Positions 1 to 64,000 of a stretch of DNA of 64,000 nucleotides are shown here, piece by piece. Source of the DNA: a phage. The notes beneath the pieces are model-generated. The model was not told where the DNA came from and did not search any database. It saw nothing but the letters and a program-made list of their open reading frames with translations. How positions within the stretch are numbered: position 1 is the first letter of the stretch; every line of letters begins with the position of its first letter. The stretch lies in the sequence record NC_135730.1. The stretch is one strand, 5' to 3'. The translations under genes and the position numbers were made by a program.

Positions 1-4
1 AATT

Positions 5-1435
5 ATGGCAGAATCGCAATCTATGATGGTTGAGGAATTGCGTTGGCCTCAGCTGATTGCCACAGTGGAGACTATGAAATGTGATTCCACAGTTGCTACT
101 GCCTTAGATACAAAATATGTTTTCATCACGAAAGCATTCAATGATTTTAAGATCCTTTATAATGTTAAAAGTGAAGACTCTAAGAAAGCTGCCGAGCTTA
201 TAGAGTATTCTTTGCGTAATTTGGCAAACCAACAAACTCTTCGAGATATTGCAAGAAGCGCAGCTACCTTTAACGAGTATGGTTTTTCACTGTTTGAGAA
301 AGTATACCGCAGAGAGAAAGAAGGTAAATATGCCGGGATGCTTCTTATCGATAAAATTGCATTCCGACCTCAGGCCAGCCTGTCCAGATCAGAGCCGTTT
401 GTTTTTGATAAGAATAGCAGAACACTGACAGGTATTTATCAGTCACCTAATGCATTTCTAAACACTCAGAATGCACGCTGGGCTGGACCTCTTGCTGCAA
501 TGCCTTCAAAAGGCTTTAATGAGCCTGAAATTTTCATCCCTGCTAAAAAGCTTATGCTCATGACCCTGTCAGGAACAGAATCTAACCCTGCAGGTGTGTC
601 ACCTATGATAGGTTGCTACAGATCTTTCCGTGAGAAAGTTCTGATTGAAAACCTTGAGGTTGTTGGCTGTTCCAAAGACCTTGGTGGTGTGCTTGAGCTG
701 AAAATTCCTTCCAATATTTTGAACAAGGCCAGCATTGACCCGAATTCAATGGAAGGGAGAATGGTTGCAGACCTTATGCTTGACGCAGCAAACGCCCATA
801 GTGGTGAGCAAAGTTTCTTTATACTTCCGTCTGATAGAGATAAGTCTGGTAAAGAGCTTTACTCCATGACCCTGAAGGGGGTTGACGGTATGGGTAAGCA
901 GTATTCCACTAAAGATTTGATTGATGCCCGTAAGAAGGCGATTCTTGACCGTTTCGGTGCTGGCTTTATTAACCTCGGTAACGATAACGTTGGATCCTTC
1001 TCTCTGTCTGAGTCAAAACAGTCTATCCATGGTCATTTTGTTCAGCGTGATATAGATATTATCACTGAAGCCTTCAATAAGGATCTTATTCCACAGCTTC
1101 TGGCATTGAATGGTATCATCCTTGAAGATGATGATATGCCTAAACTGAAACCTGGTCTGATTGAAGAAGTGGATATGGAGAGCTTCTCCAAGTTTGTCCA
1201 GAGGATCGGTGCTGTAGGTTACTTGCCAAAAACTCCTGCAGTAATTAATAAGATTCTTGAAGTAGGCGGGTTTGATGAAAGATTTGACGAGGACATGGAT
1301 CAGGAAGAGCTGATGAAGCTCTTGGGCCAGGACATCAGTAGAGCTGGTGATGGAATGGCTGCAGGATCCACTGGCAACGGCACTTCTAAGATATCATCAA
1401 CCAGAGATAATTCCATATCCAACATGGAAAATTAA
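5..1435 (+). CDS. putative portal protein (may be 5'-truncated at window edge)
   Basis: 476-aa ORF at the head of the capsid module, upstream of XkdF-like, scaffold, decoration and capsid genes; the frame is open to the window start. Confidence 0.45.
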   Translation: MAESQSMMVEELRWPQLIATVETMKCDSTVATALDTKYVFITKAFNDFKILYNVKSEDSKKAAELIEYSLRNLANQQTLRDIARSAATFNEYGFSLFEKVYRREKEGKYAGMLLIDKIAFRPQASLSRSEPFVFDKNSRTLTGIYQSPNAFLNTQNARWAGPLAAMPSKGFNEPEIFIPAKKLMLMTLSGTESNPAGVSPMIGCYRSFREKVLIENLEVVGCSKDLGGVLELKIPSNILNKASIDPNSMEGRMVADLMLDAANAHSGEQSFFILPSDRDKSGKELYSMTLKGVDGMGKQYSTKDLIDARKKAILDRFGAGFINLGNDNVGSFSLSESKQSIHGHFVQRDIDIITEAFNKDLIPQLLALNGIILEDDDMPKLKPGLIEEVDMESFSKFVQRIGAVGYLPKTPAVINKILEVGGFDERFDEDMDQEELMKLLGQDISRAGDGMAAGSTGNGTSKISSTRDNSISNMEN

Positions 1436-1502
1436 AAATTATCAACACAGGGGGTTGCAAAACCTCCTTTGGCGTGATAAAATAATCCACATGGGGAATA
1501 AG

Positions 1503-1922
1503 ATGCCACAGGAAGAAATGATTTCCTACGAAATCATCTACGAGCCTGACACTAAAGATGCTCACGGTGAGTGGATGAGTAAAGACACCATCAAAAAGGC
1601 TAAAGATAACTGGGACGCAGCATACGCTGCAGGCCTAGTTTCTGAAAACCTTTTCCACTTGACCTCTACAGATGCTTTCACTATTGAAAAAACGTGGATT
1701 CAAGAAGAGTTTGATGTTGTAGTAATTGGCACTGAGCAGGTCATCAAGGCTGGCTCTTGGGTTGCTAAAGTTAAATACAATAATCCTGAATTATGGGAAG
1801 CTAAGAAGGCTGGCATTGTTGGTGGCCTAAGCATTCAGGCAACAGGTAATGTTGATGAAGAAACTGGTGAAATTACCAACGTAAACTTCGGGATCAGTGT
1901 TGTAGAAGAGGGCAATGAATAA
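1503..1922 (+). CDS. XkdF-like putative prohead protease / head morphogenesis protein
   Basis: Motifs DAHGEWMS and ELWEAKKAGIVGGLSIQATG resemble the XkdF family; start moved to ATG 1503 after GGGG to avoid overlap with the portal ORF (track start 1347). Confidence 0.4.
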   Translation: MPQEEMISYEIIYEPDTKDAHGEWMSKDTIKKAKDNWDAAYAAGLVSENLFHLTSTDAFTIEKTWIQEEFDVVVIGTEQVIKAGSWVAKVKYNNPELWEAKKAGIVGGLSIQATGNVDEETGEITNVNFGISVVEEGNE

Positions 1923-2899
1923 TGTCTGAAAAAACGATTACTATTAAAGAGAAGGGGATTGCCCTGTGCCATAAGGCGCAAGGCTATAGCGCTAACAACA
2001 GACCTGTATCTCTTTTGATGAAGAGTGATCTTAAGCCTGAGCAGTTAACAGACGATATTGTTAAGGCACTTCGCCAAGTTACTGTGGAGCTTAGTTTTGA
2101 AGAATACCTGCGTCGTTTCTTCGATATGTGGTATGATGATGCTAAAGCACTTGCACACATGCTTGGTTTTGAGATTGAAGAGGAGGCTTGGGCTAAAGAG
2201 CATCCTGATTGGGAATGGGCGCAAGCTGACGCAGAGTCTTGTATTGCATGGCTGGAAGAGCGTTGTGATAACGTGACCATTCATAAGGCTGCAAAAGAAG
2301 GCAAGCAGCTTAGTGTGGTAGATCAGTACAGCCTGTTAAAAACACAACAGATTTTTGAACAAGTAACCGCTGATCTCTTCGATAAAGAAGGGAACCTGAT
2401 CAAGGCGGTACAGGAACCTGCTGAGGTGGATAAAACTACCGAGGTGGATGATGTTGCAAAATCCGCAAATACCGAGGAGAATCCGGTGGACGTAACCAAA
2501 ACTAAAGAGTATCTGGATCTGCTGAAGCAAGTAGAAGAGCTGAAAGCAACCCAGAGTAAAGCTGAAGAAATCATCAAGGCCCAGGTTGAAGTTGAAAAAG
2601 CTAAAATGCTGACTAAGGCTCAAGCTTTAAGCTTTGTTGGTGAAGAAGATCACGCAACCCTGGTTGACTTCATGCTGGAAAAAGCTAACGAACCTATCGT
2701 AGCTATGCTGGAGAAAGCTCAAGCAAAAATTGAAGAGCTGGAAGCAGAGGTGCATAAAACTAAAGAAGAGTTTGCCACCACTGAACATGGTAATGATGGC
2801 GAACCTGTTGTGGATGATATTGCGAAATCCGCAGAAGAAATTCTTGCTGAAAACGTTGCAAAAGCACTTGCTCGTGCACGTGCAGAATCTAACAAATAA
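1922..2899 (+). CDS. putative scaffolding protein
   Basis: Acidic, helical/coiled-coil-like 325-aa ORF between the XkdF-like and decoration genes; internal repeat VDDVAKSA / VVDDIAKSA; start overlaps the upstream stop (TAATG). Confidence 0.45.
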   Translation: MSEKTITIKEKGIALCHKAQGYSANNRPVSLLMKSDLKPEQLTDDIVKALRQVTVELSFEEYLRRFFDMWYDDAKALAHMLGFEIEEEAWAKEHPDWEWAQADAESCIAWLEERCDNVTIHKAAKEGKQLSVVDQYSLLKTQQIFEQVTADLFDKEGNLIKAVQEPAEVDKTTEVDDVAKSANTEENPVDVTKTKEYLDLLKQVEELKATQSKAEEIIKAQVEVEKAKMLTKAQALSFVGEEDHATLVDFMLEKANEPIVAMLEKAQAKIEELEAEVHKTKEEFATTEHGNDGEPVVDDIAKSAEEILAENVAKALARARAESNK

Positions 2900-2919
2900 G
2901 ACATTAACGGGGGAAATAA

Positions 2920-3309
2920 ATGATTACCGCTCAATATTCTGATATCGTGCTCGGCAAAGTTGATTCTAGCGATGCTGGCTACAATTTTAAAGAGATGGAA
3001 ATTACACTGACAGAGCACCATCATGCTGGTACTGTTGTAACAAAAACTGGCACTATCGCTAACGATGATGGCTCAGACGTTTATGGTGTTCTTGTAGACC
3101 GAGCTTTGGTAAAAGATGCAGGAAAAGTTCATCTTGCTGAGCCTCTGAAAACAGGTCAGAAATATAAACTGGTTGTTGCAGTTCATGGTGTTACCTTTGC
3201 AAAAGATAAGCTGCTGGGGTCTAACGGTGAAGCAGCTAAGCAGGCTGTTCTTGAAAAGCTGGAAGCTCTGGGTAACAAAGTTCACGTCCAGACTCTTGGT
3301 GAAGAGTAA
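2920..3309 (+). CDS. head decoration protein (lambda gpD-like)
   Basis: 129-aa ORF directly upstream of the gpE-like capsid gene; size and position match the gpD family; RBS ACGGGGG. Confidence 0.55.
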   Translation: MITAQYSDIVLGKVDSSDAGYNFKEMEITLTEHHHAGTVVTKTGTIANDDGSDVYGVLVDRALVKDAGKVHLAEPLKTGQKYKLVVAVHGVTFAKDKLLGSNGEAAKQAVLEKLEALGNKVHVQTLGEE

Positions 3310-3357
3310 GTCCTAAATTGTTCGGGAAAATATTTAAGTTTTACTTTGGAGAAATAA

Positions 3358-4365
3358 ATGATTACTCGTAAAGATGAATTTGGCATTGTTGATTTAGGTG
3401 CTACTCTGGACCTTGTTCCGCGTCAATTTCGCCTGATTACCGGTATGGATCTGTTCGAAACTCGTCTCGGCACCTCAACAATTGCTCAGATCGAGCGTGT
3501 TGATGAAGTTGTAACCGACATTCCGGCACGCCGTCGTGGTGGTGAGCGTAACTACGTTGGTAGTGAACGTGCTCAGGTTAAAAACCTGAACATCCCGTTC
3601 TTCCCTCTGGACAAAGGCATCACTGCCGCAGATGTTCAGAACTTCCGTCGTTACTTCACTCCTGATGCTCCGAAAACTGTTCAGGACGTAGTAACCCGCG
3701 TTGTTCGCCGTATCCGTGTTTCTCATGAAGCACTGCGTGAGAAAGCGCTGTTCCAGGCTATTCTGGGTAAATCCTATGCACCTGGTGACACAACCTGTCA
3801 GTATGACTACTACACTCTGTGGGGCGTAGATCAGAAATCTGTAGAAATCGATCCAGCAAAAGCAGATCAGGACCCGATGGAAGTTCTGGAAGACGCTCGT
3901 CTGCATATCGCCCTGCAAGCTGGTGACAACGCTGCTGGCTACCGTATCGTGGCTCTGTGCTCTCCTGAGTTCTTCAGTGCAATCACTCACCACCCTCTGG
4001 TAGAGCTGGCATACACCTACTACGGCTCTGCTCAGGAACCTCTGCGTCGTCGTCTGGGTGCTGGCGGTCAGGACAGCGTTTATCGTGTGTTCGAACATAA
4101 AGGTATCACCTTTATCGAAGATATCTCTGGCAATATTCCTAAGAAAGAAGCTCGCATTCTGCCGATGGGTATTGATCAGATGTTCCAGCTGCACTTTGCT
4201 CCGGCAGATGATGTTAACGAAGCAAATACCCCAGCACAGGAACTGTATATGTGGTATAAACACTCTGCATACCTGCGTGAAGAGAAGATTGAATCTGAAA
4301 CTTCCATGCTGGCAGTTAACACCCGTCCAGAGCTGGTTGTTAAAGCAACTCTGAAAGGTGAATAA
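3358..4365 (+). CDS. major capsid protein (lambda gpE-like)
   Basis: 335-aa ORF with length and sequence character of the gpE capsid family; followed by a strong intrinsic terminator. Confidence 0.7.
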   Translation: MITRKDEFGIVDLGATLDLVPRQFRLITGMDLFETRLGTSTIAQIERVDEVVTDIPARRRGGERNYVGSERAQVKNLNIPFFPLDKGITAADVQNFRRYFTPDAPKTVQDVVTRVVRRIRVSHEALREKALFQAILGKSYAPGDTTCQYDYYTLWGVDQKSVEIDPAKADQDPMEVLEDARLHIALQAGDNAAGYRIVALCSPEFFSAITHHPLVELAYTYYGSAQEPLRRRLGAGGQDSVYRVFEHKGITFIEDISGNIPKKEARILPMGIDQMFQLHFAPADDVNEANTPAQELYMWYKHSAYLREEKIESETSMLAVNTRPELVVKATLKGE

Positions 4366-4389
4366 TCACTAAGGTGATTCATCCCATAT

Positions 4390-4417
4390 GGGGAGGGGGT
4401 TCTCCCCTCCCCTTTTT
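4390..4417 (+). terminator. intrinsic terminator after the capsid gene
   Basis: GGGGAGGGG-gttct-CCCCTCCCC, 9-bp perfect stem, then TTTTT. Confidence 0.7.
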
Positions 4418-4445
4418 ATTTATTAGGGTTTAACAGGAGTGTCCC

Positions 4446-5291
4446 GTGAAGAGAGCCGTATATCCAGTTGAGTATGATCCGCTATTAAGAGTTTTCAACA
4501 ATCAGTTAAGTTTTTATCAATTTTTAGCACAATATAACCCAGAAATCAATGTTGGTTTATCAGCCCTGCTGCCACCAACAGAATTCGTTATTGGCAGTGT
4601 TCACTATCCATGTAGAACGATTGTAGACTTCTTTGAGAAGATTGCAAAACATACAGGCCTGCCAATTGATACTGGTATTTCAACTATCCGTATGGGTGTT
4701 ATTCTTCTGTTCTTCACAGAGAACCTTGATGAAAGCACTTTAACACTGCAAAGCGGGGATGTCAATATCACCCTCACCCCGTCAGTGTTTAAAGAGGTAG
4801 ATGCTGCTTTCCAAGTTTCCGTGGCAGAGGGGCATCTATGGGACCCTGTAGGGATGCCTAAAAAAGTGACCATAAACGATGAGCAATGCAACATTGTTTA
4901 TGAAGAAGATACCCAAACTTTCACCATTGAGTGGCCTAAGAAACGTTCTCAGGTTGTAAATCTTGGACTGGTTTCTACGATAGCTCCACCGCCTGAACCA
5001 GAACCGGAGCCGCCTGTAGGTCCTACTGAACCTGGTGGTGACGGTGAAGAATCCCCAGATCCGGCTGCACCGGGAGGCACTGAGCAGGATCCTGAACAGG
5101 CACAAGAATCAAGATCTTCTCGCAGTGATATTGATGCCATACTGCAGCAGGCCGCAGCTCTTAACAACGAAGATGACAAAAGTGGTTCAAAAGATGCACT
5201 CCAAACCTTCGCCAAAGAGCACGGTGTTACCTTAAGTAAGGCAAAAACTTTCCAAAATATGATGAAAGATTTTGAGGCTGCACTGGCATAA
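4446..5291 (+). CDS. hypothetical virion-associated protein with Pro/Glu-rich linker
   Basis: GTG start 8 nt after AGGAG; PPPEPEPEPPVGPTEPGG low-complexity linker; followed by a terminator. Confidence 0.4.
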   Translation: MKRAVYPVEYDPLLRVFNNQLSFYQFLAQYNPEINVGLSALLPPTEFVIGSVHYPCRTIVDFFEKIAKHTGLPIDTGISTIRMGVILLFFTENLDESTLTLQSGDVNITLTPSVFKEVDAAFQVSVAEGHLWDPVGMPKKVTINDEQCNIVYEEDTQTFTIEWPKKRSQVVNLGLVSTIAPPPEPEPEPPVGPTEPGGDGEESPDPAAPGGTEQDPEQAQESRSSRSDIDAILQQAAALNNEDDKSGSKDALQTFAKEHGVTLSKAKTFQNMMKDFEAALA

Positions 5292-5298
5292 TTTTGTT

Positions 5299-5336
5299 AA
5301 GGCCCCTTCCAAATCAGGAATGGGGCTTTATTTTTA
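5299..5336 (+). terminator. intrinsic terminator
   Basis: AAGGCCCC ... GGGGCTTT extended hairpin followed by TTTATTTTT. Confidence 0.5.
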
Positions 5337-5350
5337 CGAGGTATTTTCAA

Positions 5351-5971
5351 ATGGCATGGTATGAAGATGAAGAGATTATCCCGTCCCCGCCTAACCATGA
5401 TGGTGTAGTCGATACCCCAGAAGAACCACCAAAAGAAGATCCTGTACTTCCGGAACCTGATCCAGACCAACCTCTTATCAATATTATGAGGTTGTTGCTC
5501 GGCAATGTTGATGAGGAAACTCTCCCTGATGAGGTAATTAAAACATTCCTTGACATGGAGAAGTTGAAACTAAATTATCCGGCAGATCCTGATAAGCTAC
5601 CTCTGCTCAAGTACAATGTGCTTGTGCAACTTGTGCGGTGGCTAATGATGCAGGAAGTGTCCAGCGGTAATGCAAGTATAACTTCCCGTCTGGAAAAAAT
5701 AGGTGATGAGACCATAGAGATTCGTGGTGGATCTTCCTACGCTCAATGGAAAGATTTCCTTGATTGGCTGCTGGCACACCCAGACTATGTAGATTCTGAG
5801 CTAGATGCTTACAGCAGAATGATTATCATTGGTGGTGTTCGTGTAGATGAAGGAATTCGGGTTAAATTTAATGAAAACAGCAACGGGCCGTTCGATGTCC
5901 AGGGTATTACACCTATCAGTGGTCTAAATAACCAACCTCCCCGCCACCCAAGACGCAAACGCAGTTTTTAA
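5351..5971 (+). CDS. hypothetical protein with Pro-rich acidic N-terminal region
   Basis: ATG 5351 downstream of the terminator at 5299-5336; track start 5294 lies inside the terminator hairpin. Confidence 0.35.
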   Translation: MAWYEDEEIIPSPPNHDGVVDTPEEPPKEDPVLPEPDPDQPLINIMRLLLGNVDEETLPDEVIKTFLDMEKLKLNYPADPDKLPLLKYNVLVQLVRWLMMQEVSSGNASITSRLEKIGDETIEIRGGSSYAQWKDFLDWLLAHPDYVDSELDAYSRMIIIGGVRVDEGIRVKFNENSNGPFDVQGITPISGLNNQPPRHPRRKRSF

Positions 5972-5977
5972 AAATTG

Positions 5978-6006
5978 TTGCTTTTGATGTATCTTTGTGG
6001 TAAAAT
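5978..6006 (+). promoter_or_regulatory. sigma70-like promoter with extended -10
   Basis: TTGCTT -17- TGgTAAAAT. Confidence 0.4.
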
Positions 6007-6024
6007 ACATTAGTGAGGGATATA

Positions 6025-6483
6025 ATGCTAAAGGTTAAATGTCAAACAAGGTTCAACCTAAAGCGTTTAGATAGCTTCTACAAAGAACTTGTGAGACTTG
6101 AAAGTAAAACAATAACCTACGGCTTTTATGATGAACCTCACCCGTCAGGCTTAAATATGGCAACATTGGCAGCCATTCACAACTTCGGTTGGAACGGGCT
6201 GCCTGTTCGCAATTTCATGGAGACAGCCTTTGCATTTCACAGCACTCAACTACAGACCTTGACAGAAAAATTGTTGAGAGCTATGGCTAGAGGATCAAGT
6301 GCAGAGGCTATTCTTAAGCAGATGGGGGACACAGGGGCCAAAGCTATCCAGTTTGTTATTGAGGCTGGGCAGTTTAGTAATCCTACTGTTAGCGAGCAGT
6401 GGGCACAAGAGAAAGGCTTCAACGAGGCTATGCGGCATTACGATGTGCTGCTTGAATCTGCAACCTTTAAAATCGGACAGTAA
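6025..6483 (+). CDS. hypothetical head-tail connector protein
   Basis: ORF between capsid and tail genes, downstream of promoter 5978-6006; start taken as ATG 6025 (track GTG 6013). Confidence 0.35.
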   Translation: MLKVKCQTRFNLKRLDSFYKELVRLESKTITYGFYDEPHPSGLNMATLAAIHNFGWNGLPVRNFMETAFAFHSTQLQTLTEKLLRAMARGSSAEAILKQMGDTGAKAIQFVIEAGQFSNPTVSEQWAQEKGFNEAMRHYDVLLESATFKIGQ

Positions 6484-6498
6484 AAATAAGGGGGTTGA

Positions 6499-6924
6499 GT
6501 GGCAGCAGGTTATAAGCTGATAGGAAAGAACAGACTAATACCTCGTAAAACATTCAAAGGTCGCCACAGAGTGTATAACAAAACAGTTGGTGGCCCTTTT
6601 GCCAACGAGGGGTTAGAACTTGAGTATGAAGAGTTTGATGTCTTAGAGTGTGTTGTGCAGCCGTTGACAGGAAGGGCAGCCAAAGATTACTCCTCTCAAA
6701 TAAACCCTGAAGGTGACAGACAGTACGAGGCTTTTACAGTTTACTCCTCAACCAAGTTGTATAGTCCGGATGAAGGAACATATGCAATGGCTGACCAAAT
6801 TCAGCTGCCTGACATCCGTGGTGACTTGAAATGGTTTACCGTTTTAAAATGCGATGCATATGTTACCTCCGGCGGCGGGAGATATAGATTTTTTGTGGTA
6901 GAAGAGCCTGAAGGAGAGAACTGA
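6499..6924 (+). CDS. hypothetical head-tail joining protein
   Basis: 141-aa ORF, GTG start after AGGGGG; position in the connector region. Confidence 0.3.
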   Translation: MAAGYKLIGKNRLIPRKTFKGRHRVYNKTVGGPFANEGLELEYEEFDVLECVVQPLTGRAAKDYSSQINPEGDRQYEAFTVYSSTKLYSPDEGTYAMADQIQLPDIRGDLKWFTVLKCDAYVTSGGGRYRFFVVEEPEGEN

Positions 6925-7475
6925 TGGAAGCTTTCGAAAAAGTTTTTTCTGATCTTGAAACAACCATTGCTAAGCTCGTCAAGGTTGCCACAGGAAGAAC
7001 TGTAGTTCTGGCAGAAAGCTCTACCATACCGAAGCCGGAAGGTGAGTTTGTACTTTTACAAACCTTAGCGATCAATCCCACCACTTGGGAAGATAATGAA
7101 TTTCAAGATGCGGAGGGTAATGCTTACGTCACCCACAGCTACACTGTTACTTATCTATTAACAGCTTATCGTGGCAGGGCATATGCTGCACTTAGCAGAG
7201 TATTGCAAGCAATAAACCTTCCAATGTTTTATGACAAGTATTTCCCTCTGGGATCGTGCTTTGCCTACTCTAACAATTCAACAATCTCACCTCAAAGAGT
7301 GCCGTTGAATAAGCAGACGTATGAAAATAGAGCCACTGTGATGCTGACATTTAACGTAAGGTTTGTTGAAACAGACATTGGGGCTTTTGAGGATCTTGAG
7401 GGAATTAAGGCTGAAATAACCACACACTTCCCTTCACCCAATTCTGGTAAAGCGGTTACAGACAGTGGTCAGTAA
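6924..7475 (+). CDS. putative neck / tail completion protein
   Basis: 183-aa ORF directly upstream of the major tail gene; start overlaps the upstream stop; RBS AAGGAGAG. Confidence 0.35.
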   Translation: MEAFEKVFSDLETTIAKLVKVATGRTVVLAESSTIPKPEGEFVLLQTLAINPTTWEDNEFQDAEGNAYVTHSYTVTYLLTAYRGRAYAALSRVLQAINLPMFYDKYFPLGSCFAYSNNSTISPQRVPLNKQTYENRATVMLTFNVRFVETDIGAFEDLEGIKAEITTHFPSPNSGKAVTDSGQ

Positions 7476-7547
7476 TCGTTATAGTTGTGTAGTGTAATGA
7501 TTACACTGCGTGTTTGATATCCGTGCACAGATATTAAGAGGAAACAA

Positions 7548-8924
7548 ATGCCATATTTAGATAAAGTGGTAGATGTTACAGTTAACCTCGGAACCCAACC
7601 TATTGACACTGTAGGTTTCGAAACTCCCCTGTTCATCGCTATCCACAACAACTTTACTGAGCGAGCTCGCGTATATGCAGAGCTGGATCAGATGGTGGAA
7701 GATGGTTTCGCACAAGGCTCTGCAGCGTATGAGTTTGCAGCAAAAGCTTTTGGTGGTGTATTCCCTCCACAATACGTTATGATCGGCAGACAGGCCAAAG
7801 AAAAGACAACTGTAGATTTTAAAGGTATTGCTGCCGCAGCTGATACCGATGTCGTAATGACTATTGCAAAAGGTAGCTACAATACTTCTTTGATAGTACC
7901 TATCTCTGGTGGAACAGGTGCAACTCAGATTGCAGAGTCAATGAAGACTAAGATCGAAGCAGATGATAACTTGGACGATATCACTGTAGAGGCTGCCGAT
8001 GGTGTTATCACCATCACTGGTGACTGCACTGTTGGTTATCATACTGGTAACTATACAATCAAAAATATCGCCAATGCTGAAAAACCTTCTACAGTAGTTG
8101 ATAAGATCAATGCTGAGCGTGACAATTGGTACTTCCTGTGCCATGAAGACCACACCGACATTGAAGCATGTGCGAAGTGGGCTCAGGCTAACTACAAGCT
8201 GCATGTCTACTCTACTGCAGAAGATGTGACTGGTAAAGATAATAACATCGCCACCAAACTGATGGCTGCACAATATGACAGTGTTGGCATGTACGATCCT
8301 CGTGCTGATAAAGATTTTCCAGAGGGTGGTATCGTAGGCGCTATGGCATCCAACGATCCGTCTTACGGTGACAGCTTGCATTTAAAACAGATGCCTGGTG
8401 TGATTGCACCATCTATGACTTTAACTCAGCGTATGTCGATTTGGGAAAACCACGTTAACTTCTACAGAATGATTAACGGTGTTGGCGCTTTCTGGGAAGG
8501 CAAGTGTGCTTCAGGTCAGTATGCAGACGCTATTCGTTTTGCGCACTGGATCAAGTTCAGATCTGAAGAATCCATGTTTGGGTACATGCATCGTCGCTCT
8601 AATATGGGTTTAAGCATGAAGATGTCTGATGATGATCTTCCGGTTATCAAGTCTGTTCTGATGAACAACCCGATCAATACTGGCATTAAGAATGGCGCGA
8701 TCCTGACAGGTTTTGACGAAGACAACAATGTGTTCTACGACCCGATCATCACAGTTCCTAAACGTGCAGAGATCCCAACCAATCAGTTGGCTGCTCGTGT
8801 TCTGGAAGGTGTGAAAGTAGAACTGGTGTATAATAACGCCCTGCACTTCGTTCGTATCCGGATCAACGTCCTTCTGGACAAAGTTGGTTCTAAATCCACC
8901 AATGCTGTTGCAATGACTGAATAA
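7548..8924 (+). CDS. major tail protein, sheath-like (458 aa)
   Basis: Large ORF followed by a ~157-aa tube-like ORF, chaperones and tape measure, as in contractile-tail gene order; a T5-type long tube protein is not excluded. Confidence 0.4.
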   Translation: MPYLDKVVDVTVNLGTQPIDTVGFETPLFIAIHNNFTERARVYAELDQMVEDGFAQGSAAYEFAAKAFGGVFPPQYVMIGRQAKEKTTVDFKGIAAAADTDVVMTIAKGSYNTSLIVPISGGTGATQIAESMKTKIEADDNLDDITVEAADGVITITGDCTVGYHTGNYTIKNIANAEKPSTVVDKINAERDNWYFLCHEDHTDIEACAKWAQANYKLHVYSTAEDVTGKDNNIATKLMAAQYDSVGMYDPRADKDFPEGGIVGAMASNDPSYGDSLHLKQMPGVIAPSMTLTQRMSIWENHVNFYRMINGVGAFWEGKCASGQYADAIRFAHWIKFRSEESMFGYMHRRSNMGLSMKMSDDDLPVIKSVLMNNPINTGIKNGAILTGFDEDNNVFYDPIITVPKRAEIPTNQLAARVLEGVKVELVYNNALHFVRIRINVLLDKVGSKSTNAVAMTE

Positions 8925-8934
8925 GGAAGACTAG

Positions 8935-9408
8935 ATGGAAACTCAAATTTTAACTCCTTATGCGTATGACCCTAAAAAGGTCAAACTGTACCTGATGCAG
9001 CAGCGTGTCACTGGCTTCGCTGCTGACACCAAGATCGTTGTTTCAAGAAACGAAGACAACATCTACCCTCACGTTGGTGTGGATGGCGAAATGTCTGCGG
9101 CCCTGTCTCGTAACCAATCTGGTGTTATGACTGTATCTTTGCAGAACACTTCTGTATGGAACGCTTACCTTTCTGACTGGCAGAAACAGGCATCGATTAC
9201 TGGTCTGGTATTCTTCCCAGTTCTGCTGGAAGGTAGCCAGGGTCCTGGTATTTCCACAATCGGTTGGATCCAGAAACAGCCTGACCTGACTTACGGAACC
9301 GAAGTAGGTCAACTGGACTGGGATATCGGTATTCTGGATGCATGGCTCAACCGTGATAACATCACTGGTGCTCTTACTGGCCTCGCAGGTCTTGCAGGTA
9401 TTATCTAA
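8935..9408 (+). CDS. putative tail tube protein
   Basis: 157-aa ORF between the sheath-like gene and the tail assembly chaperones; RBS AAGGAAG. Confidence 0.4.
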   Translation: METQILTPYAYDPKKVKLYLMQQRVTGFAADTKIVVSRNEDNIYPHVGVDGEMSAALSRNQSGVMTVSLQNTSVWNAYLSDWQKQASITGLVFFPVLLEGSQGPGISTIGWIQKQPDLTYGTEVGQLDWDIGILDAWLNRDNITGALTGLAGLAGII

Positions 9409-9424
9409 GGGCACACTTTAGCAT

Positions 9425-9451
9425 AAGCCTCACCTTCGGGTGGGGCTTTTT
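9425..9451 (+). terminator. intrinsic terminator (TTCG tetraloop)
   Basis: AAGCCTCACC-ttcg-GGTGGGGCTT then TTTTT. Confidence 0.6.
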
Positions 9452-9498
9452 GCTTTTATGGTTTTGACACACGTTCTTGAATTGCTTGAAAGGTTAAA

Positions 9499-9527
9499 TT
9501 GACAATGCACCGTAATCATGGTAAAAT
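9499..9527 (+). promoter_or_regulatory. sigma70-like promoter with extended -10
   Basis: TTGACA -17- TGgTAAAAT, downstream of terminator 9425-9451. Confidence 0.55.
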
Positions 9528-9570
9528 ACACAAATATGGTGCACAACATGACTAATAAGGATGCTATAAA

Positions 9571-10044
9571 ATGGCTATAAACTTTAGACCTACAACAGAG
9601 ATTGATTTAGCAGGGCACAACTTTGTGATCACCCACTGGGGACCGATGAAAGCAATGAAAAACATGCCTAAAATCGGTAAGATTGTGGCTGTCCCGCTAG
9701 GTGCTATCGGTGGATCTATTATCTCAGGCGGTCAGAACATGGCAGAGGTCCTTCCTACTGCTCTGGCTTACCTGTTCCAAGAACTTGATGATAACTCTAT
9801 TGAAGAGCTATTTAAAATCTTGTTCGAAGATATTACCGTAGATGGTGTGGATAAGCTTAACCCGGATGTTGTGTTTGCGGGGCATCTGCTGGAGATGATT
9901 AAGCTGGCAGGTAAGGTTCTGGAGGTTAACTACGGCTGTTTTTTCACACAAGACGGTTTAGGAAGCCTTCTGGAGATGTTACAGCAGATGGGTATGATTC
10001 AGCAGGTGAACAACCTGGATCAGACTCCGGAAGAGCAGGAATAA
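9571..10044 (+). CDS. tail assembly chaperone (gpG-like)
   Basis: 157-aa acidic C-terminus ORF directly upstream of the tape measure gene; overlapping -1 frame is open through to 10304. Confidence 0.5.
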   Translation: MAINFRPTTEIDLAGHNFVITHWGPMKAMKNMPKIGKIVAVPLGAIGGSIISGGQNMAEVLPTALAYLFQELDDNSIEELFKILFEDITVDGVDKLNPDVVFAGHLLEMIKLAGKVLEVNYGCFFTQDGLGSLLEMLQQMGMIQQVNNLDQTPEEQE

Positions 10045-10304
10045 GCAAGGTTGTTGTGAGGGCCAGTGAGTGGGCAGCCAAGAACAGTTCACTCAACTGG
10101 TTCGACTTTCTTTGGTGCAGGGTGCTCAAGAATTTCAAAGGGGAAAATTTTGAATCGCTAAATCTTGCAGATATGGCGTATTTCCTGAAGCTCTGTGAGT
10201 ATCTTGATATCGAAGAATTCCTAGATACCGTCCAAAACAGGGAAATGGAGCGGGAGCAGAAGGCTGCCGCAGCTGCTGCGAAAGCTAAGCGCAGGAGAGG
10301 ATAA
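9571..10304 (+). CDS. putative -1 frameshift extension of the tail assembly chaperone (gpGT-like fusion)
   Basis: Slippery heptamer T_TTT_TTC at 9939-9945; -1 frame open from 9930 to stop at 10302-10304 with no intervening stop; arrangement analogous to lambda G/GT. Confidence 0.35.
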
Positions 10305-10308
10305 TCTA

Positions 10309-10347
10309 AGGGCCGGATTCCTTTTCTGGGATCTGGCCCTTTTTATT
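10309..10347 (+). terminator. intrinsic terminator before the tape measure gene
   Basis: AGGGCCGGAT ... ATCTGGCCCT hairpin followed by TTTTATT. Confidence 0.45.
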
Positions 10348-10358
10348 ATGAGGAAACC

Positions 10359-12695
10359 ATGGCTACAAACAAAATAGTTGCCACAACAGTCAACAAGATT
10401 GGCTTTGAGATAGAGAACTCCTCCTACAAAAAAGCTGTAGAGAAAATTCGCAGTATTGGGAGGGAGTTCAGGAAACTGGGCGAGGATTTTAACTCAGCCA
10501 ACCCCATGAGTAGATGGCAGGCGGTAGCTGTTAAAACCCAGCAGACAATGCAGAGGGTTGCCAGACAGCAATCTCAGGCAAATGCTAAACTGCACAGAGA
10601 GAGCGTAGCACAGGCCAAGAAAGAGGCTGCAGTAAGGGCTGCAATAGAACGTAGGGAGAATGCGAGACGTAAACAAGCTGTAGGTAATCTTACCGCTAAA
10701 AATCCAGAAATGGCTAGGATGCGTAAGTTCTACCAGCAGCAAGCTAAAGAGGCCAAAAAGGCTGCCAAATCTGCACCAGTGTCTTACGGTGGTTATAAGG
10801 CACCTAAGGCAAGAGTTTTGGCTAATGCCAAATCTTTCAAATATATCCCCGGTAACCCTAATATGGGTGGTGTGGCTTCCGACCCTAACCTTGTGAAAGC
10901 TCAGACAGCCGCTATGAATCGTTATCATAGACAGCTAAGAAGAGACAGTAAAGCTGGTATGGATAATAGGCTTATGTCGGATCGTGAGGCAAGGAGAACC
11001 CACCTCTACAACTCCGCGATAAGACTTTCTGCCAAGTATGGGGCCGGATTCCGTGGAAGCTTGCCAGGATACTCAGAGTTAGAGTCCAGGTTTGCTCGCG
11101 GAGAGATGAAGAAGTCAACCTTTAACGCCCACCTGTCAGCGCTGCAGTCTGGGTTTAAAAGCGCCACCAGCCAAACGCTTACACTAGGCGATGCCATGAG
11201 AGACTTACGTAGATCTGTTATTAATGCAACAGCTGCGTATACAGCTTTTTCTGGATTTGCTGCGGTTAACAGATCTGGTCACATGATGGAGGGGGCAAGT
11301 GCTGCTCTTACTGCTGTTACTGGAGATCCAAACAAAGCCAACAGTGAGGTTGCGTTTGTCCAGCAAGAGGCTATGCGTCTTGGTTTTGATCTCAAATCTG
11401 GTCTTCAAGGTTACGCTCAAATGTCGGTAAACGCCAAAAACCAGATGACAAATCAGGAAGTGCATGAGCTGTTTTCTGCATACTCACAGTATGCTGCTGC
11501 TTATGGTGCCGATGAGGTAAAATACCAGCGCGGTATTATGGCAATCCAACAGATGCTCGGTAAAGGGCAAGTAATGTCTGAAGAACTGAAGCAACAACTT
11601 GCTGAAGCATTGCCTGGTGCATACGAACCTTTTATCAAGGCCACCAAAGAGGCTTTTGGTCTTTCTGAACTCTCCATGGATCAGTTCATGGACATGATGA
11701 AGAAAGGTGAGGTTAAAACAGCCAAGATCATGAAGTATGTGGCTAAGTACATGAACGAGGCATCTGCAGCTGGTTATGAAAGAATGCAGAAGTCTAACGT
11801 GCTGGCAGAAAACAGACTGAAAACCTTCATCGAACTGACTCGTCAGAAACTGTTCACCCGTTGGTCTGACGAACTAACAGAGTTCTATTATACACTAATC
11901 CGCACTGGTGAGACTCTGCAATTTGTGTGGGATGCCTCTGGTGATTTTGTTAGCGGGTTTGTGAGAGGCCTTAACTGGGTAGTTGGTGAACTAAACAACA
12001 CTATAGTCAAGATCCGCATGTTTTTCCTTGAATGGGGGATTAAATGGGGATTCATAACAGCTAAGACGAAGGAATATTCTGAAGAGCTTCATGACACCTT
12101 TAGCTATGCTAAATGGGCAGGGTTTGCTGCTGCCATCATGCTGGTAGTCAACGCCCTAACAAAAGGTTTTGTCATGGCATCCATGCTTGTAAAAACCTTT
12201 AAATTCCTTAACTCTCTAAGGGGTGCAGCTGGAGCAGCGGGTGCCGCTACTACAGAAGGGTCTGGTGGTGGAGCTCCGGCAGGAAAAGGTGGAGGTGGCC
12301 TCAAGACACCTGGTGGCAAAGTTGGTCTGCTCGGTAAGCTGGGCATTATCGGTACAATACTAAGCGCCGGGGAATTATTTAATGACCGTTACAACCCACT
12401 AAGTGAAAGAAATCAGCAGCTGGATACTATCAGCGATATGATTCGCAAAGATATCATATCGGGAGGTAACGGGTTTGTTAATCCTTTGGACACCTTACCT
12501 GGCGGGACTCTTCCGTTGCCAGGTGGCCCTGGTTTTGCTTCTCAATTAAGAACTATGGAAATGCTACCTTTAGAGATCAGTGATGGGAAAATCACGATTT
12601 CAATAGATGAGGGTGAGTTTAACAAAATATTTGATGCAAAACTTGAGTGGGAGAACAATAAAGATATCAACTTCATGTCTACCGACCTTTGGTAA
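10359..12695 (+). CDS. tail tape measure protein
   Basis: 778-aa ORF with helical N-terminal region and Gly-rich segment (GAAGAAGAATTEGSGGGAPAGKGGGG); located after the chaperone pair. Confidence 0.7.
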   Translation: MATNKIVATTVNKIGFEIENSSYKKAVEKIRSIGREFRKLGEDFNSANPMSRWQAVAVKTQQTMQRVARQQSQANAKLHRESVAQAKKEAAVRAAIERRENARRKQAVGNLTAKNPEMARMRKFYQQQAKEAKKAAKSAPVSYGGYKAPKARVLANAKSFKYIPGNPNMGGVASDPNLVKAQTAAMNRYHRQLRRDSKAGMDNRLMSDREARRTHLYNSAIRLSAKYGAGFRGSLPGYSELESRFARGEMKKSTFNAHLSALQSGFKSATSQTLTLGDAMRDLRRSVINATAAYTAFSGFAAVNRSGHMMEGASAALTAVTGDPNKANSEVAFVQQEAMRLGFDLKSGLQGYAQMSVNAKNQMTNQEVHELFSAYSQYAAAYGADEVKYQRGIMAIQQMLGKGQVMSEELKQQLAEALPGAYEPFIKATKEAFGLSELSMDQFMDMMKKGEVKTAKIMKYVAKYMNEASAAGYERMQKSNVLAENRLKTFIELTRQKLFTRWSDELTEFYYTLIRTGETLQFVWDASGDFVSGFVRGLNWVVGELNNTIVKIRMFFLEWGIKWGFITAKTKEYSEELHDTFSYAKWAGFAAAIMLVVNALTKGFVMASMLVKTFKFLNSLRGAAGAAGAATTEGSGGGAPAGKGGGGLKTPGGKVGLLGKLGIIGTILSAGELFNDRYNPLSERNQQLDTISDMIRKDIISGGNGFVNPLDTLPGGTLPLPGGPGFASQLRTMEMLPLEISDGKITISIDEGEFNKIFDAKLEWENNKDINFMSTDLW

Positions 12696-12706
12696 TAAAC
12701 TGTGCA

Positions 12707-12730
12707 GGGGGGCTCCGGCCCCCTTTATTT
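12707..12730 (+). terminator. intrinsic terminator after the tape measure gene
   Basis: GGGGGC-tccg-GCCCCC then TTTATTTT. Confidence 0.6.
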
Positions 12731-12738
12731 TATCGGTG

Positions 12739-12767
12739 TTGTAAAAACGGCTATTTTATGATACAAT
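12739..12767 (+). promoter_or_regulatory. sigma70-like promoter with extended -10
   Basis: TTGTAA -17- TGaTACAAT, immediately after the tape-measure terminator. Confidence 0.45.
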
Positions 12768-12800
12768 ATCTAGATGGTATCGGAGTGTCCTGGAGAGGTT

Positions 12801-13685
12801 ATGCCAAGCAATATAGTTGATGAAAAAGACCTGTACAAGCCTCAAGAGGTTAAATCTCCAAAGGCTGAAAAGGCAGAGCAGCAAACTGAAAGCGATGTAA
12901 AGTACACTATGTTTGTCAGCGGTCTTAACTATGGCGGTCGCAATACGGAGATGAAGGGTAAAAACTTTACTAACGATCTTGCCATTATCTTCGATCAGGT
13001 TGAGAATTACTCTTTCAAACATTCTGTTGATAAGACTGGGTTTGCGGTGGAAGATAAATCTACCCTGTCAGACCACGCTGTAATTAAAGATGGTGTATTT
13101 TCTTTTACTGGTAGGGTAAATACATCCCCACACATAATCTATGAGCAAAACTACATTGATAGGAATACTGACTCTAAAAACCCTGCAGCATCTATGCGAC
13201 CAGGCGCTGCATTGGAGGCTTTGACTGAGATTATCAATAAGCGACAGTTGGTTTCTTTGGTTACCGAGGAGAGACTTCTTGAGAACTACATCATAACCAG
13301 TCTTTCTGCCAACAAGTCTGTTGGTGAAGGAGCTGCAATGGTGTTTGATGTAGAACTTACAGAGTTCCGCACATTCTACTTGAATAAGGTTGTTAATGCA
13401 ACTGTATACAGCAATCCTAAGAAAGTAGGCAAGACCCAACAAAAAGGCGCTGTCAACGACTGTAAGAATGGTAGTAACGTAGGTAACAAGAGGGACACAG
13501 GAGCATTCGCAGACACTGCATCCACAAACGCTGCAGAGGAGTGGCAGCCATACAAATCTATGATGTGGACAGATGAAAACGGTGTTACCCAATCGGCTGC
13601 GGATTGGTATTATCAGGAATATGGAAGACCTTCTACCATAGTCCCATCTGAGCAGGGAAACTACAACAAAGTTAACGGGAAATAA
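12801..13685 (+). CDS. putative baseplate / tail protein
   Basis: First ORF after the tape measure; ATG 12801 with RBS GGAGAGG downstream of promoter 12739-12767 (track start 12774). Confidence 0.3.
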   Translation: MPSNIVDEKDLYKPQEVKSPKAEKAEQQTESDVKYTMFVSGLNYGGRNTEMKGKNFTNDLAIIFDQVENYSFKHSVDKTGFAVEDKSTLSDHAVIKDGVFSFTGRVNTSPHIIYEQNYIDRNTDSKNPAASMRPGAALEALTEIINKRQLVSLVTEERLLENYIITSLSANKSVGEGAAMVFDVELTEFRTFYLNKVVNATVYSNPKKVGKTQQKGAVNDCKNGSNVGNKRDTGAFADTASTNAAEEWQPYKSMMWTDENGVTQSAADWYYQEYGRPSTIVPSEQGNYNKVNGK

Positions 13686-13697
13686 GGGGAGCGTATA

Positions 13698-14078
13698 ATG
13701 GAGCTTAAAGATTGGTGCATAATCACCTTTGTGTGGGACATTGACGGCTTTCCTGACCAAACCATGCGTGTTGTTTTAGACAATGAAACGTATGAAATGC
13801 GTATGCAATGGAATGAGAGGGATGAGTCCTGGTGGTTATCTCTTGGTCCAGTAGGTGATAGCCCTTTAGTAACCAGAAAAGTAACAGCTTGTCAAGATAT
13901 TTTAGACGGACTGCATTACAGAGATGATTTACCGAAAGGAAGACTGATGGCGCTGTCGTTTAAAGACGATCAATATTGGGGTAGAGTTGGAAGATATAAC
14001 CTTGGGGCGAGATCTGAGCTACAACTTGTATACGGCACCCCGGTTGATCTTTACAAGGAACAGCAAGGGTTAGAATAA
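13698..14078 (+). CDS. hypothetical tail protein
   Basis: 126-aa ORF with RBS AAGGGGA, inside the baseplate gene run. Confidence 0.3.
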   Translation: MELKDWCIITFVWDIDGFPDQTMRVVLDNETYEMRMQWNERDESWWLSLGPVGDSPLVTRKVTACQDILDGLHYRDDLPKGRLMALSFKDDQYWGRVGRYNLGARSELQLVYGTPVDLYKEQQGLE

Positions 14079-15082
14079 TGGCAGAGTACAGACGTAGAAC
14101 ATGGCGATTATTGTTTGGTCGTCCGGTAGAGCATGGTGGTAAATCAAAAACCAATATCCCAAAATCTGTTGAAAAGAAAGGGGAGAGTGATTCCGGAGTT
14201 TATGAAGTTAGCTCAGACACTGGTGCTGCCAATATAGAGTTTGACATACAAAAGGACAATACCAAAGAGCCAAACAAAGGTTATGTGACAGTTTACAACC
14301 TGTCTGACGATACAGTTAACTATCTGGATATGCATCAGGCTGATGCCCTTGCAGTTATGTTTGAGGCTGGCTATGATGATGAGAACCAGTTAATATTCTC
14401 CGGAACTGTGGAGTTTGTTGAAGACAGATGGGAAGGTCCGACCAGAAAAACTAAGTTCATCTTCGGGGATGGCACTGAGAACATCATTAAGTGCCAAAGC
14501 ACAAGATCTTATCAGAAAGGCACACCTCTGAACTCTGTGCTTAATGACCTGCTGAAGGATATGAACTTGCCAAAAGGTAGGGTTGTTGGTTTTGGAAACC
14601 AGACTTTGCAATACTCTATGGCTTTCTCTGGAAACACTGCAGAGAACCTCCGCAGGTTTGCAAGGCTGACCAACTCCACATTTAGCGTTCAGGATGGGGC
14701 TTTGTATTGGACCAAGGTTGGAAAAAGGTTCAAAGACTCTGTGTTTGAAATAAGTGCAGAGTCTGGGATGCACGGATCTCCTACCCCTAAAAACCCAGAA
14801 CCTGCTAAAAAACGAAAAGCTAAAGCTGCTGCCAAAGGTGGTTCGACATCTAAAAAGAAAAAGAAAAACCCGAGAGAGGATGTTGGCCTTACTGTAACCA
14901 CATGCCTTAACGGAGCTATCCTCCCAGAGTCCACTATTTATCTTAAAAGCAAGCAATATACAGGATTCTATAAGGTGATCACGGTGCATCATAAGGGCAC
15001 CATAGAAGGAGGTGATTACACTACAGAGCTTGGCCTTGGGGAAACAGTGGGTGGAGTTGTTGACAAAACTGAGGAGGTATAA
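14078..15082 (+). CDS. putative baseplate hub protein
   Basis: 334-aa ORF directly upstream of the gpV-like spike gene; start overlaps the upstream stop. Confidence 0.3.
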   Translation: MAEYRRRTWRLLFGRPVEHGGKSKTNIPKSVEKKGESDSGVYEVSSDTGAANIEFDIQKDNTKEPNKGYVTVYNLSDDTVNYLDMHQADALAVMFEAGYDDENQLIFSGTVEFVEDRWEGPTRKTKFIFGDGTENIIKCQSTRSYQKGTPLNSVLNDLLKDMNLPKGRVVGFGNQTLQYSMAFSGNTAENLRRFARLTNSTFSVQDGALYWTKVGKRFKDSVFEISAESGMHGSPTPKNPEPAKKRKAKAAAKGGSTSKKKKKNPREDVGLTVTTCLNGAILPESTIYLKSKQYTGFYKVITVHHKGTIEGGDYTTELGLGETVGGVVDKTEEV

Positions 15083-15759
15083 TGGCAATAAATAGGAAAG
15101 ATGCTGCTGTAAGATCCTTTATAGAAAAAATAATGAGGGACTACCACACCAGTATCAGGGCCAGAGTTGTCAGTGTTGACTACAGTATACCTTCTGCAGC
15201 CGTGCAGCCAATAGCTGAAACTACGTTTGATGACGGAGATGTGGAGAGATACCCTCTTATCTATGACGTTCCAATTCAGGTGATGTCTGCAAACAGCGGA
15301 AAGGCAAGGTTAACACTTCCTATTAAGGCTGGAGATGTTGTAGGATTACAGTTTTCAGAGAGAAATGAAAACAATAACGACGATCAACAAACTCACGGCC
15401 TGTTTCCAGGGTGGGCAATCACCTCTGTCCATTCAGACTCAAACGCTTTACAGATCGATCCTGATAACGTAGAGTTATGGAATGATAGGGTTTATTTTAA
15501 ACTGACACCTTCTGGCGATTTTGAGCTTCAAACACCTGGTGGGACATTACGGTGCGACAGCAGCGGGGAGTTTTCTTTCACTAACGGGGCTGCCAATTTG
15601 CGAGCTGCTGTGGATGGGAATATCAGAATGAATGGTGCCACAATAGACCCATCTGGTAGAATTATAACTGCTGCTGGTGTGGATTTGGATTCATTCTATG
15701 CAGAATATAAAGGTCATACCCACTCTTGCCCTGATGGCGAGACAAGTGGACCGCACTAA
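15082..15759 (+). CDS. baseplate spike protein (gpV / gp5-like)
   Basis: C-terminal apex motif GHTHSCPDGETSGPH resembles the HxH apex of P2 gpV-type spikes; N-terminal OB-fold-like region. Confidence 0.5.
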   Translation: MAINRKDAAVRSFIEKIMRDYHTSIRARVVSVDYSIPSAAVQPIAETTFDDGDVERYPLIYDVPIQVMSANSGKARLTLPIKAGDVVGLQFSERNENNNDDQQTHGLFPGWAITSVHSDSNALQIDPDNVELWNDRVYFKLTPSGDFELQTPGGTLRCDSSGEFSFTNGAANLRAAVDGNIRMNGATIDPSGRIITAAGVDLDSFYAEYKGHTHSCPDGETSGPH

Positions 15760-15771
15760 TAGAGGGCTTTC

Positions 15772-16488
15772 ATGGCTACGCTTTACAGTGATATATTGAT
15801 GGACCCACAGACAGGTGATTTGGCGATAGACAAAGGTCTTGAGTTGATAGATTCAAACCAGGTAAGTCTGCGCCAGCGCTTGTGGATGAGGTTTAATACG
15901 TGGAAGGGGAGCTGGTACTTTGACGAGTTGTTTGGCTTCCCTTATATGGACTTTCTCAGTAAGAAGGTCATGAAGACTGTTCTTGATAACAAGATTATGG
16001 AAGTGGCAAGACAAGAGCCGGATGTGCTAAACATCATAAACTTCCAGTCTACCATGGATCGAAGATCGAGAACATACCAAGCGTTCTTTGAGGTTGTTAC
16101 CAAAGAGAACGAGATTGTAAGGCTGGCTTTCGTAGGTCTTGATCAGTTCACCTACCCACAGCCTGATTCTGGGACAACCTCTCTCTGTGATGATGAGGGT
16201 TGGATTAAGTGGGCTAATAAACTGTACTATCTGATCAACTTCAGGTTGCCTAGAACCGGAGATGCCACATGGTGGAACCAGTATGCTGGTCCTGAGATGG
16301 AAAACCCGATCCCTGTAGGCTCTCTGTTGACTCAGGATAAAGATCTGCTGATGACTGAGGCAGAACAAACCATTAACCGCAATACCTGGACGCTTGCTCC
16401 AGATGAGCGCGAATACTCTGGTGTTATTGCTACCTCCAATGACGAGGCTATTGCCAACCAGTCTGGTCGTGCTATTGATGTTAACTAA
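15772..16488 (+). CDS. putative baseplate wedge protein (gp25 / gpW-like N-terminus)
   Basis: N-terminal pattern DPQTGDL...GSWYFDELFGFPY resembles gp25-like proteins; follows the spike gene. Confidence 0.35.
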   Translation: MATLYSDILMDPQTGDLAIDKGLELIDSNQVSLRQRLWMRFNTWKGSWYFDELFGFPYMDFLSKKVMKTVLDNKIMEVARQEPDVLNIINFQSTMDRRSRTYQAFFEVVTKENEIVRLAFVGLDQFTYPQPDSGTTSLCDDEGWIKWANKLYYLINFRLPRTGDATWWNQYAGPEMENPIPVGSLLTQDKDLLMTEAEQTINRNTWTLAPDEREYSGVIATSNDEAIANQSGRAIDVN

Positions 16489-16497
16489 GGAGAAATC

Positions 16498-17166
16498 ATG
16501 GCTGTAGCTTATCCTACAATACCAATTCCAGATCTTGAAGATGCAGAAACAGTCCTGAGTGATGACTTCTTGGTTGTCAACCAGACTGATGGGACAAGAA
16601 AGGCTAAGATTGACGATGTTGTCAACGATCTTAGCATTACTAAGATAGTCTATTTCACAGAGGGTGGTTATCTTAAGAGCAAGAAGGACTTTGCTTATGA
16701 TCCAGAAACTAAGCGCTACTACACGTGGAACGGGGATTATCCTAAAATAATCCTCCCAGACTCCACGGTAGAGGGCGCTGGGGGTGTGTCTGCAAATGCC
16801 TGGTCTGTTTTTGGTGAGCTTGCTGCAACTTCTTCTGGCAGAATAGTTGATTACGGATCTATCGGTGGTCAGCTTGATATGGATCTTGAAGTTGCGGATA
16901 CCTTTAAAGTTCGACTAACTTCAAATACCACAATCTCTTTTGAAAATCAAACAGAAGGTCTTGAAGGGGTGGCGAGAACTATAACCGTATGCATTACTCA
17001 GACCTCTGGCGGCAACAAAGTCTATTGGCCTGGTAATGTTAAATGGTCCTACGGAAGAGATCCTATCCTAACATTTACAGCTGGTGCAACAGACATTTTC
17101 AAGTTGGAAACCTACGACAACGGGTTAACTTGGTACGGGGCACTGATTATCGCAGGAGCTATCTAA
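16498..17166 (+). CDS. short tail fibre / tailspike-like protein with shared N-terminal anchor domain
   Basis: N-terminal ~100 aa align with the N-terminus of the 1266-aa fibre (DDFLVV..D.TR.KI.DVV...EGG.L...DFAY...AW). Confidence 0.45.
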   Translation: MAVAYPTIPIPDLEDAETVLSDDFLVVNQTDGTRKAKIDDVVNDLSITKIVYFTEGGYLKSKKDFAYDPETKRYYTWNGDYPKIILPDSTVEGAGGVSANAWSVFGELAATSSGRIVDYGSIGGQLDMDLEVADTFKVRLTSNTTISFENQTEGLEGVARTITVCITQTSGGNKVYWPGNVKWSYGRDPILTFTAGATDIFKLETYDNGLTWYGALIIAGAI

Positions 17167-17167
17167 G

Positions 17168-19765
17168 ATGCGTATTCAACATAACATTGATAACGTATTT
17201 CAGATGATTGAGGGGCACAGGAAGTGCCTCGATAACAACACAGGTATTACCAACACCCCTACACAAAATAAGCTAGTAAACCCTGATGGTCTTATAGCTG
17301 CAGGGTGGGCAGGTAATAAGATAAATAATGATTGGGCAATGCATGAGTCCCAAGCTGTGTTGATTCTGGGATACATTGAAGCATACAGAGCATCGAAAAG
17401 CGATTTCTATCTGGATAGGGCAAAAGATGCTTGGGAAGCTTACAATAGTCATCTTCTGGGTGCATATGCAGTAGAAAGTAAAATGCAAAGATTGTCCCAC
17501 TACCCTCTATCCACAGATGGGGTTCCATCACATGGTGGGTTTAAAGATGTGGTGGTGTCTTTTACCAATGGTAGAGGAAAAATCCCAGCTGGATCTCCGA
17601 CATGGGGGGAATACCTGGACAAGGCATTCCAAGCGTATAACGGCGTGTTAGGAAGAAACACTGTAGACTCTGATGTTTACGGCGGCACAGATGCTAACCC
17701 AGATTGGACAACATCCGGATTAAGTTGGTGGGTTGAGTGGTATATAGCATGGGATGGTAATCGCTATTGGGCTAACGGTAGTATAGCTGATAGTGGTCAT
17801 ACGTCTGTAGAGTTTGGCACAATCCAATTACAAGATAAGGGTGTTACAGGCAACCACAAAGTGACCTATTGTGTAAGATTACCTCAAGAGCAGGGTGGAT
17901 CGGTGATACCTGCAGGATCCCCTGTAATTGTAAATCCCATAAACGTGGTTGCAGATAATCAGGCCCCAGAGTTGGACGGGGAAGAAATGTGGTGTGACGC
18001 TTGTTATCAACTCTACACCTTGACAGGTGAGGAAAAGTATTACACCGCGTTTGAACAGTCTTACAACAAGTTGCTTAATTTCAGTGATATAAACGCCTAC
18101 GACAAACTGTTTAGGAAGACCACGTTGATTAAGGCACCGTTTACAGATGGTACTTGTCTTGTTGCAGGAACAGTTCCTGTCATGAGCAGGGACAGTGACG
18201 GATATATCAATTTTAGAATGAACGCACGCCAGCCTTGCGAAATAATTCAAAAAGGGACTACATACAAAATAGGCAGAGATGCTGAAATTGTTATGAATTT
18301 CGGAGGAGAAGGGGTTCTGTTCCAGCCACATTTCATCATTAATGATGGCAACAATAACAAAAAACAGTACAGGATAGGTGTTCCTTTTGGAGGGGCAGAG
18401 GTAACAGAAATAGTTGCCAAGGTTACCGATTTCGTAGAGGTGGTTGGTAAAGACGGTAATCCATATCTCTTACCTAAAGAGGAAAACATTGTCGTAAGTG
18501 GTGGCGCTAGTGTTAGTATGCAGTATGATACCGACATTTACAACCACTCTGACAACTTCACCCGTTGTAATATAGCAAGAGGTAAAGTAACTTTCAATTT
18601 TGGAAGAGAGATTTCTTTAAACTCAGTAACTTATCGATCAGATGATGAGATGGTAAGGGTCAAATTTCTTGACAAAGACAGGTGGTTATGGTATGCTGAT
18701 CTATATGCCACTAATGGACAATGGATAACAGAAACTCTTACTCTAGGAGATTTCAAACTAGATCCGACACAACCTCATCACACTGAAGAAGAGATTAAAC
18801 CTTTCTTTGCTAATCCTAAGGGGCTCACCTCTGTAGATTTCAGCCTAAGCGACAGGCAGATAGGTAATGGCTTGTTTGATCTATATTGCGTCAACACGCT
18901 GCCGCAATTCTATATTGCAGATAGGGATGCTTATCTAATCTGGTTTAGCGTATGGATGGCAAGCAAGACAGAATCAACCGCTAAGGTTGGCGATTGCTAT
19001 GTCAGAAACTACAAGCAAGGTGCATACAGGCACACACCAGGTGTGTTCCCTGCCGGAAAGGTGATAGATAAGGAAAACTATCTCTTAGAGGAAAGGCCAA
19101 ATTGGCCCTACCCAGGCATGCAATACCCGGCAGTCTACTGCATGGGTGCAGAAAACATAGATCGCCATAGATTGTCAAATACAATAGGCTTTCTGTATGA
19201 CGCTCAAGTCTGGTATAATAATACATTTAAGACAGAGGGTCCAGTTGCCTCACGTTATGTATGGCAAAGAGGTAATGAAGGGTTGACTGGTTGGTGGGAG
19301 ATGGTAGATAACTCCAAGCTCCAGTCAAGATCTTTTGTTGCTGCGTGCCGCACAATCTATGAGCTCAAGAAACATAAAGAACCTGTTGATGAAAGATTAT
19401 TCCTGTTCTGCCAGAAATGGGCATGGTTCCTCAACAGATTCCAGTCATCTCATTCAGGAAATCTGCCTACAGACTTTAACACCTCTGGGGGATATTCTTA
19501 TCAAGACAGAGGGGACAGGATGTGGGTGGTAGGTGAATGGCTTGCAGGTTGCTGCTGGCTAGGTCTGTGCGGGTATTCAGAGACAATACCTCAAATAGAT
19601 ATTGTTGTAGAAGCCTGTATGAAGCTACTGCAAAAGCACCACTTCATCAATGGTGATAATGTTTTAAACGGCTGCTGGGCAGTTTCTGACCCGGTGGGCT
19701 ATCACTCTGGCGAAATCCTTCGCGGTCTGGGCCTCTATGCTCAATACCGTGGATTGTACCTTTAA
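17168..19765 (+). CDS. tail-associated protein with (alpha/alpha)6 glycosidase-like domain
   Basis: 865-aa ORF in the tail operon; segments such as ESQAVLILGYIEAYRASKSDFYLDRAKDAWEAY resemble six-hairpin glycosidase folds. Confidence 0.35.
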   Translation: MRIQHNIDNVFQMIEGHRKCLDNNTGITNTPTQNKLVNPDGLIAAGWAGNKINNDWAMHESQAVLILGYIEAYRASKSDFYLDRAKDAWEAYNSHLLGAYAVESKMQRLSHYPLSTDGVPSHGGFKDVVVSFTNGRGKIPAGSPTWGEYLDKAFQAYNGVLGRNTVDSDVYGGTDANPDWTTSGLSWWVEWYIAWDGNRYWANGSIADSGHTSVEFGTIQLQDKGVTGNHKVTYCVRLPQEQGGSVIPAGSPVIVNPINVVADNQAPELDGEEMWCDACYQLYTLTGEEKYYTAFEQSYNKLLNFSDINAYDKLFRKTTLIKAPFTDGTCLVAGTVPVMSRDSDGYINFRMNARQPCEIIQKGTTYKIGRDAEIVMNFGGEGVLFQPHFIINDGNNNKKQYRIGVPFGGAEVTEIVAKVTDFVEVVGKDGNPYLLPKEENIVVSGGASVSMQYDTDIYNHSDNFTRCNIARGKVTFNFGREISLNSVTYRSDDEMVRVKFLDKDRWLWYADLYATNGQWITETLTLGDFKLDPTQPHHTEEEIKPFFANPKGLTSVDFSLSDRQIGNGLFDLYCVNTLPQFYIADRDAYLIWFSVWMASKTESTAKVGDCYVRNYKQGAYRHTPGVFPAGKVIDKENYLLEERPNWPYPGMQYPAVYCMGAENIDRHRLSNTIGFLYDAQVWYNNTFKTEGPVASRYVWQRGNEGLTGWWEMVDNSKLQSRSFVAACRTIYELKKHKEPVDERLFLFCQKWAWFLNRFQSSHSGNLPTDFNTSGGYSYQDRGDRMWVVGEWLAGCCWLGLCGYSETIPQIDIVVEACMKLLQKHHFINGDNVLNGCWAVSDPVGYHSGEILRGLGLYAQYRGLYL

Positions 19766-19769
19766 CATA

Positions 19770-19789
19770 GGGGGCTGTTTGCCCCCTTT
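19770..19789 (+). terminator. GC hairpin / weak terminator
   Basis: GGGGGC-tgttt-GCCCCC followed by only TTT, then the RBS of the next gene. Confidence 0.3.
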
Positions 19790-19800
19790 CAGGAGAAAGA

Positions 19801-22800
19801 ATGGCTGATATTAAAGTTGTCAGAATTGAATCTCTTCCTGCCACTACCGCAGTGACAGAGGATGATTACCTGGTTGTTCAACAACCAGACCTGACCCGTC
19901 GTGTAAAAATTGGCGATGTTGTCCATGTTGATGGGACTGTTTCTCATGTAATCTCCTTTAAGGAAGGTGGTAAGTTAAACGGCCCAATGGATTTTGCCTA
20001 CTTCGAAGAGGAAGACCTCTACCTGCGTTGGAAAGGCGAATTTCCGCACACTGTTCCTGCATTGTCTTCACCGTACTCCGATGGTGGGATTACTGACGCT
20101 GCATGGACGGTATATACAGACCCGTCCTTAAGGGAGGAGCTGGAATCTACCATTGGCGCATCTATGATCATGACAGCCGAAGGGCAGTCTGTCCAGGATG
20201 TAATGGATGTTACTGTTCAGACAGCTAACGATGCCAAAGCACTTGCACAGCGTGTAGATTTTGGTACAGTGCACACTGTAGGCGATGTTATTCACCTTGA
20301 TAACTTTGTTGGCCCTGCAGTTATTGAAGAGGGAAGAACTACCAACTACCCTTCTGCAGCAGCTGGTGAAAAATTTCTGAACGGTGTGGTATCTCGTCGT
20401 GATACTACAACTGTTGATGGTATTTTCCGTGGCGCTACCACCGGAGCCATGTACACCATTGCAGTAACCAACGGTGTAGCAACAACGAAAAGAATAGCAC
20501 TTCGTGATGAATTTAAACGCCTGGAGGCAAACAACCCAACAAGAACAGTTATCCGTGCTGGAGATGATTTAAACACGGCAGGGTACTTGCAGCTTGACGC
20601 AACAGGCCGTTGGGGTATGTGGAACCAACAAACAGCCTCGTGGCAACCTCTTGCTATAGAGCAAGGAGGCACAGGGGCTAGAGATGCCGCTGGAGTCCGT
20701 ATCAATATCGGTGCTTTCTATAAGCAACGTGCAGCCCTTGAGCCAAATTTCAATATCAATAACTTGACTGGTAATCAGGATGGTGTATACTACCAGCCGA
20801 TGACTGCTTATGCAACTGAGGCAAATGGTTACCCTGCAGGTTCTGGTGCTGGTCACCTGATTGTTTGGCAGAACAATGCTAACGGCGGTACAGGTTGTCG
20901 TCAGGAATACTATCCATTCTCTAACGTAGATGTTTGGTATTTAAGAACCTATCAGGCCAACACAAATCAGTGGACTGCATGGCAGCCGATGGTCAGACCT
21001 CGTAACGATGATACCTTTAGAGCGCACATCGGTCTCGGGTCTAGAAACTCCCCTACCTTTGGGCACCTTTACCTGTCTCAAAGTTCTGCTGATGTTAAGT
21101 CAGCATCAGGTATTGTTAACGGGGACAAATACAGCGCTGACGGTGTCCTTGAGCATGGATATAGGATCTACTCTGAGGTAAGAAACGACAATAAGGCTTG
21201 GTTGACAATCCACCTGCACAAAGGTGCAAAAGGATCTGAAACTCATAGATATTTAGGTTTCCGCGAAGATGGCGTGTTAGACTGCCCTAAATACATGCAG
21301 GTTGGGGATCTTACTGGTCAGCTGACAAACTGGGGTCTTGGAGAATGGATCCGTAGTTCAGGGGCAGAAAGAGGCTTCTGGGGGTCCAAGAAAGCCGCCA
21401 AGATGGTTGTCTGGGATGGTGGGATGGACGAATCCGGTAACGGCACTCTGGAATGGGGTGTTTATAACAACCGGAAGGCCAAGTGGGAACCTTTACCTCA
21501 AGCCGCAGGTGGTACTGGGGCTACAACTTTAGCAGATGCTCAGAATCTGTTCAAAGTTCCTATAGCAGCAGGTGTGAAAGACTTCTTAACACTGCCAAGA
21601 ACCGCAGGGATGGAAGATGGGAAATACTACCCGATCATCGTTAGAACAGATCCGTACTATGCTCCAGCAACTGGTACTGATATTACCATAGTTACCAGAT
21701 CGTCATCTGGAAATGACCCTATGAACTGTGCTACCTTACAGTGTCACTATAGAACTGGTGGTTGGACAGACAGAGGAGACTCTTTCTACGGGGTAGTAAA
21801 TTTCTACCAGAATGAAAAAGCACTTCTTGGGATGGTTGCTCCAACAAGGGGTAAACAAGAGTATGTTGCTTTCTATGTAGAGGCTCGTGCTTTCCCTGTC
21901 AGCATATACGCAAGTAGAAATGTTATCGAAGTGTTTACCAGAGAGCAAGATTACCAGGTCGGCTCTGTAACAAACAATCAGGATGGGGTTAAGTTCGTTG
22001 CACCTCTCCAGTCAGCAGATTTGAATCTTGCTATTCTTGGAGATAACAACACCAATACCAGACCTATTGTTGACTTCAAAGGTACTTCAGGGTTCTACAC
22101 TGGCGGCGGCACACAGTGGCACTATATAGGCACTGCTGAACGCTATGCTGTGATGAGCAAAATGAATATGCCAAAAGTCGAGCTATGGGCAGACGGTCTT
22201 GACTATTTGTGCTACGGCAGTCCTAGAAAGGCGTTATTCTCTAATGCAGGATTCCAGTGTGCATCCGATGGGACAGAGGATCTGACTAACGGTACGTTTA
22301 CCTCTAAATGCGGTAATGGTGCTGGTCTCAAAGGTCAGGCAGAGTTCAGATCTACTCCGGAAGCGGGTCAAGTTATTGTTCGCGATGTTGTAGGCACAGC
22401 TCATAGATTCTACAACTTCAACAAGGATGGTACTTTCTCAGCTCCTGGTGGTTTTGTATGCCATACTGGTGCAGACTGGAACAACCAGTTTGGGCCTAAC
22501 AACCCATCCAAAATAATGGCAGGCAATGTCAACGGACCTGAAGGATCGATGGTTGTTGGTGGGTTGTCTGTAGCGTTTTCTGGAAACTATGCCTTCCAAA
22601 TGGCTGGTCGCCTTGATCAGTTATACACCAGATCTATCGAGGGTGGTAACCATAGGGCATGGAACAAGGTTATACAGCACAGAGGACAGGGTCTTGGGAC
22701 AAACGACCTTAACGACTACAAAGGAGATAGGGAGGGTTTTTATCATCAGGAGACCAATGCTCAAGCCGCACTTGATAAAAACTACCCATGCTCCCAGGCA

Positions 22801-23601
22801 GGTACTCTCGTTGTCTACAGAAACTATGCCAACGTTCCAGAGAGTTGCGTACAGGAATATACAACATATCTTGGAGAAAAATTCCTGCGTTATGGAACAA
22901 CGATAGGTGGTGTTTTCACATGGGGCCATTGGCAGCAGCTTGGTGGTAAGGGTATCACTCTAAAAACTCAAGGATCCAATCTTGAACCGGAGTTCACAAT
23001 ACACACGGGTGGTGGGACGGATGTTACCAACACTTCCAACATGCCTTCTAATACAGGCAGGTTGTACTATTGGGGTAATGGCGCAGATAGGAAGAATGTG
23101 CTGGAGTTTCAGATAAGTGATAACTCAACAGTCGCCAACTGGGTATTCCACTGTGGCGCTAAGGCAGATGAGGCTAAATCAAGATATTTTGCTGTCAACG
23201 GCACGGTAGAATGTACTACTGTTAGCCAAAGTTCCGATAGGGACCTGAAGGATAACATAGAGGTCATACCTAACGCTCTGGAAGCAATTAGAAAAATGAA
23301 AGGCTATACCTACACCTTGAAAGAGAATGGTATGCCTTATGCAGGCGTGATTGCTCAAGAGGTTATGGAAGCATTGCCAGAGGCAGTAGGATCTTTCGTG
23401 AAAAGGAAGGAAATAGAAGGTCCTACTCAAGACGGCATTCCTTTGATGACCGAGGAAAGGTTCTATAACGTTGACTACGCAGCTGTAACAGGCTTGCTTG
23501 TCCAGGTTTGCAGGGAACAGGACGATAAAATAACCGCCCTTGAGGAGCAGGTTAAAAAATTGACAGAGGTTGTTACTGGGTTGCAAGAGAAACTGAAGTA
23601 A
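19801..23601 (+). CDS. tail fibre / tailspike with C-terminal intramolecular chaperone (peptidase S74-like) domain
   Basis: C-terminal SDRDLKDNIE...GYTYTLKENG...GVIAQEV matches the auto-cleaving chaperone domain of endosialidase / L-shaped fibre proteins; N-terminal anchor domain shared with 16498-17166. Confidence 0.65.
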   Translation: MADIKVVRIESLPATTAVTEDDYLVVQQPDLTRRVKIGDVVHVDGTVSHVISFKEGGKLNGPMDFAYFEEEDLYLRWKGEFPHTVPALSSPYSDGGITDAAWTVYTDPSLREELESTIGASMIMTAEGQSVQDVMDVTVQTANDAKALAQRVDFGTVHTVGDVIHLDNFVGPAVIEEGRTTNYPSAAAGEKFLNGVVSRRDTTTVDGIFRGATTGAMYTIAVTNGVATTKRIALRDEFKRLEANNPTRTVIRAGDDLNTAGYLQLDATGRWGMWNQQTASWQPLAIEQGGTGARDAAGVRINIGAFYKQRAALEPNFNINNLTGNQDGVYYQPMTAYATEANGYPAGSGAGHLIVWQNNANGGTGCRQEYYPFSNVDVWYLRTYQANTNQWTAWQPMVRPRNDDTFRAHIGLGSRNSPTFGHLYLSQSSADVKSASGIVNGDKYSADGVLEHGYRIYSEVRNDNKAWLTIHLHKGAKGSETHRYLGFREDGVLDCPKYMQVGDLTGQLTNWGLGEWIRSSGAERGFWGSKKAAKMVVWDGGMDESGNGTLEWGVYNNRKAKWEPLPQAAGGTGATTLADAQNLFKVPIAAGVKDFLTLPRTAGMEDGKYYPIIVRTDPYYAPATGTDITIVTRSSSGNDPMNCATLQCHYRTGGWTDRGDSFYGVVNFYQNEKALLGMVAPTRGKQEYVAFYVEARAFPVSIYASRNVIEVFTREQDYQVGSVTNNQDGVKFVAPLQSADLNLAILGDNNTNTRPIVDFKGTSGFYTGGGTQWHYIGTAERYAVMSKMNMPKVELWADGLDYLCYGSPRKALFSNAGFQCASDGTEDLTNGTFTSKCGNGAGLKGQAEFRSTPEAGQVIVRDVVGTAHRFYNFNKDGTFSAPGGFVCHTGADWNNQFGPNNPSKIMAGNVNGPEGSMVVGGLSVAFSGNYAFQMAGRLDQLYTRSIEGGNHRAWNKVIQHRGQGLGTNDLNDYKGDREGFYHQETNAQAALDKNYPCSQAGTLVVYRNYANVPESCVQEYTTYLGEKFLRYGTTIGGVFTWGHWQQLGGKGITLKTQGSNLEPEFTIHTGGGTDVTNTSNMPSNTGRLYYWGNGADRKNVLEFQISDNSTVANWVFHCGAKADEAKSRYFAVNGTVECTTVSQSSDRDLKDNIEVIPNALEAIRKMKGYTYTLKENGMPYAGVIAQEVMEALPEAVGSFVKRKEIEGPTQDGIPLMTEERFYNVDYAAVTGLLVQVCREQDDKITALEEQVKKLTEVVTGLQEKLK
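23233..23598 (+). other. intramolecular chaperone auto-processing domain (within the 19801-23601 CDS)
   Basis: Last ~122 residues starting at SDRDLKDNIE; predicted self-cleavage at the Ser preceding DRDLKDNIE. Confidence 0.5.
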
Positions 23602-23608
23602 CTGTTTT

Positions 23609-23636
23609 GCCCTCGCTTCGGCGGGGGCTTTTTGTT
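23609..23636 (+). terminator. intrinsic terminator (TTCG tetraloop)
   Basis: GCCCTCGC-ttcg-GCGGGGGC then TTTTTGTTTG. Confidence 0.65.
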
Positions 23637-23640
23637 TGTA

Positions 23641-23669
23641 TTGCGTATTAACTCAAAATCTGGTAAAAT
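23641..23669 (+). promoter_or_regulatory. sigma70-like promoter with extended -10
   Basis: TTGCGT -17- TGgTAAAAT, immediately after terminator 23609-23636. Confidence 0.5.
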
Positions 23670-23700
23670 AACTATCATGATTGTTTAACCTGGAGGCACA

Positions 23701-24291
23701 ATGTTTTTATGGGAAAGGCCTAGATACCTTCCAGATATTAGATTGGAGCTGCTGGCAGATATTGTTACGTTTAAAAGTCCGTTTACAGGTAAAACGCAAA
23801 AAGTAACCTATGCCACACCTAACTGGAAAGGCACTTTGACGGTTTCCAATATCAGCGAGTCACAGTTGCTAGAGCTTAAGAGCTTTGTTGATCAGGTGTA
23901 TAAAGATGGAAACATCTTTCTTATTAAAACTTACGGTCACTCAGTTACAGCTAATGAGCCAATCGCCCTTGGGCCTACTGGTAACGACGATTTTTTGAAG
24001 ACGGTTGGGTGGGAGCCAAACAGAGACATAGCCAGAGCTGGGGATAAAATATCTGTCAATGATGAATTGAAAGTGGTAACAGCTCCAGTGCGTAGCGATG
24101 GTGTTGGGTCTGCTGTTATAAGCATATCTCCAAGACTTAGAAAACCTATTGCCGCAGGGGACACTATGAAGATAATAACTCAATCCCCGAAGGGTAGGTT
24201 TCATATCAGAGATATTTATAAAATTAAGCAAAAAGTCGATGCTATGCAAAAAGGTGATAATATAGTTATCAACTTCTTTGAGGATTTCTAA
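23701..24291 (+). CDS. putative minor tail protein (gpM / distal tail protein-like position)
   Basis: 196-aa ORF, first gene after promoter 23641-23669, upstream of the L/K/J-like genes; call is by position only. Confidence 0.3.
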   Translation: MFLWERPRYLPDIRLELLADIVTFKSPFTGKTQKVTYATPNWKGTLTVSNISESQLLELKSFVDQVYKDGNIFLIKTYGHSVTANEPIALGPTGNDDFLKTVGWEPNRDIARAGDKISVNDELKVVTAPVRSDGVGSAVISISPRLRKPIAAGDTMKIITQSPKGRFHIRDIYKIKQKVDAMQKGDNIVINFFEDF

Positions 24292-24292
24292 G

Positions 24293-24844
24293 ATGATCAG
24301 AGCGCCATTAGATAATTTATTTCTTGAAAAGCTGGAGCTTGATGGTGTTGAGATCTTAATTGCTGCAAAGCTGGAGCTACCGACAGGAACTGTCAGGGTG
24401 TGCTCAGGCACTGGTGTTGTAGTAATTGAGGGGCAACATTTTATAGGGATAGGGGGATCAGCAACATTAACTGCTGTGTCTGAGAAAGATGCCACCAACT
24501 TCGGATCTGTGGTAGCGACATTGAACGGGTTTGATCCTAAGTATGTGGGTGATCTGCTGAAGACGGAGTATTCTGGTTGTCGTGCCACGTTGTACATTAC
24601 CGCTATGGAGAATGGTCTACCTGTCACAACTAATGGCTTGTTTGACGGCCTTATAACAGATATGGCTATTCAGACAGGTGAGAATAGTGCTTTGTCAATA
24701 TCCATCTCTTCCATCTTCAACAGTTGGTTAAGAGGTTTTCCTTATCGGTACACGGAGGAAAGCCACAGCTCAAGAAACGATAATGACAGATTTTTTAAAT
24801 ATGTGGATCAGGTGGCGAGCCGCCCGATCATTTGGGAGGTTTAA
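24293..24844 (+). CDS. putative minor tail protein (gpL-like position)
   Basis: ATG 24293 with RBS GAGGA (track TTG 24278); position between M-like and K-like genes. Confidence 0.3.
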   Translation: MIRAPLDNLFLEKLELDGVEILIAAKLELPTGTVRVCSGTGVVVIEGQHFIGIGGSATLTAVSEKDATNFGSVVATLNGFDPKYVGDLLKTEYSGCRATLYITAMENGLPVTTNGLFDGLITDMAIQTGENSALSISISSIFNSWLRGFPYRYTEESHSSRNDNDRFFKYVDQVASRPIIWEV

Positions 24845-25269
24845 TGAGCACACACCCTCGTTTAGTGGATTGGCAAGAAAGATTGTGGAAAGTGTTTGAC
24901 GAAGAGGCCACCATACCTTTTGAATGGGGATTCCACGATTGCTGCACCTTTGCAGCTAAGTGTGTTGATGCCCAATACGGAACAGATTTTCTTTCCAACT
25001 TCGAAGGAACGTATAAAACAGAGTTGGAAAGCAAAAGATGGTGCATGCTTCGTTTCAAAACTACACACCTGCCTACTATTTTTGATCTCTTTATGACTCG
25101 ACTGGATACTCCTAAACAGGTTCAGCGTGGCGATATTGTTATTTTCGAAGGTCTGAACGGGCTCACCGCTGGTGTGTTCTGGAACAACCAGATTTGGGCG
25201 AAAGGTGATAAAGGGGTCTTTATGTTCGACATGAAAGATTCTATCGTTGTTGATGTCTGGAGGTATTAA
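24844..25269 (+). CDS. putative tail assembly protein with Cys-His peptidase-like motif (gpK-like position)
   Basis: ATG 24844 with RBS GGGAGG; HDCC motif; directly upstream of the J-like gene. Confidence 0.3.
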   Translation: MSTHPRLVDWQERLWKVFDEEATIPFEWGFHDCCTFAAKCVDAQYGTDFLSNFEGTYKTELESKRWCMLRFKTTHLPTIFDLFMTRLDTPKQVQRGDIVIFEGLNGLTAGVFWNNQIWAKGDKGVFMFDMKDSIVVDVWRY

Positions 25270-28200
25270 TGCCAATTGCAATGATTGATAACATCGTTGC
25301 TTCTGCAAGATCTTCAAGTTATGACTGGAACGCATCCAAGGCAGCTCTGGCTGACAGCCTGAACACTGTGACCACCAGAACTTTGGATAAGATTTTTGAG
25401 GGCAACAAATCTTACAGAAGTCAGCAAGATAGACAAAAGCTTCTCAGATCTTCTGCTGCACCTTGCTCTGTAGTGTATGGAAAGACACGCACATCTGGAT
25501 TGCTTGCGTTTTTGGAGCAGGATAGCGACAGAACCCTCCATTGTGCTATTGTTCTTGCCAATCACCCTCTGGAAGGTATAGAAGATATACTTATCGACGG
25601 TAATCCTATTTCCTCGTATGGAGATCTGGTATCGTGGGAGCTACATAACGACAGAAAAACATCTGATCCTTTCATGGGTACACACTGCCCATCATGGTCA
25701 CCTGACATGATAGGTAGAGGGATCAGTTGGCTACGTGCCAGCTTCAGGTTTGACCCTAACAAGTTTCCTTTTGGGTTGCCAAACGTTACACTCGTCAAGA
25801 TTGGTAAAAAATGCTATGATCCTCGTATCAGTAAAGAGGTGTACACCAATAACGCTGCCTTGGTGATCCTAGACTATTTAAGAACGTACCTTAAATGTCC
25901 TGACGAAACCATCAACTGGGAGTCCTTCAAGGAGGCTGCCAACATATGCGACGAGGCGGTAAAAAACGCAGACGGAACCAGTGAGCGCCGTTACACCATT
26001 AACGGTGAGTTTGACATGGATGAGGCCCCAGCAAGTATTATGGCAGAAATGCTGAAAGCTTGCGGTGCAGATCTTAGTTATGTTGCTGGTAAGTATGGTT
26101 TGCTGGTTGGTGCATACTATGGCCCAGCAACAATGACACTTAGTGAGGACTGTGTCTGTGGTGAGGTTAAGATCTATCCGGAAGCCTCATTTGACAAAAG
26201 ATCCAACACAATAACTGGCAGATTCACTAGCCCGACCAAAGGGTATTCTGAAACAGATTTTCCATCAGTGTTTGTCCCAGAGTGGATAGAGAAGGATGGA
26301 GAAAGAAAGATAATCGATATAGACTATCGCTTTGTTACCAGCCCTTATCAAGCTCAGCGTGTTTCTGCAATCTTCTTAAGACGTGCTAGAGCTGGCAGGA
26401 TTATTGAAGTCACCTGCAATATGCGAGGTTTTAAATTTAAGCCTGGCCGTTATGTTACAATGGACCTCCCAAGTATTGGTATAGTGGGCCAAGAAATGAG
26501 GGTTCTTGAATGGGAGTTCACCAAAAAGGGCGGTGTCAAGGTAAAACTTCGTCAAGATGCTAAAGAGTGGAATGATGCCACAGGGCAACTTCCGGATTCC
26601 GGCGATGTAGATATTCCGATATCCCCGTCCGGTGTAGCTCAGCCGCAAAACTTCAGATACTCAGTTCTCCAAGCTGGGGAAGTAACTCACGGTGTTTTGG
26701 CCTGGGACAACGTTGGGACTTACGCTCAAAATATTGTGCAGGTAAGAAAGAACGGAGAGATTGTTTGGACAGCACAGACAGTTGAGCAGTTTGTCCGTGT
26801 TGAAGGTCTGACTAAAGGTTCCTACACAGCCACTGTTGTTGCAACATCTTATAAAGGTGGTGTATCTCCAGAAGCGTATTGTGAGTTTAACATTCAGGCA
26901 CCTGAAGCTCCGGTTTCTGTAGAGGTTAAGCAAGGATACTTTGCTATCACCTTGATTCCGCATAGTAGGGATTTAGCAAGTGTTAGCACCCAGTATGACT
27001 TTTGGACATCCGGTATGACAAGGTTGCCCGACACCAGTGATGCAACCGTTACTTCAAACGCCACCCGTATGGGTGTTGGTTCAACTTGGACATCTGAAGG
27101 TCTGCAGAACGATAAGGTTTATTATTGGTATATTCGAACCACAAACGCTTTTGGTAGTTCTCAGTTTGTAGAATGCGCTGCACGCTGCTACACCTCTATT
27201 GAGGATTTGATGCCTCAGATAGATGCTGAATTCAAAAAGACAGAAACTTATAAAGAGTTGATGAGCACTTTGGATTCCTCTATTGAAGAGGTTGAAAATC
27301 GTGTCACAGAACTTAACAGGTACATGGATGGTAGGGTAGATGAGGCATTCCAGCAACTTGGAGACAGAATAGGTGCGGTAGTTACAGAGACAACTCAGAA
27401 GTTTGAGGATGTCAATGGCAATATCACAGCGCTGGATAGGAAACTTGTTGCTGCACAGAACAAGTTCACCAACGATCTGAACACTGAAAGTGGAAGATTG
27501 GCATCCCTGATTGAGACAACCAATAAAGCAACTACTGATCTTCTGAACAAAAAGACAGAGGCTTTAGATGAGAAATTGGTTGCCGCCAAAGGTGAGCTGG
27601 TAGAGCAGATAGAGGGAGTTGAGAGCGGGTATTTAGCCGGAGATAAAACTCTGGATGGTAAGATCAATACTCAGAGAACAGAACTTGACGCAAGCATCTT
27701 GAGCACTAACCAGGCCACTGTGGATCTTTTGAACAGGACATCTGAAACTCTGGATCAAAAGATTAGTCAGACAAACGCGACGGTATCTAAAAACTATACC
27801 ACCCTTGACGGCAAGATAACTACCGCAAAAACTGACCTCAACACCTTGATTGCCAATACCAACAAGGCCACCACTGACTTGTTGAATCAGAAAACATCTG
27901 CACTGTCAGAGCAGATAACTTCTGCACGTGGGGAGATTTCTACCAACAAGCAAGCGATTGATGCTTTGGATGGAAAACTGACCTCCACAAAAACAGCGCT
28001 GGATGCTACAATTTCCGATACCAATAAAGCCACTGTGGACCTTATCAACGGCACAGCGTCAGCTATTCGTCAAGAACTTGCTGTTGCTAAGCAGGAGATC
28101 ATTGATGATGTTGGGGATGTGTCTGAGATCAGGGCTGCAGTAGCTACAACATCTAAGGCTGTAACCGACTTAGAGGGTAAAGTAAATGCTCAATGGGGCA

Positions 28201-29108
28201 CAAAAATACAGGTAGACTCCGCAGGGAATAAATATGTTGCAGGTATCCAGCTGGGGATGGAAGGGTCTGGGGGCCAAGTTCAATCCTACTTCATGGTTAG
28301 TGCAAACAATTTTGCGGTATACAACCCAGGAAATGGAACAGCAACCCTTGCTTTCGCAATCAAGAACAACCAAGCGTTCTTGAAAGACGCTTTTATAGAG
28401 AATGGCACGATCTCCTCTGCCAAGATCGCACAAGAAATTTCGTCAAACAACTACGATGGCAACGGGTACCATAAATACGGTTGGTATATTAATAAGAACG
28501 GGCACGCCCAATTTATGGATGTGTGGGTGAAAGGCAACATCAACGCCAGTTCTGGTAACTTCACAGGGGCAGTTAACGCCACTAGTGGTACCTTCCGTGG
28601 AGATGTTTATGCCAATAATGGCAGCTTTAGAGGCACCATAGATGCAACCGGAGGTACCTTCCGTGGTCGTGTAGAAGCTTCTGTTATCCGCGCTAACCAG
28701 TTCGAAGGTGCAATTGTTGCACACAGGACTTACGGGGATTGTGCTCCAGTATATAACTCCCAGCAAAGGGTTTGCCGTTGGAGGTGGAGATACGTAGATA
28801 ACGTTTCAGGTCAGGGTAAGAACGTAACATTCTTCTTTAAACTGAATGGTACTCTTGCCAGCTCCCAGCTCAACGTTTGGATAGCCGGACATCAAATCCT
28901 TGCAGGTAAGAAGTACGGAAACGACAACAACGGCATGTGTGCGGTAGGGATAACAGGTCTTGGTGAACAAACCATAGATATTGTTGTTGAAATCTACACA
29001 CCATGGTCAACGTCTTCTGTAACAGGGGTCGCAATATCCTGTCCTACTGTTGTGGTAAGCCGTTCTAACTCAAGCTTCCAAGGACCTTGGAACGAGTCTC
29101 ACGACTAA
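25269..29108 (+). CDS. tail tip / central fibre protein, lambda gpJ-like (host specificity protein)
   Basis: Similarity along the whole protein to lambda J as recalled from memory (YTNNAALVILDYL vs YSNNMAWCLWDML; GYFAITLIPH vs GYFQITATPH; YYWYIRTTNAFG vs YYFYIRSVNTVG; QWGTKIQVD..YVAGIQLGMEG vs MWAVKIEQT..YVAGIGLSMED). Confidence 0.65.
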   Translation: MPIAMIDNIVASARSSSYDWNASKAALADSLNTVTTRTLDKIFEGNKSYRSQQDRQKLLRSSAAPCSVVYGKTRTSGLLAFLEQDSDRTLHCAIVLANHPLEGIEDILIDGNPISSYGDLVSWELHNDRKTSDPFMGTHCPSWSPDMIGRGISWLRASFRFDPNKFPFGLPNVTLVKIGKKCYDPRISKEVYTNNAALVILDYLRTYLKCPDETINWESFKEAANICDEAVKNADGTSERRYTINGEFDMDEAPASIMAEMLKACGADLSYVAGKYGLLVGAYYGPATMTLSEDCVCGEVKIYPEASFDKRSNTITGRFTSPTKGYSETDFPSVFVPEWIEKDGERKIIDIDYRFVTSPYQAQRVSAIFLRRARAGRIIEVTCNMRGFKFKPGRYVTMDLPSIGIVGQEMRVLEWEFTKKGGVKVKLRQDAKEWNDATGQLPDSGDVDIPISPSGVAQPQNFRYSVLQAGEVTHGVLAWDNVGTYAQNIVQVRKNGEIVWTAQTVEQFVRVEGLTKGSYTATVVATSYKGGVSPEAYCEFNIQAPEAPVSVEVKQGYFAITLIPHSRDLASVSTQYDFWTSGMTRLPDTSDATVTSNATRMGVGSTWTSEGLQNDKVYYWYIRTTNAFGSSQFVECAARCYTSIEDLMPQIDAEFKKTETYKELMSTLDSSIEEVENRVTELNRYMDGRVDEAFQQLGDRIGAVVTETTQKFEDVNGNITALDRKLVAAQNKFTNDLNTESGRLASLIETTNKATTDLLNKKTEALDEKLVAAKGELVEQIEGVESGYLAGDKTLDGKINTQRTELDASILSTNQATVDLLNRTSETLDQKISQTNATVSKNYTTLDGKITTAKTDLNTLIANTNKATTDLLNQKTSALSEQITSARGEISTNKQAIDALDGKLTSTKTALDATISDTNKATVDLINGTASAIRQELAVAKQEIIDDVGDVSEIRAAVATTSKAVTDLEGKVNAQWGTKIQVDSAGNKYVAGIQLGMEGSGGQVQSYFMVSANNFAVYNPGNGTATLAFAIKNNQAFLKDAFIENGTISSAKIAQEISSNNYDGNGYHKYGWYINKNGHAQFMDVWVKGNINASSGNFTGAVNATSGTFRGDVYANNGSFRGTIDATGGTFRGRVEASVIRANQFEGAIVAHRTYGDCAPVYNSQQRVCRWRWRYVDNVSGQGKNVTFFFKLNGTLASSQLNVWIAGHQILAGKKYGNDNNGMCAVGITGLGEQTIDIVVEIYTPWSTSSVTGVAISCPTVVVSRSNSSFQGPWNESHD

Positions 29109-29113
29109 CCTTT

Positions 29114-29143
29114 AAAGCCCCGCTTCGGCGGGGTTTATTTTTA
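29114..29143 (+). terminator. intrinsic terminator (TTCG tetraloop)
   Basis: AAAGCCCCGC-ttcg-GCGGGGTTT then ATTTTTA. Confidence 0.65.
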
Positions 29144-29151
29144 TGCTCAGA

Positions 29152-29180
29152 TTGACTATTGTTACAAAATTTGGTAAAAT
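29152..29180 (+). promoter_or_regulatory. sigma70-like promoter with extended -10
   Basis: TTGACT -17- TGgTAAAAT, immediately after terminator 29114-29143. Confidence 0.55.
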
Positions 29181-29213
29181 ACCTTGTAGAGATTTTCATA
29201 CCGGAGGAGTGAC

Positions 29214-30704
29214 GTGGCTAAGTATGGATTGACAGAGGCTGGTTTCGTTATACCAACCCTAAATGACCTAATCGTTGAAACTAAGCAAAGCCTGATCCGT
29301 GCTTTTGGCGAAAACTTCAACGTACAGAGTAACTCCGTTGCAGATAAGCTGACCACTATCTTCAACGAGCGAGAGTATCAACTTATTCTTATGGCAGCAT
29401 CTGTATACGCATCACAGACGCTGTATGGGGCAGAAGGTATTTACCTGGATGAGCTTCTTGGAAGACAGGGTATTTACCGAAGAGGCCGTTCTAAATCATC
29501 AGGTACCTGCCAGTTGACAATCAACACAACTGTGCCGTACAATATGATTTATGATTCCAAAACTTATACGCTGGACAGTGGCAACTTTGTTCTTAGTAAT
29601 GATGTGCAAGTAGCAGGGAATCTTATTGCTCACAGAATAAATGCTCCGGACCTAAGGATTGGTAAATACAACTTTCAAATTACCAACCAGACAGATGGAA
29701 GTATCAAAACAAAAAGCCTGGTTTTAACAGATAAGTCTCTGGACTCTTCTGATTTGCCAAGCTTTTACGGAGAGATTAAGCAATTCATTGTCGATAATAC
29801 AACCCTGTTGAACGACGATTTGATTCAGATCGATATGTTGACAGGAACGTTGTGGATAGGGTACAATTCGAATCTTGATCAAGTTGGACTTAATAGCAGG
29901 GTAGATTTCAGAGTATCCCCGATTGTAGGGGAAAGAACTATCACACTGGATGTTATCGCTAACGAGGCTGGTGAGCTGTCAAGAGAGGCAGAAACCGTGA
30001 CAACAATGTCACCTACTCCCAGTGGATTCATCAAGCTTACCAACCGAGAAAGATTCAATGAGGGCAGGGATGTTGAGAAAGACTCAGAGTATCGCTTAAG
30101 AGCTTCCAGCACAAAACAGTTAACATCTAAGGCTACCCGTCCTGCAATCCTTAGCGCTGTAAGCGAGGTGAAAGGTGTTGAGAAAGTGAGAGTGTTCTCT
30201 AACAATACCGATAAAACTGATGCTAAAGGTATACCTCCTTACAAGTTCCAAGTGGTTGTGTTTGGTGGTGCAACGGAGGACATTTGCCAAGCACTTTACC
30301 AAACTATAGCCTGTACGAACAGGACTTATGGTAATATTTTCTACGATGTCGCTACATCTGACGGTCAAACTGAAAGAATTTATTACTCCAAGGCAAATAC
30401 CTACCGCCTAGATGTAAGAATTACCTATTCCGGCGCTGCGCTTTCCACAACCGAAAAAGATGCCATTGTAGAGGCTCTTTTGCAGGTTGTTAACGGACTG
30501 GATGTTGCAGATACGTTGTACAATATCCAATTGGTCGGTGCTGCATCCGCTGCTGTGTCGATAGGTAGATTTAATAGACTGGTAATTCAAGTTAAACCAG
30601 TAGGAGCTTCTGATGAAGCTTACACTACAAACGATATTGTTGCGAACATGACCGAGGTGTTTGACCTCGACGAAAGTAATATAACTTTCCAACAAACTAT
30701 TTAA
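29214..30704 (+). CDS. baseplate wedge protein (Baseplate_J / gp6-like)
   Basis: GTG start after GGAGGAG; conserved DSEYRLRA motif matching DTDYRLRI of P2 gpJ; downstream of promoter 29152-29180. Confidence 0.45.
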   Translation: MAKYGLTEAGFVIPTLNDLIVETKQSLIRAFGENFNVQSNSVADKLTTIFNEREYQLILMAASVYASQTLYGAEGIYLDELLGRQGIYRRGRSKSSGTCQLTINTTVPYNMIYDSKTYTLDSGNFVLSNDVQVAGNLIAHRINAPDLRIGKYNFQITNQTDGSIKTKSLVLTDKSLDSSDLPSFYGEIKQFIVDNTTLLNDDLIQIDMLTGTLWIGYNSNLDQVGLNSRVDFRVSPIVGERTITLDVIANEAGELSREAETVTTMSPTPSGFIKLTNRERFNEGRDVEKDSEYRLRASSTKQLTSKATRPAILSAVSEVKGVEKVRVFSNNTDKTDAKGIPPYKFQVVVFGGATEDICQALYQTIACTNRTYGNIFYDVATSDGQTERIYYSKANTYRLDVRITYSGAALSTTEKDAIVEALLQVVNGLDVADTLYNIQLVGAASAAVSIGRFNRLVIQVKPVGASDEAYTTNDIVANMTEVFDLDESNITFQQTI

Positions 30705-30715
30705 GGCGGCGAGAT

Positions 30716-31402
30716 ATGGCAGAGATTAAGTCGGATGTTAACCACATCCACACTCTGCCAGATTTTGTTCAGGGAGGTCTTGACTACCTACCTGGAGATT
30801 TTCTGGCTGAGAAGGTTAATTTAGTCACATTCTTAACCGTATACCTTAAAAGGTTGGAGGATGTTGATAAGATGCTGGTAGGTTTGGCTGAAGGAAGATT
30901 GCTTAACAATGCCAGCGGAAGATACCTTGACGAAGTTGGTAATCAACTTGGTATTCTTAGGAATGGACTTTCAGATGCTGATTTTCGTGCCACACTAATT
31001 ATTCAGCAGGCCGCAGCATCAAGGGGCGGGACTCGCGAAGATGTCATCTCCACCTTGCGACAATTGTTCGGAAGAGACAATTTCGATACGTGGAAAGGAG
31101 ACAACTTCAGGTTTGACATAAATATTAGAAAAACTTGCTTTGACATATTGCAGTCTATCGATCAGATCTTAGATATGCTACCATTACCTTGTCATTTGCG
31201 TCTTACAGAATCGCAAGGGCAAGCTTTTGGTTTTGAAGGGGACTCTACAGCTCTTGGCTTCGGATCAGTGTGGGAAGAAAGCCAATTCGGAGTTGGTGGG
31301 CTGGCTACTTTGCTATATGTTCCTGACGTAAGACCTGATTGGGACACCACAACCATTTATTGTGAAAGTATTACAGTAAACGCAACTAGACAGGAGGGTT
31401 AA
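30716..31402 (+). CDS. putative tail protein I-like baseplate protein
   Basis: 228-aa ORF following the Baseplate_J-like gene; motif LDEVGNQLGILRNGLSDADFR resembles gpI-family proteins. Confidence 0.35.
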   Translation: MAEIKSDVNHIHTLPDFVQGGLDYLPGDFLAEKVNLVTFLTVYLKRLEDVDKMLVGLAEGRLLNNASGRYLDEVGNQLGILRNGLSDADFRATLIIQQAAASRGGTREDVISTLRQLFGRDNFDTWKGDNFRFDINIRKTCFDILQSIDQILDMLPLPCHLRLTESQGQAFGFEGDSTALGFGSVWEESQFGVGGLATLLYVPDVRPDWDTTTIYCESITVNATRQEG

Positions 31403-33474
31403 TGGCAACAGCTGTTTTTAAACCTTACCGTGATTACTCTACAATGGCTGCACAGTTTCATTACCGAACAGTTCAGGATACTGCCGTTCCTGGTAGGGAT
31501 TATAATCATGTTGAGGGCGATGTAACTATCCCAATTGGGGCAACCAGTATTGAGATCCCCGTGGAAATTGTTGACAAATTACCCAACAGGTTGCCAAGAA
31601 GCTTCTTTATGGAGTTTTCATCAAAATCTCAAGGGGTGATGATTGGAACACAAAGGGCGAAATGTACAATAGTTTCAGATGAGAATCTTGACAGGATATC
31701 TTGGGATACTGTTGAGGAGAGAATGTTTCACCCAAGGTATTGGGTTACAACTACTCAGCAGACTGAAAGTACCTGTATTGTTGCAGATAACAACTGTTGT
31801 ATTAACCGTTTAGTGTCAAGAACATATGGAGGTATGGCTGGGTGCATTTGGGAAACAGTTGACAAGTATGACCATTTCGGTATTGGGTTTGATGATCACT
31901 ATGAGATGAGAAACACCAAGCTTTGGTTCAGAATGTCAATAACCAATGCCAGCAACTTCTCCACCCCTGAAAAGATGATTATGACTGTAGACCTTGTTGA
32001 TGGCACAATCATCTATGTTCCTTTAGCTCAATATGCTGTCAGCATCTCAGAGGATAAGAATGTTGCAGAGATTCATATTGATTTCGAGGACTGCGTCGGG
32101 ATGGATCAGAACAACAACATGATGGGTGTTGATCCTCGGCAGGTGAGAAGGATTTTAATACCGCTTATGCCTAAAGACTGGGTAAGTAATAGCACAGACC
32201 CGAGAACGGAAAATGTAGAGTGTGAGTTGCGCCTAGATCTGCTTCAGCCAGACACGGGCTGGAAAATGATGGAACTTAACAATATTCAGGTTAAAGAGCA
32301 CGACGTCGGGATCTGCACCGCATATGACGATATGTGGAACGTATCTCCTTTAAGGGTGTTGAACAATATCAAGCGTCTGGGCTATACCGGAACCATAAAC
32401 CATTATGTTGGTATGAGTCATTATTATGACTACACATGGTCAGGAACCCAATGGTCTATAAACAGAACAGGGGCGCTAAACGCTGCAGCTTATAAATGGC
32501 ATGATGATTTTATGTACAATGCCAAACGACATAACTTCGACGTTATGCAATCTGTAAGTTTTGAGCTTTTCAGCGATGCCTGCCCGTTGGAATGGACCCA
32601 AAGAGACTGGAACGATAACTACGCTAAAACAGGGTATACACCCTGTAGCTACCTCCTGTCTCCAACCATTGAAGAGGGTATGAATTTCCTTACTGCAGTA
32701 TTTAAGAATTTTGCATCAGCCGCTATGAGAAACAACCTGCCAGTGATTATGCAGGTTGGTGAACCATGGTGGTGGTACAATACCGATACTCGTAGACCTT
32801 GTATTTATGATTACCCTACAAAGCAGGCGTTTTATGATGAGACAGGTGAGTATGCATTAGATATTGGGACTATTGACGATCCTAAAACTGGCGGTGTTTA
32901 CGACAAGTATGTAGCATTTTGTCGTGGTAAGCTTGGAGCTCGTATTGCGGCTATTTCAAAGGCAATAAAGGCACACGCTGCATCAGCTCAGATGACAGCT
33001 CTGCTGTTTTTCCCAACCATTATGGAAACCGAGCTTACGCAAAAGCTGAACCTTGCTGACCAATATAAAAAGGAAGCAGGTGCTCTTGATTTCTTCTGCA
33101 CCGAGTGCTACGATTGGGTGATGCAGGGAGGTATTGAAAAGGCAAAAGAGTCTGTAAACATACCTATCGTTAAGTTAGGTTGGCAACCGTCTGAAATACA
33201 ATACCTTGCAGGGTTCGTTCCTAGTAAAGAGCTTGCTCCGGTATATGGCTACGACCCAACCAGGAATTACCAAGAATTTTTATGGAGATGTATCTGCGGA
33301 AACATGGCAACCATAGAGTATAGATACCCTGAGGTAAAACAGTATGTGTGGGCATACCCGCAAGTAATGTCTGACAGCATCACTGTTACAGCCAGAGATT
33401 CTACCGTGCTTCATATGGGGCAGGTTGCTCTGAAAGGGTATGTAGAAGATGTTGTCCCTCCAGACTTCTCATAA
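31402..33474 (+). CDS. tail-associated protein with Calx-beta-like N-terminal domain
   Basis: N-terminal pattern DYNHVEGDVTIPIGATSIEIPVEIVDK resembles Calx-beta; large C-terminal domain of unknown, possibly enzymatic, function. Confidence 0.35.
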   Translation: MATAVFKPYRDYSTMAAQFHYRTVQDTAVPGRDYNHVEGDVTIPIGATSIEIPVEIVDKLPNRLPRSFFMEFSSKSQGVMIGTQRAKCTIVSDENLDRISWDTVEERMFHPRYWVTTTQQTESTCIVADNNCCINRLVSRTYGGMAGCIWETVDKYDHFGIGFDDHYEMRNTKLWFRMSITNASNFSTPEKMIMTVDLVDGTIIYVPLAQYAVSISEDKNVAEIHIDFEDCVGMDQNNNMMGVDPRQVRRILIPLMPKDWVSNSTDPRTENVECELRLDLLQPDTGWKMMELNNIQVKEHDVGICTAYDDMWNVSPLRVLNNIKRLGYTGTINHYVGMSHYYDYTWSGTQWSINRTGALNAAAYKWHDDFMYNAKRHNFDVMQSVSFELFSDACPLEWTQRDWNDNYAKTGYTPCSYLLSPTIEEGMNFLTAVFKNFASAAMRNNLPVIMQVGEPWWWYNTDTRRPCIYDYPTKQAFYDETGEYALDIGTIDDPKTGGVYDKYVAFCRGKLGARIAAISKAIKAHAASAQMTALLFFPTIMETELTQKLNLADQYKKEAGALDFFCTECYDWVMQGGIEKAKESVNIPIVKLGWQPSEIQYLAGFVPSKELAPVYGYDPTRNYQEFLWRCICGNMATIEYRYPEVKQYVWAYPQVMSDSITVTARDSTVLHMGQVALKGYVEDVVPPDFS

Positions 33475-33486
33475 TCAGGAGATAAA

Positions 33487-34527
33487 ATGTCAAAACCTAG
33501 TTTTCCATTAGAGATTTGGGCAGAGGAGGATCAGGTTCTGCCTAACACCCACAGACAGAACAGGCTACGCCCGATTGATGATTTGTGGAGAAAAGGTTGG
33601 GATCTTGGTCAAAAGCCATCCTGTGAAGAACTTAACTATATTTTCAATATGCTCGGAACTTGGGCAAAATACATTGCTGACGAGCAGATCCCCGCTCAAG
33701 AAGGCCGTTATCTGGTACGTGATAATAACTTGAGCGATCTTTTGAACATCCCTGTTGCCCGTAGAAACCTTGGGATTATCACTAAGGAAGAGGCAGACGC
33801 CAGGTATGTAAAAGTTACAGGTGATACAATGACAGGCCCCTTGGGGTTGCAACGTATCAACTTTAAAGCTGCCGAGACAGATAAGGCTTGGATAGAGACA
33901 ACTATTGGCCCGGATAAGACAACTCTCGACTTTGGGTTAAGTGATAATGCTGGGTCGTTTGATGATGGTGGTACATCTACGGTAGATGCGTTTCGTTGGA
34001 GATTCCAGCCAACTCAGCCGGATATTAATCCAGAGTTCACTTTGATGTACCTTAACGCGATCACGGCTAATCGTGCGCTGTTGAAAGTGGTAGGCAATGT
34101 TGAAGTTGTCGATAACATGAGGTGCAATAACCTTACTATCAGCAATACAGCAACATTCACCAACTGTAATGTGGCTAGTCAGTTGACGGCTGGGTCAGTA
34201 TATGTTAATGGTGGTGCAAGTTGTGACAGTATGGTTGTAAGAAGTCAGCACTGTGTTGTCGGTAACAGAAATGTGGTGCGCTCTGTGAATGGAGTGACGG
34301 CTAACGGTAACGGTGATGTAACAATCACTATCCCGCAGACAGGTGTGCAAGACATCAGAATCGGTGCAAGACTTGTTGACGGCGTTTCCGAATCTCCAAT
34401 TCGCAACGGCTACGTTGTCACAGGCTGGCATTTCGGTGACAAAAAAGAGATGCGTGGTTCAACCTACTGGGCAGGACCTTTACAAAAACTTGTAAACGGT
34501 CAATGGATCACTGTTAATTATGCATAG
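33487..34527 (+). CDS. tail fibre protein (paralog 1)
   Basis: 346-aa ORF sharing N-terminus (PLEIWA..D.VL.NT) and C-terminus (QKLVNGQWIT..YA) with 35542-36585; followed by a Tfa-like gene. Confidence 0.5.
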   Translation: MSKPSFPLEIWAEEDQVLPNTHRQNRLRPIDDLWRKGWDLGQKPSCEELNYIFNMLGTWAKYIADEQIPAQEGRYLVRDNNLSDLLNIPVARRNLGIITKEEADARYVKVTGDTMTGPLGLQRINFKAAETDKAWIETTIGPDKTTLDFGLSDNAGSFDDGGTSTVDAFRWRFQPTQPDINPEFTLMYLNAITANRALLKVVGNVEVVDNMRCNNLTISNTATFTNCNVASQLTAGSVYVNGGASCDSMVVRSQHCVVGNRNVVRSVNGVTANGNGDVTITIPQTGVQDIRIGARLVDGVSESPIRNGYVVTGWHFGDKKEMRGSTYWAGPLQKLVNGQWITVNYA

Positions 34528-34541
34528 ATCGGAGGACTAGC

Positions 34542-35126
34542 ATGAAAATACTTCAAGAGTTTAAACTTTACCAACCGGGATCTGGCGAATACCACTCCAA
34601 CAAGGAAACCAAGGAGCTGACCCCTCAAGAGGTTGAGGATTACACCGCATACACTGGGTATTTTTTACGTAATGATGATGGCGATTGGTATGTGCAGTCA
34701 CGAACATTACGACAAGAAAATCCGGGTTGTATCTTCCTACTTGTTGACGAGAAGGGAATTCTTAAGACATCTACAGAAGAACCTGATGCCTTATGGCCTG
34801 CTCCAGGTCTTCGTGTGGTTATCGCCAAAAAAGAAGAGGTACCAGAAAACATTATGCTTCACCACGACGCTTTGCGTTTAGTTGGTGATGAATTTGTCAC
34901 AGATAATGAATTCTTTGTTCAACAGGCAGAGGGTGTCATAGAGACAGAACTTGCTTGGGCTACTGCTAGAATTGGTGCCTATCAAGACATGATTGACCTT
35001 GAATATGATCTTACTGATGACCAGAAACGTAACATCAGAGATTTGAAAATGTACAGGGTAAAACTTCTTGAAATAGATACATCTAAAGCCCCTGACATTT
35101 TCTTCCCGGAGCGACCTACCCTCTAA
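34542..35126 (+). CDS. tail fibre assembly protein (Tfa / gpG-like)
   Basis: C-terminal motif MYRVKLLEIDTSKAPDIFFPERP typical of caudoviral tail fibre assembly chaperones. Confidence 0.55.
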   Translation: MKILQEFKLYQPGSGEYHSNKETKELTPQEVEDYTAYTGYFLRNDDGDWYVQSRTLRQENPGCIFLLVDEKGILKTSTEEPDALWPAPGLRVVIAKKEEVPENIMLHHDALRLVGDEFVTDNEFFVQQAEGVIETELAWATARIGAYQDMIDLEYDLTDDQKRNIRDLKMYRVKLLEIDTSKAPDIFFPERPTL

Positions 35127-35137
35127 GAGGAGGTGTT

Positions 35138-35452
35138 GTGGAGTTGGATTTGGCGGCATTGTACGGTATCTGCATGGGTACCGTTGTCCCGATCTGTGTA
35201 TGGGCTTTCAACCAGTGGCACACCAAATGGAAAGGCATTTCCAAGAGGTTGGATGAACTGGAGAAAGACCTCATCTTAGTGAAAAACAGTATGGTTACAA
35301 AAGATAAACTTGATTCCGTTATCGAGACCCGGTTAAGCAAGCTAGAGGCCGATATTAACGACCTTAAGCAGGATGTCAGGACAGATGTCTCCGGTATCCG
35401 AGCTGATGTACAAAAGATTTTGCACATGCTCGTAGAGCATAGTAAAAGGTAA
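35138..35452 (+). CDS. small membrane protein with N-terminal TM helix and coiled-coil tail
   Basis: GTG start after AAGAGGAGG; hydrophobic LAALYGICMGTVVPICVWAF segment followed by a heptad-rich region. Confidence 0.35.
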   Translation: MELDLAALYGICMGTVVPICVWAFNQWHTKWKGISKRLDELEKDLILVKNSMVTKDKLDSVIETRLSKLEADINDLKQDVRTDVSGIRADVQKILHMLVEHSKR

Positions 35453-35461
35453 ACAAAGGTC

Positions 35462-35493
35462 AGAACGGAAAGGACTCCGTTCTTGCATTTTGT
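35462..35493 (+). terminator. intrinsic terminator
   Basis: AGAACGGA ... TCCGTTCT hairpin followed by TGCATTTTG. Confidence 0.45.
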
Positions 35494-35511
35494 TCTCTAA
35501 AGTGTTAAAAT
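35483..35511 (+). promoter_or_regulatory. sigma70-like promoter with extended -10
   Basis: TTGCAT -17- TGtTAAAAT, overlapping the 3' arm of terminator 35462-35493. Confidence 0.45.
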
Positions 35512-35541
35512 AGTCCTAAGGAATTTTCTCAGGAGAACGCG

Positions 35542-36585
35542 ATGACTAAACCAGTTATCCCTCTTGATATTTGGGCCAATCAGGATGTTGTGCTTGAAAA
35601 TACGGGAGAGTTGAATAAGTCTCAACCAAAAAAAGAAGAGAGATTGAAAGGTTGGGATATGACACAAAGAGTGGCATGTGAAGTTGTTAACTTTGAACTT
35701 CACATGCTTTCTGCGTGGTTAAAGCATCTAACAGAAGATGTTGTCCCAGGATGGGATAATAGATTCTTAAGGGTCACTAATAATCTAGCAGACGTTCCAG
35801 ACAAAGCTGCTGCACGTCAAGTTCTCAACGTATACTCGCCTGAAGAAATGGACGATCTGTATGTTGACAAGTCTGGAGACATAATGACTCAGACTCAAAC
35901 TTTAGGCCTTCAAAGAATCGAGTTTGCATCTGCGTCGACAGACAATGCGGCAATATATACCACCATAACCTCAGACAAGACGATGATGGATTTCTGGATT
36001 ATGGACAACATCGGTGGTGCTGACGGCACAGATCTTGATGATCCTTCCCACCAAATAGACGGGTTCCGTTGGAGATTTCAGCCTTCTGGTGGGCAGCCTG
36101 TGTTTTCGGCTATGAAGCTCAATGCTATAACTGCCAACCGTGCAAGACTGGCTATCCAAGGAAATCTTGAATGCAACGATGCAAAAAGTTCCTCTGCAAA
36201 TGCCAATGCAGTTACTATACCAAGAGCCACTGTTAATGGACAACAATCCTGTGGAAGCGCTCAAATAGGTGGAAGAGTTGATTGTAACGATGAAACCGTC
36301 AGGGGCCAATATGCAACAGTTGGTGGAAGAAACGTGGTCCGTAGGGTAAATGGTAACAGCGCAGACGGTAGTGGTAACCTTACTATCCCTATGCCCAGCA
36401 GAGGGGTTGATGATGTAAGGATAGCAAACCGTTTCAAAACCACCTACAGAGAGTCAAGGGTCTACCCCGGACATGTGATGTGCTCTGGTAACTACGCTTA
36501 TAAACACCCTTATCAAGGTGATTACTGGACAGGTGCTATCCAAAAACTTGTAAATGGTCAATGGATCACCATATCTTATGCTTAA
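35542..36585 (+). CDS. tail fibre protein (paralog 2)
   Basis: 347-aa ORF with termini homologous to 33487-34527 and a divergent central region; own promoter at 35483-35511. Confidence 0.5.
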   Translation: MTKPVIPLDIWANQDVVLENTGELNKSQPKKEERLKGWDMTQRVACEVVNFELHMLSAWLKHLTEDVVPGWDNRFLRVTNNLADVPDKAAARQVLNVYSPEEMDDLYVDKSGDIMTQTQTLGLQRIEFASASTDNAAIYTTITSDKTMMDFWIMDNIGGADGTDLDDPSHQIDGFRWRFQPSGGQPVFSAMKLNAITANRARLAIQGNLECNDAKSSSANANAVTIPRATVNGQQSCGSAQIGGRVDCNDETVRGQYATVGGRNVVRRVNGNSADGSGNLTIPMPSRGVDDVRIANRFKTTYRESRVYPGHVMCSGNYAYKHPYQGDYWTGAIQKLVNGQWITISYA

Positions 36586-36596
36586 AAAGAGGGTAA

Positions 36597-36863
36597 ATGA
36601 AACTAACTCAGTTTTTATGGGGACTGGTTGCGGCATCTGATGACCCTACGAAAGTGTCCCAATCTAAGCTATGGTCGAACATAGGCATGGCGGTGATGAC
36701 TGGGGTGTTTATTCATATGGGGTATAATGATACGCTTCCTGAATGGTATGCGTGGATATACGCGCCTTCAGTAGCTTGCCCCCAGCTTATTAGCAAATTC
36801 ATCTCGCTCCGGTGGGGTTGCCAGCACCCTGACCACGTTAAAAACGAAGAGCAAAAAGCTTAA
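36597..36863 (+). CDS. small hydrophobic protein
   Basis: 88-aa ORF with hydrophobic stretches (IGMAVMTGVFIHMG); RBS AGAGGG. Confidence 0.3.
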   Translation: MKLTQFLWGLVAASDDPTKVSQSKLWSNIGMAVMTGVFIHMGYNDTLPEWYAWIYAPSVACPQLISKFISLRWGCQHPDHVKNEEQKA

Positions 36864-36872
36864 GGAGAAATC

Positions 36873-38618
36873 ATGGCGCAAGACATGACAAGCTTTGAGC
36901 AGGCGGTAGATCAAGTAATTGTTGATTCTGAACGTTTGCACCTGATTGTCAACGGTAACGCTGTGGATGAAGTTGTCGTAGAGGATGGGACCACCATCCC
37001 TACGGTACGAAAAGCCATGCTTGACACCCTTTATTTTAAAACGCCACCGATCCCTTGGGCGTATGGTGCATCCACAACAGTTTTTAACCAGCTGTATGAG
37101 TTTAAAGGGGATACAGGCCCTCAGTGGTGGTACGCTCCCGCAGCATCAAAATCTAACCCGGTTAGAATGCCAGCAGATCCTTCACAATCTCCAAACTGGA
37201 GATTATACACCGACTCTGCAGTAATGGCAAAATACTACGCAAAACTTAACAGCCCAAGGTTCGAAGGTGACCCGCGAGTACCTACACCTCCAATGGACGA
37301 TAAGTCAGAGTCCATAGCAAACACAGAGTTTGTTGTTGACTATGTTGATAGCATATTTAAAGCCATGGAAGGGATGAAAGTTACTGTAGGGTCTTTGGTG
37401 GTAAAAGGTCTTACAGAACTCGCTAACACTATAGTTGGTGGCACCCTTACCTTACATGGACCTGTTAATGGGGCAGATTCTACTGCACGCTTCAGGAATC
37501 TAATCCTCACGGCAAATACTTCTACACTTACTTTTGCGTGGAGCGATCCTAAGCATGCAGACTGGAGAAGCACAGAGCTGCAACCTCATGAAGTGTCCAC
37601 CCACAGGATTATAGCTGACACTATAACTTCTGGGAAACCAGTGGCTAATAATAACGATGTGCATTTTGATGGTCTAGGTAATAACTTTTTTGACTACGTG
37701 TACATTCGTGGTAATGCCATGAAGGCAGCAACCGAACCGACATTACAGGTTGATGGGACCACCAGGGTTAAGAACCTTGAGGTGACAGGTACCGTTACAG
37801 GGATAACCTACTCTGTCGATGGCACCATGATCTACCCTAGCTATATTGAAAGCACGGGTGATGCATTGATAAATGGCGATTTGGAGGTTGGCGGGTCTGT
37901 AGTTATTCGAGGTACAGCCTCTATCCAAAATATAGCTCTGAATACTCTAAGAGTCAATGAGCGTGCAACTTTTGAAGGAGAAGGGCTTACAGCTAATAAA
38001 GGTACAATTACCGAGCTGACAACCACCACTTTAACTGCAACAACTGCAAACTCTGAAAACTGCAACGTTACCAGAAACTTGCAGGTAAATGGAGATGTTA
38101 GTTTAAACGCAGCAGGGACGGGCACCACCTACCTTCACAACCTTGAAATATCCGGCACAGTGACTGGGTGGCTGCCAGACTTCTCTAATGTCAACTTTGT
38201 TTGTAATGGCATTAACTCCAGTGGCAAGATAACCACCTCTCAAGAAATTGAGGCGGGTAAAACCATTACTGCCCCTACTTTCCACGCAGGAAAGGTAGAT
38301 TTTGATTTAGAGGAGGTTGACGCGTCCAGTGGGACATGGACACCTAACGGGCAGGCCAGTATGTATGTTGTCCACGCGAAAGGGGATTTTACAATAGGAC
38401 AATGGCCTGGTACATCAGCGGAAGATAAACCTTATCCATTCACTGCGGTTATCTATGTCATTCAGGATGCTGTAGGTCACAACGTGACTTTGCACGATAA
38501 GTATGCTATCCTGTCGGCAACGCCTGTTATTAATAACAAGGCTAATAGTGTTACCTTGCTGCAATTAACATATTGTGGTGTTGGTGATATCGTAGACGTA
38601 GTAATTGCACAACGTTAA
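36873..38618 (+). CDS. tail fibre protein
   Basis: 581-aa ORF with fibre-like N-terminal motif (SIANTEFVVDYV) and Thr/Gly-rich repetitive beta segments; RBS AAGGAGA. Confidence 0.45.
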   Translation: MAQDMTSFEQAVDQVIVDSERLHLIVNGNAVDEVVVEDGTTIPTVRKAMLDTLYFKTPPIPWAYGASTTVFNQLYEFKGDTGPQWWYAPAASKSNPVRMPADPSQSPNWRLYTDSAVMAKYYAKLNSPRFEGDPRVPTPPMDDKSESIANTEFVVDYVDSIFKAMEGMKVTVGSLVVKGLTELANTIVGGTLTLHGPVNGADSTARFRNLILTANTSTLTFAWSDPKHADWRSTELQPHEVSTHRIIADTITSGKPVANNNDVHFDGLGNNFFDYVYIRGNAMKAATEPTLQVDGTTRVKNLEVTGTVTGITYSVDGTMIYPSYIESTGDALINGDLEVGGSVVIRGTASIQNIALNTLRVNERATFEGEGLTANKGTITELTTTTLTATTANSENCNVTRNLQVNGDVSLNAAGTGTTYLHNLEISGTVTGWLPDFSNVNFVCNGINSSGKITTSQEIEAGKTITAPTFHAGKVDFDLEEVDASSGTWTPNGQASMYVVHAKGDFTIGQWPGTSAEDKPYPFTAVIYVIQDAVGHNVTLHDKYAILSATPVINNKANSVTLLQLTYCGVGDIVDVVIAQR

Positions 38619-38628
38619 TATATATCTA

Positions 38629-38655
38629 ACCGCTCCTGACGGGGCGGTTTTCTTA
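38629..38655 (+). terminator. intrinsic terminator
   Basis: ACCGCTCC-tgac-GGGGCGGT then TTTCTT. Confidence 0.5.
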
Positions 38656-38668
38656 TCTGGAGAACACA

Positions 38669-41600
38669 ATGCTTCCAATCCCTTTGCTAAAACTTGGTCG
38701 TCATTTCCTCGATAAGAGGGGTGGAATTAAGGAACTTGCTGTTCTGTCATACCCAATAGACAACAGTGATGGTACAAGCAACACAGTATCCTATGTAAAT
38801 AGCTTAGCTATACTTTTTGATGATGGTCAGCTTAATATTACTGGCTATAATAGGTTCGGGGAGTGTCGGACTGGAGATCTTGATACAATAAACTATCCTA
38901 ATGAGGCAGCTTGGAACGTAGACCATGTTTGGAGAGCTGACCGTGCATTTGTAATCCGCACATTCGATAATAAATTTTTCTATATTGGTTGCACAGCTGG
39001 TCTTATCGGATCGGAGGCAGCAGGTGGAAACGATGTTTGTGTCAGAGAGTGGACACCTTTGCCGGAACAGATCGTAACAGGGTTGCATTTGGACACCCAT
39101 CCTGAGAGACTTGTTGAAGTAATGGGTGGCGTAAACAATACAGTGTGGGTAATTGCTGCACCAGAGGCTGATGGTATGCTTCACCTGTACGGCTCTGGCA
39201 ATAATACTTACGGCTCTCTTCATGTTGACAAAAATCAGCATGCAACCCCTGTAAAGATTGGTGAGACATCGGAAAATCCTGAAACAGGTCCTTGGAAAAA
39301 CCCAAGCATCAACTGCGAGGTGCATGACAACTCTGTTATTTTCGGTGGTCCTAGAGGTTTCTGGATTGCTGGATACGACTTTCTGAGAAATAACAGTAGA
39401 AACGACCTTGTTTGGCCTCCTGTGCAGATTACTCGTAACGATTTGAGGGGCATTCCTGCAGATGAGGAGTGGAAAGGGTTTATGTGCGGTCCTAACGGGG
39501 CAATAATTGCCACACAGAGGATGCATAGACCCGATGACCAGCAGCTTGTTAACGTATTTTATGGTCAAAACATTTGGGGAGATGATACATGGCGGGAACT
39601 GAATATCACCTACACCCATGAGGTAATAATGGCTCGTGGGTACGGCACAAGTGGCATTTTCTTCAATAATGGCACCAAGCAGTATCGTGGATTCTCTCGC
39701 AACTTGTGTAATGATATTGGTGCACAATCTGCAAACAATAGTCCTAGGTCCGATTTTATCCACTATCAAGCTCTTGCTACAGCTAAATATGTTGAGCAAC
39801 GCCTGCCAGTTAGCTGGACAGAGAGTGTTTATTTCCAAGGCATCCATAGAGAAGGTTTCTTAGGGACCTTTACTGTTGTTAATGGTAAACTTTGGTGGTC
39901 AGGCATCCCAAGGGGAAGTTTTGCAGGCTCTAACAACCTGTTTGGAGGCAGACTTAATAGCCAGGGGTTCACAGAGGTTCCTGAGAATTGGTATAAAAAT
40001 GTCCCGGTAGACAGTTGGGGTGTTGAGGATATTTTCGACGTTAACGGTGTTAGCAGCGTTAGCAATATTTACATTGGTGACACGGTCAAGATGAAGTTGA
40101 AGCCTCAGCCAGAGGGGGCTACGTTCATTATTGACAAGATTGAACTGGTAAATGCTGCAGGTACGGTTGTTACAGATGCAAATTACCAATTCTCCACCAA
40201 CTGGAACCACGGCGGGGCCAACGAAGTTGTTGTTACCCAGTATAACAGAAATGTTAACAGACGTGGCCTGTACTCTGTAAAAATAACCTATCATGACAAG
40301 CATGGCACAGGCAGAACCCATACGACAAGGACTTTGAACTGGAACACCATAGTTCCTGCGTATCCGTCCAACGGCAAGTGGCATACTGTCGGTAGAAACA
40401 AACAGTTCCATGTCAACGATACTGTATACTTCGGGCTTAACGCAGCTCAACCTGCTGTAGAAGGCGATACATCGTATATAGTACGACTCCATAGAATGGA
40501 TGCCGGGTCTGTAACCTACGATGTGACTCAGGAGATCTACGATCAGAGACGTACCACGTATGACAATGTTGTGAAAACACAAGCCTTGTGGGAGTTCAAC
40601 CCTAACGGCAGAGGCGGTAAAATGTTGCAGGTCAACGAGCAAAACGGGACATCGTTGACTGTCCATGAACATCCAGATCCTTGGCCTGATCCTGGAAAAC
40701 CTAACTCTGGTGCTCGTACACTGAAAATTGTTAGCCATGATGCAGGATATTTCGGAATACGCTGGGAAGCCACAGTAAGATATGCCGACGGGACAACAAA
40801 CAACATAGGGATCACCCTTGGTGGCACTAGTGAGGATAACTCCCTGAAAATTGCCTACACCCCTAGGGGCATCTCTATTGACAACATAGATGTTGTTCGC
40901 AACGGTTACGGCGATGTGAATGTCAAAGTTACTCTTGGCGAACATCTTGGTGGGGAAAGGATCATCATGTATGCCTTTGATCATGATCCGCGCACCAATG
41001 GGACTTATGCAAATCAGGCATGGAGTTATCTGATAAATGCACCTGAGCCGAATACTAAAGAGTTCTACTACGGTATGAAGCGAGATGTGTGCAAGAAAAC
41101 AGGAACACATGATTGGATTGCTATCTGCGTTAAAGATGAGCGCACAGCTTGGGATGAGCCTGTTAACAGATGGTTCATAGGTATTCCTACCAGAAGTGAT
41201 AAGTATGTCGCAGAATATATTGTATGCATGGGCGGTACCAACCTAAACATGTGTTGGAACGAAGATGTAAACAAATACTCTGATTATGACTATATGAGGG
41301 ATTACTCTTGTAATTTGTGGTTTAACCAAACTACAGGTTACCCTCCGCGTCAGGTAAGGGTAAATCCTGCAATCTTTACAGATACGCAGGTTTTCTTGAC
41401 AAAACAGGCCAACGAGGTCCGGACCTTCAAGAACAAATACGACCCTAATAAGTGGTTCTATAACTGCTATGGGGCATTTTTCTGGGGACCTGGAGAATTA
41501 CCTGGTGGTGGCTCTTGTTTTGAGGCTGCAACTTACGCCAGTGACAGATTTATGGGCCAGGTCAAGAAATACAAGATAATTCCAGGGCCTGAAACTTTAG

Positions 41601-44305
41601 GTAACGCTGTCGACCCCTATATCATCATGAGTGATCTAAGATCGAACATGGATGGAACATCCATATCTATGCAAGTTCCGGTAACAAACGGATACAAGCG
41701 TGTTGTGATGATCATTAAGTGCGATCTGATAGGTAAGCAAGTTCTTGCAGAGAACGGAACTTCCACCCACCTATTTGAGACTGCTCTGCACTATCAGTTT
41801 GCTGATTCACCTTTTGCAGGGGATAAGAGAATATCTGACACAGACGCTGTGCGATGCAAGAAATTTATGCTAGGTGGTGGGTGGTGGTGGTATGAATTTG
41901 ACTTAACAGACAAATTCACCGACACATCTAAAGTGGTGACAGGACTTCGTCTAGACCTGGGTGAGAACATGCATAAAAGTGTTTGTGATGGCACCTACGG
42001 TGATCCTACGGTATACTTGAAGTATGTTTCTTTTGAGCACCCTGAAGATGTTGTTTATGGTCCAAAACTGAGGCTGTTTGGCAATTGGATTGCTAAAGAC
42101 AGAGAAGGGATGGGTAGGAAGGTAAGAGGCTTCCTGGTCGATGCTGGCACAGAGGATATGCTGGTGAATGCGGTGTGGCCTGAATTACCGGGAACTCAGT
42201 GGGACAATTCTGCTAAGTCTATAAACTGGTTCAATATCCACAGAGCTATGTGGGCAACTAACTGCTATCTGTGGAAAGAGTTGAATGACGGCGCTTTCGG
42301 GTTTACTGGTGGCAGAAGAATGGCAATCATTTGCTGGACAACGCTGCAGAGATGTTATGACCATGACTATGAGATTGGAGGCAGGGCATGGAAAAATATA
42401 AGGGATAGAATCATAACTAACTTTGCAGATCCTAACGGTGGCGGGGCGTATGGTTTCGACTGCAGCAGACTTATCCATTTGAACGGATCTTCGGCCTATA
42501 AGAAAGAAGGCTACTCCGGGTCCATGATTGAATGGGGCTTGGTAAAAGATGCTCGTGTGTTGATGGGTCAGCAACTTGCTGCTGCAATAGGACCGAACGC
42601 AGTACAATCTGTTAAACCAGCGTGGTTCGATATCCCATTATGGTCCTCTGGAACACCGGGAACTGCTGCAATCAACCCTACCACTGGGGATCTGGAAATC
42701 TCCTGGGAGGACTTGAAGCAGGTCGGTGGTTGGGACAAAACAGGGTATCAGGTTCAGTGGTGGAGAGCTGATGGATCTTTAGCTGCTGATGAGTTTGTTA
42801 AGGACAATTTCTACACTATGTCCTCTGCAAAAGCACAGCAATTATTTGGTCAGGCCACTCCGTCAACGATCACCATGTCTATGTGCTGTAAAGACAACAG
42901 GACTGGAGCTTTGGGGCCAAGGGTTGCTAAGGTTTTCTCAGGTATTAAATGGAATCTTCCTGTTCAAAGTGTTTCATGGAAGCAAATAGGTGATAACAAG
43001 CTGCTGGTTACCCCTGCCTGTCAGTTCAACGCAACTCTTAACGTTGATCCTGCTGTTGCGGCAAACTCAGCTAAAGCTTCTGACTTCTCTGTGTCTAACA
43101 CTGCTATGGCAGATGTGAGGAAGATTGACACACTGAACGCCAGAATTACCTGTAAAAACACTTATGGCACATTCCAAATCATCAACAACTTCACAGATGC
43201 TGATTCTAAGGTAGTGAGGACAGCAAGCCAGACTCTGAGTTTAGGAACTCTGGCCTATGCGGCACTGATCACCGAACAGTCGGCAACACTCCAAGGAGGC
43301 GGTGTAGGCAAGTCCATTGCAACACCTGTGTGGAAGCCGAATGAGTGGGTTGTGTTTGATTTGACTGTGGACTTCTCCAGTGATAATAACTGGACATGGG
43401 TAAGGAATTGTTTGTCACAGTTGATGGGCGGTACAAGCTCCATTAGCGATAGTCACGACTCTACCGACCCGAGCGTGTTCCAGGTGGGTAAAACTCACCC
43501 AGAGACTGGAGAAACGTTGCCTGACAGGAAGTATGCTTTGGTTTGCATCTCTTACGGGAAGGCAGATGTCACATTCTCAGGGACACACACTTATAACGGA
43601 ACTTACAACTTCTCAAGGAAGTATAGTCTCAAAGCAGGGAACATTATAGACGAGGTCGGTGTGCTGTATAATCCGGGCAACGGCATAGGGATTGTGGGCG
43701 GTAAACTGCAGATGCAGGAACCTTCTATCACCCCTTCCAACGTATCCGGGATTAGAAAGACTTGGGAAAGTAGTAATACCAACATTGCAACAGTGGATGC
43801 CACCACAGGGCTGGTAACATTTAAAGCTACTGGGAATGTCACCATAAAGTTTGTAGTTACAGATGATGCAGGCCGCAAAACGTCTTCAACATCGTTTACT
43901 GTCAAACAGATGGCACCACAGTGGAGAATGTGGATAGGTACAGCAACAAACGGGGCATACCCTAATCCGGCAGGTACTTCTGGTATGAAGACTTTCTCTA
44001 CAAGCAAACCGATGGAGTACGGCAGCGGTCCTAAGGTAGGGCAGATGGTGTACTTTGGTGCGTATATTCCTGAAATTATAGGGCTTCCGAGAAGTCAGCT
44101 TCAGTTGCTGTTTGGGGCTGGTGTTGACGATCTTGCCACTTTCGGGTATAGCGACAACATCGAGGCTGCAAGGAGTTCAGGATGGGTAGGGTTCAGAATG
44201 GAGTCTGGAAAGGAAGGCAGGATTCTAGGGACAGCCTCTATAGGTGTTATGTTCCCTGGTGACCAGCAGTATCGTCTAGAAGCCTACGCAACCTTTTCTC
44301 GTTAA
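38669..44305 (+). CDS. giant virion-associated protein with bacterial Ig-like (Big_2-like) domain
   Basis: 1878-aa ORF, last gene of the structural operon; Big_2-like segment IATVDATTGLVTFKATGNVTIKFVVTDDAGRKTSSTSFTV near the C-terminus. Confidence 0.55.
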   Translation: MLPIPLLKLGRHFLDKRGGIKELAVLSYPIDNSDGTSNTVSYVNSLAILFDDGQLNITGYNRFGECRTGDLDTINYPNEAAWNVDHVWRADRAFVIRTFDNKFFYIGCTAGLIGSEAAGGNDVCVREWTPLPEQIVTGLHLDTHPERLVEVMGGVNNTVWVIAAPEADGMLHLYGSGNNTYGSLHVDKNQHATPVKIGETSENPETGPWKNPSINCEVHDNSVIFGGPRGFWIAGYDFLRNNSRNDLVWPPVQITRNDLRGIPADEEWKGFMCGPNGAIIATQRMHRPDDQQLVNVFYGQNIWGDDTWRELNITYTHEVIMARGYGTSGIFFNNGTKQYRGFSRNLCNDIGAQSANNSPRSDFIHYQALATAKYVEQRLPVSWTESVYFQGIHREGFLGTFTVVNGKLWWSGIPRGSFAGSNNLFGGRLNSQGFTEVPENWYKNVPVDSWGVEDIFDVNGVSSVSNIYIGDTVKMKLKPQPEGATFIIDKIELVNAAGTVVTDANYQFSTNWNHGGANEVVVTQYNRNVNRRGLYSVKITYHDKHGTGRTHTTRTLNWNTIVPAYPSNGKWHTVGRNKQFHVNDTVYFGLNAAQPAVEGDTSYIVRLHRMDAGSVTYDVTQEIYDQRRTTYDNVVKTQALWEFNPNGRGGKMLQVNEQNGTSLTVHEHPDPWPDPGKPNSGARTLKIVSHDAGYFGIRWEATVRYADGTTNNIGITLGGTSEDNSLKIAYTPRGISIDNIDVVRNGYGDVNVKVTLGEHLGGERIIMYAFDHDPRTNGTYANQAWSYLINAPEPNTKEFYYGMKRDVCKKTGTHDWIAICVKDERTAWDEPVNRWFIGIPTRSDKYVAEYIVCMGGTNLNMCWNEDVNKYSDYDYMRDYSCNLWFNQTTGYPPRQVRVNPAIFTDTQVFLTKQANEVRTFKNKYDPNKWFYNCYGAFFWGPGELPGGGSCFEAATYASDRFMGQVKKYKIIPGPETLGNAVDPYIIMSDLRSNMDGTSISMQVPVTNGYKRVVMIIKCDLIGKQVLAENGTSTHLFETALHYQFADSPFAGDKRISDTDAVRCKKFMLGGGWWWYEFDLTDKFTDTSKVVTGLRLDLGENMHKSVCDGTYGDPTVYLKYVSFEHPEDVVYGPKLRLFGNWIAKDREGMGRKVRGFLVDAGTEDMLVNAVWPELPGTQWDNSAKSINWFNIHRAMWATNCYLWKELNDGAFGFTGGRRMAIICWTTLQRCYDHDYEIGGRAWKNIRDRIITNFADPNGGGAYGFDCSRLIHLNGSSAYKKEGYSGSMIEWGLVKDARVLMGQQLAAAIGPNAVQSVKPAWFDIPLWSSGTPGTAAINPTTGDLEISWEDLKQVGGWDKTGYQVQWWRADGSLAADEFVKDNFYTMSSAKAQQLFGQATPSTITMSMCCKDNRTGALGPRVAKVFSGIKWNLPVQSVSWKQIGDNKLLVTPACQFNATLNVDPAVAANSAKASDFSVSNTAMADVRKIDTLNARITCKNTYGTFQIINNFTDADSKVVRTASQTLSLGTLAYAALITEQSATLQGGGVGKSIATPVWKPNEWVVFDLTVDFSSDNNWTWVRNCLSQLMGGTSSISDSHDSTDPSVFQVGKTHPETGETLPDRKYALVCISYGKADVTFSGTHTYNGTYNFSRKYSLKAGNIIDEVGVLYNPGNGIGIVGGKLQMQEPSITPSNVSGIRKTWESSNTNIATVDATTGLVTFKATGNVTIKFVVTDDAGRKTSSTSFTVKQMAPQWRMWIGTATNGAYPNPAGTSGMKTFSTSKPMEYGSGPKVGQMVYFGAYIPEIIGLPRSQLQLLFGAGVDDLATFGYSDNIEAARSSGWVGFRMESGKEGRILGTASIGVMFPGDQQYRLEAYATFSR

Positions 44306-44320
44306 CAAGTGGGTAAATAA

Positions 44321-44349
44321 AAAGGGGCCAAACGGCCCCTTTCTTTTTA
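44321..44349. terminator. bidirectional intrinsic terminator between convergent operons
   Basis: AAAGGGGCC-aaac-GGCCCCTTT flanked by an A-run upstream and a T-run downstream. Confidence 0.65.
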
Positions 44350-44352
44350 TAA

Positions 44353-44553
44353 TTAGTAATATTCCCAACACGACCCATCTTCAGACGGCTGGACACGCTT
44401 ACCTTCATGATCGACATAGGTGTAACCACAGCCTTCACAGATAACAGGTGCTGCATAGCCTTCCTTCCACTGATCCTCAGTGATCAATCCTTTCAGATCT
44501 CCGCAGTCACGACCAAACAACTCTTCAGAACAGTCTTTACAAAAATCAGCCAT
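44353..44553 (-). CDS. small Cys-rich (zinc-ribbon-like) protein
   Basis: 66-aa ORF with CKDC...CEGC pairs; RBS GGAGAC. Confidence 0.35.
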   Translation of the reverse strand: MADFCKDCSEELFGRDCGDLKGLITEDQWKEGYAAPVICEGCGYTYVDHEGKRVQPSEDGSCWEYY

Positions 44554-44622
44554 CTCTATCAGTCTCCATATTTAACCAATCTATATTACATATTGCCGAA
44601 GAAACAGTATTTCATTTCATCA

Positions 44623-44841
44623 TCACAGATCTCCAACAACTTCCCAAATACCCCAGTGAGCATCTATATCCTTGATAAAGTATCTTTCTCCACGGTTTGT
44701 CCACACACCTATCCCACCTTTACCATCTATCCCATTGTATACATCTGCCTCATACTCTTTGCCCGGTGTAAAGTGTACACCCATCATAAGGGCTGTTATT
44801 CCATTAGGATTTTTAAATTTAACAAATTTTACTTTGCTCAT
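44623..44841 (-). CDS. hypothetical protein
   Basis: 72-aa ORF, ATG start with upstream purine-rich RBS. Confidence 0.3.
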   Translation of the reverse strand: MSKVKFVKFKNPNGITALMMGVHFTPGKEYEADVYNGIDGKGGIGVWTNRGERYFIKDIDAHWGIWEVVGDL

Positions 44842-44842
44842 A

Positions 44843-45172
44843 TTACTTAATCCTTGCAGTTACAGTAGCGCTATACCCCATGTAGTTATGAGACATAAAG
44901 AATGTAAGCCCTTTAAGTTCAGGATTCTTTCTAAGAAATCGTTTCAATTTTCGAATGCAATTAACACCATGATCATAGTTTGAGAAATTAAATTTAATAC
45001 CCTGCTCCATCATAGTGCACACTTCTTCATGGGTATGCCATTGTCTATCGTGGTCACAAAACCAGTAACCAATACCTTCTTTTTCTTGGATATGCAATCC
45101 CCAAAATACTTTATGCATTGGATATTTTGGTTTTCTACCATGATAGTGTAGTTTAATATTCACATGTGCCAT
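44843..45172 (-). CDS. hypothetical His/Cys-rich protein
   Basis: 109-aa ORF; RBS ACGGAG. Confidence 0.3.
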   Translation of the reverse strand: MAHVNIKLHYHGRKPKYPMHKVFWGLHIQEKEGIGYWFCDHDRQWHTHEEVCTMMEQGIKFNFSNYDHGVNCIRKLKRFLRKNPELKGLTFFMSHNYMGYSATVTARIK

Positions 45173-45205
45173 TTTTTGTTACTCCGTTCTGTATCTGTGA
45201 TAATG

Positions 45206-45235
45206 AGAATAGCAAACTGGGGTGTGTGCTGTCAA
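45206..45235 (-). promoter_or_regulatory. candidate internal promoter in the minus-strand block
   Basis: On the minus strand TTGACA -18- TATTCT in the 168-bp intergenic region. Confidence 0.2.
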
Positions 45236-45340
45236 CAACATTTTTAAGCGTTTTGGGGAAGTTTTTTGAAAGGTGGGTGTAATCACAAGAGAGGGTGGAG
45301 TTATTGAAGGCACAGGCCTCTTTTGAGGCCTTAAAATCGA

Positions 45341-45721
45341 TTATGACACTTTGACGTAGCGCTCTGACAGAGCTGGAAAGCCAAAAGCAGTACCTATACT
45401 ACCGTATGCTACCCACCATTGAAGTTCATCGTGACACCATTTTCCGATCAGGAAGGTGCTGGGGTAGCGGGTCAGTATTTTGGCATAAGCTTTAGGGTCT
45501 GCATCTTCTGGGATAATGATACTTGGAACATCTTTGTTATGGCCACAGCAGCAGTTTAGAGTTTTCAATCCTGCCGCCCATAGACTCATGATAGGCTTAG
45601 CCATACACTTATCAAGGCACACACGTTTTTTGCCGTCACGGAGCTTTTTAGGCACATCAACGATAACATTTTGATGCTTGGCACCTTTCACTTTCCAATT
45701 ATAGGATTTACACTTGCACAT
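45341..45721 (-). CDS. hypothetical Cys-rich protein
   Basis: 126-aa ORF with several Cys clusters (CKCK, CLDKC, CCCGH); RBS GGAGAC. Confidence 0.35.
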   Translation of the reverse strand: MCKCKSYNWKVKGAKHQNVIVDVPKKLRDGKKRVCLDKCMAKPIMSLWAAGLKTLNCCCGHNKDVPSIIIPEDADPKAYAKILTRYPSTFLIGKWCHDELQWWVAYGSIGTAFGFPALSERYVKVS

Positions 45722-45751
45722 TTAATCAGTCTCCATCTAGAAAGCAATACT

Positions 45752-45922
45752 TTACTTAAAATCTTTGTCACCTATTACGATTGCACGAATCCACTCATTG
45801 TGATGTTCAATGGCGGTAAGGTGTAACATAATACAGTGATTGTCATTACCAAACACGGTGCGGTAAGCTTTAGCAGCACCATGATATAACTTCCACATCA
45901 GGTAATGATATCTTCGCCTCAT
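45752..45922 (-). CDS. small hypothetical protein (56 aa, not in ORF track)
   Basis: Hand translation gives MRRRYHYLMWKLYHGAAKAYRTVFGNDNHCIMLHLTAIEHHNEWIRAIVIGDKDFK; ATG overlaps the stop of the upstream HAD gene; RBS GGAGAAAGAG. Confidence 0.25.
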   Translation of the reverse strand: MRRRYHYLMWKLYHGAAKAYRTVFGNDNHCIMLHLTAIEHHNEWIRAIVIGDKDFK

Positions 45923-46398
45923 GGCTCTTTCTCCGGTTCAGGATCTGGGTAATCTTCAATAATAAAGGGCCATCCGTTCCGCTTAGCCTCAGACTTGTAC
46001 TCAATCTCCTTCATTGCAAACTCTAACTGATTTTTAGCCGGAATACATGCCGGAGAATCATCAACCCAGATATCTGGGTAGATATCAAACTGCGCCAGAT
46101 AGGCTGCCTTCTGAACACCACCAGTATAAAACACACCAACATCGAGCTCCTTGCGCCAATACTCAATGTCCACATTGTCTTGAGTAATGAATCGGAAAGT
46201 CACAAGGTATACTGTCCACCCCTCCTTCTTCAGGTCCCTGATCAGGCGGGAGAAGATGAAAGGGCTCGCATTAAACGTTCCATCAAAGTCAATGGCAACG
46301 ATGTGCGTGCCGTGGCGAGTCTCATATGGATTGCTTGTGGTAAGATTGCTGTAGTTAAAAGGGACCTCTTCCCCGCAGTAGCTGTAGTCCATATTCAC
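45919..46398 (-). CDS. HAD-superfamily phosphatase (nucleotidase-like)
   Basis: Motif I IDFDGTF (DxDGT) and C-terminal VDDSP (DD motif). Confidence 0.5.
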   Translation of the reverse strand: MNMDYSYCGEEVPFNYSNLTTSNPYETRHGTHIVAIDFDGTFNASPFIFSRLIRDLKKEGWTVYLVTFRFITQDNVDIEYWRKELDVGVFYTGGVQKAAYLAQFDIYPDIWVDDSPACIPAKNQLEFAMKEIEYKSEAKRNGWPFIIEDYPDPEPEKEP

Positions 46399-46670
46399 AC
46401 CTTCTCGTTGATAAATTTACGGGCGGTTTGGTGAGTTGTTTCTGCTGTCTTCAGAATAATATTAATTTTATCGTCAAGATCATTCATCTCAGCAGTTAAT
46501 TCAGGAATCTCTCCGGCATGCATAGTGAAATCATACATAGACATGCCAAGAATCTCATTGATTCGGCGGTTGCATTCTGCAGCACGCTGGTTCATTTTCC
46601 AAGCTAACACCAGAGCCTCTTGCGTAGCCTCCAGTGCAAAGTCTAATACGTCAGCTTCTTCTTTCGTCAT
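46395..46670 (-). CDS. hypothetical helical protein
   Basis: 91-aa ORF overlapping the downstream gene by 4 nt. Confidence 0.3.
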   Translation of the reverse strand: MTKEEADVLDFALEATQEALVLAWKMNQRAAECNRRINEILGMSMYDFTMHAGEIPELTAEMNDLDDKINIILKTAETTHQTARKFINEKV

Positions 46671-46725
46671 CTCAGTCTCTCTTGTTGTATTGTTGGTAGG
46701 TGCATGAACACCTTATATCTCACTT

Positions 46726-47292
46726 TTATTCAAACTGCAATAGTAAGTCCACCACCGCGCTAGGTCTGTCAACAAATTCCCCAGGTCCACATGCCCACAG
46801 AGGGTATCCGTCTACATACCGCCAAATCCAACCTGCAGTGTGTAGCTCAAGCAGGGCAGTACCGTCCTTACTGTCAACCACTCTTTCCCACAGTGTTGGG
46901 CAGCGAAGCTTGAGAATCGGATCACCTCCCTTATACCCGTCCATGTAGATACCCATTGCAAAGTTCAGCATCATCTTTTTGTGCACTGATCTCTTACTGA
47001 GAGTGCTCATCACTTCCTCTTTGTGAATGTTTGTAAGCTTCTCTTTGGCTACCCGCAGATCGTTGCAACCATTGTTCAGCAGATCTTCCAGACACTTGAT
47101 CCGAAGGTCGTGAATGTCTTTGTCGTGTACCGTTGGCACAGGGTCGTAGCGGTATAGCACTGTTGATACAAGGTTGCTCGGGTGTGGGTCTGACAGCAAC
47201 CCATAACCCCAATACTCTTCTGTATCTGAAAGGACAAGACACCCAATGTCTCTGTCAAGCTTTCCTGTGTTGTAAGCCACATTGACCGCCAT
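46726..47292 (-). CDS. hypothetical protein
   Basis: 188-aa ORF in the co-directional minus-strand block. Confidence 0.35.
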   Translation of the reverse strand: MAVNVAYNTGKLDRDIGCLVLSDTEEYWGYGLLSDPHPSNLVSTVLYRYDPVPTVHDKDIHDLRIKCLEDLLNNGCNDLRVAKEKLTNIHKEEVMSTLSKRSVHKKMMLNFAMGIYMDGYKGGDPILKLRCPTLWERVVDSKDGTALLELHTAGWIWRYVDGYPLWACGPGEFVDRPSAVVDLLLQFE

Positions 47293-47294
47293 GA

Positions 47295-47540
47295 CTATAG
47301 CTCCACTAACAAAGTGCTTTCAAAGTGCCGTTCATGCAGACCGTTGTAAGGGACCACTTCTACAACGCCATCACGGACATATGGGGCCATCATGGTGGTA
47401 TAATCTCCAAACGGGTTGGTATTGTCACTAACCACAACCACCTTCTGCCCTTCCTTGGCAGAGTGCCAAATAGATCTGCACTTCATTAGGTGTTCGAGAG
47501 CTCCAGGTAAAATTTTGTTACGTTCTTTACGGGTCTTCAT
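47295..47540 (-). CDS. hypothetical protein
   Basis: 81-aa ORF tightly packed with flanking genes. Confidence 0.3.
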   Translation of the reverse strand: MKTRKERNKILPGALEHLMKCRSIWHSAKEGQKVVVVSDNTNPFGDYTTMMAPYVRDGVVEVVPYNGLHERHFESTLLVEL

Positions 47541-47986
47541 AATAGGTATAGCTCCTTATGAAAGTAGTCTTTTAATTTCTCACTGAGAAACCTCTTGATA
47601 CCTTCCTCTAAAGTGTTTTCGATGTAGTCCAGCTTAACTGCTTCGATGGACATATCATAGATCGCCAGCTCTAAGCTGTCAAGTCCCATCATAGCATGAA
47701 CCATAAGATTTTCATCTTCAGATACATTCAGGGGGCTTCCTATAACATCTGGAGGCAGAATAGTTTCCCAATTATTCTGGGCGGTAGTTCTCCCTCCCTC
47801 TACTTTACGGCGCAGTTCGAATGTGTTCTTAGTGTAGAACACTTCATAAGAAACGATACGACTGTCGCTCTCATAATAAACAAAGTTCAGGTAGGAGCCT
47901 AGCCGCAGTCGGCAAACTTCCACCCCAAACCATTGTTTCTTATAAGAATTCAGGCTAATGCTGTCGCATTCACGTTTGCTCAACAC
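47537..47986 (-). CDS. hypothetical protein
   Basis: 149-aa ORF overlapping the downstream gene by 4 nt. Confidence 0.35.
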   Translation of the reverse strand: MLSKRECDSISLNSYKKQWFGVEVCRLRLGSYLNFVYYESDSRIVSYEVFYTKNTFELRRKVEGGRTTAQNNWETILPPDVIGSPLNVSEDENLMVHAMMGLDSLELAIYDMSIEAVKLDYIENTLEEGIKRFLSEKLKDYFHKELYLL

Positions 47987-48001
47987 GGCTCTCTCCTTTT
48001 A

Positions 48002-48235
48002 TTAATCTTCGTAAATCAGGATTTCTGCTTTAGGTTTTCGTGCTTTCAGGTCCAGCTCTATCCAGTGCACCATAGCTGTTTCAAGAAAAACAGCTTGGAT
48101 GCATCCGTCCTCAGCGTGCCCCACCAACATAACGAGATCTTCACCTTCGTCATCTGCATCACGAACATAAAGAATCTCTCCAGATTCAAAGTCTTTCACA
48201 ACCTGATTGCTAGATAATTTACGAATTTTTGCCAT
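48002..48235 (-). CDS. small protein, paralog family member 4
   Basis: 77 aa; RBS GAGGG; shares the GEIL/GTVV-centred pattern with the three upstream 87-aa ORFs. Confidence 0.4.
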   Translation of the reverse strand: MAKIRKLSSNQVVKDFESGEILYVRDADDEGEDLVMLVGHAEDGCIQAVFLETAMVHWIELDLKARKPKAEILIYED

Positions 48236-48236
48236 A

Positions 48237-48500
48237 TCAGAAACCCTCTAAAAAGCTCTTGTAGAAAACAATCTCAGTATCCACACCAGTCACAATCTTG
48301 TCGTTCCTGATTTCATCGGTAAGATAGGTGTCAAAACGCAGAACCTGTGTGGTGTTGTCACACATCCACTCAGCTGTGACCATTGCGAAAATCTTAGCAT
48401 CTTCATTATCTGGTGTGAATGTTACCACCTCACCGCACTTAAACTTTTCGATAGGTTGAGTGTTAGCTTTCGGTTCTGCGATAGTGATTTTTGTGGTCAT
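48237..48500 (-). CDS. small protein, paralog family member 3
   Basis: 87 aa; start overlaps the upstream stop; motif KCGEVVTF. Confidence 0.4.
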   Translation of the reverse strand: MTTKITIAEPKANTQPIEKFKCGEVVTFTPDNEDAKIFAMVTAEWMCDNTTQVLRFDTYLTDEIRNDKIVTGVDTEIVFYKSFLEGF

Positions 48501-48763
48501 TATTCTCCTCCTTCTTTTGAATAGCTTGTCTCTCCAAGGATGGTAATTTTGGTGTCAAGCTCTGTAACTTTCATGTTTGGTGGCAGATCGTACAACTCAT
48601 TATTTTCTAAATCGAACCCCCACACACAATGTTCTCCTGTTTTGACAATCATAACTATGTTTTGAATGCCGTCTCCGTCGCAACTTACCACGGTCCCACA
48701 CGGAAAGCTGTCTGCACGCTTTTTGTTCTTCACCTTAGAATTGAATACAATGCTGGTAGCCAT
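48500..48763 (-). CDS. small protein, paralog family member 2
   Basis: 87 aa; MAT...GTVV...VTELD..ILGE pattern shared with member 1. Confidence 0.4.
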   Translation of the reverse strand: MATSIVFNSKVKNKKRADSFPCGTVVSCDGDGIQNIVMIVKTGEHCVWGFDLENNELYDLPPNMKVTELDTKITILGETSYSKEGGE

Positions 48764-49026
48764 TATTGTTCCTCCACCATAACTTCGCCAAGAATTTCTA
48801 TGCAGGCATCCATTTCTGTAACAACCAAACTGTGAGGTAGTTCTACAAACACCTTTCTGAACAGGTCAAATACCCCAACATATATGTTTGCAGGATGTGA
48901 TTTTACAACAAGTGCTGTATTCACATCCCCAAGTTCATCAACAAACATCACCACAGTGCCTGGAGCTACTGAGGACAGATACTTCTTAGTTTTACGGTTT
49001 GATGCAAATTTTAACTCTGTTGCCAT
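48763..49026 (-). CDS. small protein, paralog family member 1
   Basis: 87 aa; strong RBS GAGGAGG; MAT...GTVV...VTEMD..ILGE. Confidence 0.4.
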   Translation of the reverse strand: MATELKFASNRKTKKYLSSVAPGTVVMFVDELGDVNTALVVKSHPANIYVGVFDLFRKVFVELPHSLVVTEMDACIEILGEVMVEEQ

Positions 49027-49041
49027 AAATAACCTCCTCTC

Positions 49042-50523
49042 TTACTTAGCGTACTCGATTAATTCCACAGTTTTCCCAAAGCTCGGGATATAATTTTTAT
49101 TATACCCCTCAGTGAGGACCCATAGAGTATCGTACTTTTTCCACTTGTTGTCAACAACCTTTTGTTCAAAGTTATGCTCAAAGTATAGGTCGGTCAGGAC
49201 GATGACATCTTTTGCATTTGGTATGTTGGCATCCAGATACTCGAACACGCAAGCAGCTGTTGTTCCCCATGTCGAGTGGACCTCATAGTTGATCATTTCG
49301 TCTATGTTGCCGCGAGTGTATACTTTAACCTCTCCAACCTCAGTTGACCAACAGAACATTGTAACCTTAAATTCTTTATACAGATTGCACAATCCGGTGA
49401 TTTCATTGAACATTTTCTTTAAAGTTCTTTGAGAGATCGAGCCAGAAACGTCTAAAGCCACCACAATATCTATAGTGTTTTCCGGATTACGACCAGGAAC
49501 AATAACGTGCTGGTTCTTGTTTATAGCTCCGACTTTTCGCATTGTGCTGGTCAAAGACCCAGATCGGCGACCAGGTTTTCTGTAGGTCAGTTCAGCCTTT
49601 CGTTTAGACAACATGCGTTGCTTGATGATGTCTATATAATTGATTACAGGCTTACCTCTATTCTTGACAAACTCACGAACCGCCTCAGGGCAACGACCTC
49701 CGGAAGCTTGCATTGCTGCCTCAAGCATGTCACCAGAGTCCTGCATGGCCTGATCTTTATCAGATTGGCTGATTACAGGTTGTGGCTGATCATACCCCAT
49801 AGCCTTTCCAAGATCATCACTGGTGCCACCGTTCCCACTCATGTGATCATCGGTTTGTCGCTTATCTCCTTGAGAGTTCTCACCTTTACCGCTCTTACTT
49901 TTACCGTTATTCTGATCTCTTTGCTTATCAAGAACTGCATAGACGTTCTCAGCAATCCATCCATGAAACTTCATGTCGCAGTAGCAGTTAGCTAAGAAGC
50001 CAAAAGGCTTGCCTTTCACGAACGTAGTGCTTTTCCCCTTCGGGAAGAAAACACAAGGAGGCTTGCTAAAGTCAACCACAAGACCTGTGTTGATAACGTG
50101 ATCACAAGCAATATTGAACAGTTCCGGCTCAAAGCTTTTACCACGGACCAGGTGATCACAGATAATATGCCCCACCTCATGTGACAGAAGGAAGGCCACC
50201 TCTTTCACAGATTTTGGGGAATAGAAAACTTCAGCCATCTCAAACTGCTCGTCAGTTAGAGAAGCCTTAAGAATAGCCTTGCGTTCATCAGCCAATCCCA
50301 TAATGAACTCAGGGCTGTAATAAATGCGTTTATGGTCGGTTGCCATGGTGGAGCACCATGTGTGGTTTTCTACGAACTGCAACCCTGACAGCAGTGTGCC
50401 ATAAAACGGCAGCTTTTCAAGGAGATACATACGTGCAGCCTGCAACATTCTCAGGGCATCATCTTTCTGTGAGGCAATGATTTCTGAACTTCTGCTATCC
50501 ATTAAAACTCCAGAAGGGGCCAT
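49042..50523 (-). CDS. metallopeptidase-like / VWA-like domain protein (DUF2201-type)
   Basis: N-terminal HEVGHIICDH (HExxH zinc-peptidase motif); C-terminal IDIVVALDVSGSIS (VWA MIDAS-like DxSxS). Confidence 0.55.
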   Translation of the reverse strand: MAPSGVLMDSRSSEIIASQKDDALRMLQAARMYLLEKLPFYGTLLSGLQFVENHTWCSTMATDHKRIYYSPEFIMGLADERKAILKASLTDEQFEMAEVFYSPKSVKEVAFLLSHEVGHIICDHLVRGKSFEPELFNIACDHVINTGLVVDFSKPPCVFFPKGKSTTFVKGKPFGFLANCYCDMKFHGWIAENVYAVLDKQRDQNNGKSKSGKGENSQGDKRQTDDHMSGNGGTSDDLGKAMGYDQPQPVISQSDKDQAMQDSGDMLEAAMQASGGRCPEAVREFVKNRGKPVINYIDIIKQRMLSKRKAELTYRKPGRRSGSLTSTMRKVGAINKNQHVIVPGRNPENTIDIVVALDVSGSISQRTLKKMFNEITGLCNLYKEFKVTMFCWSTEVGEVKVYTRGNIDEMINYEVHSTWGTTAACVFEYLDANIPNAKDVIVLTDLYFEHNFEQKVVDNKWKKYDTLWVLTEGYNKNYIPSFGKTVELIEYAK

Positions 50524-50535
50524 TGGCCCCTGTCA

Positions 50536-51513
50536 TTATTTAACGTGTTTGAAAATACCTGCCAACTCGGTCATTGTCATGCGGGTGGTCTTCATAAGAT
50601 CTGTCATAGCTTTCTCCATAATTGGAGATACTACCATAAAGTTTCCTTTAGTGAAACCTTTATTCCAGTCGGTCACCAACAGTGGTTTAAGTCCAGCTCC
50701 GAGACGTTCACCAGTTAAAGCACAGCATTTGCGAATATACGAACTCTTAAATTGGCTGAACGACAGATCAACTTTCATACCTGCATCGTAGAACGTTTGA
50801 CAATAGAAAGTGTAAGCCTTAGCAATCTCAACATCATCAGGCAGTGCAGGAACTTCTTCTGCAATCTCCTCTTCGACCTCCTGAGGATCTTTTTCCTCTT
50901 CAGAGTTCTGTTCTTCAATTTCTTCTGCCACAGTCTCGTTTACGATGTCTGAAATGTGTTTGTTGGCTGCACGATCAGCCATGAAATTTTTAAAGTCCTG
51001 CATTGGTGACATATCTTCCTCCTCTTCGTCAAATAGTGCTAGTTTATCTTCTTCTGTCCCGTATTGCAAGATGAAATCTTCAAAAGTATAATCACCTTTC
51101 AATTTCTCCATACGCTCTTCGCTCAGGTGGAGCATCATCTGCTGGACAATTTTTCGATCAGTTTTGTCTTTAATCAGGATTGCAGTCTTTTTATCTACCA
51201 GACAGTCTTTCAGAGCATTGCACCTCAACCCTACCACACAACAATTATCAATTGCGTAAGGACCTTCATCATCTATCCGCTCCAGAGATGGGTAGAAAGG
51301 ATTTCCCAGTCCGTTTTCATCTGTGTGCATGTCGAAAGGTATAAGGGTGTAGTCGCATACCCCCTCCCCTAAAAGTTTTTTACCAAATAGGAGGTATTCT
51401 TCCCACGACAGGTCGAACTCTATATCTCGTTTCCGTGCATTATTCTGTTTGCGTCTATATTTTTTGAGCAGGCGCTCTAACTCTTCTGGTGTATAATATT
51501 TTTCAAGATTCAT
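50536..51513 (-). CDS. HNH-like endonuclease domain protein with acidic linker
   Basis: PSLERIDDEGPYAIDNCCVVGLRCNALK resembles the SIDRID...GY...N...C..CN..K HNH variant; ATG 51513 with RBS GAGAGA preferred over track TTG 51579. Confidence 0.4.
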   Translation of the reverse strand: MNLEKYYTPEELERLLKKYRRKQNNARKRDIEFDLSWEEYLLFGKKLLGEGVCDYTLIPFDMHTDENGLGNPFYPSLERIDDEGPYAIDNCCVVGLRCNALKDCLVDKKTAILIKDKTDRKIVQQMMLHLSEERMEKLKGDYTFEDFILQYGTEEDKLALFDEEEEDMSPMQDFKNFMADRAANKHISDIVNETVAEEIEEQNSEEEKDPQEVEEEIAEEVPALPDDVEIAKAYTFYCQTFYDAGMKVDLSFSQFKSSYIRKCCALTGERLGAGLKPLLVTDWNKGFTKGNFMVVSPIMEKAMTDLMKTTRMTMTELAGIFKHVK

Positions 51514-51544
51514 GAGTTGTCTCTCGTGCTCTGTAGGTGAAGAA

Positions 51545-51573
51545 ATCTTATCAAGTGCCTCGACAGATGTCAA
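51545..51573 (-). promoter_or_regulatory. divergent promoter for the minus-strand block
   Basis: On the minus strand TTGACA -17- TAAGAT; its -35 forms an inverted repeat with the plus-strand -35. Confidence 0.4.
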
Positions 51574-51586
51574 CCTCAAAAACGTG

Positions 51587-51615
51587 TTGACTTTACTATA
51601 AATCTACGATATAGT
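51587..51615 (+). promoter_or_regulatory. early promoter for the plus-strand block
   Basis: TTGACT -17- TATAGT, 40 nt upstream of ATG 51656. Confidence 0.55.
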
Positions 51616-51655
51616 GCACCCATTCGAAAGAAAACGAACACAGGAGCACTTAATC

Positions 51656-52555
51656 ATGGCAAATCTTAACAGCTTTAGCACTCGGTGGAAACAAGATATC
51701 ACAACCAATCTCTCAGCAGGTGATATCCTTTCTGCAATTTACGAGGCTTTGGATGATAAAGCTACTTCAAAATCGGTTTGTACCAACCCCCTAATTCCTA
51801 TAGTGATGAAGGTGATTGAGCGTAGATTGGTATCTGGGTCTGATAAGTGGACATATTTAGATAATGAAGGACACACCTATTCCAACGGGTATGTCGATAT
51901 AAAAGTAGAATACGCGGTATCATACCGCCGGAGCGGTTCTGTGACTTTCAACTTTTCTGGAGGTTTCCGATCTCTGGCAACTTCACCTTTTGTTTCCTCA
52001 GAAGAGAAGTTTGAACTTCCGTTCCTTTGGATGATGGCTAACGCGACAGGAAAAACCCCCGTGAGTATTCGCGTAAAATACAACTACAACGGGTCCAGTA
52101 AGATATATGCCGAGAGTATCTCAGCAAGTTTTTATTTTGTGATGGGAGATGGAATCCTCAAGCATATAAAGATGTGCGATATGCACGATGTTATAAATGA
52201 AGTGACTGATAAGAATGTTCTGGTGAAGGACCTCAACAATTTCTATACACCTGGAGACTATTACGTCAACCGCCCACTGTGCATCTTTAATGCCGCACAC
52301 CCTTTGGGTGAATACCTGATCGTTAATAGTGACATTGCTAACAACATTTTTGAACTGGCAAGAGTACAAAATGAGGTATTGACATCCTGCAAGAGTGGTG
52401 ATAAATTCACTGATGAAGAGATGGGCGTTTTAGAAATGATGGGGTATAAATGCAGTCTTTGGGTAGATGAGGTGTTTAATGACTACATCTACGGACAGGA
52501 TATTTACCCGTTAAAGAAGTATACTGATACAAGTTTAATTTATGCGGGGATTTGA
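51656..52555 (+). CDS. hypothetical early protein
   Basis: ATG 51656 preceded by AGGAG and promoter 51587-51615; track GTG 51614 lies inside the -10 element. Confidence 0.4.
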   Translation: MANLNSFSTRWKQDITTNLSAGDILSAIYEALDDKATSKSVCTNPLIPIVMKVIERRLVSGSDKWTYLDNEGHTYSNGYVDIKVEYAVSYRRSGSVTFNFSGGFRSLATSPFVSSEEKFELPFLWMMANATGKTPVSIRVKYNYNGSSKIYAESISASFYFVMGDGILKHIKMCDMHDVINEVTDKNVLVKDLNNFYTPGDYYVNRPLCIFNAAHPLGEYLIVNSDIANNIFELARVQNEVLTSCKSGDKFTDEEMGVLEMMGYKCSLWVDEVFNDYIYGQDIYPLKKYTDTSLIYAGI

Positions 52556-52557
52556 CT

Positions 52558-52830
52558 ATGATGAAGGCATGTGGTAATGTATATTACGTCGGTGAACATG
52601 TTCAGGCAGACAGTGTGTGGAAATCTATTAAGTCCACCACTGACGATGCCTTTCTGAGTGGACTATGTTTCCCCAATCCGGGAGACATCCTCCCTCATCC
52701 TGGAGATTTTGTTGTCAACAAGATGGACGGTTATACCGTGTGCCTGATGGTTGAAAAAATCTTTTTAGACACTAGACACAATCACCGTCTTGTGTTAAAA
52801 TTTCAAGAATGTAAAATGACAATTGCCTAA
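52558..52830 (+). CDS. hypothetical protein
   Basis: First ATG of the ORF (track TTG 52552); overlaps the upstream stop. Confidence 0.3.
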   Translation: MMKACGNVYYVGEHVQADSVWKSIKSTTDDAFLSGLCFPNPGDILPHPGDFVVNKMDGYTVCLMVEKIFLDTRHNHRLVLKFQECKMTIA

Positions 52831-52843
52831 GGAGACCTTACCG

Positions 52844-53200
52844 ATGTCTAAAGTTACTTATCGTGCAGCTATTTACTGCAATGAACACCCAATCAATAAT
52901 GATGGTCACTGCCTTTTTAAAGAAAATCAGTTGGGATGTATTGTCCTCCCTGATGAAGGGAAAGGTTATCTGATTGCATTGACAGGGTTTGAACCTGAAG
53001 CTCTGGAAGCCAATCTGGACTACCTGGTAGAAGAGGGTGCTGCAGACCTGGTTGCCAATGGCTTCTCCATAAGCCTTGACGAAGTGGAGCGCTTCATGGG
53101 CAATTACCGTGTAGTGCGTGAGTTTACTATCGAGGTGGAAACTCCAGAGTGGGGTAGCCATGAAACTAATGCCGAAGAAAAAGAAGAGGAGGTAGAATAA
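52844..53200 (+). CDS. hypothetical acidic protein
   Basis: ATG 52844 with RBS AAGGAGA (track TTG 52823); acidic C-terminus EEKEEEVE. Confidence 0.35.
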   Translation: MSKVTYRAAIYCNEHPINNDGHCLFKENQLGCIVLPDEGKGYLIALTGFEPEALEANLDYLVEEGAADLVANGFSISLDEVERFMGNYRVVREFTIEVETPEWGSHETNAEEKEEEVE

Positions 53201-53457
53201 TGAAAGTGCAGATCTTGACTAATGCCGAGAAGATGTTTATTGAAGATACACCTTTTGAAGCTGGTGAGCTACAGTTCATTTATTTTGTTGACTTAGATAA
53301 GGTGTTCCCTGCACTGAATCTTGGTCTGGATGAAGTTCCTCATAAGGTTTTGTGCCAAGTTGTTCGTGCATTAGCGGCAGATGGGGAGTTCCACACCCTT
53401 GAAGATGTCCAGACCTACGGGTATCTTGAACTACAACGAGAAGAAGAGGTGAACTGA
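53200..53457 (+). CDS. hypothetical small acidic protein
   Basis: 85-aa ORF; start overlaps the upstream stop. Confidence 0.35.
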   Translation: MKVQILTNAEKMFIEDTPFEAGELQFIYFVDLDKVFPALNLGLDEVPHKVLCQVVRALAADGEFHTLEDVQTYGYLELQREEEVN

Positions 53458-53459
53458 TA

Positions 53460-53840
53460 ATGGCCCAGTGGAAGACAACAGTTGACCTTCATGATCAGTG
53501 GTTAGGACGCATCACTGAAGACGGGAAGCTAGTGGAGTGGGACAATAAGCATGTTAGCGAGTTGGCAAGTATTGTGGCTGGCAAGTTACGCTCCAAGTTC
53601 CCTGAACAACTGGATCCTGATAGTTCAAAGTTCGATCCTGAGTTGGAGGATGTTGTATACTACTTCGACACCGTTGATGACTACGACGCGTGGTTTGCAG
53701 CACAGGAGCTTTACCCACAAGGCTCTGCTATGCGCCAGATGGAAGAAGATTATCCTCCGTGTGAGCAATTCAATAGTGCAATGACTTGCCTCTATGATTG
53801 GGCAGATAAGAACCTTGTCTGGATTCGGACCGTATTCTAG
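53460..53840 (+). CDS. hypothetical protein
   Basis: 126-aa ORF in the tightly packed early operon. Confidence 0.35.
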   Translation: MAQWKTTVDLHDQWLGRITEDGKLVEWDNKHVSELASIVAGKLRSKFPEQLDPDSSKFDPELEDVVYYFDTVDDYDAWFAAQELYPQGSAMRQMEEDYPPCEQFNSAMTCLYDWADKNLVWIRTVF

Positions 53841-53846
53841 CAAGTA

Positions 53847-54149
53847 GTGGCAAGGATGCCACTTAAAAGAGTAATAAACATGTTATACCAGCAATATGAA
53901 CTTCGTGCAGAAAAAGAGTTAAATTTTGACAAAGATATTCACAGATATTATTATGGGAAAGTTAGAGGGCAAGCAAGAAAGTGTACTCCAACACTCTTTT
54001 ATGCCAGCAGACGACTAGCGCCAGAAGAGGCAACAGCAGAAAGGGTTGCGTACAACTGGAGAGTCACGTATGATATTGACAGATCCGATGTGATATCTGT
54101 TTTGGAAAACTTTGAAAACACTTACACACAAGTAGAGGACTTTTACTAA
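53847..54149 (+). CDS. hypothetical protein
   Basis: 100-aa ORF; end overlaps the next start. Confidence 0.35.
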   Translation: MARMPLKRVINMLYQQYELRAEKELNFDKDIHRYYYGKVRGQARKCTPTLFYASRRLAPEEATAERVAYNWRVTYDIDRSDVISVLENFENTYTQVEDFY

Positions 54150-55333
54150 TGTCAAGAAACGTATTCGAAAGTGGTCAAATCACTGTCCGTGAGTTGCCAG
54201 CTATTATTCAGTTTGCCCAACGTCATAGCCGATCTGTCCTAATTTTGGGACCAATGGGTGTGGGTAAAAGCCAGGTGATGAAGCAGATCGCTGATAATAT
54301 GTTCGGTGAGCGAGATGACAACCTTGTTGACGTGCGACTGTCAGATAAAGATCCTGCCGACTTATCTGGGCTACCTATCCCTGTAGAAGCGGATGGAACT
54401 ACACGTACAGTGTTTGCAATTCCAGAATTTTGGCCTGCTGATCCTGACTGGAGCGGAATTATCTTTCTGGATGAGCTCACTCATGCAGATAACTACCTGC
54501 AAAAGGTTGCAATGCAAATTATGCTTGACCACAAGTGCGGTACCTATGCATTCCCTAAGGGTTCTGTTTTTGTGGCTGCTGGTAACCGTTCTACAGATGG
54601 TGCGGTTCTTTCGGCGCTCGAAGCCCCTCTGGCTAACCGTTTTATCATTGTAGAGGTTACAAGCAATGCAGAGGTGTTTATTGAGGACTACGCATTCCTT
54701 AATGGGGTGCACTCCTCTGTAATTGGATATCTGAAAAGAGTTCCATCAGCTATCGATAATTATGAGGCCATGGCTGAGATTAATTGTCCATCTTTTGCCA
54801 CACCACGATCTTGGGTTGCTGCATCTGACATCTTGCACGATTTTGACAGCGGTATTATTTCTGACGCTATGGCCCGTGTTCTTCTGCAAGGTGCTATTGG
54901 TCACACTGCAGCGGTAGAGATCTGGACCTACCACACCAAGAAACGCAATTTACCGGAAATCGGTCGGATTATGGCAGGTGGCTGCAAAGAATACGTAGGC
55001 CCTAAGCAGCCAGACATTTTGTGGATTCTTGGATCTGAAGGTTGTATCGCTATTCGTAATATGATGGAAAATGCAAGTATCTCAGACGAAGATCTTGTCA
55101 GCTGCGTGGCAAACTTCCTCGATTTCCTTTGGGAAAACTTCAAGGACGAGAACCGAGATTTTGTATTCTCAGTCTTTATGGCGATGATGAAGCCTAATGC
55201 CTTAGGAAATGCCTTGCTTATCGGTAAAGGTCGTGACAAGATTGTTGCTCAGCTGATCAAAGCATACCCAAACCTGATGAAGATTGTAAAAGAGTTTGGT
55301 GAAGAGTTTAGCGCCATTTTGGCTAAAGCTTAA
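54149..55333 (+). CDS. MoxR / CobS-like AAA+ ATPase
   Basis: Walker A GPMGVGKS and Walker B IIFLDELTHAD; length and layout of AAA_5 / MoxR family. Confidence 0.6.
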   Translation: MSRNVFESGQITVRELPAIIQFAQRHSRSVLILGPMGVGKSQVMKQIADNMFGERDDNLVDVRLSDKDPADLSGLPIPVEADGTTRTVFAIPEFWPADPDWSGIIFLDELTHADNYLQKVAMQIMLDHKCGTYAFPKGSVFVAAGNRSTDGAVLSALEAPLANRFIIVEVTSNAEVFIEDYAFLNGVHSSVIGYLKRVPSAIDNYEAMAEINCPSFATPRSWVAASDILHDFDSGIISDAMARVLLQGAIGHTAAVEIWTYHTKKRNLPEIGRIMAGGCKEYVGPKQPDILWILGSEGCIAIRNMMENASISDEDLVSCVANFLDFLWENFKDENRDFVFSVFMAMMKPNALGNALLIGKGRDKIVAQLIKAYPNLMKIVKEFGEEFSAILAKA

Positions 55334-55342
55334 GGGGGTTGT

Positions 55343-55723
55343 ATGGCTAAAGTAGGTAAGCGGGGAAACTACCTGGTGGTATTGACCGAGGAGCCGGAGA
55401 AGGAGTACGAATGCAGCTCCACTTGCGTGATCGATATCCGAGAAAAAGATGTAGATGAAATCTGGTTTAAAATATTGGACGCTTGCGACAGCAGTGATTA
55501 TTTCTTCATCTATGTCAACGATAAGGCTGGGTTCTTCCATGACGACGGAGAGTTGCCGTATGAAATCTATGAACTTGTAGAGGCTTGCCATCGTGGAGAT
55601 GCGGAGTTGTTTGGCTTACGGCTGAAAAGCGGTAAATTCTTCTATCAAGATGAGTGCATGAATCTTCATAACTTTGTAGAGGGAACTTGCAACGATGGAG
55701 AGATTTTGGCACACTACGATTAA
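55343..55723 (+). CDS. hypothetical protein
   Basis: 126-aa ORF followed by an intrinsic terminator. Confidence 0.35.
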   Translation: MAKVGKRGNYLVVLTEEPEKEYECSSTCVIDIREKDVDEIWFKILDACDSSDYFFIYVNDKAGFFHDDGELPYEIYELVEACHRGDAELFGLRLKSGKFFYQDECMNLHNFVEGTCNDGEILAHYD

Positions 55724-55736
55724 TTTCTAAGACCTC

Positions 55737-55762
55737 CCCCGCTTCGGCGGGGATTTTCTATT
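55737..55762 (+). terminator. intrinsic terminator (TTCG tetraloop)
   Basis: CCCCGC-ttcg-GCGGGG then ATTTTCTATTT. Confidence 0.55.
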
Positions 55763-55772
55763 TGGAGTTATT

Positions 55773-56273
55773 GTGAAAATTAAGATCTTTGCTATTATTT
55801 TGAGCGCATTTTTATCGCTGCCTGTTGTTGCAGCACCAAAACAAAAAGTATATCATACTTGCAAGCCCTCAGATACTAAGGAAAACATTCTGGCATGCAA
55901 TATCTACAGGGAGGCTAGAGGGGATGGCACGATGGGTATGCTGGCATCCGGGTTTGCCACACTAAACAGGAAATCTCACCCCAAATACCCAGACACTATA
56001 AGAAAGATTGTCTACCAACCTAACCAGTTTTCGTGGACAAACCACGGCAAAACTTTTAAGGTGACAGAAAAAGATTCATGGGATCACGCTAAAAGTCTTG
56101 CAAAGATGCTTCTAAAGGTCTATAATAACAACCATGTTGCATACATGGCTATGGACATAACAGGTGGAGCAACACACTACCATACAACCAAAGTACGACC
56201 GAAATGGGCAAAAAAGATGCAGAGGACAGCTCAATTCGGGAGTCATATCTACTACAAGGAGCGCAATAAATGA
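55773..56273 (+). CDS. secreted cell-wall hydrolase (SleB / Hydrolase_2-like)
   Basis: N-terminal signal peptide MKIKIFAIILSAFLSLPVVAA; family-like motifs NIYREARGD, QPNQFSW, GGATHYH; GTG start. Confidence 0.55.
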   Translation: MKIKIFAIILSAFLSLPVVAAPKQKVYHTCKPSDTKENILACNIYREARGDGTMGMLASGFATLNRKSHPKYPDTIRKIVYQPNQFSWTNHGKTFKVTEKDSWDHAKSLAKMLLKVYNNNHVAYMAMDITGGATHYHTTKVRPKWAKKMQRTAQFGSHIYYKERNK

Positions 56274-57389
56274 TTGTAAACAGTAATGAAACTAAAGCAG
56301 TACTAACCGGAAATATGGAGGTCACCAGGGGCTCAATTTCTCTGAACAAAGAGACTTTTGGGCTAATCATTAAAGGGATTTACGAAGATAAGGTGCTGGC
56401 AAGCTGCCGTGAACCAATCTTCAATGCTGTGGACTCTCATGTTGAGTCTGGACGGGGTGATGTGCCGATCATTATTCACTCTCCTACAGACCTTGAACCA
56501 TACTTCTTTGTGCAGGACGTTGGATTGGGCATGTCAGAAGAGATGGTCCGCAACACTTTCATGAACCTCGGTGAGTCAACCAAGCGCAACAGCAACGCTC
56601 TGGTTGGCAATAAAGGTGTTGGTTCAAAGGCTCCGTTCAGCATGGTGGACACTTTCGATGTTATCAGTGTGCACAATGGTATTGAAAGCACATATCTATT
56701 GTTCTTGGATCAGGGTATCCCAAACGTTACCAAGATCCGCGAGCGGAAGACTGAAGAGCACAACGGGGTAAAAGTTCAGTTCCATGTTAAGAAAGAGCAT
56801 GTCCTGAAATATCGCACTGCTATTGCATCGTGCTTACGCTATGCGAAGTTTCCGTTCATCGTCACCGATCCCATGACCAGTAAGATGTTAGAAGGTGACA
56901 AGGTTGAGGCACAGTATCATTACGAGAAGGATGGCTGGAAAATGACCATCCTGAAAGGTTATACCAGTTCTGATGAGAGCCGTGTTGTGATGGGTCACCA
57001 ACCTTACCGCTCCAAGTTCCTGGAGACATTGACCGATTACCCTGCAATCTGCGTGGAAATTCCTATTGGGGATTGCAATATTAACCCTGGGCGTGAATGG
57101 ACCATAGAGGGCCATGACGACGGTGGATTCCAGGATCGCCTGGAGGCATTTGTCAAAGAAGGTATACGTCTTCGCGGGGCAGAAGTTGTTGCAGAACTGG
57201 AGACGGCAAAAACCTCCGCAGAAGCACGTGAAATGATGAAGAATAGTGGAGTGTTCGGACACATCTTCGGCAAGAACTTTATGTGGAACCGTTGGGAAGA
57301 AACAGGGCTTGGCGACTTAGGCGATTGTGAAATTTTCGCTGGCGGCTTAAATAAAGGCCGCATAGGCTATGCTTGTTACGGAAAGTCGG
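56270..57389 (+). CDS. GHKL-family (Bergerat-fold) ATPase, N-terminal portion; 3' end runs into the assembly gap
   Basis: N-box REPIFNAVDS (ExxxNAxD), G1 box DVGLGMS (DxGxG), G2 box GNKGVGSKAPF; ORF continues into the N run at 57390. Confidence 0.5.
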
Positions 57390-57399
57390 NNNNNNNNNN
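57390..57399. other. assembly gap (10 N)
   Basis: Run of ten n characters in the sequence. Confidence 0.99.
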
Positions 57400-58262
57400 A
57401 GTTCTTACGAGGTGTATACCTTGTATTTAACGACGGAGACGGCAAATATAACCGGAATAAGTGTAACTACTTAAGCGAGATCACCGGACGCAACGTTTTC
57501 TATTGCCGGAACACGGATCTGGTGAAAGAGTTTAAAGAGGCGGCACACCATCCGTTCTTTGCAGATACGGTCAAATTGTTATCGGAGCTTCCACGCCGAC
57601 CTGCGAAGAAAGGTGAAACCAAAACTCGTTACGAGCCAGGCTACTGGGTTAAGAAGCTTAGAGAGGATGGCTACTTCCATCGTGAGCGCCTCACGAAGGC
57701 AGAGTTCAAGAAGATTAAGCATTGCATCCCTTATGAGGGGGATATCCAACGGGGAAGCTGCTGGCTGGGCCAGATGAGTAACATCTACCAGCAAAATTAT
57801 GACCGTGTGCGTGCTGCACTCCAGATTCCTGAAGGTGAAGATCTGTACCTGGTATCAGAATCTCGTCTGCTTTGGACTGATCCTGATTGCCAGTATGTTA
57901 CAGAGAAGAATGTGGAACATTTGTTGAAAGAGGATGCTTGGAAATTCTTACTGACTCGCGCAGCAAATGAAACTTCATATGACAGCCTGTATAGACAATT
58001 AGGGAAAATTATCCCCATGCAGGATTTTGGAAATTATCGGCCACATTTCCACAAGTGGGAAGGTAACACCGCGTGGAAGCACAGTGAGCTAAATCATCGT
58101 GCCAAAATCTTAATCGCCAACCGGGTTAAGTGCGGGAAGGCCTATATTGCAAGATTGGAAAAGAAATATCCACTTTTGAAGCATGTGGGCTTGAAATATT
58201 GGGACACTCCTGCTATGATTGAATACCGTGAACTGATCGATACAAAGAATAACATCAAATAA
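57400..58262 (+). CDS. hypothetical protein, post-gap portion (possibly the C-terminal part of the GHKL ATPase gene)
   Basis: Open frame from the gap to the stop at 58262; reading-frame relationship to the upstream ORF cannot be determined across the gap. Confidence 0.35.
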
Positions 58263-58272
58263 GGAGACCAAG

Positions 58273-59478
58273 ATGATTTTCATCTACGAACATTTCAAAA
58301 CCCGTAAAGAAGCACGAGACCGCCGTGCAGAACTTGAGAAGAAGGGTTTCACATGTGCCATTGAGAAAGGCGACACAACCTGGACACTGGCAGTTGGTGC
58401 CCCAGAGTTGTTCGATCCTGACCGTGACAGCGTCTGCTACACCCGTGAGGATTTTGAAACCCGCGAAGAGGCCCGTTTATTTCGATACGGTCTGGAAGAT
58501 AACGGTAAGTACGCTATGATCTTAGATTTAGGCGAAGGTTCCGTTAAACGTTGGGGCGTGGTATACCCACTGTGTGTTGTTCACGGTGTGGGGTTCACTG
58601 GGGTAGCAATCAAGTCAGAAGAACCTTTAGTAGAAGTCAAAGATCCGGTGCTGGAGGTGGTGAGCAGTGTGTCTCAGCAACAGTCTCGAAGCATCGAGCC
58701 TTTGGTAGTTATTTGTGGGGAACTCCTCCAGATCACCTGCAACGAAGGCATTTTTGAAATTCGCCGCAGCGAAAGTGAGGAAGTTTACCAGAAAGTCTTC
58801 GACCATATCTCTGTTCAGGAATATGATGAGGCAATTGGTGAAATCCTTGTCTGGCTGGAACGCAAGAATGAGTTCACCACACTTGCAGACAACCTGATCA
58901 TGAAAGATGGCAAGCTCTACTACTACGGTGTAGAGATGCGATCCACCATTGCAAAGAAAATTGAGAAAGATTATGCAGACGGAACGCTGGATGACCGCTA
59001 TGTGAAATTCCTCGTTCGCCTGCTACGCAATCCTTCTGCAAAATCTGTAAACATGCTCTACGATTTTATGCAGGCCAACGATATCCAGATTGCAGAAGAT
59101 GGTCGAATCATTTGCTACAAAGGGGTTCAGTTTAACGGCAGCAAGTGGGTGGATTGGCACAGTGGTAAAGTTCCACAATACCAGGGTGCTTTTGTATCCA
59201 TGCCTCGTAACTTTGTAGAGGATGATCCTGAAGCTGCGTGCTCCTATGGCTTACACTGCGCCAGCAAGGAGTATGCAAAGAGCTACGGCACTGTAATGAC
59301 TGTTATGGTTGATCCTGCAGATGTGGTTAGTGTGCCATACCAACACAATAGCGCTAAATGCCGTGCATGCCGCTATGAGATTGTGGTAGCTCCGGAAGCA
59401 CGCAAAGATGGAGACCCTATTGAATATGTAGTTGATCGTGACGGTAATACTATCGACATTCTTTACGAGGAGGCGTAA
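58273..59478 (+). CDS. hypothetical protein with two N-terminal ~45-aa tandem repeats
   Basis: Repeats EHFKTRKEARDRRAELEKKGFTCAIEKGDTTWTL and EDFETREEARLFRYGLEDNGKYAMILDLGEG; RBS AAGGAGA. Confidence 0.35.
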   Translation: MIFIYEHFKTRKEARDRRAELEKKGFTCAIEKGDTTWTLAVGAPELFDPDRDSVCYTREDFETREEARLFRYGLEDNGKYAMILDLGEGSVKRWGVVYPLCVVHGVGFTGVAIKSEEPLVEVKDPVLEVVSSVSQQQSRSIEPLVVICGELLQITCNEGIFEIRRSESEEVYQKVFDHISVQEYDEAIGEILVWLERKNEFTTLADNLIMKDGKLYYYGVEMRSTIAKKIEKDYADGTLDDRYVKFLVRLLRNPSAKSVNMLYDFMQANDIQIAEDGRIICYKGVQFNGSKWVDWHSGKVPQYQGAFVSMPRNFVEDDPEAACSYGLHCASKEYAKSYGTVMTVMVDPADVVSVPYQHNSAKCRACRYEIVVAPEARKDGDPIEYVVDRDGNTIDILYEEA

Positions 59479-60848
59479 TGGAAAAAGGGCAGTATGATGT
59501 AGGCACAGATGCTGCCCTCGTTGCAATCATGAGCGGTGAGAATGTCTTCGTTTCAGGACCCGCAGGTTGTGGGAAGACGTACCTCATCAACATGATCCAG
59601 TCAATGTATGGAGACTCTTGCATAACGGTTGCCCCGACAGGGGTAGCCGCTTTAAACGTTAATGGAGCAACAGCACACCGAACCTTCGATCTTGCAGCAG
59701 GTGTGAGCATGGAGTCGGACTGGACCGCAATAAGGGCAAAAACAGCAAAGCCTTTGAAAAGCAAGGCATTTACCATCCTAATTATCGATGAAATCTCTAT
59801 GATTCGTGCTGATAAGTTTATAGAGATGGATAGGAAACTCCGCTTCCTTCGAAAAAATGACAAACCTTTCGGGGGCATACAGGTCATATTGTTTGGCGAT
59901 TTTTACCAGGCACCTCCTGTTGTCTCTTCTATGGAGAAGGAAGCCTACTTCAACTTCTACCATACGGACCTGTGTTGCTATACCGAATCTTGGAAAGAGC
60001 TTGACCTCCACAACATAGCCCTAATAGATCAGTTCCGACAGGAGTCTATTCGATTTGCTACAATGCTCAACTGTGTTCGTGAGGGTCGTCGCATAAAAGA
60101 GGTTGTAGCAGAACTTAATGCTCGCTGTTACAAAGGAGGTGTACCAACAGACGCTCTCACAATTTGCGCCACCAACAAACAAGCAGAGGAAGTGAACAGA
60201 AGGTTCTATGATGCCATCAACGCCCCAGAGAAGGTATACACTGGTGAAATGAAGGGTAAGTTTCCCTCCACCCTGCCAGTTGAGCAGGAGATGAAGTTGA
60301 AAATTGGCATGAAAGTTATGATAACCGCCAACGATGTTGACCCGACGCACAAAGTACCTTATTATGTTAACGGAACACGTGCCACAATTGTTAAATTTAA
60401 GAACAAGGCGGTGGTGGTAGAGCTTGAAGATGGAACACAGGTTGACATAGAGCAGAGGTTGTGGGAGAATAACGAGTATAAGCCCTCTCAGAGATACAAC
60501 ATTGCAGAAAGGAAGATGGAGAAGTTTATAGAGAGGGTAGTGATTGGGTCATACAAGCAACTTCCTCTGAAATCTGGGTACGCCGTAACATCTCATAAAA
60601 GTCAAGGACTTACGCTAGATTGTTACAACCTAGACCTTGGAAAGAACGGAGCTTTCTCTCCTGGGATGACGTATGTCGCTTTGAGTAGAGTTAAGACAAT
60701 ACAAGGAATAAACTTGTTGCGTCCACTAAGAGAAGTTGACATTATTGTTGACCCGCGAGTCGTAGAGTTTTACAATACAACATTCCCTGACTTAGACAAA
60801 ATTGTCAGGAAAGATTTTGAAACCAGAGCAGAAGAGGGGGACGTATGA
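59478..60848 (+). CDS. SF1 DNA helicase (PIF1 / RecD / Dda-like)
   Basis: Walker A GPAGCGKTY, motif VAPTGVAA, Walker B IIDEISMI, GDFYQAPPV. Confidence 0.6.
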   Translation: MEKGQYDVGTDAALVAIMSGENVFVSGPAGCGKTYLINMIQSMYGDSCITVAPTGVAALNVNGATAHRTFDLAAGVSMESDWTAIRAKTAKPLKSKAFTILIIDEISMIRADKFIEMDRKLRFLRKNDKPFGGIQVILFGDFYQAPPVVSSMEKEAYFNFYHTDLCCYTESWKELDLHNIALIDQFRQESIRFATMLNCVREGRRIKEVVAELNARCYKGGVPTDALTICATNKQAEEVNRRFYDAINAPEKVYTGEMKGKFPSTLPVEQEMKLKIGMKVMITANDVDPTHKVPYYVNGTRATIVKFKNKAVVVELEDGTQVDIEQRLWENNEYKPSQRYNIAERKMEKFIERVVIGSYKQLPLKSGYAVTSHKSQGLTLDCYNLDLGKNGAFSPGMTYVALSRVKTIQGINLLRPLREVDIIVDPRVVEFYNTTFPDLDKIVRKDFETRAEEGDV

Positions 60849-61186
60849 GTTTGTGGAGAAATATCGTTAACTACGTGTGTGGCAATCCAACTCCTGAAGA
60901 GAAGGATGTTGTGATTCACGATTTTACTAAAAGATCTCGTGAAAAAGATCTACTGCTAACAAAGGTGACTGATAAAGATCCTGCAGTAGGGGACTGGGCA
61001 GGTTTTGCGTTTACATCGGACAAATACACCTTTAACAAAGGTGACTATCTTGTTGTGGATTTTAACGAAGACATCGAGGGTGCTGAACCTTACTATCAGA
61101 CCCTTATCGTTGCAGGGTGTGTTGATCTCTCTGCAGGTATGCACAGTTTGATTCTTTTTGAGCTTGACTCTGAAGACCTCCAGTAG
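60845..61186 (+). CDS. hypothetical protein
   Basis: 113-aa ORF overlapping the helicase stop by 4 nt. Confidence 0.35.
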   Translation: MSLWRNIVNYVCGNPTPEEKDVVIHDFTKRSREKDLLLTKVTDKDPAVGDWAGFAFTSDKYTFNKGDYLVVDFNEDIEGAEPYYQTLIVAGCVDLSAGMHSLILFELDSEDLQ

Positions 61187-61192
61187 TAAGAT
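61164..61192 (+). promoter_or_regulatory. candidate promoter for the methyltransferase gene
   Basis: TTGACT -17- TAAGAT overlapping the 3' end of the upstream ORF. Confidence 0.35.
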
Positions 61193-61203
61193 GTAAGTAT
61201 AAA

Positions 61204-61221
61204 GGGGAGGCACTCCTCCCC
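61204..61221 (+). promoter_or_regulatory. perfect GC-rich hairpin in the methyltransferase 5' leader
   Basis: GGGGAGG-cact-CCTCCCC, 7-bp stem, no 3' U-run on the plus strand; lies between the candidate promoter and the RBS. Confidence 0.3.
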
Positions 61222-61247
61222 ACAAAAACTAAGGAGAGCACCAAACG

Positions 61248-62573
61248 ATGAGTAAAACCAAATTAGAACTTACCTGGATAGGTAAAAACGAGCGCAAAAA
61301 GTTAGAGCCGCACATTTTGTTAGAAGATTCTAGCAAGTCTTACCACAGCCAGAAAGTGACCGAAAACGATATTTTTGATAATAAACTGATTTTTGGAGAT
61401 AACTTATTAGCATTGAAGGCGCTAGAGCAAGAGTACGCAGGCAAAGTGAAGTGTGTTTACATAGACCCACCATTCAATACCGGGAGGGCTTTTGAGCACT
61501 ACGATGATAGCCTGGAGCATTCCATTTGGCTGGGCTTAATGAGGGATAGGTTAGAAATAATTCGTAATCTTCTAAGTGATGATGGGGTAATATTCGTTCA
61601 CTTAGATGATTGCGAAATGGCGTATTTAAAAGTTTTGATGGACGAGATTTTTGGTCGTGCAAATCAGTTAAATACCATATCGATGACCACAAATTCCCCT
61701 TCGGGATTTAAGGCAACGGGAGCCACAGTTTTCTCCACAGCAAACTTTTTGCTTGTATATGCAAAAGATCGCACCCAGAAACCGCTTAACAAAATCTATA
61801 TACCTAAAGGGTATGATACCGGATATAACAAATACCTATTAAACCCGGATGATCATTATAAAAATTGGACGTGGTGCGGTATTGCCGATGCGTTTGCAAA
61901 GGCCAATGGCTACAAAGATGCAAAAGAAGCCAAGAAAAAACTGCCTGACACATTCGAGGATGAATTAGCACAATTTGCAATTGATAATGCAGAACGTGTA
62001 TTTCAATCTGTTGCAATTGGTGGTGGTGCTAAAATAAAGAGAAAAGAAACTATAGAGAAGTCAAAGAAAGATAGGGATAAGGTTTATGTACATCCAAATG
62101 AGGATGTTGAAGGATTTTATATCGCAAATGGTAGGCAAATGGTCTTTTACTCCAACAGGCTTTTGGAAATTGACGGTGATATGCAACCTGCGGAACTAAT
62201 AACTGATGTTTGGACAGACATTAGTTGGAATGGAATAGCAAATGAAGGCGGCGTTAGTTTCAAAAATGGTAAAAAACCAGAAGCGCTTTTGAAGCGGATT
62301 TTCGAAATGTGTACGCGAGAAGGTGATTTGGTATTGGATTCATTCGGTGGTTCGGGAACTACTGCCGCTGTAGCTCACAAGATGAAAAGACGTTGGATCT
62401 CCATCGAGATCGGTGATCATTGCCATACCCATATTATTCCGCGCTTGGAAAAAGTGATCGATGGGGAAGATCAAGGTGGTATTTCTAAGTCTGTAAACTG
62501 GCAAGGTGGTGGTGGCTTCCGTTATTACAAACTTGCCCCGACCTTAATTGCGAAAGATAAGTCTGATCAATAA
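61248..62573 (+). CDS. DNA methyltransferase, beta-class (N6-adenine or N4-cytosine)
   Basis: Motif IV IDPPFNTG precedes motif I LDSFGGSGTT with a long intervening region; RBS AAGGAGAG. Confidence 0.65.
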   Translation: MSKTKLELTWIGKNERKKLEPHILLEDSSKSYHSQKVTENDIFDNKLIFGDNLLALKALEQEYAGKVKCVYIDPPFNTGRAFEHYDDSLEHSIWLGLMRDRLEIIRNLLSDDGVIFVHLDDCEMAYLKVLMDEIFGRANQLNTISMTTNSPSGFKATGATVFSTANFLLVYAKDRTQKPLNKIYIPKGYDTGYNKYLLNPDDHYKNWTWCGIADAFAKANGYKDAKEAKKKLPDTFEDELAQFAIDNAERVFQSVAIGGGAKIKRKETIEKSKKDRDKVYVHPNEDVEGFYIANGRQMVFYSNRLLEIDGDMQPAELITDVWTDISWNGIANEGGVSFKNGKKPEALLKRIFEMCTREGDLVLDSFGGSGTTAAVAHKMKRRWISIEIGDHCHTHIIPRLEKVIDGEDQGGISKSVNWQGGGGFRYYKLAPTLIAKDKSDQ

Positions 62574-62586
62574 AGAGTACAATCAA

Positions 62587-62892
62587 ATGATGAAACGTTA
62601 TAAACCATACACTTTTGAAATCGATTTCGAACTTGACGATATGTTCACTGTAGAAGCTCAGGCAGTTGTCCAGTTGCCAGACCCGGAGTGCCGTGATTCT
62701 GATGTTGACTATTACGGATTTAGACAGATCACTGATGTGCATGTTTACCACAACGGTGAAGAGGTGGACTTCCACCAACTGCCAAACGATATTCGCCACT
62801 CAATTTACAAACGTGCAGCCCGTGAACTAGAGTCCTATCTGGATGCAGCGACGACAGCAGCTGCATTTGCTGAAGAAGTGGGAGGTTTCTGA
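62587..62892 (+). CDS. hypothetical protein
   Basis: First ATG after the methyltransferase stop (track start 62548 overlaps the upstream gene); weak RBS. Confidence 0.3.
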   Translation: MMKRYKPYTFEIDFELDDMFTVEAQAVVQLPDPECRDSDVDYYGFRQITDVHVYHNGEEVDFHQLPNDIRHSIYKRAARELESYLDAATTAAAFAEEVGGF

Positions 62893-63287
62893 TGATTACA
62901 GGTGTGAAGATTATCCAATACCACTTAACCAAATTGGAAGATGCTGAAAAAGAGCTTGCAGAAGTTCTAAATAGTGGATATACTTTGCTATCATGCGCCT
63001 GCTCAGACACCTACGCTGTGTGGACACTTATCTGGAAGGAGGAGCCTGCAGGGATCTTGGTGCCAAACCCTAAGATTATCAGTGAAGTGGAGGACTGCTC
63101 TCAGGACGGCCTGTCAGAAGACTGGGAAGCATGGGAAGGTGGTGAAAACCCTGCACCAGGTAAGTGGGTAAAATACAAACTACGTAGCGGTGCACAGCAC
63201 GCTGGATACTCTGATAACCTGGACTGGAGTCATTCTTCACCGGAATCATTGGTAAGTGCATATGATATCGTTGCTTTTCAGGAATAA
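62892..63287 (+). CDS. hypothetical protein
   Basis: 131-aa ORF; start overlaps the upstream stop. Confidence 0.35.
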   Translation: MITGVKIIQYHLTKLEDAEKELAEVLNSGYTLLSCACSDTYAVWTLIWKEEPAGILVPNPKIISEVEDCSQDGLSEDWEAWEGGENPAPGKWVKYKLRSGAQHAGYSDNLDWSHSSPESLVSAYDIVAFQE

Positions 63288-63299
63288 GGAGAGAGTGTT

Positions 63300-63782
63300 A
63301 TGTCAGATTTTATGTGGAAAGTAGGTTATGCCTCTCCTGAAATGTGCGAGGCTTGCTTTGTAAAAATAGGCCGCGAGGATATTGACAAAGTGATCTTTAA
63401 GTTTCGTGATGTATCTGTGATCGGCAACCGAGTGCTTAAGCACTTAAAGAATCTGAAGCTCACCAAAAAGAAGTTCTTCGGACTTTTCGAAGAGAAAGTT
63501 GATGCTTGGACCCATTGCATTCAGGAAGCTAAATCTCACTACAGTGCTATCGTTACCCCAGAACGGGTAGCCAAGATGGAAGGATTCATCAACAGCACAG
63601 AGTTTGAGTGCCTAAAGGCTGCCCTTAATAGTTATCCAAAGTGCCTCAAACACCTTGACAAGTATGTAGAAAAGGATGGGGAAATGTATCTCACCCTGGA
63701 TGCATACTATGAGATGCAAGAAATTTTAAATTTAGATTTGACATTGGTATCCACCGAGTATACAATAGGTATCCGGGTTTAA
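63300..63782 (+). CDS. hypothetical protein
   Basis: 160-aa ORF with RBS AGGAGAGAG; followed by a terminator. Confidence 0.35.
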   Translation: MSDFMWKVGYASPEMCEACFVKIGREDIDKVIFKFRDVSVIGNRVLKHLKNLKLTKKKFFGLFEEKVDAWTHCIQEAKSHYSAIVTPERVAKMEGFINSTEFECLKAALNSYPKCLKHLDKYVEKDGEMYLTLDAYYEMQEILNLDLTLVSTEYTIGIRV

Positions 63783-63788
63783 CACTAG

Positions 63789-63816
63789 GTCCTGCCCGAA
63801 AGGGTGGGGCTTTTTG
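63789..63816 (+). terminator. intrinsic terminator
   Basis: CCTGCCC-gaaa-GGGTGGGGC hairpin (with wobble pairs) followed by TTTTT. Confidence 0.45.
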
Positions 63817-64000
63817 CATTAGGAGACAGCAAATTGAAATTTATCTATAAAGAACACTACCACAAAGGTGTTGTGTGGAGTCTATTTGACGGATCTGGCG
63901 GTGCAGTCATTGACTAGGCAAAAGCTGGATATCTGTGCCTGTGCTTTAACGCAGAAGGTGCTGACCACGGCAGTTATGCAGAGGTGATCACCGATCATCC

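Follow-up and report, generated by a model that had tools for sequence, protein, structure and literature searches.

The 222-aa and 1266-aa tail proteins encoded in a 64,000-nt stretch of a Vequintavirus genome (NC_135730.1; hereafter the window) begin with homologous heads of about 105 residues. The heads have the same two-part composition and are kept as a pair in related genera, and the gene of the smaller protein is linked to that of an 865-aa glycosidase-like protein. The best explanation of the whole, and a fairly probable one, is that one type of anchor mounts an enzyme arm and a fibre on like acceptor sites of the virion.

Source phage and organisation of the locus

The window demonstrates 97% identity with known rV5-like phages of E. 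coli. The rV5 counterparts of the three tail proteins considered here (gp43, gp42 and gp41; Table 1) are present in rV5 virions (PMC3606486). A gap of 1 nt separates the stop of the 222-aa gene (17166) from the start of the 865-aa gene (17168), whose ribosome-binding site lies inside the end of the preceding gene. A stem-loop divides this gene pair from the fibre gene; it was missed by the terminator scan because merely three T residues follow it.

Table 1. Features of the tail locus, with positions in the window
Feature	Position	Strand	Evidence or remark
238-aa sheath-initiator-like baseplate protein (phi92 gp139 position)	15772..16488	+	phrog_4233 and phrog_120 baseplate wedge subunit
222-aa putative adaptor (orthologue of rV5 gp43, GAP31 gp221, phi92 gp140)	16498..17166	+	ORF; anchor module and C-terminal joint-like domain
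Adaptor N-peptide, aa 1-45	16498..16632	+	Aligned with fibre N-terminus
Adaptor Tail_spike_N (PF18668), aa ~46-105	16633..16812	+	
Adaptor C-terminal beta-sandwich, aa 116-222, T4 gp9/TSP4-XD1-like; putative partner-binding joint for the 865-aa protein	16843..17163	+	
865-aa glycosidase-like "tail protein" (orthologue of rV5 gp42, phi92 gp141); putative adaptor cargo	17168..19765	+	ORF, phrog_2871
GC stem-loop GGGGGC-tgttt-GCCCCC + TTT	19770..19789	+	Read from sequence
1266-aa lateral tail fibre (rV5 gp41 orthologue), anchor module at N-terminus	19801..23601	+	ORF, phrog_6578
Fibre N-peptide, aa 1-45	19801..19935	+	Alignment, HMM
Fibre Tail_spike_N (PF18668), aa ~46-105	19936..20115	+	Pfam, AF2
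Fibre Peptidase_S74 intramolecular chaperone domain, aa 1145-1196	23233..23388	+	Pfam PF13884

Homology of the two N-termini

The first-pass annotation had aligned the first ~100 residues of the two proteins and read them as two distal proteins docking to the same virion site. The alignment is real. A BLASTP comparison of the two translated ORFs matched residues 8-105 of the 222-aa protein with residues 7-105 of the fibre (38 of 99 positions identical, 38%; one gap; 72 bits; E = 2e-18), and no significant BLASTP match was found between the remaining segments of the two proteins (all E > 4). Smith-Waterman alignment of the two N-termini (110 aa each) scored 177, against a mean of 27.9 (sd 5.0) and a maximum of 60 in 2000 shuffles (z about 30); the maximum against other 110-aa segments within the fibre was 34. 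When each N-terminus was compared by phmmer with all six-frame ORFs of the window, the partner protein was the only match (E = 2e-17 and 1e-18) and no third carrier was found (next best E 0.06-0.5). An HMM of the first ~50 residues built from 25 sequences recovered the same two proteins (E = 1.5e-23 and 6e-22) and no further ORF of the window (next E 1.1).

The motifs on which the earlier alignment was based, DDFLVVNQTDGTRKAKIDDVV / DDYLVVQQPDLTRRVKIGDVV, EGGYL / EGGKL, DFAY and AWSV / AWTV, are present in the two proteins; only the spacing of "TR.KI" has to be corrected, to TR..KI. The boundaries 16498 and 20130 are accurate, the latter being fibre codon 110. The span between them also encloses the entire unrelated 865-aa gene.

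Composition of the module

The module consists of an N-peptide (aa 1-45) followed by a Tail_spike_N domain (aa 46-105). Both proteins exceed the curated gathering threshold of Pfam PF18668, the TSP1/Gp66 N-terminal domain (25 bits), the adaptor with 41.0 bits over aa 51-105 and the fibre with 40.5 bits over aa 46-103. In both, the domain is the D2 "head" domain of the CBA120 tailspikes and G7C gp63.1, and it has the D2 head fold of solved tailspikes; in CBA120 and G7C this head mediates the assembly of tailspike complexes (PMC8825819). Structure prediction agreed with the alignment. Five of the six strands predicted by AF2 (57-59, 65-68, 73-77, 83-85 and 102-104) fall on identical residues in the fibre and adaptor models, and the first overlaps (47-52 vs 50-52). 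The fibre model, computed for aa 1-170 from a 16-row alignment, has a mean pLDDT of 50 and is usable for aa 47-105 only, where pLDDT is 75-86.

The N-peptide follows the consensus ..DLP....V...D(Y/F)LVV.Q.D.T(R/K)K....V(V/L), with L13, Q29 and T33 invariant in 33 sequences, and the motif is also found at the start of the phi92 endosialidase gp143 and the GAP31 colanidase gp223. Its AF2 confidence was low in both runs (pLDDT 26-60); in the adaptor monomer (pLDDT 46-60), a hairpin at 24-37 and a helix at 38-44 are predicted. PDB sequence searches with both proteins, the 33-sequence profile and a profile of the 865-aa family yielded Tail_spike_N matches and one marginal cellobiose-2-epimerase match, with no solved relative of either the N-peptide or the adaptor C-terminal domain.

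Distribution of the module among phages

The survey rests on an exhaustive representative search and an 8-sequence profile; a word-index search yielded four matches with a 2-sequence profile and likewise four with the 222-aa protein alone. The module begins at residue 1-6 in the proteins of at least 17 clusters, which range in size from 110 to 1599 aa and have C-termini unrelated to one another; beta-helix spikes and S74 fibres are among them. From one allele or genus to another the distal part of the fibre is exchanged, but the module remains constant. Its N-terminal position, this constancy against swapped C-termini, the Pfam head and the replacement of the N-terminus in adaptor orthologues (see below) support the reading of the module as an anchor.

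Alleles of the fibre range from 617 to 1481 aa, with the first ~300-350 aa common at 94-100% identity and a mosaic beyond, where distal parts are deleted or swapped. The C-terminal PF13884 Peptidase_S74 match (55.5 bits; cutoff 22) is that of an endosialidase-type chaperone. With a constant proximal part of ~300 aa, mosaic distal modules and this chaperone, the 1266-aa protein would be an exchangeable receptor-binding fibre. Composite cryo-EM maps of the Bas49 and Bas54 baseplate wedge and distal fibre region (EMD-51868, EMD-51869) include fibres of a class whose tips are S74 or lectin-like (PMC12143355), which we infer to be the gp41-type protein.

Two copies of the module per genome are found in Vequintavirus and Seunavirus records, and the pairing of a short protein with a variable receptor-binding protein (RBP) is kept in Seunavirus. 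In GAP31, the pair comprises gp221 and gp223, with heads 47% identical; in phi92 it comprises gp140 and gp143, which have the N-peptide alone in common. Single carriers were also encountered. A 1531-aa protein of Mydovirus (Klebsiella) has its N-peptide separated from Tail_spike_N by an insertion of 47 residues. It was considered as an adaptor-865 fusion (a "Rosetta stone") and rejected, its best BLASTP match with the 865-aa protein having E 2.5, and it is another RBP. The adaptor C-terminal domain was not seen near this protein in the one locus inspected; therefore, the anchor is independent of the adaptor/865-aa pair. In Erwinia phage phiEt88 the module lies ~33 residues into the single fibre, and the record of Salmonella phage 40 is fragmented and Seunavirus-like. 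Inspection of these two loci, as carriers in other contexts, did not reveal the acceptor.

The 222-aa protein as a putative adaptor

The 222-aa protein (phrog_7760, E = 8e-120) is kept at 98-100% identity in over 115 records of Vequintavirus. Its AF2 model has three parts with a mean pLDDT of 75. The predicted fold of the C-terminal domain resembles TSP4 XD1, T4 gp9 and the gp34 N-terminus, and it is the beta-sandwich known from gp9, gp10 XD1, TSP4 XD1, CpaA and StcE. The description of this protein as a short fibre-like distal protein was not borne out: its C-terminal, joint-like domain is tied to the 865-aa protein by co-occurrence and adjacency. Phage records number 525 for the adaptor C-terminal domain and 524 for the 865-aa protein, and their genus distributions match; in all eight records present in both lists, the adaptor gene is directly upstream of the 865-aa gene on the same strand. 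This cassette, composed of a phrog_7760/9017-type short protein and a phrog_2871 protein of ~900 aa, was confirmed in BP63 and Vibrio phage G1. The 865-aa family has a conserved N-terminal segment, GH..FL.RNTG.T...QHY..NP, and the phi92 gp141 is 37% identical to the 865-aa protein.

Meanwhile, the N-terminus of the adaptor varies with the virion type. It consists of the N-peptide and Tail_spike_N in Vequintavirus and Seunavirus and of the N-peptide alone in phi92-like phages. The BP63 adaptor combines an unrelated N-terminus with the same C-terminal domain (E = 2e-17), and that of the podophage Vibrio G1 (Autographiviridae) combines a Pfam Phage_T7_tail domain with it (E = 2e-18). Because of the co-occurrence of the C-terminal domain with the 865-aa protein, the adjacency of the two genes and the exchanged N-termini in orthologues, the 222-aa protein is likely to be an adaptor mounting the 865-aa protein, the physical contact between the two being suggested by gene linkage.

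In CpaA and StcE, the same fold serves as a glycan-binding module, and long fibres carry it at their C-terminus. Because of this recurrence, the adaptor C-terminal domain could bind a receptor instead of the 865-aa protein. The BASEL annotation of the 222-aa protein as a "sialidase" was not retained, as there was no Pfam match and the Foldseek matches to sialidases covered only 26 columns (E 5.7-8).

Proposed assembly and alternative explanations

It seems that both proteins attach to the virion via the homologous head, and each is probably a homotrimer by analogy with related tailspikes. The adaptor head would be fixed to the baseplate periphery, and the gp9/XD1-like domain would hold the glycosidase-like product of the next, translationally coupled gene. 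The acceptor sites of the two cargoes would be alike, either repeats or paralogues, and belong to a conserved baseplate component. We think it most likely that these sites, whose identity and number we infer, lie in the wedge, sheath-initiator or 865-aa protein region. One candidate is the 238-aa sheath-initiator-like protein encoded directly upstream of the adaptor, in synteny with phi92 gp139 and GAP31 gp220. In phage phiTE, the C-terminus of the sheath initiator binds the fibre N-terminus (PMC11972413). Further candidates are the Baseplate_J-like wedge protein of 496 aa (29214-30704), a wedge protein of 228 aa (30716-31402) and the 865-aa protein itself. The phiTE baseplate chain 9cuy_i (the long fibre N-terminus on the sheath initiator) was also considered as docking evidence and set aside, the model match being weak (Foldseek E 0.43). 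No significant T4 gp10-like XD2/XD3 acceptor was found among the window ORFs by phmmer with G7C gp66 aa 1-390 and 131-300 (best E 0.7-1.5), a single-sequence search that is weak for divergent domains, and Pfam scans of 15 tail-locus proteins yielded no gp10-type domain.

It is also conceivable, though unlikely, that the two heads compete for one acceptor site, so that each of six positions carries either an adaptor arm or a fibre and virions are mosaic. Homology extends from end to end of the heads and covers the N-peptide, in which L13, Q29 and T33 are invariant across both classes, and the GAP31 heads resemble each other more closely (47%) than the fibre heads of GAP31 and the window do (38%), as would follow from both tracking one partner. 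However, every genome of three genera has retained the two proteins together, both are present in virions (PMC3606486), and the 38% identity between the two heads is divergence enough for separate sites. Besides, the maps of phi92 and Bas49/54 demonstrate several distinct six-fold ordered fibres, not mixed occupancy (PMC13450770, PMC12143355), and in CBA120 the homologous heads of TSP1 and TSP3 bind different, paralogous sites (PMC8825819).

Another arrangement is a head-to-head joint of trimer against trimer, in which gp43 would be the fibre acceptor and gp42, gp43 and gp41 would form one branched arm fixed via gp42 or the gp43 C-terminal domain. From rV5 to phi92, the three genes adjoin one another in conserved order; fibre I of phi92 has the shape of an L, whose tip is the proposed place of endosialidase gp143 and whose base bears a second fibre (PMC13450770); and TSP4-N of CBA120 forms dimers of trimers via its N-terminal face (PMC8825819). 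Nevertheless, this joint is improbable. The T7 fibre tail-binding domain replaces the N-terminus in orthologous adaptors, an indication that the adaptor N-terminus faces the virion; the inspected Mydovirus locus and phiEt88 have a single N-module protein, with no adaptor seen there; and the fibre equated above with the gp41 type was mapped with the baseplate wedge by cryo-EM (PMC12143355). There is correspondingly little likelihood that the 222-aa protein is a three-way connector, holding the 865-aa enzyme via its C-terminal domain and an exchangeable fibre via head-head pairing. If true, this would be a branching principle unlike the gp10-type XD platforms of T4, CBA120 and G7C.

It is scarcely probable that the shared region is a trimerisation/neck or carbohydrate-binding module, serving folding or primary glycan contact while other parts attach the proteins: the Pfam title of PF18668 is "receptor binding N-terminal domain", the domain follows the true anchor in Sf11 gp13 (residues 67-124) and G7C gp66 (about 400-450), and phi92 gp140 is devoid of it, but such a role could fit the Tail_spike_N half only, since the N-peptide invariably occupies the extreme N-terminus and is what phi92 gp140 and gp143 have kept, a T7 tail-binding domain is substituted at the same position, and the TSP1 and TSP3 heads are required for complex formation (PMC8825819).

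Comparison with known systems

A shared head on several host-recognition proteins is a known way of loading one baseplate; in this respect the finding is ordinary, and it clarifies the role of the small protein. The closest reference for the head is given by the D1-D2 heads of TSP1 and TSP3 in CBA120 (Kuttervirus) and by G7C gp63.1-gp66. In contrast to them, the window proteins carry a 45-residue N-peptide, not D1, before Tail_spike_N, and the 222-aa one is an adaptor rather than a tailspike.

The adaptors of podophages SP6, K1-5 and K1E consist of a T7 gp17 N-domain and a tailspike platform. They resemble the 222-aa protein in being small, with a tail-binding N-terminus and a C-terminal part carrying an enzymatic host-recognition protein, and their N-domain type (Pfam Phage_T7_tail) is exactly that of the Vibrio G1 orthologue. 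The window adaptor differs in its N-domain, composed of the N-peptide and Tail_spike_N, and in its putative cargo, a glycosidase-like protein of ~900 aa and not a beta-helix tailspike. The likeness of the adaptor C-terminal domain to T4 gp9, gp10 XD1 and CBA120 TSP4 XD1 is at the level of predicted fold only, without sequence similarity, and XD1 is an internal spacer in gp10 and TSP4, whereas the domain is terminal in the window adaptor.

Phage phi92 has the same gene order, with gp140 as the short protein, gp141 as the homologue of the 865-aa protein and gp143 carrying the N-peptide. It differs in that only the ~45-residue N-peptide is common, gp140 has no Tail_spike_N and the RBP is an endosialidase. 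In the cryo-EM work on phi92, gp140 and gp141 were not assigned and the junctions were not resolved (PMC13450770).

Biological significance

Current concepts of modular RBP anchoring are left unchanged by these results. With a broad host range and up to nine fibre proteins, Vequintavirinae and phi92-like phages are candidates for therapy, and the assignment of genes to fibres is unclear in published work. The adaptor role and the shared head would provide a testable assembly map for fitting the low-resolution phi92, Bas49 and Bas54 maps. They also bear on the boundaries of fibre-swap constructs: gp43 would be treated as the adaptor of gp42, and gp41-type fibres as sharing the gp43 type of head of ~105 residues, of which the first ~45 form the conserved core. 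The cassette of the adaptor and the ~900-aa enzyme recurs, with its anchor exchanged, in over 500 phage genomes that represent several morphotypes, and it provides a clear example of the re-plugging of an RBP unit onto different tails.

Identity and Order of the Genes

The region encoding the short 222-aa protein, the large 865-aa glycosidase-like protein and the 1266-aa fibre, the variable receptor-binding protein (RBP) of this phage, shares 92–97% identity with more than 100 genomes of Vequintavirus (rV5-like) coliphages. The annotation of one relative, WalterGehring, labels the genes, in order, "sialidase domain protein", "lateral tail fiber protein with glycosidase domains" and "lateral tail fiber protein"; there they lie downstream of the genes for tape measure, hub and spike and of one for a baseplate protein. 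From their positions and lengths, they are the counterparts of rV5 gp43, gp42 and gp41 (1272 aa in rV5), and mass spectrometry of rV5 virions detected all three (PMC3606486). The order of a sheath-initiator-like protein, short protein, ~900-aa protein and variable RBP is conserved from rV5 to phi92.

Features of the window and of two comparison loci
Feature	Position	Strand	Remarks
Three-gene region	16498-23601		7.1 kb
222-aa protein gene	16498-17166	+	rV5 gp43 orthologue
865-aa protein gene	17168-19765	+	rV5 gp42 orthologue
GC stem-loop	19770-19789		6 bp, then TTT; between 865-aa and fibre genes; missed by terminator scan
Fibre gene (1266 aa)	19801-23601	+	rV5 gp41 orthologue
Terminator-like hairpin, strong	23609-23628		8 pairs, 7 GC, T-run; directly 3' of fibre gene
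Lambda-like tail-tip cassette	23701-29108		inside myovirus baseplate locus
690-aa fibre protein gene	31402-33474
Sign switch of GC and AT skew	~44-52 kb		minus-strand gene block after 1878-aa fibre gene
Klebsiella phage VLCpiM5a (Mydovirus)	7084-13596		635-aa tailspike and 1531-aa protein in the position of adaptor, 865-aa protein and RBP
Salmonella phage BP63 (Rosemountvirus)	2836-6416		adaptor/large-protein pair

The tail-tip cassette encodes a "distal tail protein" of 196 aa (phrog_1302), two smaller products (one of 188 aa, the other a DUF6950 protein of 145 aa) and a J-like protein of 1279 aa in which Pfam recognises Phage_Tail_Tip and Ig_J. The 690-aa protein, which combines Calx-beta with N4 gp65-type non-contractile tail sheath N-terminal and TIM-barrel domains (PF23844, PF23845), is the deacetylase-type fibre that has been considered in connection with ECA recognition (PMC8594841). 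About 18–23 GenBank "Campylobacter phage" records (MG0656xx, host C. jejuni) match E. coli rV5-like phages at 99–100% identity across the genes studied and are probably mislabelled or contaminant isolates.

Homology of the Two N-Termini

The similarity of the first ~100 residues of the short protein and the fibre, noted in the first-pass annotation, was recovered by BLASTP as the sole significant alignment (E = 2e-18; aa 8–105 of the short protein aligned with aa 7–105 of the fibre at 38% identity with one gap). It also stands far above shuffled controls, with a Smith-Waterman score of 177 against a mean of 27.9 (sd 5.0) for 2000 shuffles and a maximum of 34 for other windows of the fibre itself. 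A phmmer search of all six-frame ORFs found this ~105-residue module, or head, only in these two proteins in the 64 kb, and an HMM of the first ~50 residues again retrieved only them within the window. A 111-aa fragment identical to the fibre N-terminus bears the NCBI name of a partial hypothetical protein of Enterococcus faecium, most likely through phage contamination of that assembly.

Residues ~46–105 match Pfam Tail_spike_N (PF18668; 41 bits in the short protein and 40.5 in the fibre, cutoff 25), which in solved structures is the D2 part of the head in CBA120 TSP1, TSP3 and TSP4 and in G7C gp63.1; in Sf11 gp13 and G7C gp66 it is placed after the true anchor. The preceding N-peptide (residues 1–45) has the consensus ..DLP....V...D(Y/F)LVV.Q.D.T(R/K)K....V(V/L), and no relative of it was found by sequence in the PDB. 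At the sequence level, three proteins show the two parts to be separable: phi92 gp140, the short-protein orthologue, fuses the N-peptide straight to the C-terminal domain without Tail_spike_N, the N-peptide heads the phi92 endosialidase gp143, and in the Mydovirus 1531-aa protein a 47-residue insertion lies between N-peptide and Tail_spike_N. An exhaustive search of 1.84 billion representatives matched 451 proteins; the whole module begins at residue 1–6 in 17 clusters of 110–1599 aa with unrelated C-termini, the remaining matches being mostly internal Tail_spike_N alone.

In the AF2 models, Tail_spike_N has pLDDT 75–86 in both proteins, and five of its six strands occupy identical residue numbers, with the first overlapping. 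The N-peptide is modelled with low confidence in both, which may hint at a segment that folds only within a trimer or on a partner.

Two module copies per genome were found by tblastn in Vequintavirus and Seunavirus (GAP31, 4MG, PVP-SE1-like). In GAP31, the module is borne by the short protein gp221 and, two genes downstream, by the variable RBP gp223, a colanic-acid-degrading spike. Between the window and GAP31, head identity is 51% for the short proteins and 38% for the RBPs, while short protein and RBP share 47% within GAP31 and 39% within the window; thus, the RBP heads are not a close-knit orthologous group. Fibre alleles of 617, 827, 988 and 1481 aa have the first 300–350 residues in common (84–100% identity), followed by internal deletions and exchanged tips, in agreement with the allelic variation described for BASEL phages (PMC8594841) and with permutable "TC12" fibres (PMC12143355).

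The Short Protein as a Putative Adaptor

The AF2 model of the 222-aa protein (mean pLDDT 75) contains a C-terminal beta-sandwich (aa 116–221, pLDDT about 87). One group of the model's structural neighbours consists of tailspike heads, and the second is the list published for the XD1 domain of TSP4 (PMC8825819), which suggests that the C-domain serves as a joint module of the gp9/XD1 type. Pfam and Foldseek comparisons gave no support to the label "sialidase domain protein".

Searched on its own, the C-domain turns up in 525 phage records, against 524 for the 865-aa protein, with a matching distribution over genera (for example, Salmonella 101/101, Erwinia 33/33, Vibrio 60/62), and in 8/8 records shared by the two listings the large gene directly follows the short one on the same strand. 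Records with the pair include myoviruses, podoviruses and jumbo phages. The N-terminus is exchanged among them: the upstream 207-aa protein of BP63 joins the same C-domain (E = 2e-17) to an unrelated N-terminus, and that of Vibrio phage G1 (Autographiviridae; 269 aa) begins with Pfam Phage_T7_tail, the tail-attachment domain of T7 fibres, followed by the same C-domain (E = 2e-18). Conservation across these phages extends to the first ~50 residues of the large protein. In the window, the ribosome-binding site of the 865-aa gene lies within the last codons of the short gene, one base separates the two, and the GC stem-loop sets the pair apart from the fibre gene.

Co-occurrence, adjacency, exchanged N-termini, the conserved N-terminus of the large protein and gene coupling make the comparative evidence decisive: rather than the short fibre-like protein initially proposed, the 222-aa product is best read as an adaptor whose N-terminal virion anchor is exchangeable and whose constant domain partners with the large glycosidase-like protein. 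In BP63, the pair directly follows the capsid and head-completion genes and precedes the tail genes; the attachment site of the Rosemountvirus pair may be close to the neck and not at the baseplate.

Possible Attachment of the Heads

The head is most likely a virion-attachment module used twice, on the adaptor carrying gp42 and on the exchangeable fibre gp41. Five observations favour the anchoring role proposed earlier for the shared N-terminus: the head is strictly N-terminal on diverse cargoes; it stays constant while the cargoes vary; orthologous adaptors carry a proven tail-binding domain in its place; homologous heads are required for assembly of the CBA120 complex; and both proteins are present in virions. 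In phiTE, a fibre attaches through its N-terminus to the C-terminus of the sheath initiator and to a wedge protein (PMC11972413), and for Bas49 and Bas54 the S74/lectin-tipped fibre class was reconstructed in composite maps of the baseplate wedge and the distal fibre region (PMC12143355).

phiEt88, a small temperate myovirus, and the one Mydovirus locus inspected each carry a single copy of the module; this favours a conserved baseplate component, not the adaptor/865-aa pair, as the site of the acceptor. When G7C gp66 was the query of a phmmer search, a weak single-sequence test, no acceptor with gp10-like XD2/XD3 domains came up in the window. In the reading placed first, which is modelled on TSP1 and TSP3, the two heads would occupy two equivalent or paralogous sites; docking of both heads at one shared site, as the first-pass annotation implied, and binding of the heads to each other rank lower.

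Phage RBPs that combine a conserved N-terminal anchor with a variable distal part are textbook knowledge, and so are adaptor proteins and branched RBP complexes. The gp43 N-terminus was likened to the P22 tailspike particle-binding domain already in 2013 (PMC3606486). In the literature searched, which did not cover Schwarzer et al. 2012, we found no explicit statement of the gp41/gp43 (and phi92 gp140/gp143) paralogy, of the split into N-peptide and Tail_spike_N, or of gp43 as an adaptor in a widespread two-gene cassette. The finding is not surprising, and it is of use for assigning fibres in Vequintavirinae.

Follow-up and report, generated by a model that had tools for sequence, protein, structure and literature searches.

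A putative helical stalk of 44-residue hendecad units in the J-like tail fibre of a Vequintavirus phage

Here, we describe a repeat region in the J-like tail fibre of an rV5-type Vequintavirus phage of E. coli that is likely to form a rigid rod of helices, most likely as a trimer, serving as a spacer and built of 44-residue hendecad modules. The region lies in a window of 64,000 nucleotides (sequence record NC_135730.1), by which we mean the whole stretch of DNA that was analysed. We propose that these repeats build an elongated alpha-helical stalk, most probably as a bundle of three parallel strands, which would be an expanded version of the short shaft that, in lambda J, connects the FN3 collar with the beta-prism fibre and distal domain. 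With a 44-residue hendecad unit as its building block, the stalk could change its number of units without disturbing the hydrophobic seam, and as a rigid spacer it would set how far the conserved distal domains (the beta-prism and the C-terminal domain) reach from the FN3 collar and the tail. Whole stalk alleles appear to be swapped by recombination, and the exchange of such old alleles would account for the differences in both unit number and stalk sequence between near-identical phages.

The fibre gene and its counterpart in lambda

The repeats are encoded within a gene for a protein of 1279 aa (25269..29108, plus strand) that we assign, from the listing of open reading frames, PHROG 31, and identity to proteins of phages slur16 and rV5_ev158, to the J-like tail fibres as an orthologue of rV5 gp37. 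PHROG 31, 'central tail fiber J', matched the protein with an E-value of 1.7e-163 over aa 143-1135. Sequence identity reaches 100% with the 'tail fiber' or 'central tail fiber J' of the Escherichia phages slur16, slur12, and rV5_ev158, and the protein of rV5 proper matches at 99.5%; these identities place the window within Vequintavirus, with its contractile tail, and make the protein the orthologue of rV5 gp37. In a full-length search of a set of 5.8 billion proteins, identity was at least 99% in all of the 120 matches listed. Open reading frames of 90 aa exist on the minus strand, and the plus-strand frame is backed by homology throughout. Rfam gave no matches across 26800-28700, and a search of 27100-28300 for inverted repeats found none.

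The N-terminal part of the protein (aa 1-494) was without a Pfam match, and phmmer gave no alignment of lambda J to the query before aa 497. The MuSO2 43-kDa tail protein (3CDD) is presumably a gp27-like hub protein. It is to this protein that the N-terminal part of rV5 gp37 has been likened at an HHpred probability of 97%; rV5 is a myovirus, and its gp37 was found in virions by mass spectrometry (PMC3606486). A canonical baseplate hub is also encoded in the window (14078-15082).

Two FN3/Ig-like domains (aa 493-652; 26745..27224, plus strand), identified by Pfam and by alignment to lambda J 666-811, precede the stalk. The first, Ig_J at aa 493-545, fell under the curated cut-off (E 2.6e-5); the second, Ig_J_second (PF24489) at aa 547-652, reached 106 bits (cut-off 27; E 1.2e-30). 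After the helical shaft follows the Phage_Tail_Tip domain (DUF1983, PF09327; aa 957-1097; 28137..28559, plus strand) at 132 bits (cut-off 22; E 1.2e-38), aligned to lambda J 842-991, and both this domain and Ig_J_second are what is expected of a J-type protein. The repeats are thus bracketed as an earlier sequence-only reading of this DNA had placed them, between an FN3-like region and a conserved C-terminal domain.

Comparison by phmmer with PDB sequences aligned lambda J in two parts, residues 666-844 to query aa 497-678 and residues 842-991 to query aa 955-1116, which leaves ~280 residues of the query without a lambda counterpart. In lambda J, an alpha-helical shaft of 53 residues (809-861) forms a three-helix bundle between FNIII-2 and the beta-prism (PMC11101478; PDB 8IYK, 8XCI, and related entries). 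The 'short linker' that the sequence-only reading had attributed to lambda J is therefore short, as stated, but is a structured three-helix bundle rather than a plain linker. The start of the stalk corresponds to lambda J ~809-844 and its end to lambda J ~842-861. Since both ends of the shaft align to the ends of the stalk, the repeats represent an expansion of ~280 aa inside the shaft, in the same place between FNIII-2 and the Phage_Tail_Tip beta-prism; at ~334 residues versus 53, the stalk is ~7 times longer than that of lambda gpJ, with the ~280 additional residues arranged in four 44-residue units.

In lambda, the shaft keeps the FN3 collar closed, and after LamB binding it flips and partly refolds into beta-sheet, freeing the collar (PMC11101478). 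A stalk with ends homologous to the two refolding halves of that shaft (lambda residues 809-840 and 841-861) and with a possible hinge at aa 785-791 might accordingly act chiefly as a conformational transducer, its repeats extending or tuning a lambda-like switch. We hold this to be highly improbable, given that a helix of ~334 residues is an unlikely element for wholesale refolding, that the inserted units are without lambda counterpart, and that the contractile tail of the phage has a hub, spike, and wedge trigger system of its own. Refolding upon receptor binding was shown for lambda gpJ. The present fibre belongs to the virion of a myovirus. The evidence on repeat anatomy and fold is instead read here in terms of a rigid helical spacer.

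Repeat anatomy and predicted fold of the stalk

The sequence-only reading had reported about four tandem repeats of ~50 aa at 27360-28150 (aa 698-961). The strings it quoted are present in the 1279-aa reading frame and the interval encloses all four units, which together span nt 27462-28094; more precisely, the repeat is a unit of 44 aa, and the copies in the window are separated by linkers of 18, 7, and 11 aa. Their cores share the consensus TN[KQ]AT[TV]DL[LI]N and stand at aa 751 (TNKATTDLLN), aa 813 (TNQATVDLLN), aa 864 (TNKATTDLLN), and aa 918 (TNKATVDLIN), with core-to-core spacings of 62, 51, and 54 aa. A BLOSUM62 self dot-plot, the check which that reading had proposed for internal repeats, contained four strong off-diagonal matches joining the cores at offsets of 62, 51, and 54. 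Its best 20-aa self-match diagonal scored 77, against 31.4 ± 3.8 (maximum 45) in composition-preserving shuffles of aa 645-970, with 0 of 500 shuffles reaching the observed value.

From 13 segments anchored on the cores in three phages we derived a profile, which defined the conserved unit as 44 aa, or four 11-residue periods, and whose domain E-values in the window ranged between 1e-23 and 4e-21. On the plus strand, the matches comprise unit 1 at aa 732-775 (27462..27593; E 1.3e-23; core at aa 751), unit 2 at aa 794-837 (27648..27779; E 2e-21), unit 3 at aa 845-888 (27801..27932; E 3.6e-21), and unit 4 at aa 899-942 (27963..28094; E 1.6e-21, with profile positions 2-44 at aa 900-942). Weak half-copies of the profile flank the array at aa 715-730 and aa 952-968. 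Pfam holds no family for the 44-aa unit, and none scored over threshold in the stalk; sub-threshold matches there were to helical proteins that bear no relation to it, among them Apolipoprotein and SF-assemblin.

At the DNA level, the cores of 30 nt each (at 27519, 27705, 27858, and 28020, spaced by 186, 153, and 162 nt) are 70-77% identical, and whole units share 35-53% aa and 49-58% nt identity between the copies in the window. Tandem Repeats Finder, run on the DNA, reported no array in the repeat region, because whole units are only 49-58% identical in nucleotide sequence. The repeats are recognisable only in the protein or as the short 30-nt cores. With no such array and units this divergent, a recently expanded, slippage-type DNA tandem repeat is ruled out; even the exactly tandem units of the related phage ECP32 are only 61-64% identical in nucleotide sequence. 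Judged by this divergence, the copies are old duplications, not a recent expansion. What the sequence-only reading had called a repeat expansion therefore holds in the sense of ~280 aa inside the homologue of the lambda shaft, and does not hold if it is taken to be recent.

The predicted alpha-helical stalk covers ~aa 643-976 (27195..28196, plus strand), as delimited by an AF2 monomer model, the hydrophobic period, low proline content, and the alignment to the lambda J shaft. The model, made without an alignment and covering aa 620-1010, consists of a continuous helix over aa 631-976 with a single 7-residue break and a kink at aa 658. Confidence is low at its N-terminal end, with a pLDDT of 70-85 over most of aa 790-940, a mean pLDDT of 66, and a pTM of 0.24, and such low global confidence is expected for an isolated long helix. 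The break, ESGYLAG (aa 785-791; 27621..27641, plus strand), is the sole non-helical segment of the stalk in the model (pLDDT ~40) and a possible hinge; it falls in the 18-aa linker after unit 1, and it is found in the ECP32 allele and missing from the FFH2 allele. Only one proline occurs in the 311 residues of aa 645-955.

The hydrophobic period of the whole stalk is 3.62 residues, with a power of 4.8 compared to a shuffle 99th percentile of 0.93 that was measured only at periods 3.5 and 3.667; within units, the Fourier maximum among five periods tested was at 3.667. The hydrophobic columns of the unit (2, 6, 13, 17, (24), 27/28, 35, and 39) follow an exact 11-residue period, occupying positions a and e, and linkers of 7, 11, and 18 (7+11) residues would keep this hydrophobic seam in phase. 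The coiled coil suggested by the sequence-only reading is thus supported by a long predicted helix with one break and a seam period of 3.62, within the 3.5-3.67 range looked for in a coiled coil, although the periodicity is that of an 11-residue hendecad rather than the classical heptad. Hendecad coiled coils, for example the stalks of trimeric autotransporter adhesins, have an 11-residue period at 3.67 residues per turn, and such stalks likewise have polar Asn/Thr-rich positions near the core and are extended modularly by repeat units. To our knowledge, they have no detectable homology to the stalk described here, and the resemblance is in periodicity only.

Among the marginal similarities of the stalk to other helical fibres, the best was to the needle gp26 of phage P22 (PDB 4LIN, 4ZXQ), a trimeric coiled coil with a likeness in repeated motifs (ALDGRVTTAE versus TLDGKITTAK, E 2.6e-4). 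Like the stalk, gp26 is a thin helical fibre belonging to a phage tail, but it is a small protein in its own right, acts as the plug of a podovirus tail, and has no FN3 or tail-tip domains. We rejected membership in the gp26 family, as the match is marginal and local (E 2.6e-4), has high composition bias, and involves an elongated gp26 chain; the similarity probably reflects shared coiled-coil composition.

Because the lambda J shaft is trimeric and the RBPseg models of J-like fibres are trimers, we infer a parallel trimeric assembly of the stalk. In the RBPseg work, J-like 'tail needle' or central fibres fall into classes TC3, TC4, TC9, and TC5, the last of which includes a Vequintavirinae fibre whose 'large coiled-coil domains' lie between an N-terminal part resembling central fibres and a C-terminus that is beta-helical (PMC12143355). 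Taking full extension and 0.15 nm per residue, we estimate ~50 nm for the stalk, ~6.5 nm for a single unit, and ~8 nm for the lambda shaft, and alleles of 3, 4, and 6 units would come to roughly 38, 50, and 65 nm. In the AF2 model, the break at aa 785-791 could let the stalk fold back, in which case length need not scale with residue number. Together with the kink at aa 658 and the low pTM of 0.24, it might even speak for helices that fold back into a compact antiparallel bundle, making the region a domain and not an extended spacer. We give this hardly any credence, as the FFH2 allele is entirely without the break segment, the 11-residue periodicity is continuous, units can be gained and lost in tandem, and the trimers modelled by RBPseg for fibres of this class are described as elongated and as carrying large coiled-coil domains (PMC12143355). 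An extended geometry and a spacer function thus appear the better description of the stalk.

Stalk alleles in Vequintavirus and spacers across J-like fibres

A tblastn search of a phage genome collection with the stalk only returned matches solely in Vequintavirus-type genomes, which fell into three identity classes. Three units were present in FFH2, DrSchubert, and Pr121LW (with a protein of 1199 aa in FFH2 and DrSchubert), four in the window, rV5, magaca, and FV3 (1279 aa), and six in ECP32 and BP9 (1381 aa), where the strict motif pattern caught only five cores in BP9, its protein being of the same length as that of ECP32. The comparison among related phages that the sequence-only reading had suggested thus yields repeat numbers of 3 (FFH2), 4 (rV5), and 6 (ECP32). 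Three of the ECP32 units are exactly tandem at 44-aa spacing, and length differences between alleles come in phase-preserving steps of 44, 7, 11, and 18 aa.

When genes of these relatives were compared with that of the window, the flanks were 93-99% identical in nucleotide sequence, with a sharp drop to 50-77% in the stalk. By the Nei-Gojobori method, dS was saturated in the stalk and 0.2-0.5 in the flanks, and dN was 0.15 (ECP32) and 0.43 (FFH2) in the stalk, versus 0.007-0.025 in the flanks. As dS is saturated only in the stalk, the alleles are far older than the gene backbone and were brought in by recombination; on these distances, they are swapped old alleles and have not diverged in place. 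The extra units of ECP32 are themselves old by the same token of mutual identity (61-64% nt). Across the 40-kb tail locus there are only three dips in identity, namely in the C-terminal part of a 1266-aa fibre gene, in the J-like stalk, and in a 1878-aa Ig-like gene, and these correspond to the three genes that Maffei et al. recorded as variable (PMC8594841). In a comparison of six genomes, Pr121LW pairs an FFH2-type stalk with a different allele of gp41, the neighbouring variable fibre gene, and among these six the stalk and neighbouring fibre cassettes are therefore not strictly linked.

The one observation that a plain spacer model leaves unexplained is the persistence of ancient, divergent alleles of the stalk within a backbone that is conserved. 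Selection might instead diversify the surface of the stalk and not its length, through contact with variable host glycans or escape from a host defence directed at tail fibres, with repeat number being incidental. That the tail locus diverges at only three places, the stalk among them, and that the stalk alleles are ancient with saturated dS, would fit such selection. Maffei et al. take allelic variation of this kind as contact with variable host structures (PMC8594841), and the RBPseg paper mentions defence systems that target central fibres (PMC12143355). Nevertheless, we judge this explanation improbable. The usual receptor binders are conserved across stalk alleles: the Phage_Tail_Tip domain is ~98-100% conserved between stalk variants, as are the distal tip and C-terminal domains over aa 980-1178 (~98-100%), and the last 100 residues are 80-95% conserved. 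In addition, the repeat core and hydrophobic seam are kept in all alleles, lengths change in steps that preserve the phase, and Pfam detects no binding domain.

The sequence-only reading had supposed that the region may be a length-variable spacer, which agrees both with the 3, 4, or 6 units of close relatives and with the J-like family at large. Using aa 540-1140 as the query, we searched a library reduced to a single representative for each 50%-identity cluster and could place both flanking domains in 62 representatives, in which the spacer from FN3 to tip ranged from 41 to ~2480 aa (324 in the window), with recurrent sizes of 44, 72, 98, and 130 and ~45 in lambda J by the same measure. Proline is almost absent from spacers of up to ~540 aa; the very long spacers are richer in proline and glycine and probably contain extra domains. 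The strict motif TN.AT.DL.N occurred only in two Vequintavirus representatives among 21 J-like spacers examined.

A more far-reaching and doubtful idea is that the stalk is a swappable 'ruler' cassette, of which at least three ancient alleles (3, 4, and 6 units) are kept in one genus by selection. Such selection could match the reach of the fibre to the thickness of the glycan layer on the host surface or to the other fibre sets, or, alternatively, could favour escape from a defence that senses the J-like fibre. The cassette in question sits in a J-type, possibly hub-like fibre that this contractile-tailed phage carries besides its ordinary hub and spike.

Relation to published fibres and significance

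It is already published that the coiled coils of J-like fibres vary in length and that the J-like gene shows allelic variation, the latter having been flagged for the rV5-type gene by Maffei et al. (PMC8594841). The accessible part of the RBPseg work contains no description of a 44-residue unit, an 11-residue periodicity, alleles of 3, 4, and 6 copies, or a mosaic origin (PMC12143355). The structure paper on phi92, a related virion, makes no mention of the J-like protein and leaves one fibre unassigned. The literature searched yielded no account of the unit anatomy, its 11-residue periodicity, the 3-, 4-, and 6-unit alleles, the restriction of variation to the stalk, or the exchange of cassettes. 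The unit anatomy, periodicity, alleles, and cassette exchange are refinements of a known feature and not a new kind of feature, and the significance of this work is modest; it reveals no new kind of system.

The analysis gives an exact anatomy, a 44-residue hendecad unit with phase-preserving linkers, for a stalk that was previously just 'a large coiled coil', and it locates the 'allelic variation' reported for this Vequintavirus gene in the stalk, not in the distal domains expected to bind the receptor. Unit boundaries offer natural splice points for altering fibre length or for constructing chimeric fibres, and the natural series of 3, 4, and 6 units in near-isogenic backgrounds could be used to test fibre reach against adsorption.

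Baseplate hub and J-like module

The canonical myovirus baseplate hub lies at 14078-15082 (PHROG 196), adjoining an ORF that the BASEL annotators assigned as the central spike. A second, siphovirus-style module occupies 23701-29108 and comprises, together with the J-like protein, a distal-tail-protein-like ORF of 196 aa and small ORFs of 188 aa and 145 aa, the latter carrying DUF6950, while the Baseplate_J-type wedge genes follow directly after the J-like gene. This contractile-tailed phage encodes both a canonical hub and a J-type, hub-like fibre.

The J-like protein itself contains another internal repeat besides that of its helical stalk. At aa 1092-1135 (28542-28673), about four copies of an 11-residue period with the consensus N(A/T)(S/T)SG(N/T)F(T/R)G run from the last part of the Phage_Tail_Tip domain into the sequence immediately beyond, giving diagonal scores of 61-63 at offsets 11 and 22 in self-comparison. 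This part of the query yielded 12-14 matched stretches in some representatives of the 50%-identity clusters, and the repeat probably belongs to the beta-prism fibre.

Variation in the tail locus and among J-like records

Comparison of Vequintavirus genomes across the 40-kb tail locus revealed two sharp dips in identity besides the stalk, one in the 1266-aa fibre gene, in its C-terminal part (21000-23500), and one at 39000-44500 in the middle of the gene for a 1878-aa Ig-like protein. Linkage between stalk alleles and those of the 1266-aa fibre gene is not strict.

In two relatives the J-like gene appears interrupted or shortened. In Escherichia phage vB_Eco_Alma (locus L003, at about 3255-3265) a single-base insertion within the stalk relative to FFH2, to which the surrounding sequence is 98% identical, splits the annotated gene into two ORFs, and in Pr121LW (locus L010, 17949-21368) the protein terminates at aa 1139 and its C-terminal end differs. 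Both the split and the early stop may be either artefacts of sequencing or genuine truncations.

The J-like gene also occurs in about 18 "Campylobacter phage" records, among GenBank MG065635-MG065690, whose stated host is Campylobacter jejuni. Their copies are 99-100% identical to those of E. coli rV5-like phages and represent all three stalk classes (three, four and six units). The host label looks doubtful, with mislabelling or contamination as possible causes.

Spacer length across the J-like family

Giant J-like proteins (P0123, P0125, P0127 and P0128; 2265-3273 aa) share the N-terminal layout of rV5 gp37, with the FN3 domain ending at aa 651-655, but their FN3 and tip domains are 1340-2480 residues apart. 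Pro and Gly are more frequent in this interval than in the helical stalks, a composition from which we infer that it probably holds inserted domains. Among the 62 J-like representatives, FN3-to-tip spacers group at discrete lengths of 44 (n = 8), 72 (n = 10), 98 (n = 3) and 130 (n = 3) residues, which suggests that helical segments of about 26-32 residues have been added stepwise in other lineages too.

Follow-up and report, generated by a model that had tools for sequence, protein, structure and literature searches.

The region lies within a 64,000 nt stretch of phage DNA (sequence record NC_135730.1; hereafter the window) and belongs to an rV5-like Vequintavirus, a phage of E. coli. Here it shares 98.8 % DNA identity and gene order with phage rV5, and both the order gp34-gp33-gp32-gp31-gp30-gp29-gp28 and the gene spacing match those of rV5 and MaxTheCat. 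The two ORFs that the original prediction had read as fibre genes, at 33487–34527 and 35542–36585 on the plus strand, are present; they encode proteins of 346 and 347 aa and are the orthologues of rV5 gp33 and gp30, respectively. We refer to their products, both short tail fibres, as fibre A and fibre B. Fibre A shows 100 % aa identity to rV5 gp33 and has homologues annotated as ‘short tail fiber protein’ in the BASEL phages, and the amino-acid sequence of fibre B is identical (100 %) to that of the gp30 homologue from O157 typing phage 4. Both match PHROG 4465 (342 profile positions) along their whole length, fibre A over aa 1–346 (E=1.9e-171) and fibre B over aa 1–347 (E=6.7e-166).

Organization of the short tail fibre locus

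The gene directly downstream of fibre A (34542–35126, plus strand), an orthologue of rV5 gp32, had been proposed to be Tfa-like, and domain searches bear this out: residues 121–192 match the Pfam family Caudo_TAP (PF02413; E=9e-12, 45.7 bits against a gathering cut-off of 22.1), and the protein also matches PHROG 136 (E=2.2e-36). Next comes the orthologue of rV5 gp31 (35138–35452, plus strand), a 104 aa protein with an N-terminal hydrophobic segment (hydropathy peak at residues 1–25) and a predicted coiled coil, which matches PHROG 5345 (unknown function; E=1e-48) and is conserved downstream of Tfa in every genus of Vequintavirinae examined. Downstream of fibre B lies the gene for an 88 aa membrane protein, the rV5 gp29 orthologue (36597–36863, plus strand; PHROG 1322 ‘membrane protein’, E=2.7e-32), which has a dN/dS of 0.013 and precedes a gp28-type fibre gene in all relatives. 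To describe the two fibre genes as equivalent cassettes therefore overstates the symmetry of the locus, as the Tfa gene follows only the first of them and the membrane protein gene follows the second. A tblastn search of the window found no second copy of Tfa. Because there is a single Tfa gene, and because the C-terminal QKLVNGQWIT..YA motif is common to both fibres in their alignment, as originally noted, Tfa probably serves both.

The interval between gp31 and fibre B carries two regulatory elements on the plus strand. The first is a hairpin with a T-rich tract (35462–35483), found among the terminator-like sites of the window, with a folding energy of −12.8 kcal/mol; in three of its six stem pairs, pairing is kept in related lineages by two-sided, compensatory changes, and it is a likely terminator or attenuator. 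The second is a promoter-like element (35483–35512) made up of TTGCAT (35483–35488), a 17 nt spacer and TAAAAT (35506–35511), with TGT, an extended −10 TGn, just before the second hexamer. At 35503–35512 it is overlapped by the late-promoter motif of rV5, TGTTAAAATA, and the element is identical to the putative rV5 late promoter P030, predicted in 2013 (Table S4 of PMC3606486). The motif TGKTAAAATA occurs five times in the window, always on the plus strand, against an expectation of 0.56, and no shuffle reached five. Across three diverged lineages, including L018–L020 and the metagenomic lineage L021, the hexamers and their spacing are invariant; the spacer sequence varies. A sigma-70 scan of the window did not list the 35483–35511 site, because its −35 hexamer matches at only three of six positions. 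The suggestion that fibre B has a promoter of its own thus draws support from the sequence, the coincidence with P030 and the cross-lineage conservation, but not from the scan; we retain 35483–35512 as a predicted promoter, supported by conservation and by the late-promoter motif. The start codon of fibre B is preceded, at a distance of 6 nt, by an AGGAG ribosome-binding site (35531–35535, plus strand).

The short tail fibre paralogues gp33 and gp30, together with a Tfa gene, have already been described and published. Their paralogy (at 42.3 % identity), their presence in virions, their homology to Mu GpS/GpU and their lack of allelic variation were all reported earlier (PMC3606486, PMC8594841). 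Kropinski et al. 2013 detected gp30, gp32 and gp33 in rV5 virions by mass spectrometry and suggested that rV5 recognizes two LPS chemotypes (PMC3606486); Maffei et al. 2021 reported waaC/waaG dependence for the BASEL Vequintavirus phages and described in them short tail fibre paralogues with homology to Mu GpS/GpU (PMC8594841). Low-resolution cryo-EM of phage MaxBurger located a single density for a short fibre, and its tip is Mu-like (PMC12143355). As paralogues and chaperone have been in the literature since 2013, their existence itself adds nothing new; what goes beyond it are the selection values, the slot occupied by gp30, the asymmetric change in the N-terminal domains, the constraint on the tips and the shared tip of lineage L021.

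Divergence of the two fibre paralogues

Fibres A and B align over their full length by BLASTP with 43 % identity and 58 % positives (E=9e-94), a similarity far beyond chance, and are true paralogues. The original prediction pictured conserved termini around a divergent centre. The alignment upholds the homology, which extends well outside short motifs, but not the confinement of divergence to the centre: similarity is patchy, running at 50, 37, 27, 40, 63, 43, 53, 23, 33, 57, 27 and 62 % identity in successive 30-column blocks (a range of 23–63 %), and the best-conserved stretch is itself central (residues ~121–205). The weakest stretches are residues ~61–90 and ~211–255 and the tip loops at ~301–330. 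Since nucleotide identity is only 37–69 % per block and no identical DNA run exceeds 14 nt, the duplication is old. We considered recent gene conversion between the two copies and rejected it, given the same 14 nt limit on shared DNA and a tip nucleotide identity of only 51 %.

Both copies occur in all ~116 Vequintavirus records, and a single copy is found in Seunavirus, Mydovirus, Henunavirus, TH18 and the phi92-like phages. In a simple neighbour-joining tree gp33 and gp30 group as sisters, with moderate bootstrap support (0.73), and the two share a derived F171W change; on these grounds the duplication would have taken place within the Vequintavirus lineage. In the single-fibre Vequintavirinae genera, though not in phi92, the slot of gp30 is filled by a gene for a ~157 aa membrane protein with four transmembrane segments (4-TM), for which tblastn gave no significant match elsewhere in the window. 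The earlier description of a duplicated receptor-binding module was right in substance: both genes encode short tail fibres that are paralogues and carry a tip of the Mu gpS type, and the single-copy relatives represent the ancestral state.

For the population comparison we drew on GenBank phage records and Logan/ENA contigs, as a scan of IMG/VR for gp30 relatives returned only four loci, too few for population analysis. Purifying selection on both genes is strong (dN/dS 0.02–0.06), with values of 0.024 for gp33 and 0.057 for gp30; of the two, fibre B evolves faster and also sits on the longer branch of the tree. Given a dN/dS of 0.057 and a reading frame that is intact in all genomes, gp30 was rejected as a pseudogene or decaying duplicate. 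Within Vequintavirus, 95 records show at least 99 % identity for gp33 and 99 records show 95–99 % for gp30; the variable amino-acid positions (7 in gp33 and 22 in gp30) do not cluster in the tip. Comparison with related phages therefore lends no support to recent cassette exchange in this genus, both genes being nearly invariant across ~116 genomes.

Docking domains, receptor-binding tips and proposed roles

The N-terminal domain of fibre A (aa 1–108; 33487–33810, plus strand) matches residues 1–111 of the short tail fibre of phage phiTE (9cuy_c) with E=1.4e-19 by phmmer, and that of fibre B (aa 1–83; 35542–35790, plus strand) matches residues 1–83 of the same chain with E=1.9e-8; the family profile matches the N-terminal ~110 residues of the phiTE fibre with E=1e-31. 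In the phiTE cryo-EM model, short-fibre residues 3–92 bind the wedge-1 protein (PMC11972413). The two paralogues differ in this baseplate-docking domain. Fibre A retains all 30 of the family-conserved N-terminal columns and fibre B only 20 (losses 0/30 vs 10/30; Fisher p=0.0008), the residues lost from fibre B being E9, P19, R28, I30, W34, G41, K43, Y51, N54 and Y62, with replacements that include P19E, I30K, W34R and Y62H.

At the other end of fibre A, a Mu gpS-type receptor-binding tip (aa 286–346; 34342–34524, plus strand), including its QKLVNGQWITVNYA end, matches residues 440–501 of Mu tail fibre S (5yvq) with E=6.2e-6 by phmmer, and a nine-sequence family profile that includes both paralogues gives E=8.2e-12 with 5yvq and E=2.2e-5 with S' (8ju3). 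Fibre B searched alone against the PDB with phmmer gave no Mu S match at E<=1; its tip (aa 288–347; 36403–36582, plus strand) would be of the Mu gpS type on the basis of the paralogy and of the family profile, in which the same stretch lines up with the C-terminus of Mu S. It has the length and framework of the fibre A tip at only 42 % identity. Fixed A/B differences are denser in the tip than in any other segment (0.46), yet within each paralogue no segment is better conserved (93–94 %, including 94 % between diverged gp30 lineages). AlphaFold2 monomers built from a 32-sequence alignment were of low confidence (mean pLDDT 61.6 for A and 59.7 for B, pTM 0.32), and a trimer prediction is needed; with these models the best Foldseek match in the PDB had E=0.14, and nothing was found at E<=0.001.

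Tips are also mosaic among more distant phages. The fibre A tip shares 58.6 % identity with its counterparts in ~52 kb Salmonella phages (Rosemountvirus-type fibres) and 57 % with those of PVP-SE1 and phi92; between the latter two tips identity is 72 %, against 12–38 % for the rest of those proteins, and the S144 paper reports the same kind of sharing with GAP31. In L021 both paralogues carry the same gp33-type tip (89 % aa identity), so tip divergence is not obligatory for the two-fibre design. Such mosaicism at deep levels, and the tip homogenization in L021, are what would be expected if the two loci were hot spots of horizontal exchange that had recently retargeted the phage. Set against the near-invariance of both genes within Vequintavirus and the absence of variable sites concentrated in the tip, however, recent exchange of host-range cassettes is very improbable, a conclusion also reached by Maffei et al. 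(PMC8594841).

Taken together, fibre A has kept the ancestral docking domain and a common PVP-SE1/phi92-type tip, and fibre B has a derived N-terminal domain and, in the rV5 lineage, a derived tip. We propose that the locus encodes two old short tail fibre paralogues and one Tfa, forming non-equivalent fibre sets, and we assign this explanation as a whole a probability of about 0.75; the identity of the locus and its general mode of action, taken alone, are close to certain. By homology, each fibre would be a trimer with an N-terminal globular domain docked on the baseplate wedge, a short shaft and a Mu gpS-type tip that may bind the LPS core, the terminal receptor of rV5-like phages, and Tfa would fold or cap that tip. 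Fibre A and Tfa would be transcribed within the long late operon, and fibre B may be expressed from its own conserved late-type promoter and ribosome-binding site, downstream of the conserved hairpin. After the duplication, fibre A would have retained its docking domain and tip, and fibre B would have altered conserved docking residues and, in the rV5 lineage, gained a distinct, highly constrained tip. The virion most likely carries two non-equivalent short-fibre sets at different baseplate positions, probably with different LPS-core fine specificity. The individual steps of two docking sites, two specificities and a shared chaperone are each held with less assurance, from tentative to modestly favoured. 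That the paralogues are not interchangeable, with gp30 docking at a second site and having a second LPS-core specificity in the rV5 lineage, and with tips that can be swapped, as L021 suggests, is a tentative proposal that we regard as somewhat doubtful in its full form. All Vequintavirinae need the same LPS-core glucose (PMC8594841), an observation that a single shared receptor fits equally well.

The second copy might instead serve dosage, both fibres binding the same LPS-core sugar and the extra gene only raising short-fibre number or occupancy, with the two fibres sharing the same baseplate sites or competing for them. The waaC/waaG dependence is the same in all tested Vequintavirinae and in single-fibre phi92-like relatives, and Maffei et al. 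favour one secondary receptor common to them (PMC8594841); the common length and framework of the fibres, like the nearly equal tips in L021, agree with redundancy. It would not, however, lead one to expect tips that are densely fixed for differences and so conserved within each paralogue, nor a docking domain altered at ten conserved residues in gp30 and at none in gp33, and redundant copies rarely stay under a dN/dS of ~0.05 for so long; we consider redundancy unlikely.

A different possibility is that fibre B is a structural strut or adaptor, its tip touching another fibre rather than the cell. The rV5-like phages have a complex network of ~9 annotated fibre proteins, only three of which have been located (PMC12143355), the phiTE long fibre contacts the short fibre (PMC11972413), and in gp30 both the N-terminus and the tip are derived. 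As the gp30 tip nevertheless retains the Mu S-type framework and C-terminal motif, the B copy of L021 has a normal gp33-type tip and no partner for the fibre B tip was found, this role is improbable. Least probable is the co-assembly of gp33 and gp30 into heterotrimeric fibres: near-identical lengths, the shared C-terminal motif, one chaperone gene and the presence of both proteins in virions (PMC3606486) would all permit it, but the paralogues are only 43 % identical (23–27 % in parts of the shaft and tip that must pack in register), the known homologues Mu S and the phiTE short fibre are homotrimers, and the separate predicted promoter suggests independent dosing.

Among broad-host-range E. 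coli phages, those of the rV5 type are some of the most frequently isolated, and they are candidate agents for therapy and biocontrol. Host range would be easier to predict or engineer if one knew which of the short fibres sets off irreversible adsorption and which LPS-core types it does so on. The docking asymmetry, the constrained and distinct tips, the tip sharing in L021 and the conserved terminator/promoter pair sharpen this small question and can guide domain swaps and deletions.

Comparison with known tail fibre systems

In function T4 gp12 corresponds to these fibres, being a trimer attached to the baseplate whose binding to the LPS core is irreversible, but in T4 a single gene encodes the short fibre and the chaperone is gp57A, not a Tfa. 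Similarity to gp12 by HHpred was reported in 2013 (PMC3606486); it was not among our PDB matches at E<=1, with single sequences or the family profile, and T4 gp12 is a functional analogue, not a member of the same family.

The tail fibre S/S' of phage Mu (PDB 5yvq, 8ju3, 9ki1) aligns over the C-terminal ~65 residues (E=8e-12), and the motifs ..RLG.., ..GHV.TG.. and ..QK.INGxW.. are common to Mu S and the Vequintavirus tips. The likeness extends to the U/U' chaperone, with a Caudo_TAP chaperone gene directly downstream of fibre A, and to the LPS core as receptor. The fibres differ, however, at the N-terminus, where the docking domain has no relation to its Mu counterpart and instead resembles the phiTE domain, and they are shorter (346 aa vs 504 aa in Mu S). 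Mu alternates between two tips by inverting its G segment, whereas in the present locus both fibre genes are complete and are expressed alongside each other. The short tail fibre of Pectobacterium phage phiTE (PDB 9cuy/9mjn; PMC11972413) shares the homologous N-terminal ~110 residues and the C-terminal ..IQKKVNGVWVTI motif, but unlike fibres A and B it occurs as a single copy, is 554 aa long and contains Ig-like domains as well as a long coiled coil; flagella binding has been proposed for it.

Among closer relatives, PVP-SE1 (gp46–gp41), GAP31, VIK251, TH18 and phi92 (gp147/gp148) show the order fibre, Tfa, 104 aa membrane protein and, further on, 88 aa membrane protein and gp28-type fibre, with a single fibre that is 38–50 % identical to gp33; Vequintavirus has the hairpin, the promoter and gp30 where the other Vequintavirinae genera, though not phi92, have the 4-TM gene. 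The loci of rV5 (gp33, gp30 and gp32) and of the BASEL phages (short tail fibre paralogues and chaperone) differ in nothing of substance: amino-acid identity is 96–100 %, order, spacing and the late promoter P030 are all shared, and the present locus represents another member of the genus.

Paralogy and ancestry of the two fibre genes

The fibre genes predicted at 33487-34527 (fibre A) and 35542-36585 (fibre B) were both found at those coordinates, and are orthologous to gp33 and gp30 of Escherichia phage rV5, respectively. The two proteins align over their whole length in BLASTP (43% identity, 58% positives, E=9e-94), and their paralogy is beyond doubt. The original prediction of a duplicated receptor-binding module is broadly right, although the architecture it described, conserved termini around a divergent centre, is only partly accurate. 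The common QKLVNGQWIT..YA ending is present in both proteins, but the similarity extends beyond the ends: amino acid identity in successive 30-column alignment blocks is 50, 37, 27, 40, 63, 43, 53, 23, 33, 57, 27 and 62%, with its maximum in a central block (residues ~121-150, with FRWRFQP and LNAITANRA close by) and its minima at ~61-90, in the shaft (~211-255) and in the tip loops (~301-330). The copies are old by their DNA: no stretch longer than 14 nt is identical, and the blocks are 37-69% identical.

The 8 kb surrounding both genes is 98.8% identical to rV5 and matches 118 phage records, nearly all of the genus Vequintavirus, with the annotated gene order gp34, gp33, gp32, gp31, gp30, gp29, gp28, gp27. 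BASEL records label both fibre ORFs 'short tail fiber protein' and the intervening 34542-35126 'tail fiber chaperone'. Among GenBank records, 16-21 unannotated 'Campylobacter phage' entries (MG065635-MG065682, host Campylobacter jejuni) are 98-99% identical here to rV5-like E. coli phages, and are probably mislabelled or contaminant isolates. In the gene 5′ of fibre A (31402-33474), Calx-beta is joined to N-terminal and TIM-barrel domains from the N4 gp65-type non-contractile tail sheath protein, a class that the literature links to recognition of the NGR glycan (ECA in an earlier proposal). Downstream, a strong terminator-like hairpin (38628-38649) follows the gp28-type fibre gene and corresponds to t028 of rV5. 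The sign of the GC skew flips near 44 kb (~44300), past the end (44305) of the 5.6-kb gp27-type gene, which would fit a switch in gene orientation there; in rV5, gp27 and gp26 face opposite ways, with bidirectional terminators between them.

Every Vequintavirus record carries two fibre copies; Seunavirus, Mydovirus, Henunavirus, TH18, the phi92-like phages and three metagenomic lineages carry one. The order in the other Vequintavirinae genera examined (Seunavirus, Mydovirus, Henunavirus and TH18) is fibre, tail fibre assembly (Tfa) gene, 104-aa membrane protein, ~157-aa protein with four transmembrane segments (4-TM), ~88-aa membrane protein and gp28-type fibre; phi92 and a metagenomic lineage (L023) differ 3′ of the Tfa gene and lack the 4-TM gene. 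The 4-TM protein, represented by PVP-SE1 gp43 (L003:5997-6470) and equivalents in the related loci L005-L010, belongs to the precomputed Pfam family PF26221 (Phage_phiTE_239), and a tblastn search of the window for a homologue gave no match. Its slot is held in Vequintavirus by a hairpin, a promoter and gp30 (compared stretch, 35453-35541 of the window). Two small membrane proteins, gp31-like (35138-35452; hydrophobic N-terminus and coiled coil) and gp29-like (36597-36863), lie within the tail-fibre locus; both are kept in every Vequintavirinae genus examined, with dN/dS values of 0.031 and 0.013 that denote strong purifying selection.

A neighbour-joining tree groups gp33 and gp30 as sisters (bootstrap 0.73) and gives gp30 the longer branch; the two have derived residues in common, for example F171W. 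This grouping and these residues fit a duplication on the stem branch of Vequintavirus. For gp33, dN/dS across 7-10 diverged genomes is 0.024, and for gp30 it is 0.057; on this measure both genes are being maintained. One rival explanation of the pair is recent cassette exchange, for which the original prediction had proposed a comparison with related phages; no cassette turnover was seen inside the genus, where only seven amino acid positions of gp33 and 22 of gp30 vary, without clustering in the tip.

The two-fibre feature itself is already known and has been in print for over a decade. Kropinski et al. (2013; PMC3606486) reported gp30 and gp33 to be 42.3% identical. Maffei et al. (PMC8594841) described the loci as homologous to the one locus that phi92-like phages have and, more remotely, to Mu GpS/GpU, found the paralogues to be without considerable allelic variation, and reported that waaC and waaG mutants resist all these phages. 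The RBPseg paper (PMC12143355) described a short-fibre density with a Mu-like tip in MaxBurger (Bas54), in 7-9.5 Å maps in which the paralogues are not separable. The residual value of our finding lies in possible differences in placement and specificity between gp33 and gp30.

Chaperone and promoter

The gene at 34542-35126, 3′ of fibre A, is a genuine Tfa, as originally proposed (Pfam Caudo_TAP, 45.7 bits, cut-off 22.1; PHROG 136, E=2e-36). Fibre B is followed instead by the 88-aa membrane protein, and tblastn found no second Tfa in the window, so that the term 'cassettes' overstates the symmetry of the pair. A single Tfa may serve both fibres, because the extreme C-terminal motifs of A and B are closer to each other than to those of other genera.

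The promoter predicted for fibre B at 35483-35511 draws support from a published prediction, from motif enrichment and from conservation. TTGCAT and TAAAAT are present with 17-nt spacing, with TGT immediately 5′ of the second hexamer; a generic scan missed the site, as the first hexamer fits at only 3/6 positions. The stretch 35490-35526 is letter-identical to P030, a putative rV5 late promoter that Kropinski et al. (2013; PMC3606486) list in their Table S4 and that was defined by the motif TggTAaAAtA. The window has five copies of TGKTAAAATA (5998, 9519, 23661, 29172 and 35503), all on the + strand, where 0.56 would be expected by chance, and none of 100 shuffles gave as many. In the more distant lineages L018-L020 (gp30 78% identical) and in L021, a metagenomic contig, neither the two hexamers nor the TGn nor the 17-nt distance changes, although the spacer letters differ. 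The copy at 29172, which corresponds to P036 of rV5, lies just 5′ of the gene for the wedge protein gp36 (29214-30704). Directly 5′ of the predicted fibre B promoter is a hairpin with a T-rich tract (35462-35483, -12.8 kcal/mol), and three of its six stem pairs are preserved by two-sided changes in relatives. A conserved putative terminator or attenuator, followed by a promoter, would thus separate gp31 from gp30.

Divergence of the docking domain and tip

The N-terminal, baseplate-docking part of the fibre was compared at 30 columns within residues 1-70 that are at least 85% conserved among 26 other homologues. The gp33 clade keeps 30/30, and the gp30 clade has replaced 10 (P19E, I30K, W34R and Y62H among them; Fisher p=0.0008); losses of conserved columns outside this domain are symmetric between the two. 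The tip (residues 293-346) is the most conserved segment inside each paralogue across lineages (93-94%), yet between gp33 and gp30 it is only 42% identical, and fixed differences are densest there (0.46). To the tips of PVP-SE1 and phi92, the gp33 tip is 57% identical and the gp30 tip only 36-45%; the PVP-SE1 and phi92 tips are themselves 72% identical, against 12-38% for the rest of the protein. Fibre tips of unrelated ~52-kb Salmonella phages also resemble the gp33 tip (58.6% identity), a similarity that echoes the published tip sharing between S144 and GAP31.

The L021 contig (L021:116-3251; ENA ERZ15185469 NODE_327) was compared with the tips at 34342-34524 and 36403-36582. The N-terminus and shaft of its copy B are of gp30 type, and in this single low-coverage contig the last ~54 residues of copies A and B are 89% identical (74% at the nucleotide level), the remainder being 27-59% identical. 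As these within-genome tips are closer than the orthologous tips of L021 and the window (61%), the comparison suggests tip exchange or gene conversion between paralogues in the L021 lineage, with a junction near residue 289. What stays different between A and B, as L021 shows, is their N-terminus and shaft and not the tip; we therefore place 'two positions' ahead of 'two receptors' as the heart of the design.

It is shown or well supported that the locus encodes two homologous fibres, both with an N-terminus that docks on the wedge and a tip of Mu S type, and has a single Tfa gene, that both fibre genes are constrained, and that the second has a separate, conserved predicted late promoter. With its derived docking domain, gp30 could be directed to a different site, and two constrained but distinct tips may differ in fine specificity for the LPS core. 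The rivals to this reading are that the fibres are redundant, that one is a structural strut, that the two form heterotrimers, or that cassettes were recently exchanged, as discussed above.

Relationship to known fibres

PHROG 4465 ('tail fiber protein') covers both fibres over their full length; AlphaFold2 modelled both as monomers with low confidence, and the models yielded no usable fold match. Searches with gp33, gp30 or a family profile built from nine sequences gave no match to T4 gp12, which is regarded here as no more than a functional analogue. Homology to the phiTE short tail fibre (Pectobacterium phage; PDB 9cuy) spans the N-terminal ~110 residues (E=1.4e-19 for gp33, 1.9e-8 for gp30, 1e-31 for the family profile); in the phiTE fibre, cryo-EM resolved residues 3-92 as a globular joint binding the wedge-1 protein (PMC11972413). 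Over the C-terminal ~65 residues, homology is to Mu tail fibre S at its receptor-binding end (5yvq; E=6.2e-6 for gp33 alone, 8.2e-12 for the family profile), and the profile also matches the alternative Mu tip S′ (2.2e-5). The motif QK.(V/I)NG.W is common to gp33, gp30, Mu S, Mu S′ and phiTE, and is a family-wide structural motif rather than one peculiar to the Vequintavirus pair.

Follow-up and report, generated by a model that had tools for sequence, protein, structure and literature searches.

Phages related to rV5 are common and are broad-host-range candidates for therapy and biocontrol, and the assignment of their genes to individual fibres is an open question (PMC8594841, PMC12143355). 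Their largest structural gene encodes a protein of 1878 residues, gp27 in rV5, whose family has many relatives that are 95-99% identical in amino acid sequence and hold the same position as the final gene of the tail-fibre locus. One of these is bas53_0040 of JohannBauhin (QXV81163; 1878 aa, PHROG 15684), and the label given to the rV5 gp27 ortholog in BASEL is "lateral tail fiber protein with intimin domain". Positional orthologs exist in other genera, namely ESCO5 gp226 (Phapecoctavirus, 890 aa, annotated as "tail protein"), 4MG_038 (Seunavirus, 567 aa) and PVP-SE1 gp40, each of which is the terminal gene of its tail block, follows a fibre gene, contains Big_2 domains and shares an N-terminal propeller at 28-41% identity. 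No published genetic or biochemical data on receptor binding by rV5 gp27 orthologs were found in the literature.

A gene of this family is contained in the window analysed here, which is a 64,000-nt stretch of phage DNA (NC_135730.1). The initial annotation had described an ORF of 1878 aa, and reading of the window sequence recovered it exactly, with an ATG start and a GGAG ribosome-binding site at 38659-38662, 6 nt 5' of the ATG (Table 1). The predicted product has a mass of 208 kDa. Identity to rV5 gp27 orthologs reaches 98.5% at the nucleotide and 99.4% at the amino acid level (97.9% at the nucleotide level for bas53_0040), and on sequence the protein is an ortholog of rV5 gp27. There is no substantive difference between the two, and the window represents a further isolate of the genus Vequintavirus. 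Because the gene was already known and is of an ordinary kind, the discovery is a modest one.

That mis-assembly has produced the ORF by artificial fusion, a possibility raised in the initial annotation, can practically be dismissed, since the gene is present over at least 80% of its length in 107 independent phage records and the fully read orthologs all have 1875-1878 aa. The same unbroken ORF occurs in metagenomic contigs, where the homologs have 1711-1976 aa and gene order is identical. Comparison with a 74%-identical homolog gave pN values of 0.06-0.29 against pS values of 0.56-0.85, with pN far below pS in every segment. Purifying selection thus acts along the entire gene, which also argues against mis-assembly, and an open frame of 1878 codons cannot be attributed to chance. 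When aa 1-460 and aa 841-1440 served as queries in word-indexed homolog searches, all matches were fragments of this one protein and the alignment was not enlarged, and a profile search of the PDB with the full-length alignment gave no useful match. One homolog (P0001) has a precomputed Pfam assignment, PF26918.

The earlier suggestion that this is the terminal gene of the structural operon is borne out by its surroundings. It is the final plus-strand gene before a strand switch, the genes next downstream lie on the opposite strand, GC skew changes sign at about 44 kb, and a hairpin between the two convergent blocks closes both of them. In Vequintavirus, Phapecoctavirus, Seunavirus and metagenomes (three lineages at 40-74% identity) the gp27-family gene always closes the tail-fibre block and immediately follows a fibre gene. 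A second terminator-like hairpin separates the 1878-aa gene from that fibre gene, and it is possible that it acts as an attenuator and reduces expression of the 1878-aa protein; terminators are annotated at the corresponding site in phiTE and phAPEC8. Virion proteomics, which had been put forward as a check, was available from the literature for rV5 gp27, the 1878-aa counterpart: it was detected in particles by mass spectrometry with 3 peptides and 9 spectra, a coverage of 3.1% (PMC3606486, supplementary file 5), compared with 85.3% for the rV5 head decoration protein gp61.

Table 1. Features of the 1878-aa protein gene and its surroundings, with positions in the 64,000-nt window
Feature	Residues	Position	Strand	Basis or remark
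Upstream 581-aa trimeric fibre gene		36873..38618	+	homolog of phiTE long tail fibre phiTE_241
C-terminal 105-aa head of 581-aa fibre		38301-38615	+	proposed docking site
Terminator-like hairpin AACCGCTCC-TGAC-GGGGCGGTT with T-rich tail		38628..38649	+	between 581-aa fibre gene and 1878-aa gene
Complete gene for 1878-aa protein	1-1878	38669..44305	+	ortholog of rV5 gp27 and bas53_0040; PHROG 15684 full-length match
RCC1-like repeat beta-propeller (predicted)	1-445	38669..40003	+	profile against PDB, Pfam, Foldseek, conservation
347-aa antisense ORF		38804..39847	-	not a gene: by-product of codon-aligned antisense frame
403-aa antisense ORF		39899..41110	-	not a gene: by-product of codon-aligned antisense frame
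About three beta-sandwich (Ig-like) domains	446-845	40004..41203	+	AF2 model
Central Trp/Cys-rich region	846-1329	41204..42655	+	HMMER, AF2, pN
Three beta-sandwich domains (FN3-like/Ig-like)	1330-1670	42656..43678	+	AF2, pLDDT up to about 89
Big_2 bacterial Ig-like domain	1671-1760	43679..43948	+	Pfam match at aa 1682-1733
C-terminal alpha/beta domain	1761-1878	43949..44302	+	AF2, conservation profile; least conserved
Bidirectional terminator-like hairpin AAAGGGGCC-AAAC-GGCCCCTTT, then T-run		44321..44342	.	closes plus-strand structural block and convergent minus-strand block

The N-terminal region had been called beta-rich, and this holds; the region is predicted to be an RCC1-like propeller that has diverged highly. 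It is the best conserved part of the protein, with a mean identity of 75-80% among homologs, and begins with a motif, M-x-P-I-P, that is invariant across genera. A family profile of this region matched UVR8 (E = 1.2e-8) and the RLDs of HERC1 (4.4e-6) and HERC2 (5.8e-6) in the PDB. Pfam WD40_RLD matches were obtained in 12 of 16 homologs, PF25390 scoring at most about 18.8 bits against a cut-off of 150 bits, and the window protein itself has no match to RCC1 (PF00415) or WD40_RLD (PF25390) in Pfam at E <= 1. RCC1 repeats above the 21.7-bit cut-off are found in ESCO5 gp226 (24.2 bits) and 4MG_038 (36.9 bits), and the alignment with these two covers the entire domain of about 445 aa. Foldseek with the low-confidence model of aa 1-860 listed HERC2, HERC1, RCC2, UVR8 and RCC1, with probabilities up to 1.0 and E values of 6e-4 to 2e-2. 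A single-blade HMM found only two to three blades, and we infer seven from domain size and motif reading.

The repeat signature and predicted fold are thus like those of UVR8, the HERC1 and HERC2 RLDs, RCC1 and RPGR, although the window protein has diverged below the Pfam cut-offs for this fold and a Ran or chromatin role is not expected of it. RCC1-like proteins have been detected by mass spectrometry in virions of phage W70, jumbo phage phAPEC6 encodes eleven of them, and it has been guessed in print that such phage proteins condense DNA. That role is out of keeping with a gene standing last in a tail-fibre module. We propose that the propeller is a virion-anchoring module.

Segment-wise structure prediction, another check named in the initial annotation, gave beta-sandwich domains, but the AF2 models, built from an alignment of 16 sequences, have an overall pLDDT of only 46.5 (aa 1-860) and 56.2, and domain counts are approximate because both are of low confidence overall. 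Within aa 446-845 reasonable model confidence is confined to aa 736-845 (pLDDT 70-80), with values of 55-65 for aa 450-560; weak Bact_surface_Ig-like matches occur at about 506-561 in homologs. The three sandwiches beyond the central region have Foldseek matches to the tandem Ig strings of cadherin, NUP210 and S-layer proteins, and within them, at about aa 1440, the conservation profile enters its variable zone. The whole arrangement resembles in fold searches the tandem beta-sandwich strings of intimin, invasin and S-layer proteins.

The central region of about 480 aa is of a different character. It is strongly constrained (pN 0.08-0.18) and contains invariant acidic and Trp-rich motifs, and AF2 models a beta-sandwich at aa 966-1125 with confidence; its flanks, aa 846-965 and the predicted helical aa 1126-1329, are of low confidence. 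An exhaustive HMMER search of 1.84e9 representatives recovered only its own family, a profile search of the PDB gave nothing at E <= 10, and Foldseek with whole multi-domain models returned generic tandem-Ig neighbours only, with no specific match to this region. The glycosidase (865 aa) and deacetylase (690 aa) fibres encoded nearby were tested as possible paralogs of it and rejected, the hhalign probability being below 1%.

Near the C-terminus the Ig-like domain reported in the initial annotation was recovered, the peptide quoted there lying inside a Pfam Big_2 match (PF02368; 33.5 bits against a cut-off of 22.8, E = 4.1e-8). The domain is similar in sequence to the Ig domains of intimin of the D1/D2 type, and intimin entries in the PDB are matched over 49 residues at E = 0.003-0.006. 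Identity with intimin was rejected: there is no beta-barrel, LysM or lectin domain, and the intimin equivalog NF033627 scores 22.5 bits against a cut-off of 1400 bits, covering aa 1696-1734 only, that is, one Ig domain. The "intimin domain" of the BASEL label thus denotes no more than a Big_2-type Ig domain. A motif within it, GIGIVGGK, aligns with the first Big_2 domain of ESCO5, 4MG and phi92 gp152. In ESCO5 and 4MG that first Big_2 domain comes directly after the propeller, whereas in the window protein the two are separated by about 1200 aa (aa 450-1670), made up of beta-sandwich domains and the central region.

The last domain is the least conserved part of the protein, the C-terminal part being 20-45% identical among homologs in contrast to 75-80% at the N-terminus. 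Within Vequintavirus the last 288 aa fall into two allele groups, with 73 records at 95% identity or more and 36 at 80-90%. Such a conservation gradient, together with two alleles of the tip, is the usual pattern of an anchor with a receptor-binding tip, and we propose that the terminal alpha/beta domain is a distal ligand-binding tip.

The gene preceding the 1878-aa gene may indicate where the protein is attached. Its product, a fibre of 581 aa, matches PDB 9cuy_g at E = 1.6e-76, and the phiTE homolog binds the baseplate wedge. The fibre and propeller genes are adjacent in all lineages examined, even where the remainder of the fibre has been replaced. In lineages carrying the propeller the preceding fibre gene always ends in the same head domain: the upstream fibre of 4MG matches the 581-aa fibre over its full length (44%), and in ESCO5 the 105-aa head is the sole part in common (51% identity). 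Strict co-occurrence of head and propeller had to be rejected, the head being commoner (384 phage records against 212 for the propeller) and sometimes found next to no propeller gene. In phi92, gp151 with the head is followed by gp152, a protein of 202 aa with Big_2 only and no propeller, and in 121Q the gene after the head-domain fibre encodes a DUF4376 protein. In phiTE the corresponding position is held by phiTE_242, which shows weak N-terminal resemblance (hhalign probability 22%), has no Pfam match and is absent from the PDB. In the RBPseg paper a fibre head is described as "connected to another density", and in the proximal baseplate region density was reconstructed for no more than three of the nine fibre proteins annotated. 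RBP65/TC8 of that study may be the 581-aa fibre, an assignment made by elimination only.

Taken together, the evidence favours, with a probability of about 0.55, a low-copy and probably monomeric modular adhesin of the tail-fibre apparatus, made up of a propeller anchor, a chain-like spacer and a variable glycan-binding tip. The propeller would anchor the 208-kDa protein to the particle, most likely at the C-terminal head of the trimeric 581-aa fibre. An anchoring role is supported by the fact that the propeller alone is common to the 890-aa ESCO5 and 567-aa 4MG orthologs. About eight to nine beta-sandwich or Ig-like domains and the lineage-specific central region could form a long flexible spacer, and the variable Big_2 domain and C-terminal tip might make weak, reversible contacts with glycans on the surface of the host or in its surroundings, which would aid initial adsorption and influence host range. 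We infer the monomeric state, the attachment site and the glycan binding; the Foldseek matches to monomeric tandem-Ig adhesins and S-layer proteins support the first, and a low copy number fits the terminator-like hairpin in front of the gene. Weak carbohydrate adhesion is the likely function of Ig-like domains on phages. The receptors identified for Vequintavirus map to other proteins, the NGR glycan to the deacetylase fibre and the LPS core to the short fibres, and as these already explain infection of K-12 the role of the adhesin may be accessory or conditional.

The initial annotation had offered a giant adhesin or fibre, and it is the first of these that parts of the protein resemble, in the form of monomeric multi-domain adhesins. 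A lateral tail fibre of the classical homotrimeric kind, which would form the distal shaft in one of three lateral fibre sets, would agree with the BASEL annotation, with the lateral tail-fibre locus and with allelic variation of the kind seen in other distal fibre genes. It is nevertheless improbable because Pfam, PHROGs and NCBIfam gave no coiled coil, triple beta-helix or S74 intramolecular chaperone, no assembly-protein gene lies downstream, and the AF2 models contain no helical or beta-helix shaft. The protein starts, moreover, with a fold that is closed and, in the solved structures matching it, formed by one chain, its structural neighbours are beta-sandwich strings rather than trimeric fibres, and the RBPseg density near the baseplate accounts for so few of the annotated fibres. 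That the protein is a whisker of its own, attached to the baseplate, sheath or neck and not by way of the 581-aa fibre, is unlikely, though somewhat less so; the loose coupling of head and propeller across phages speaks for it, as do the thin 70-nm fibres that are visible only occasionally in rV5 micrographs, but the constant adjacency of the two genes and the further density at the fibre head do not.

A decoration of the capsid or neck of the Hoc type, with Ig-like domains displayed on the head, is suggested by phrog_215, which covers aa 1591-1877 (the C-terminal domain and the Ig domains before it) and is filed under "head and packaging", and by BFVD fold matches, among them Hoc and major head proteins that bear Ig domains. 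The generic Ig fold explains such matches. T4 Hoc is likewise an Ig-like accessory, but the window protein is far larger, of low copy number and encoded in the tail locus behind a fibre whose homolog binds the baseplate wedge, and the contrast in virion coverage between gp27 and gp61 makes a head location very improbable. Constraint and invariant motifs in the central region, and the glycosidase or deacetylase domains of neighbouring fibre proteins, could also point to a mainly enzymatic protein in which this region is an unrecognised glycan depolymerase or esterase, like other "Swiss army knife" fibres. We regard this too as improbable, for the region matched no enzyme family in Pfam, NCBIfam or PHROG, no PDB entry and nothing outside its own family, hhalign separates it from the neighbouring enzymatic fibres, and its best-modelled part is a beta-sandwich.

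A bolder version of the preferred adhesin model is doubtful. In it a single-chain adhesin would plug by its propeller into the trimeric fibre head, the RCC1-like proteins in virions of other large phages would serve as adaptors or adhesins of the tail and not as DNA-condensing factors, and the central 480 aa would adopt a new fold with a glycan-binding or catalytic role. Docking of a distal protein on a proximal trimer is the logic known from T4 gp34-37 and tips of the gp38 type, but the hypothetical partner here would be a propeller-anchored Ig chain, in contrast to a trimeric shaft or a small adhesin like gp38. If this were true, a monomer-on-trimer fibre tip would be a type that has not been structurally described, and the docked adhesin would account for unassigned distal density in cryo-EM maps of Vequintavirinae. 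A propeller shared across genera, a head-domain fibre in front of it and an allelic tip lead to hypotheses that can be put to the test and that bear on cryo-EM density fitting and host-range engineering. The analysis also corrects two likely misreadings, the "intimin" label and the condensation of DNA by phage RCC1-like virion proteins.

Two long antisense ORFs had been noted inside the gene. Both are present exactly, but as genes they have been dropped from consideration, and that they are real overlapping genes is scarcely credible. They are annotated in no relative. At 91-95% nucleotide identity, in FFH2, typing phage 4 and 241Ecol014PP, they are already broken up, with pieces of 146-254 aa, and in the 74% homolog they are reduced to at most 183 codons. 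Their frame is codon-aligned, and stops arise in it only from sense TTA, CTA or TCA. Their lengths are somewhat beyond what shuffling would lead one to expect, the longest stop-free antisense run being 447 codons against a shuffled mean of about 250 (p about 0.01), and the three codons are depleted three-fold in aa 1-859.

The 1878-aa ORF taken in the initial annotation to close the structural block is confirmed as the last + strand gene, standing before a change of sign in the GC skew at about 44 kb and a strong hairpin; a ribosome-binding site (GGAG) lies 6 nt 5' of its ATG. At the nucleotide level it shares up to 98.5% identity with rV5-like phages (genus Vequintavirus) and matches 120 phage records, in 107 of them over at least 80% of its length. 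A tblastn search found the full-length protein (query coverage of 80% or more) in 109 records, and among the 50 matches listed all such records are rV5-like genomes, mislabelled "Campylobacter phage" entries included. The gene is the ortholog of rV5 gp27 (1878 aa, 208,334 Da), entered as a conserved hypothetical protein with Big_2. The same ORF in phage JohannBauhin, bas53_0040, carries the annotation "lateral tail fiber protein with intimin domain" and is the final member of an extended run of baseplate and fibre genes, small opposite-strand genes coming next. The virion-proteomics check proposed initially could be answered from rV5, in which gp27 was detected by three peptides and nine spectra (3.1% coverage; PMC3606486 supplement), the major head and tail proteins reaching 16-85% coverage in the same data. 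The gene is already known and annotated, its product has been seen in virions, and as an Ig-domain phage structural protein it is of an ordinary kind. About 15-20 GenBank records (MG0656xx) named 'Campylobacter phage', with Campylobacter jejuni as host, share 94-98.5% identity with E. coli rV5-like phages over this gene, and their host label looks doubtful.

Features of the giant gene, its product and its surroundings (aa, residues of the giant protein; other positions in nucleotides)
Feature	Position	Strand	Basis or remark
690-aa fibre gene	31402-33474	+	
581-aa fibre gene	36873..38618	+	
Head domain of 581-aa fibre	38301-38615		C-terminal 105 aa
Terminator-like hairpin	38628-38649		T-rich tail; between 581-aa fibre gene and giant gene
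Giant ORF	38669..44305	+	ATG start, 1878 codons, TAA stop, no interruption
RCC1-like beta-propeller	aa 1 to ~445		Homolog profile and fold matches
About three beta-sandwich domains	aa 446-845		AF2 reasonable only for 736-845
Trp/Cys-rich central region	aa 846-1329		AF2 and profile searches
Four beta-sandwich domains, final one Big_2	aa 1330-1760		AF2 and Pfam
Small alpha/beta C-terminal domain	aa 1761-1878		Least conserved part
Antisense ORF, 347 aa	38804..39847	-	Present; judged not a gene
Antisense ORF, 403 aa	39899..41110	-	Present; judged not a gene
Strong hairpin	44321-44342		Flanking A-/T-runs; 16 nt past giant-gene stop
147-aa ORF	44407-44850	+	Directly past terminator

Mis-assembly or fusion, the artefact originally envisaged for so large an ORF, is excluded by orthologs, synteny and a purifying pattern of divergence. 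Besides the 107 records, full-length orthologs of 1875-1878 aa are present in three annotated Vequintavirus genomes, cluster representatives (n = 15, 40-96% identity) are 1711-1976 aa long, and the gene occurs in identical gene order on three metagenomic contigs. In comparison with a 74%-identical homolog, pN (0.06-0.29) is far lower than pS (0.56-0.85) in each segment. The propeller segment has a pS of 0.56, lower than the ~0.8 found elsewhere in the gene.

Domain analysis and AF2 structure prediction, both suggested at the outset, resolved a propeller, beta-sandwiches, a central region, Big_2 and an alpha/beta tip, with confident models for aa 966-1125 and poor ones for the propeller and the flanks of the central region. 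In an alignment of 16 homologs mean identity is 75-80% over aa 1-460, about 35-70% over 460-1430 and 20-45% over 1440-1878. The N-terminal region, previously described only as beta-rich, is identified as an RCC1-like propeller by homolog profile and fold matches. The N-terminal region of the window protein alone reached no Pfam threshold; weak WD40_RLD matches (about aa 50-205) were seen in 12 of the 16 homologs. Two shorter positional orthologs, ESCO5 gp226 (Phapecoctavirus) and 4MG_038 (Seunavirus), score 24.2 and 36.9 bits for the RCC1 repeat (cut-off 21.7), and their N-terminal domains match an RCC1-like domain (RLD) model over about 290 residues. A profile built from four N-terminal domains matches the solved RLDs of UVR8 (1.2e-8), HERC1 (4.4e-6) and HERC2 (5.8e-6) and also RPGR, RCC2 and RCC1, and Foldseek with a poor AF2 model of the propeller returned HERC2, HERC1, RCC2, UVR8 and RCC1. 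A single-blade HMM found only two or three blades; size and motifs suggest seven.

The central region contains a confident beta-sandwich (pLDDT 70-84) between poorly modelled flanks and is under strong constraint despite having no outside relatives: a profile search run exhaustively against 1.84 billion representative proteins gave no match beyond the family, and no PDB entry matched at E <= 10. Comparison with the neighbouring glycosidase and deacetylase fibre proteins found it unrelated to them. Further on, Big_2 was identified at aa 1682-1733 (E = 4.1e-8, 33.5 bits vs a cut-off of 22.8), and the peptide quoted initially for an Ig-like domain near the C-terminus lies inside this match. The cadherins, NUP210 and S-layer proteins (SbsB, Sap, EA1) that are fold neighbours of the four-domain segment are tandem strings of Ig-like domains. 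The Big_2 domain matched an intimin Ig domain in the PDB at E ~0.003 over 49 residues, and the protein scored 22.5 bits against the intimin equivalog model (cut-off 1400); the "intimin" label reflects the likeness of a single Big_2 domain to intimin Ig domains and nothing more. The Pfam list of a 96%-identical homolog has PF26918, which may be a recent model for part of the protein.

Over residues 1-197 the giant protein shares about 40% identity with the phAPEC8-like "tail protein" at its N-terminus and about 30% with Seunavirus and Cronobacter phage genes. The gene ends the tail block in both ESCO5 (890 aa) and 4MG (567 aa), straight after a fibre gene, and the alignment with the giant protein spans the entire propeller. 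The first Big_2 of these proteins lies immediately past the propeller, whereas about 1200 residues intervene in the giant protein. The counterpart of the start motif of that Big_2, GI.IVGG.KQLT, is GIGIVGGK at aa 1672 in the giant protein, and by this correspondence the Vequintavirus protein looks like a propeller-plus-Ig protein into which about 1200 residues have been inserted. In phi92 the position is filled only by a 202-aa Big_2 protein, gp152, and in phiTE by a 413-aa protein whose relationship to the giant protein is uncertain. The literature searched did not describe the RCC1-like N-terminal propeller as a module shared across genera, nor the large lineage-specific insertion, nor the repeated association with a fibre head domain. 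Condensation of DNA has been put forward, as speculation, for the RCC1-like virion proteins of W70 and phAPEC6; the position in the tail locus argues for a tail role instead.

The 581-aa fibre upstream matches the phiTE "putative tail fiber protein" of PDB 9cuy/9mjn (E = 1.6e-76), a long tail fibre that attaches to the wedge and sheath initiator by its N-terminus. It aligns over its full length with the 4MG upstream fibre (44% identity) and only over its last 105 residues (51% identity) with that of ESCO5, which is otherwise unrelated and collagen-like; where the propeller gene is present, the fibre encoded before it therefore has this head as its C-terminal part. The head domain occurs in 384 phage records, among them rV5-like and phAPEC8-like phages, phi92 gp151, phiTE_241, Klebsiella and Salmonella phages and the jumbo phages 121Q/PBECO4, and is a mobile module that terminates fibre proteins with no other relationship to one another. 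An exclusive head-propeller pairing was rejected, since the head is more widespread and in 121Q the next gene encodes a DUF4376 protein. Cryo-EM of two Vequintavirus phages distinguished a class of fibre made up of a helical bundle at the N-terminus, two beta-helices and a head at the C-terminus; by elimination this class is probably the 581-aa protein.

We suggest, at a probability of about 0.55, that the giant protein is a low-copy modular adhesin anchored by its propeller; its assignment as a tail-associated protein of structural or adhesin type can be held more firmly. The earlier interpretation as a giant adhesin or fibre is supported in part. The conserved propeller would serve as the anchor, and the head of the 581-aa fibre is the most plausible site for it; this specific docking is a tentative proposal, and an independent whisker is less probable still. 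The beta-sandwich chain and central region would form a long flexible arm, and the variable Big_2 and C-terminal tip, of which there are two alleles within the genus, would touch surface glycans. Ig-like domains on phage particles may give weak adhesion to carbohydrates. Such an adhesin would probably be monomeric, and a classical trimeric fibre is improbable. Viral fold neighbours of the Ig-like region include Ig-bearing head, tail and Hoc proteins; decoration of the head in the manner of Hoc is the least probable of these readings.

A mainly enzymatic role seems as improbable as a trimeric fibre. Enzymatic domains are annotated in the JohannBauhin counterpart (glycosidase and deacetylase) of the 690-aa fibre, which is orthologous to metagenomic genes carrying NCTSP_N and TIM-barrel_NCTSP (Pfam). 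Recent papers report that such a deacetylase-domain fibre targets the NGR glycan in Vequintavirus, and the primary receptor-binding function is thus assigned to another gene. The LPS core is a further receptor identified for these phages, and the short fibres are proposed to contact it. Because the identified receptors map to other proteins, the role of the propeller-anchored adhesin may be accessory or host-dependent.

The hairpin upstream of the giant gene lies inside the structural operon, immediately 5' of the ribosome-binding site, and terminators are annotated at the equivalent junction of phiTE and phAPEC8. This recurrence suggests that attenuation of the last gene of the block is conserved. 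Partial termination here would fit the low abundance of the protein in virions.

The two long antisense ORFs pointed out initially are present in the sequence and are by-products of their reading frame rather than genes. The frame that holds both is the antisense one aligned with the sense codons, and its stops arise solely from sense TTA, CTA or TCA. The longest open antisense run is 447 codons against a mean of about 240-257 when synonymous codons or codon order were shuffled, and was attained in ~1-1.5% of shuffles. The frame is so open because aa 1-859 (38669-41245) use these three codons at only 7 per 1000, about three-fold below the 23.5 per 1000 of the remainder of the gene and ten other structural genes. 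This depletion, a mild oddity, has no counterpart in the 74%-identical homolog, whose longest antisense run is 183 codons. In FFH2, O157 typing phage 4 and 241Ecol014PP (91-95% nucleotide identity) the stretch is broken up, the pieces being 146-254 aa long, and neither ORF is annotated in any relative.

The 147-aa ORF past the terminator is probably spurious, since relatives have small - strand genes annotated in that stretch. In one metagenomic relative of this phage group (L004:15189-16298, - strand) a protein of 369 aa that bears YadA_anchor, the anchor domain of trimeric autotransporters, is encoded just 3' of the giant gene, among small opposite-strand genes, an unusual cargo for a lytic myovirus.
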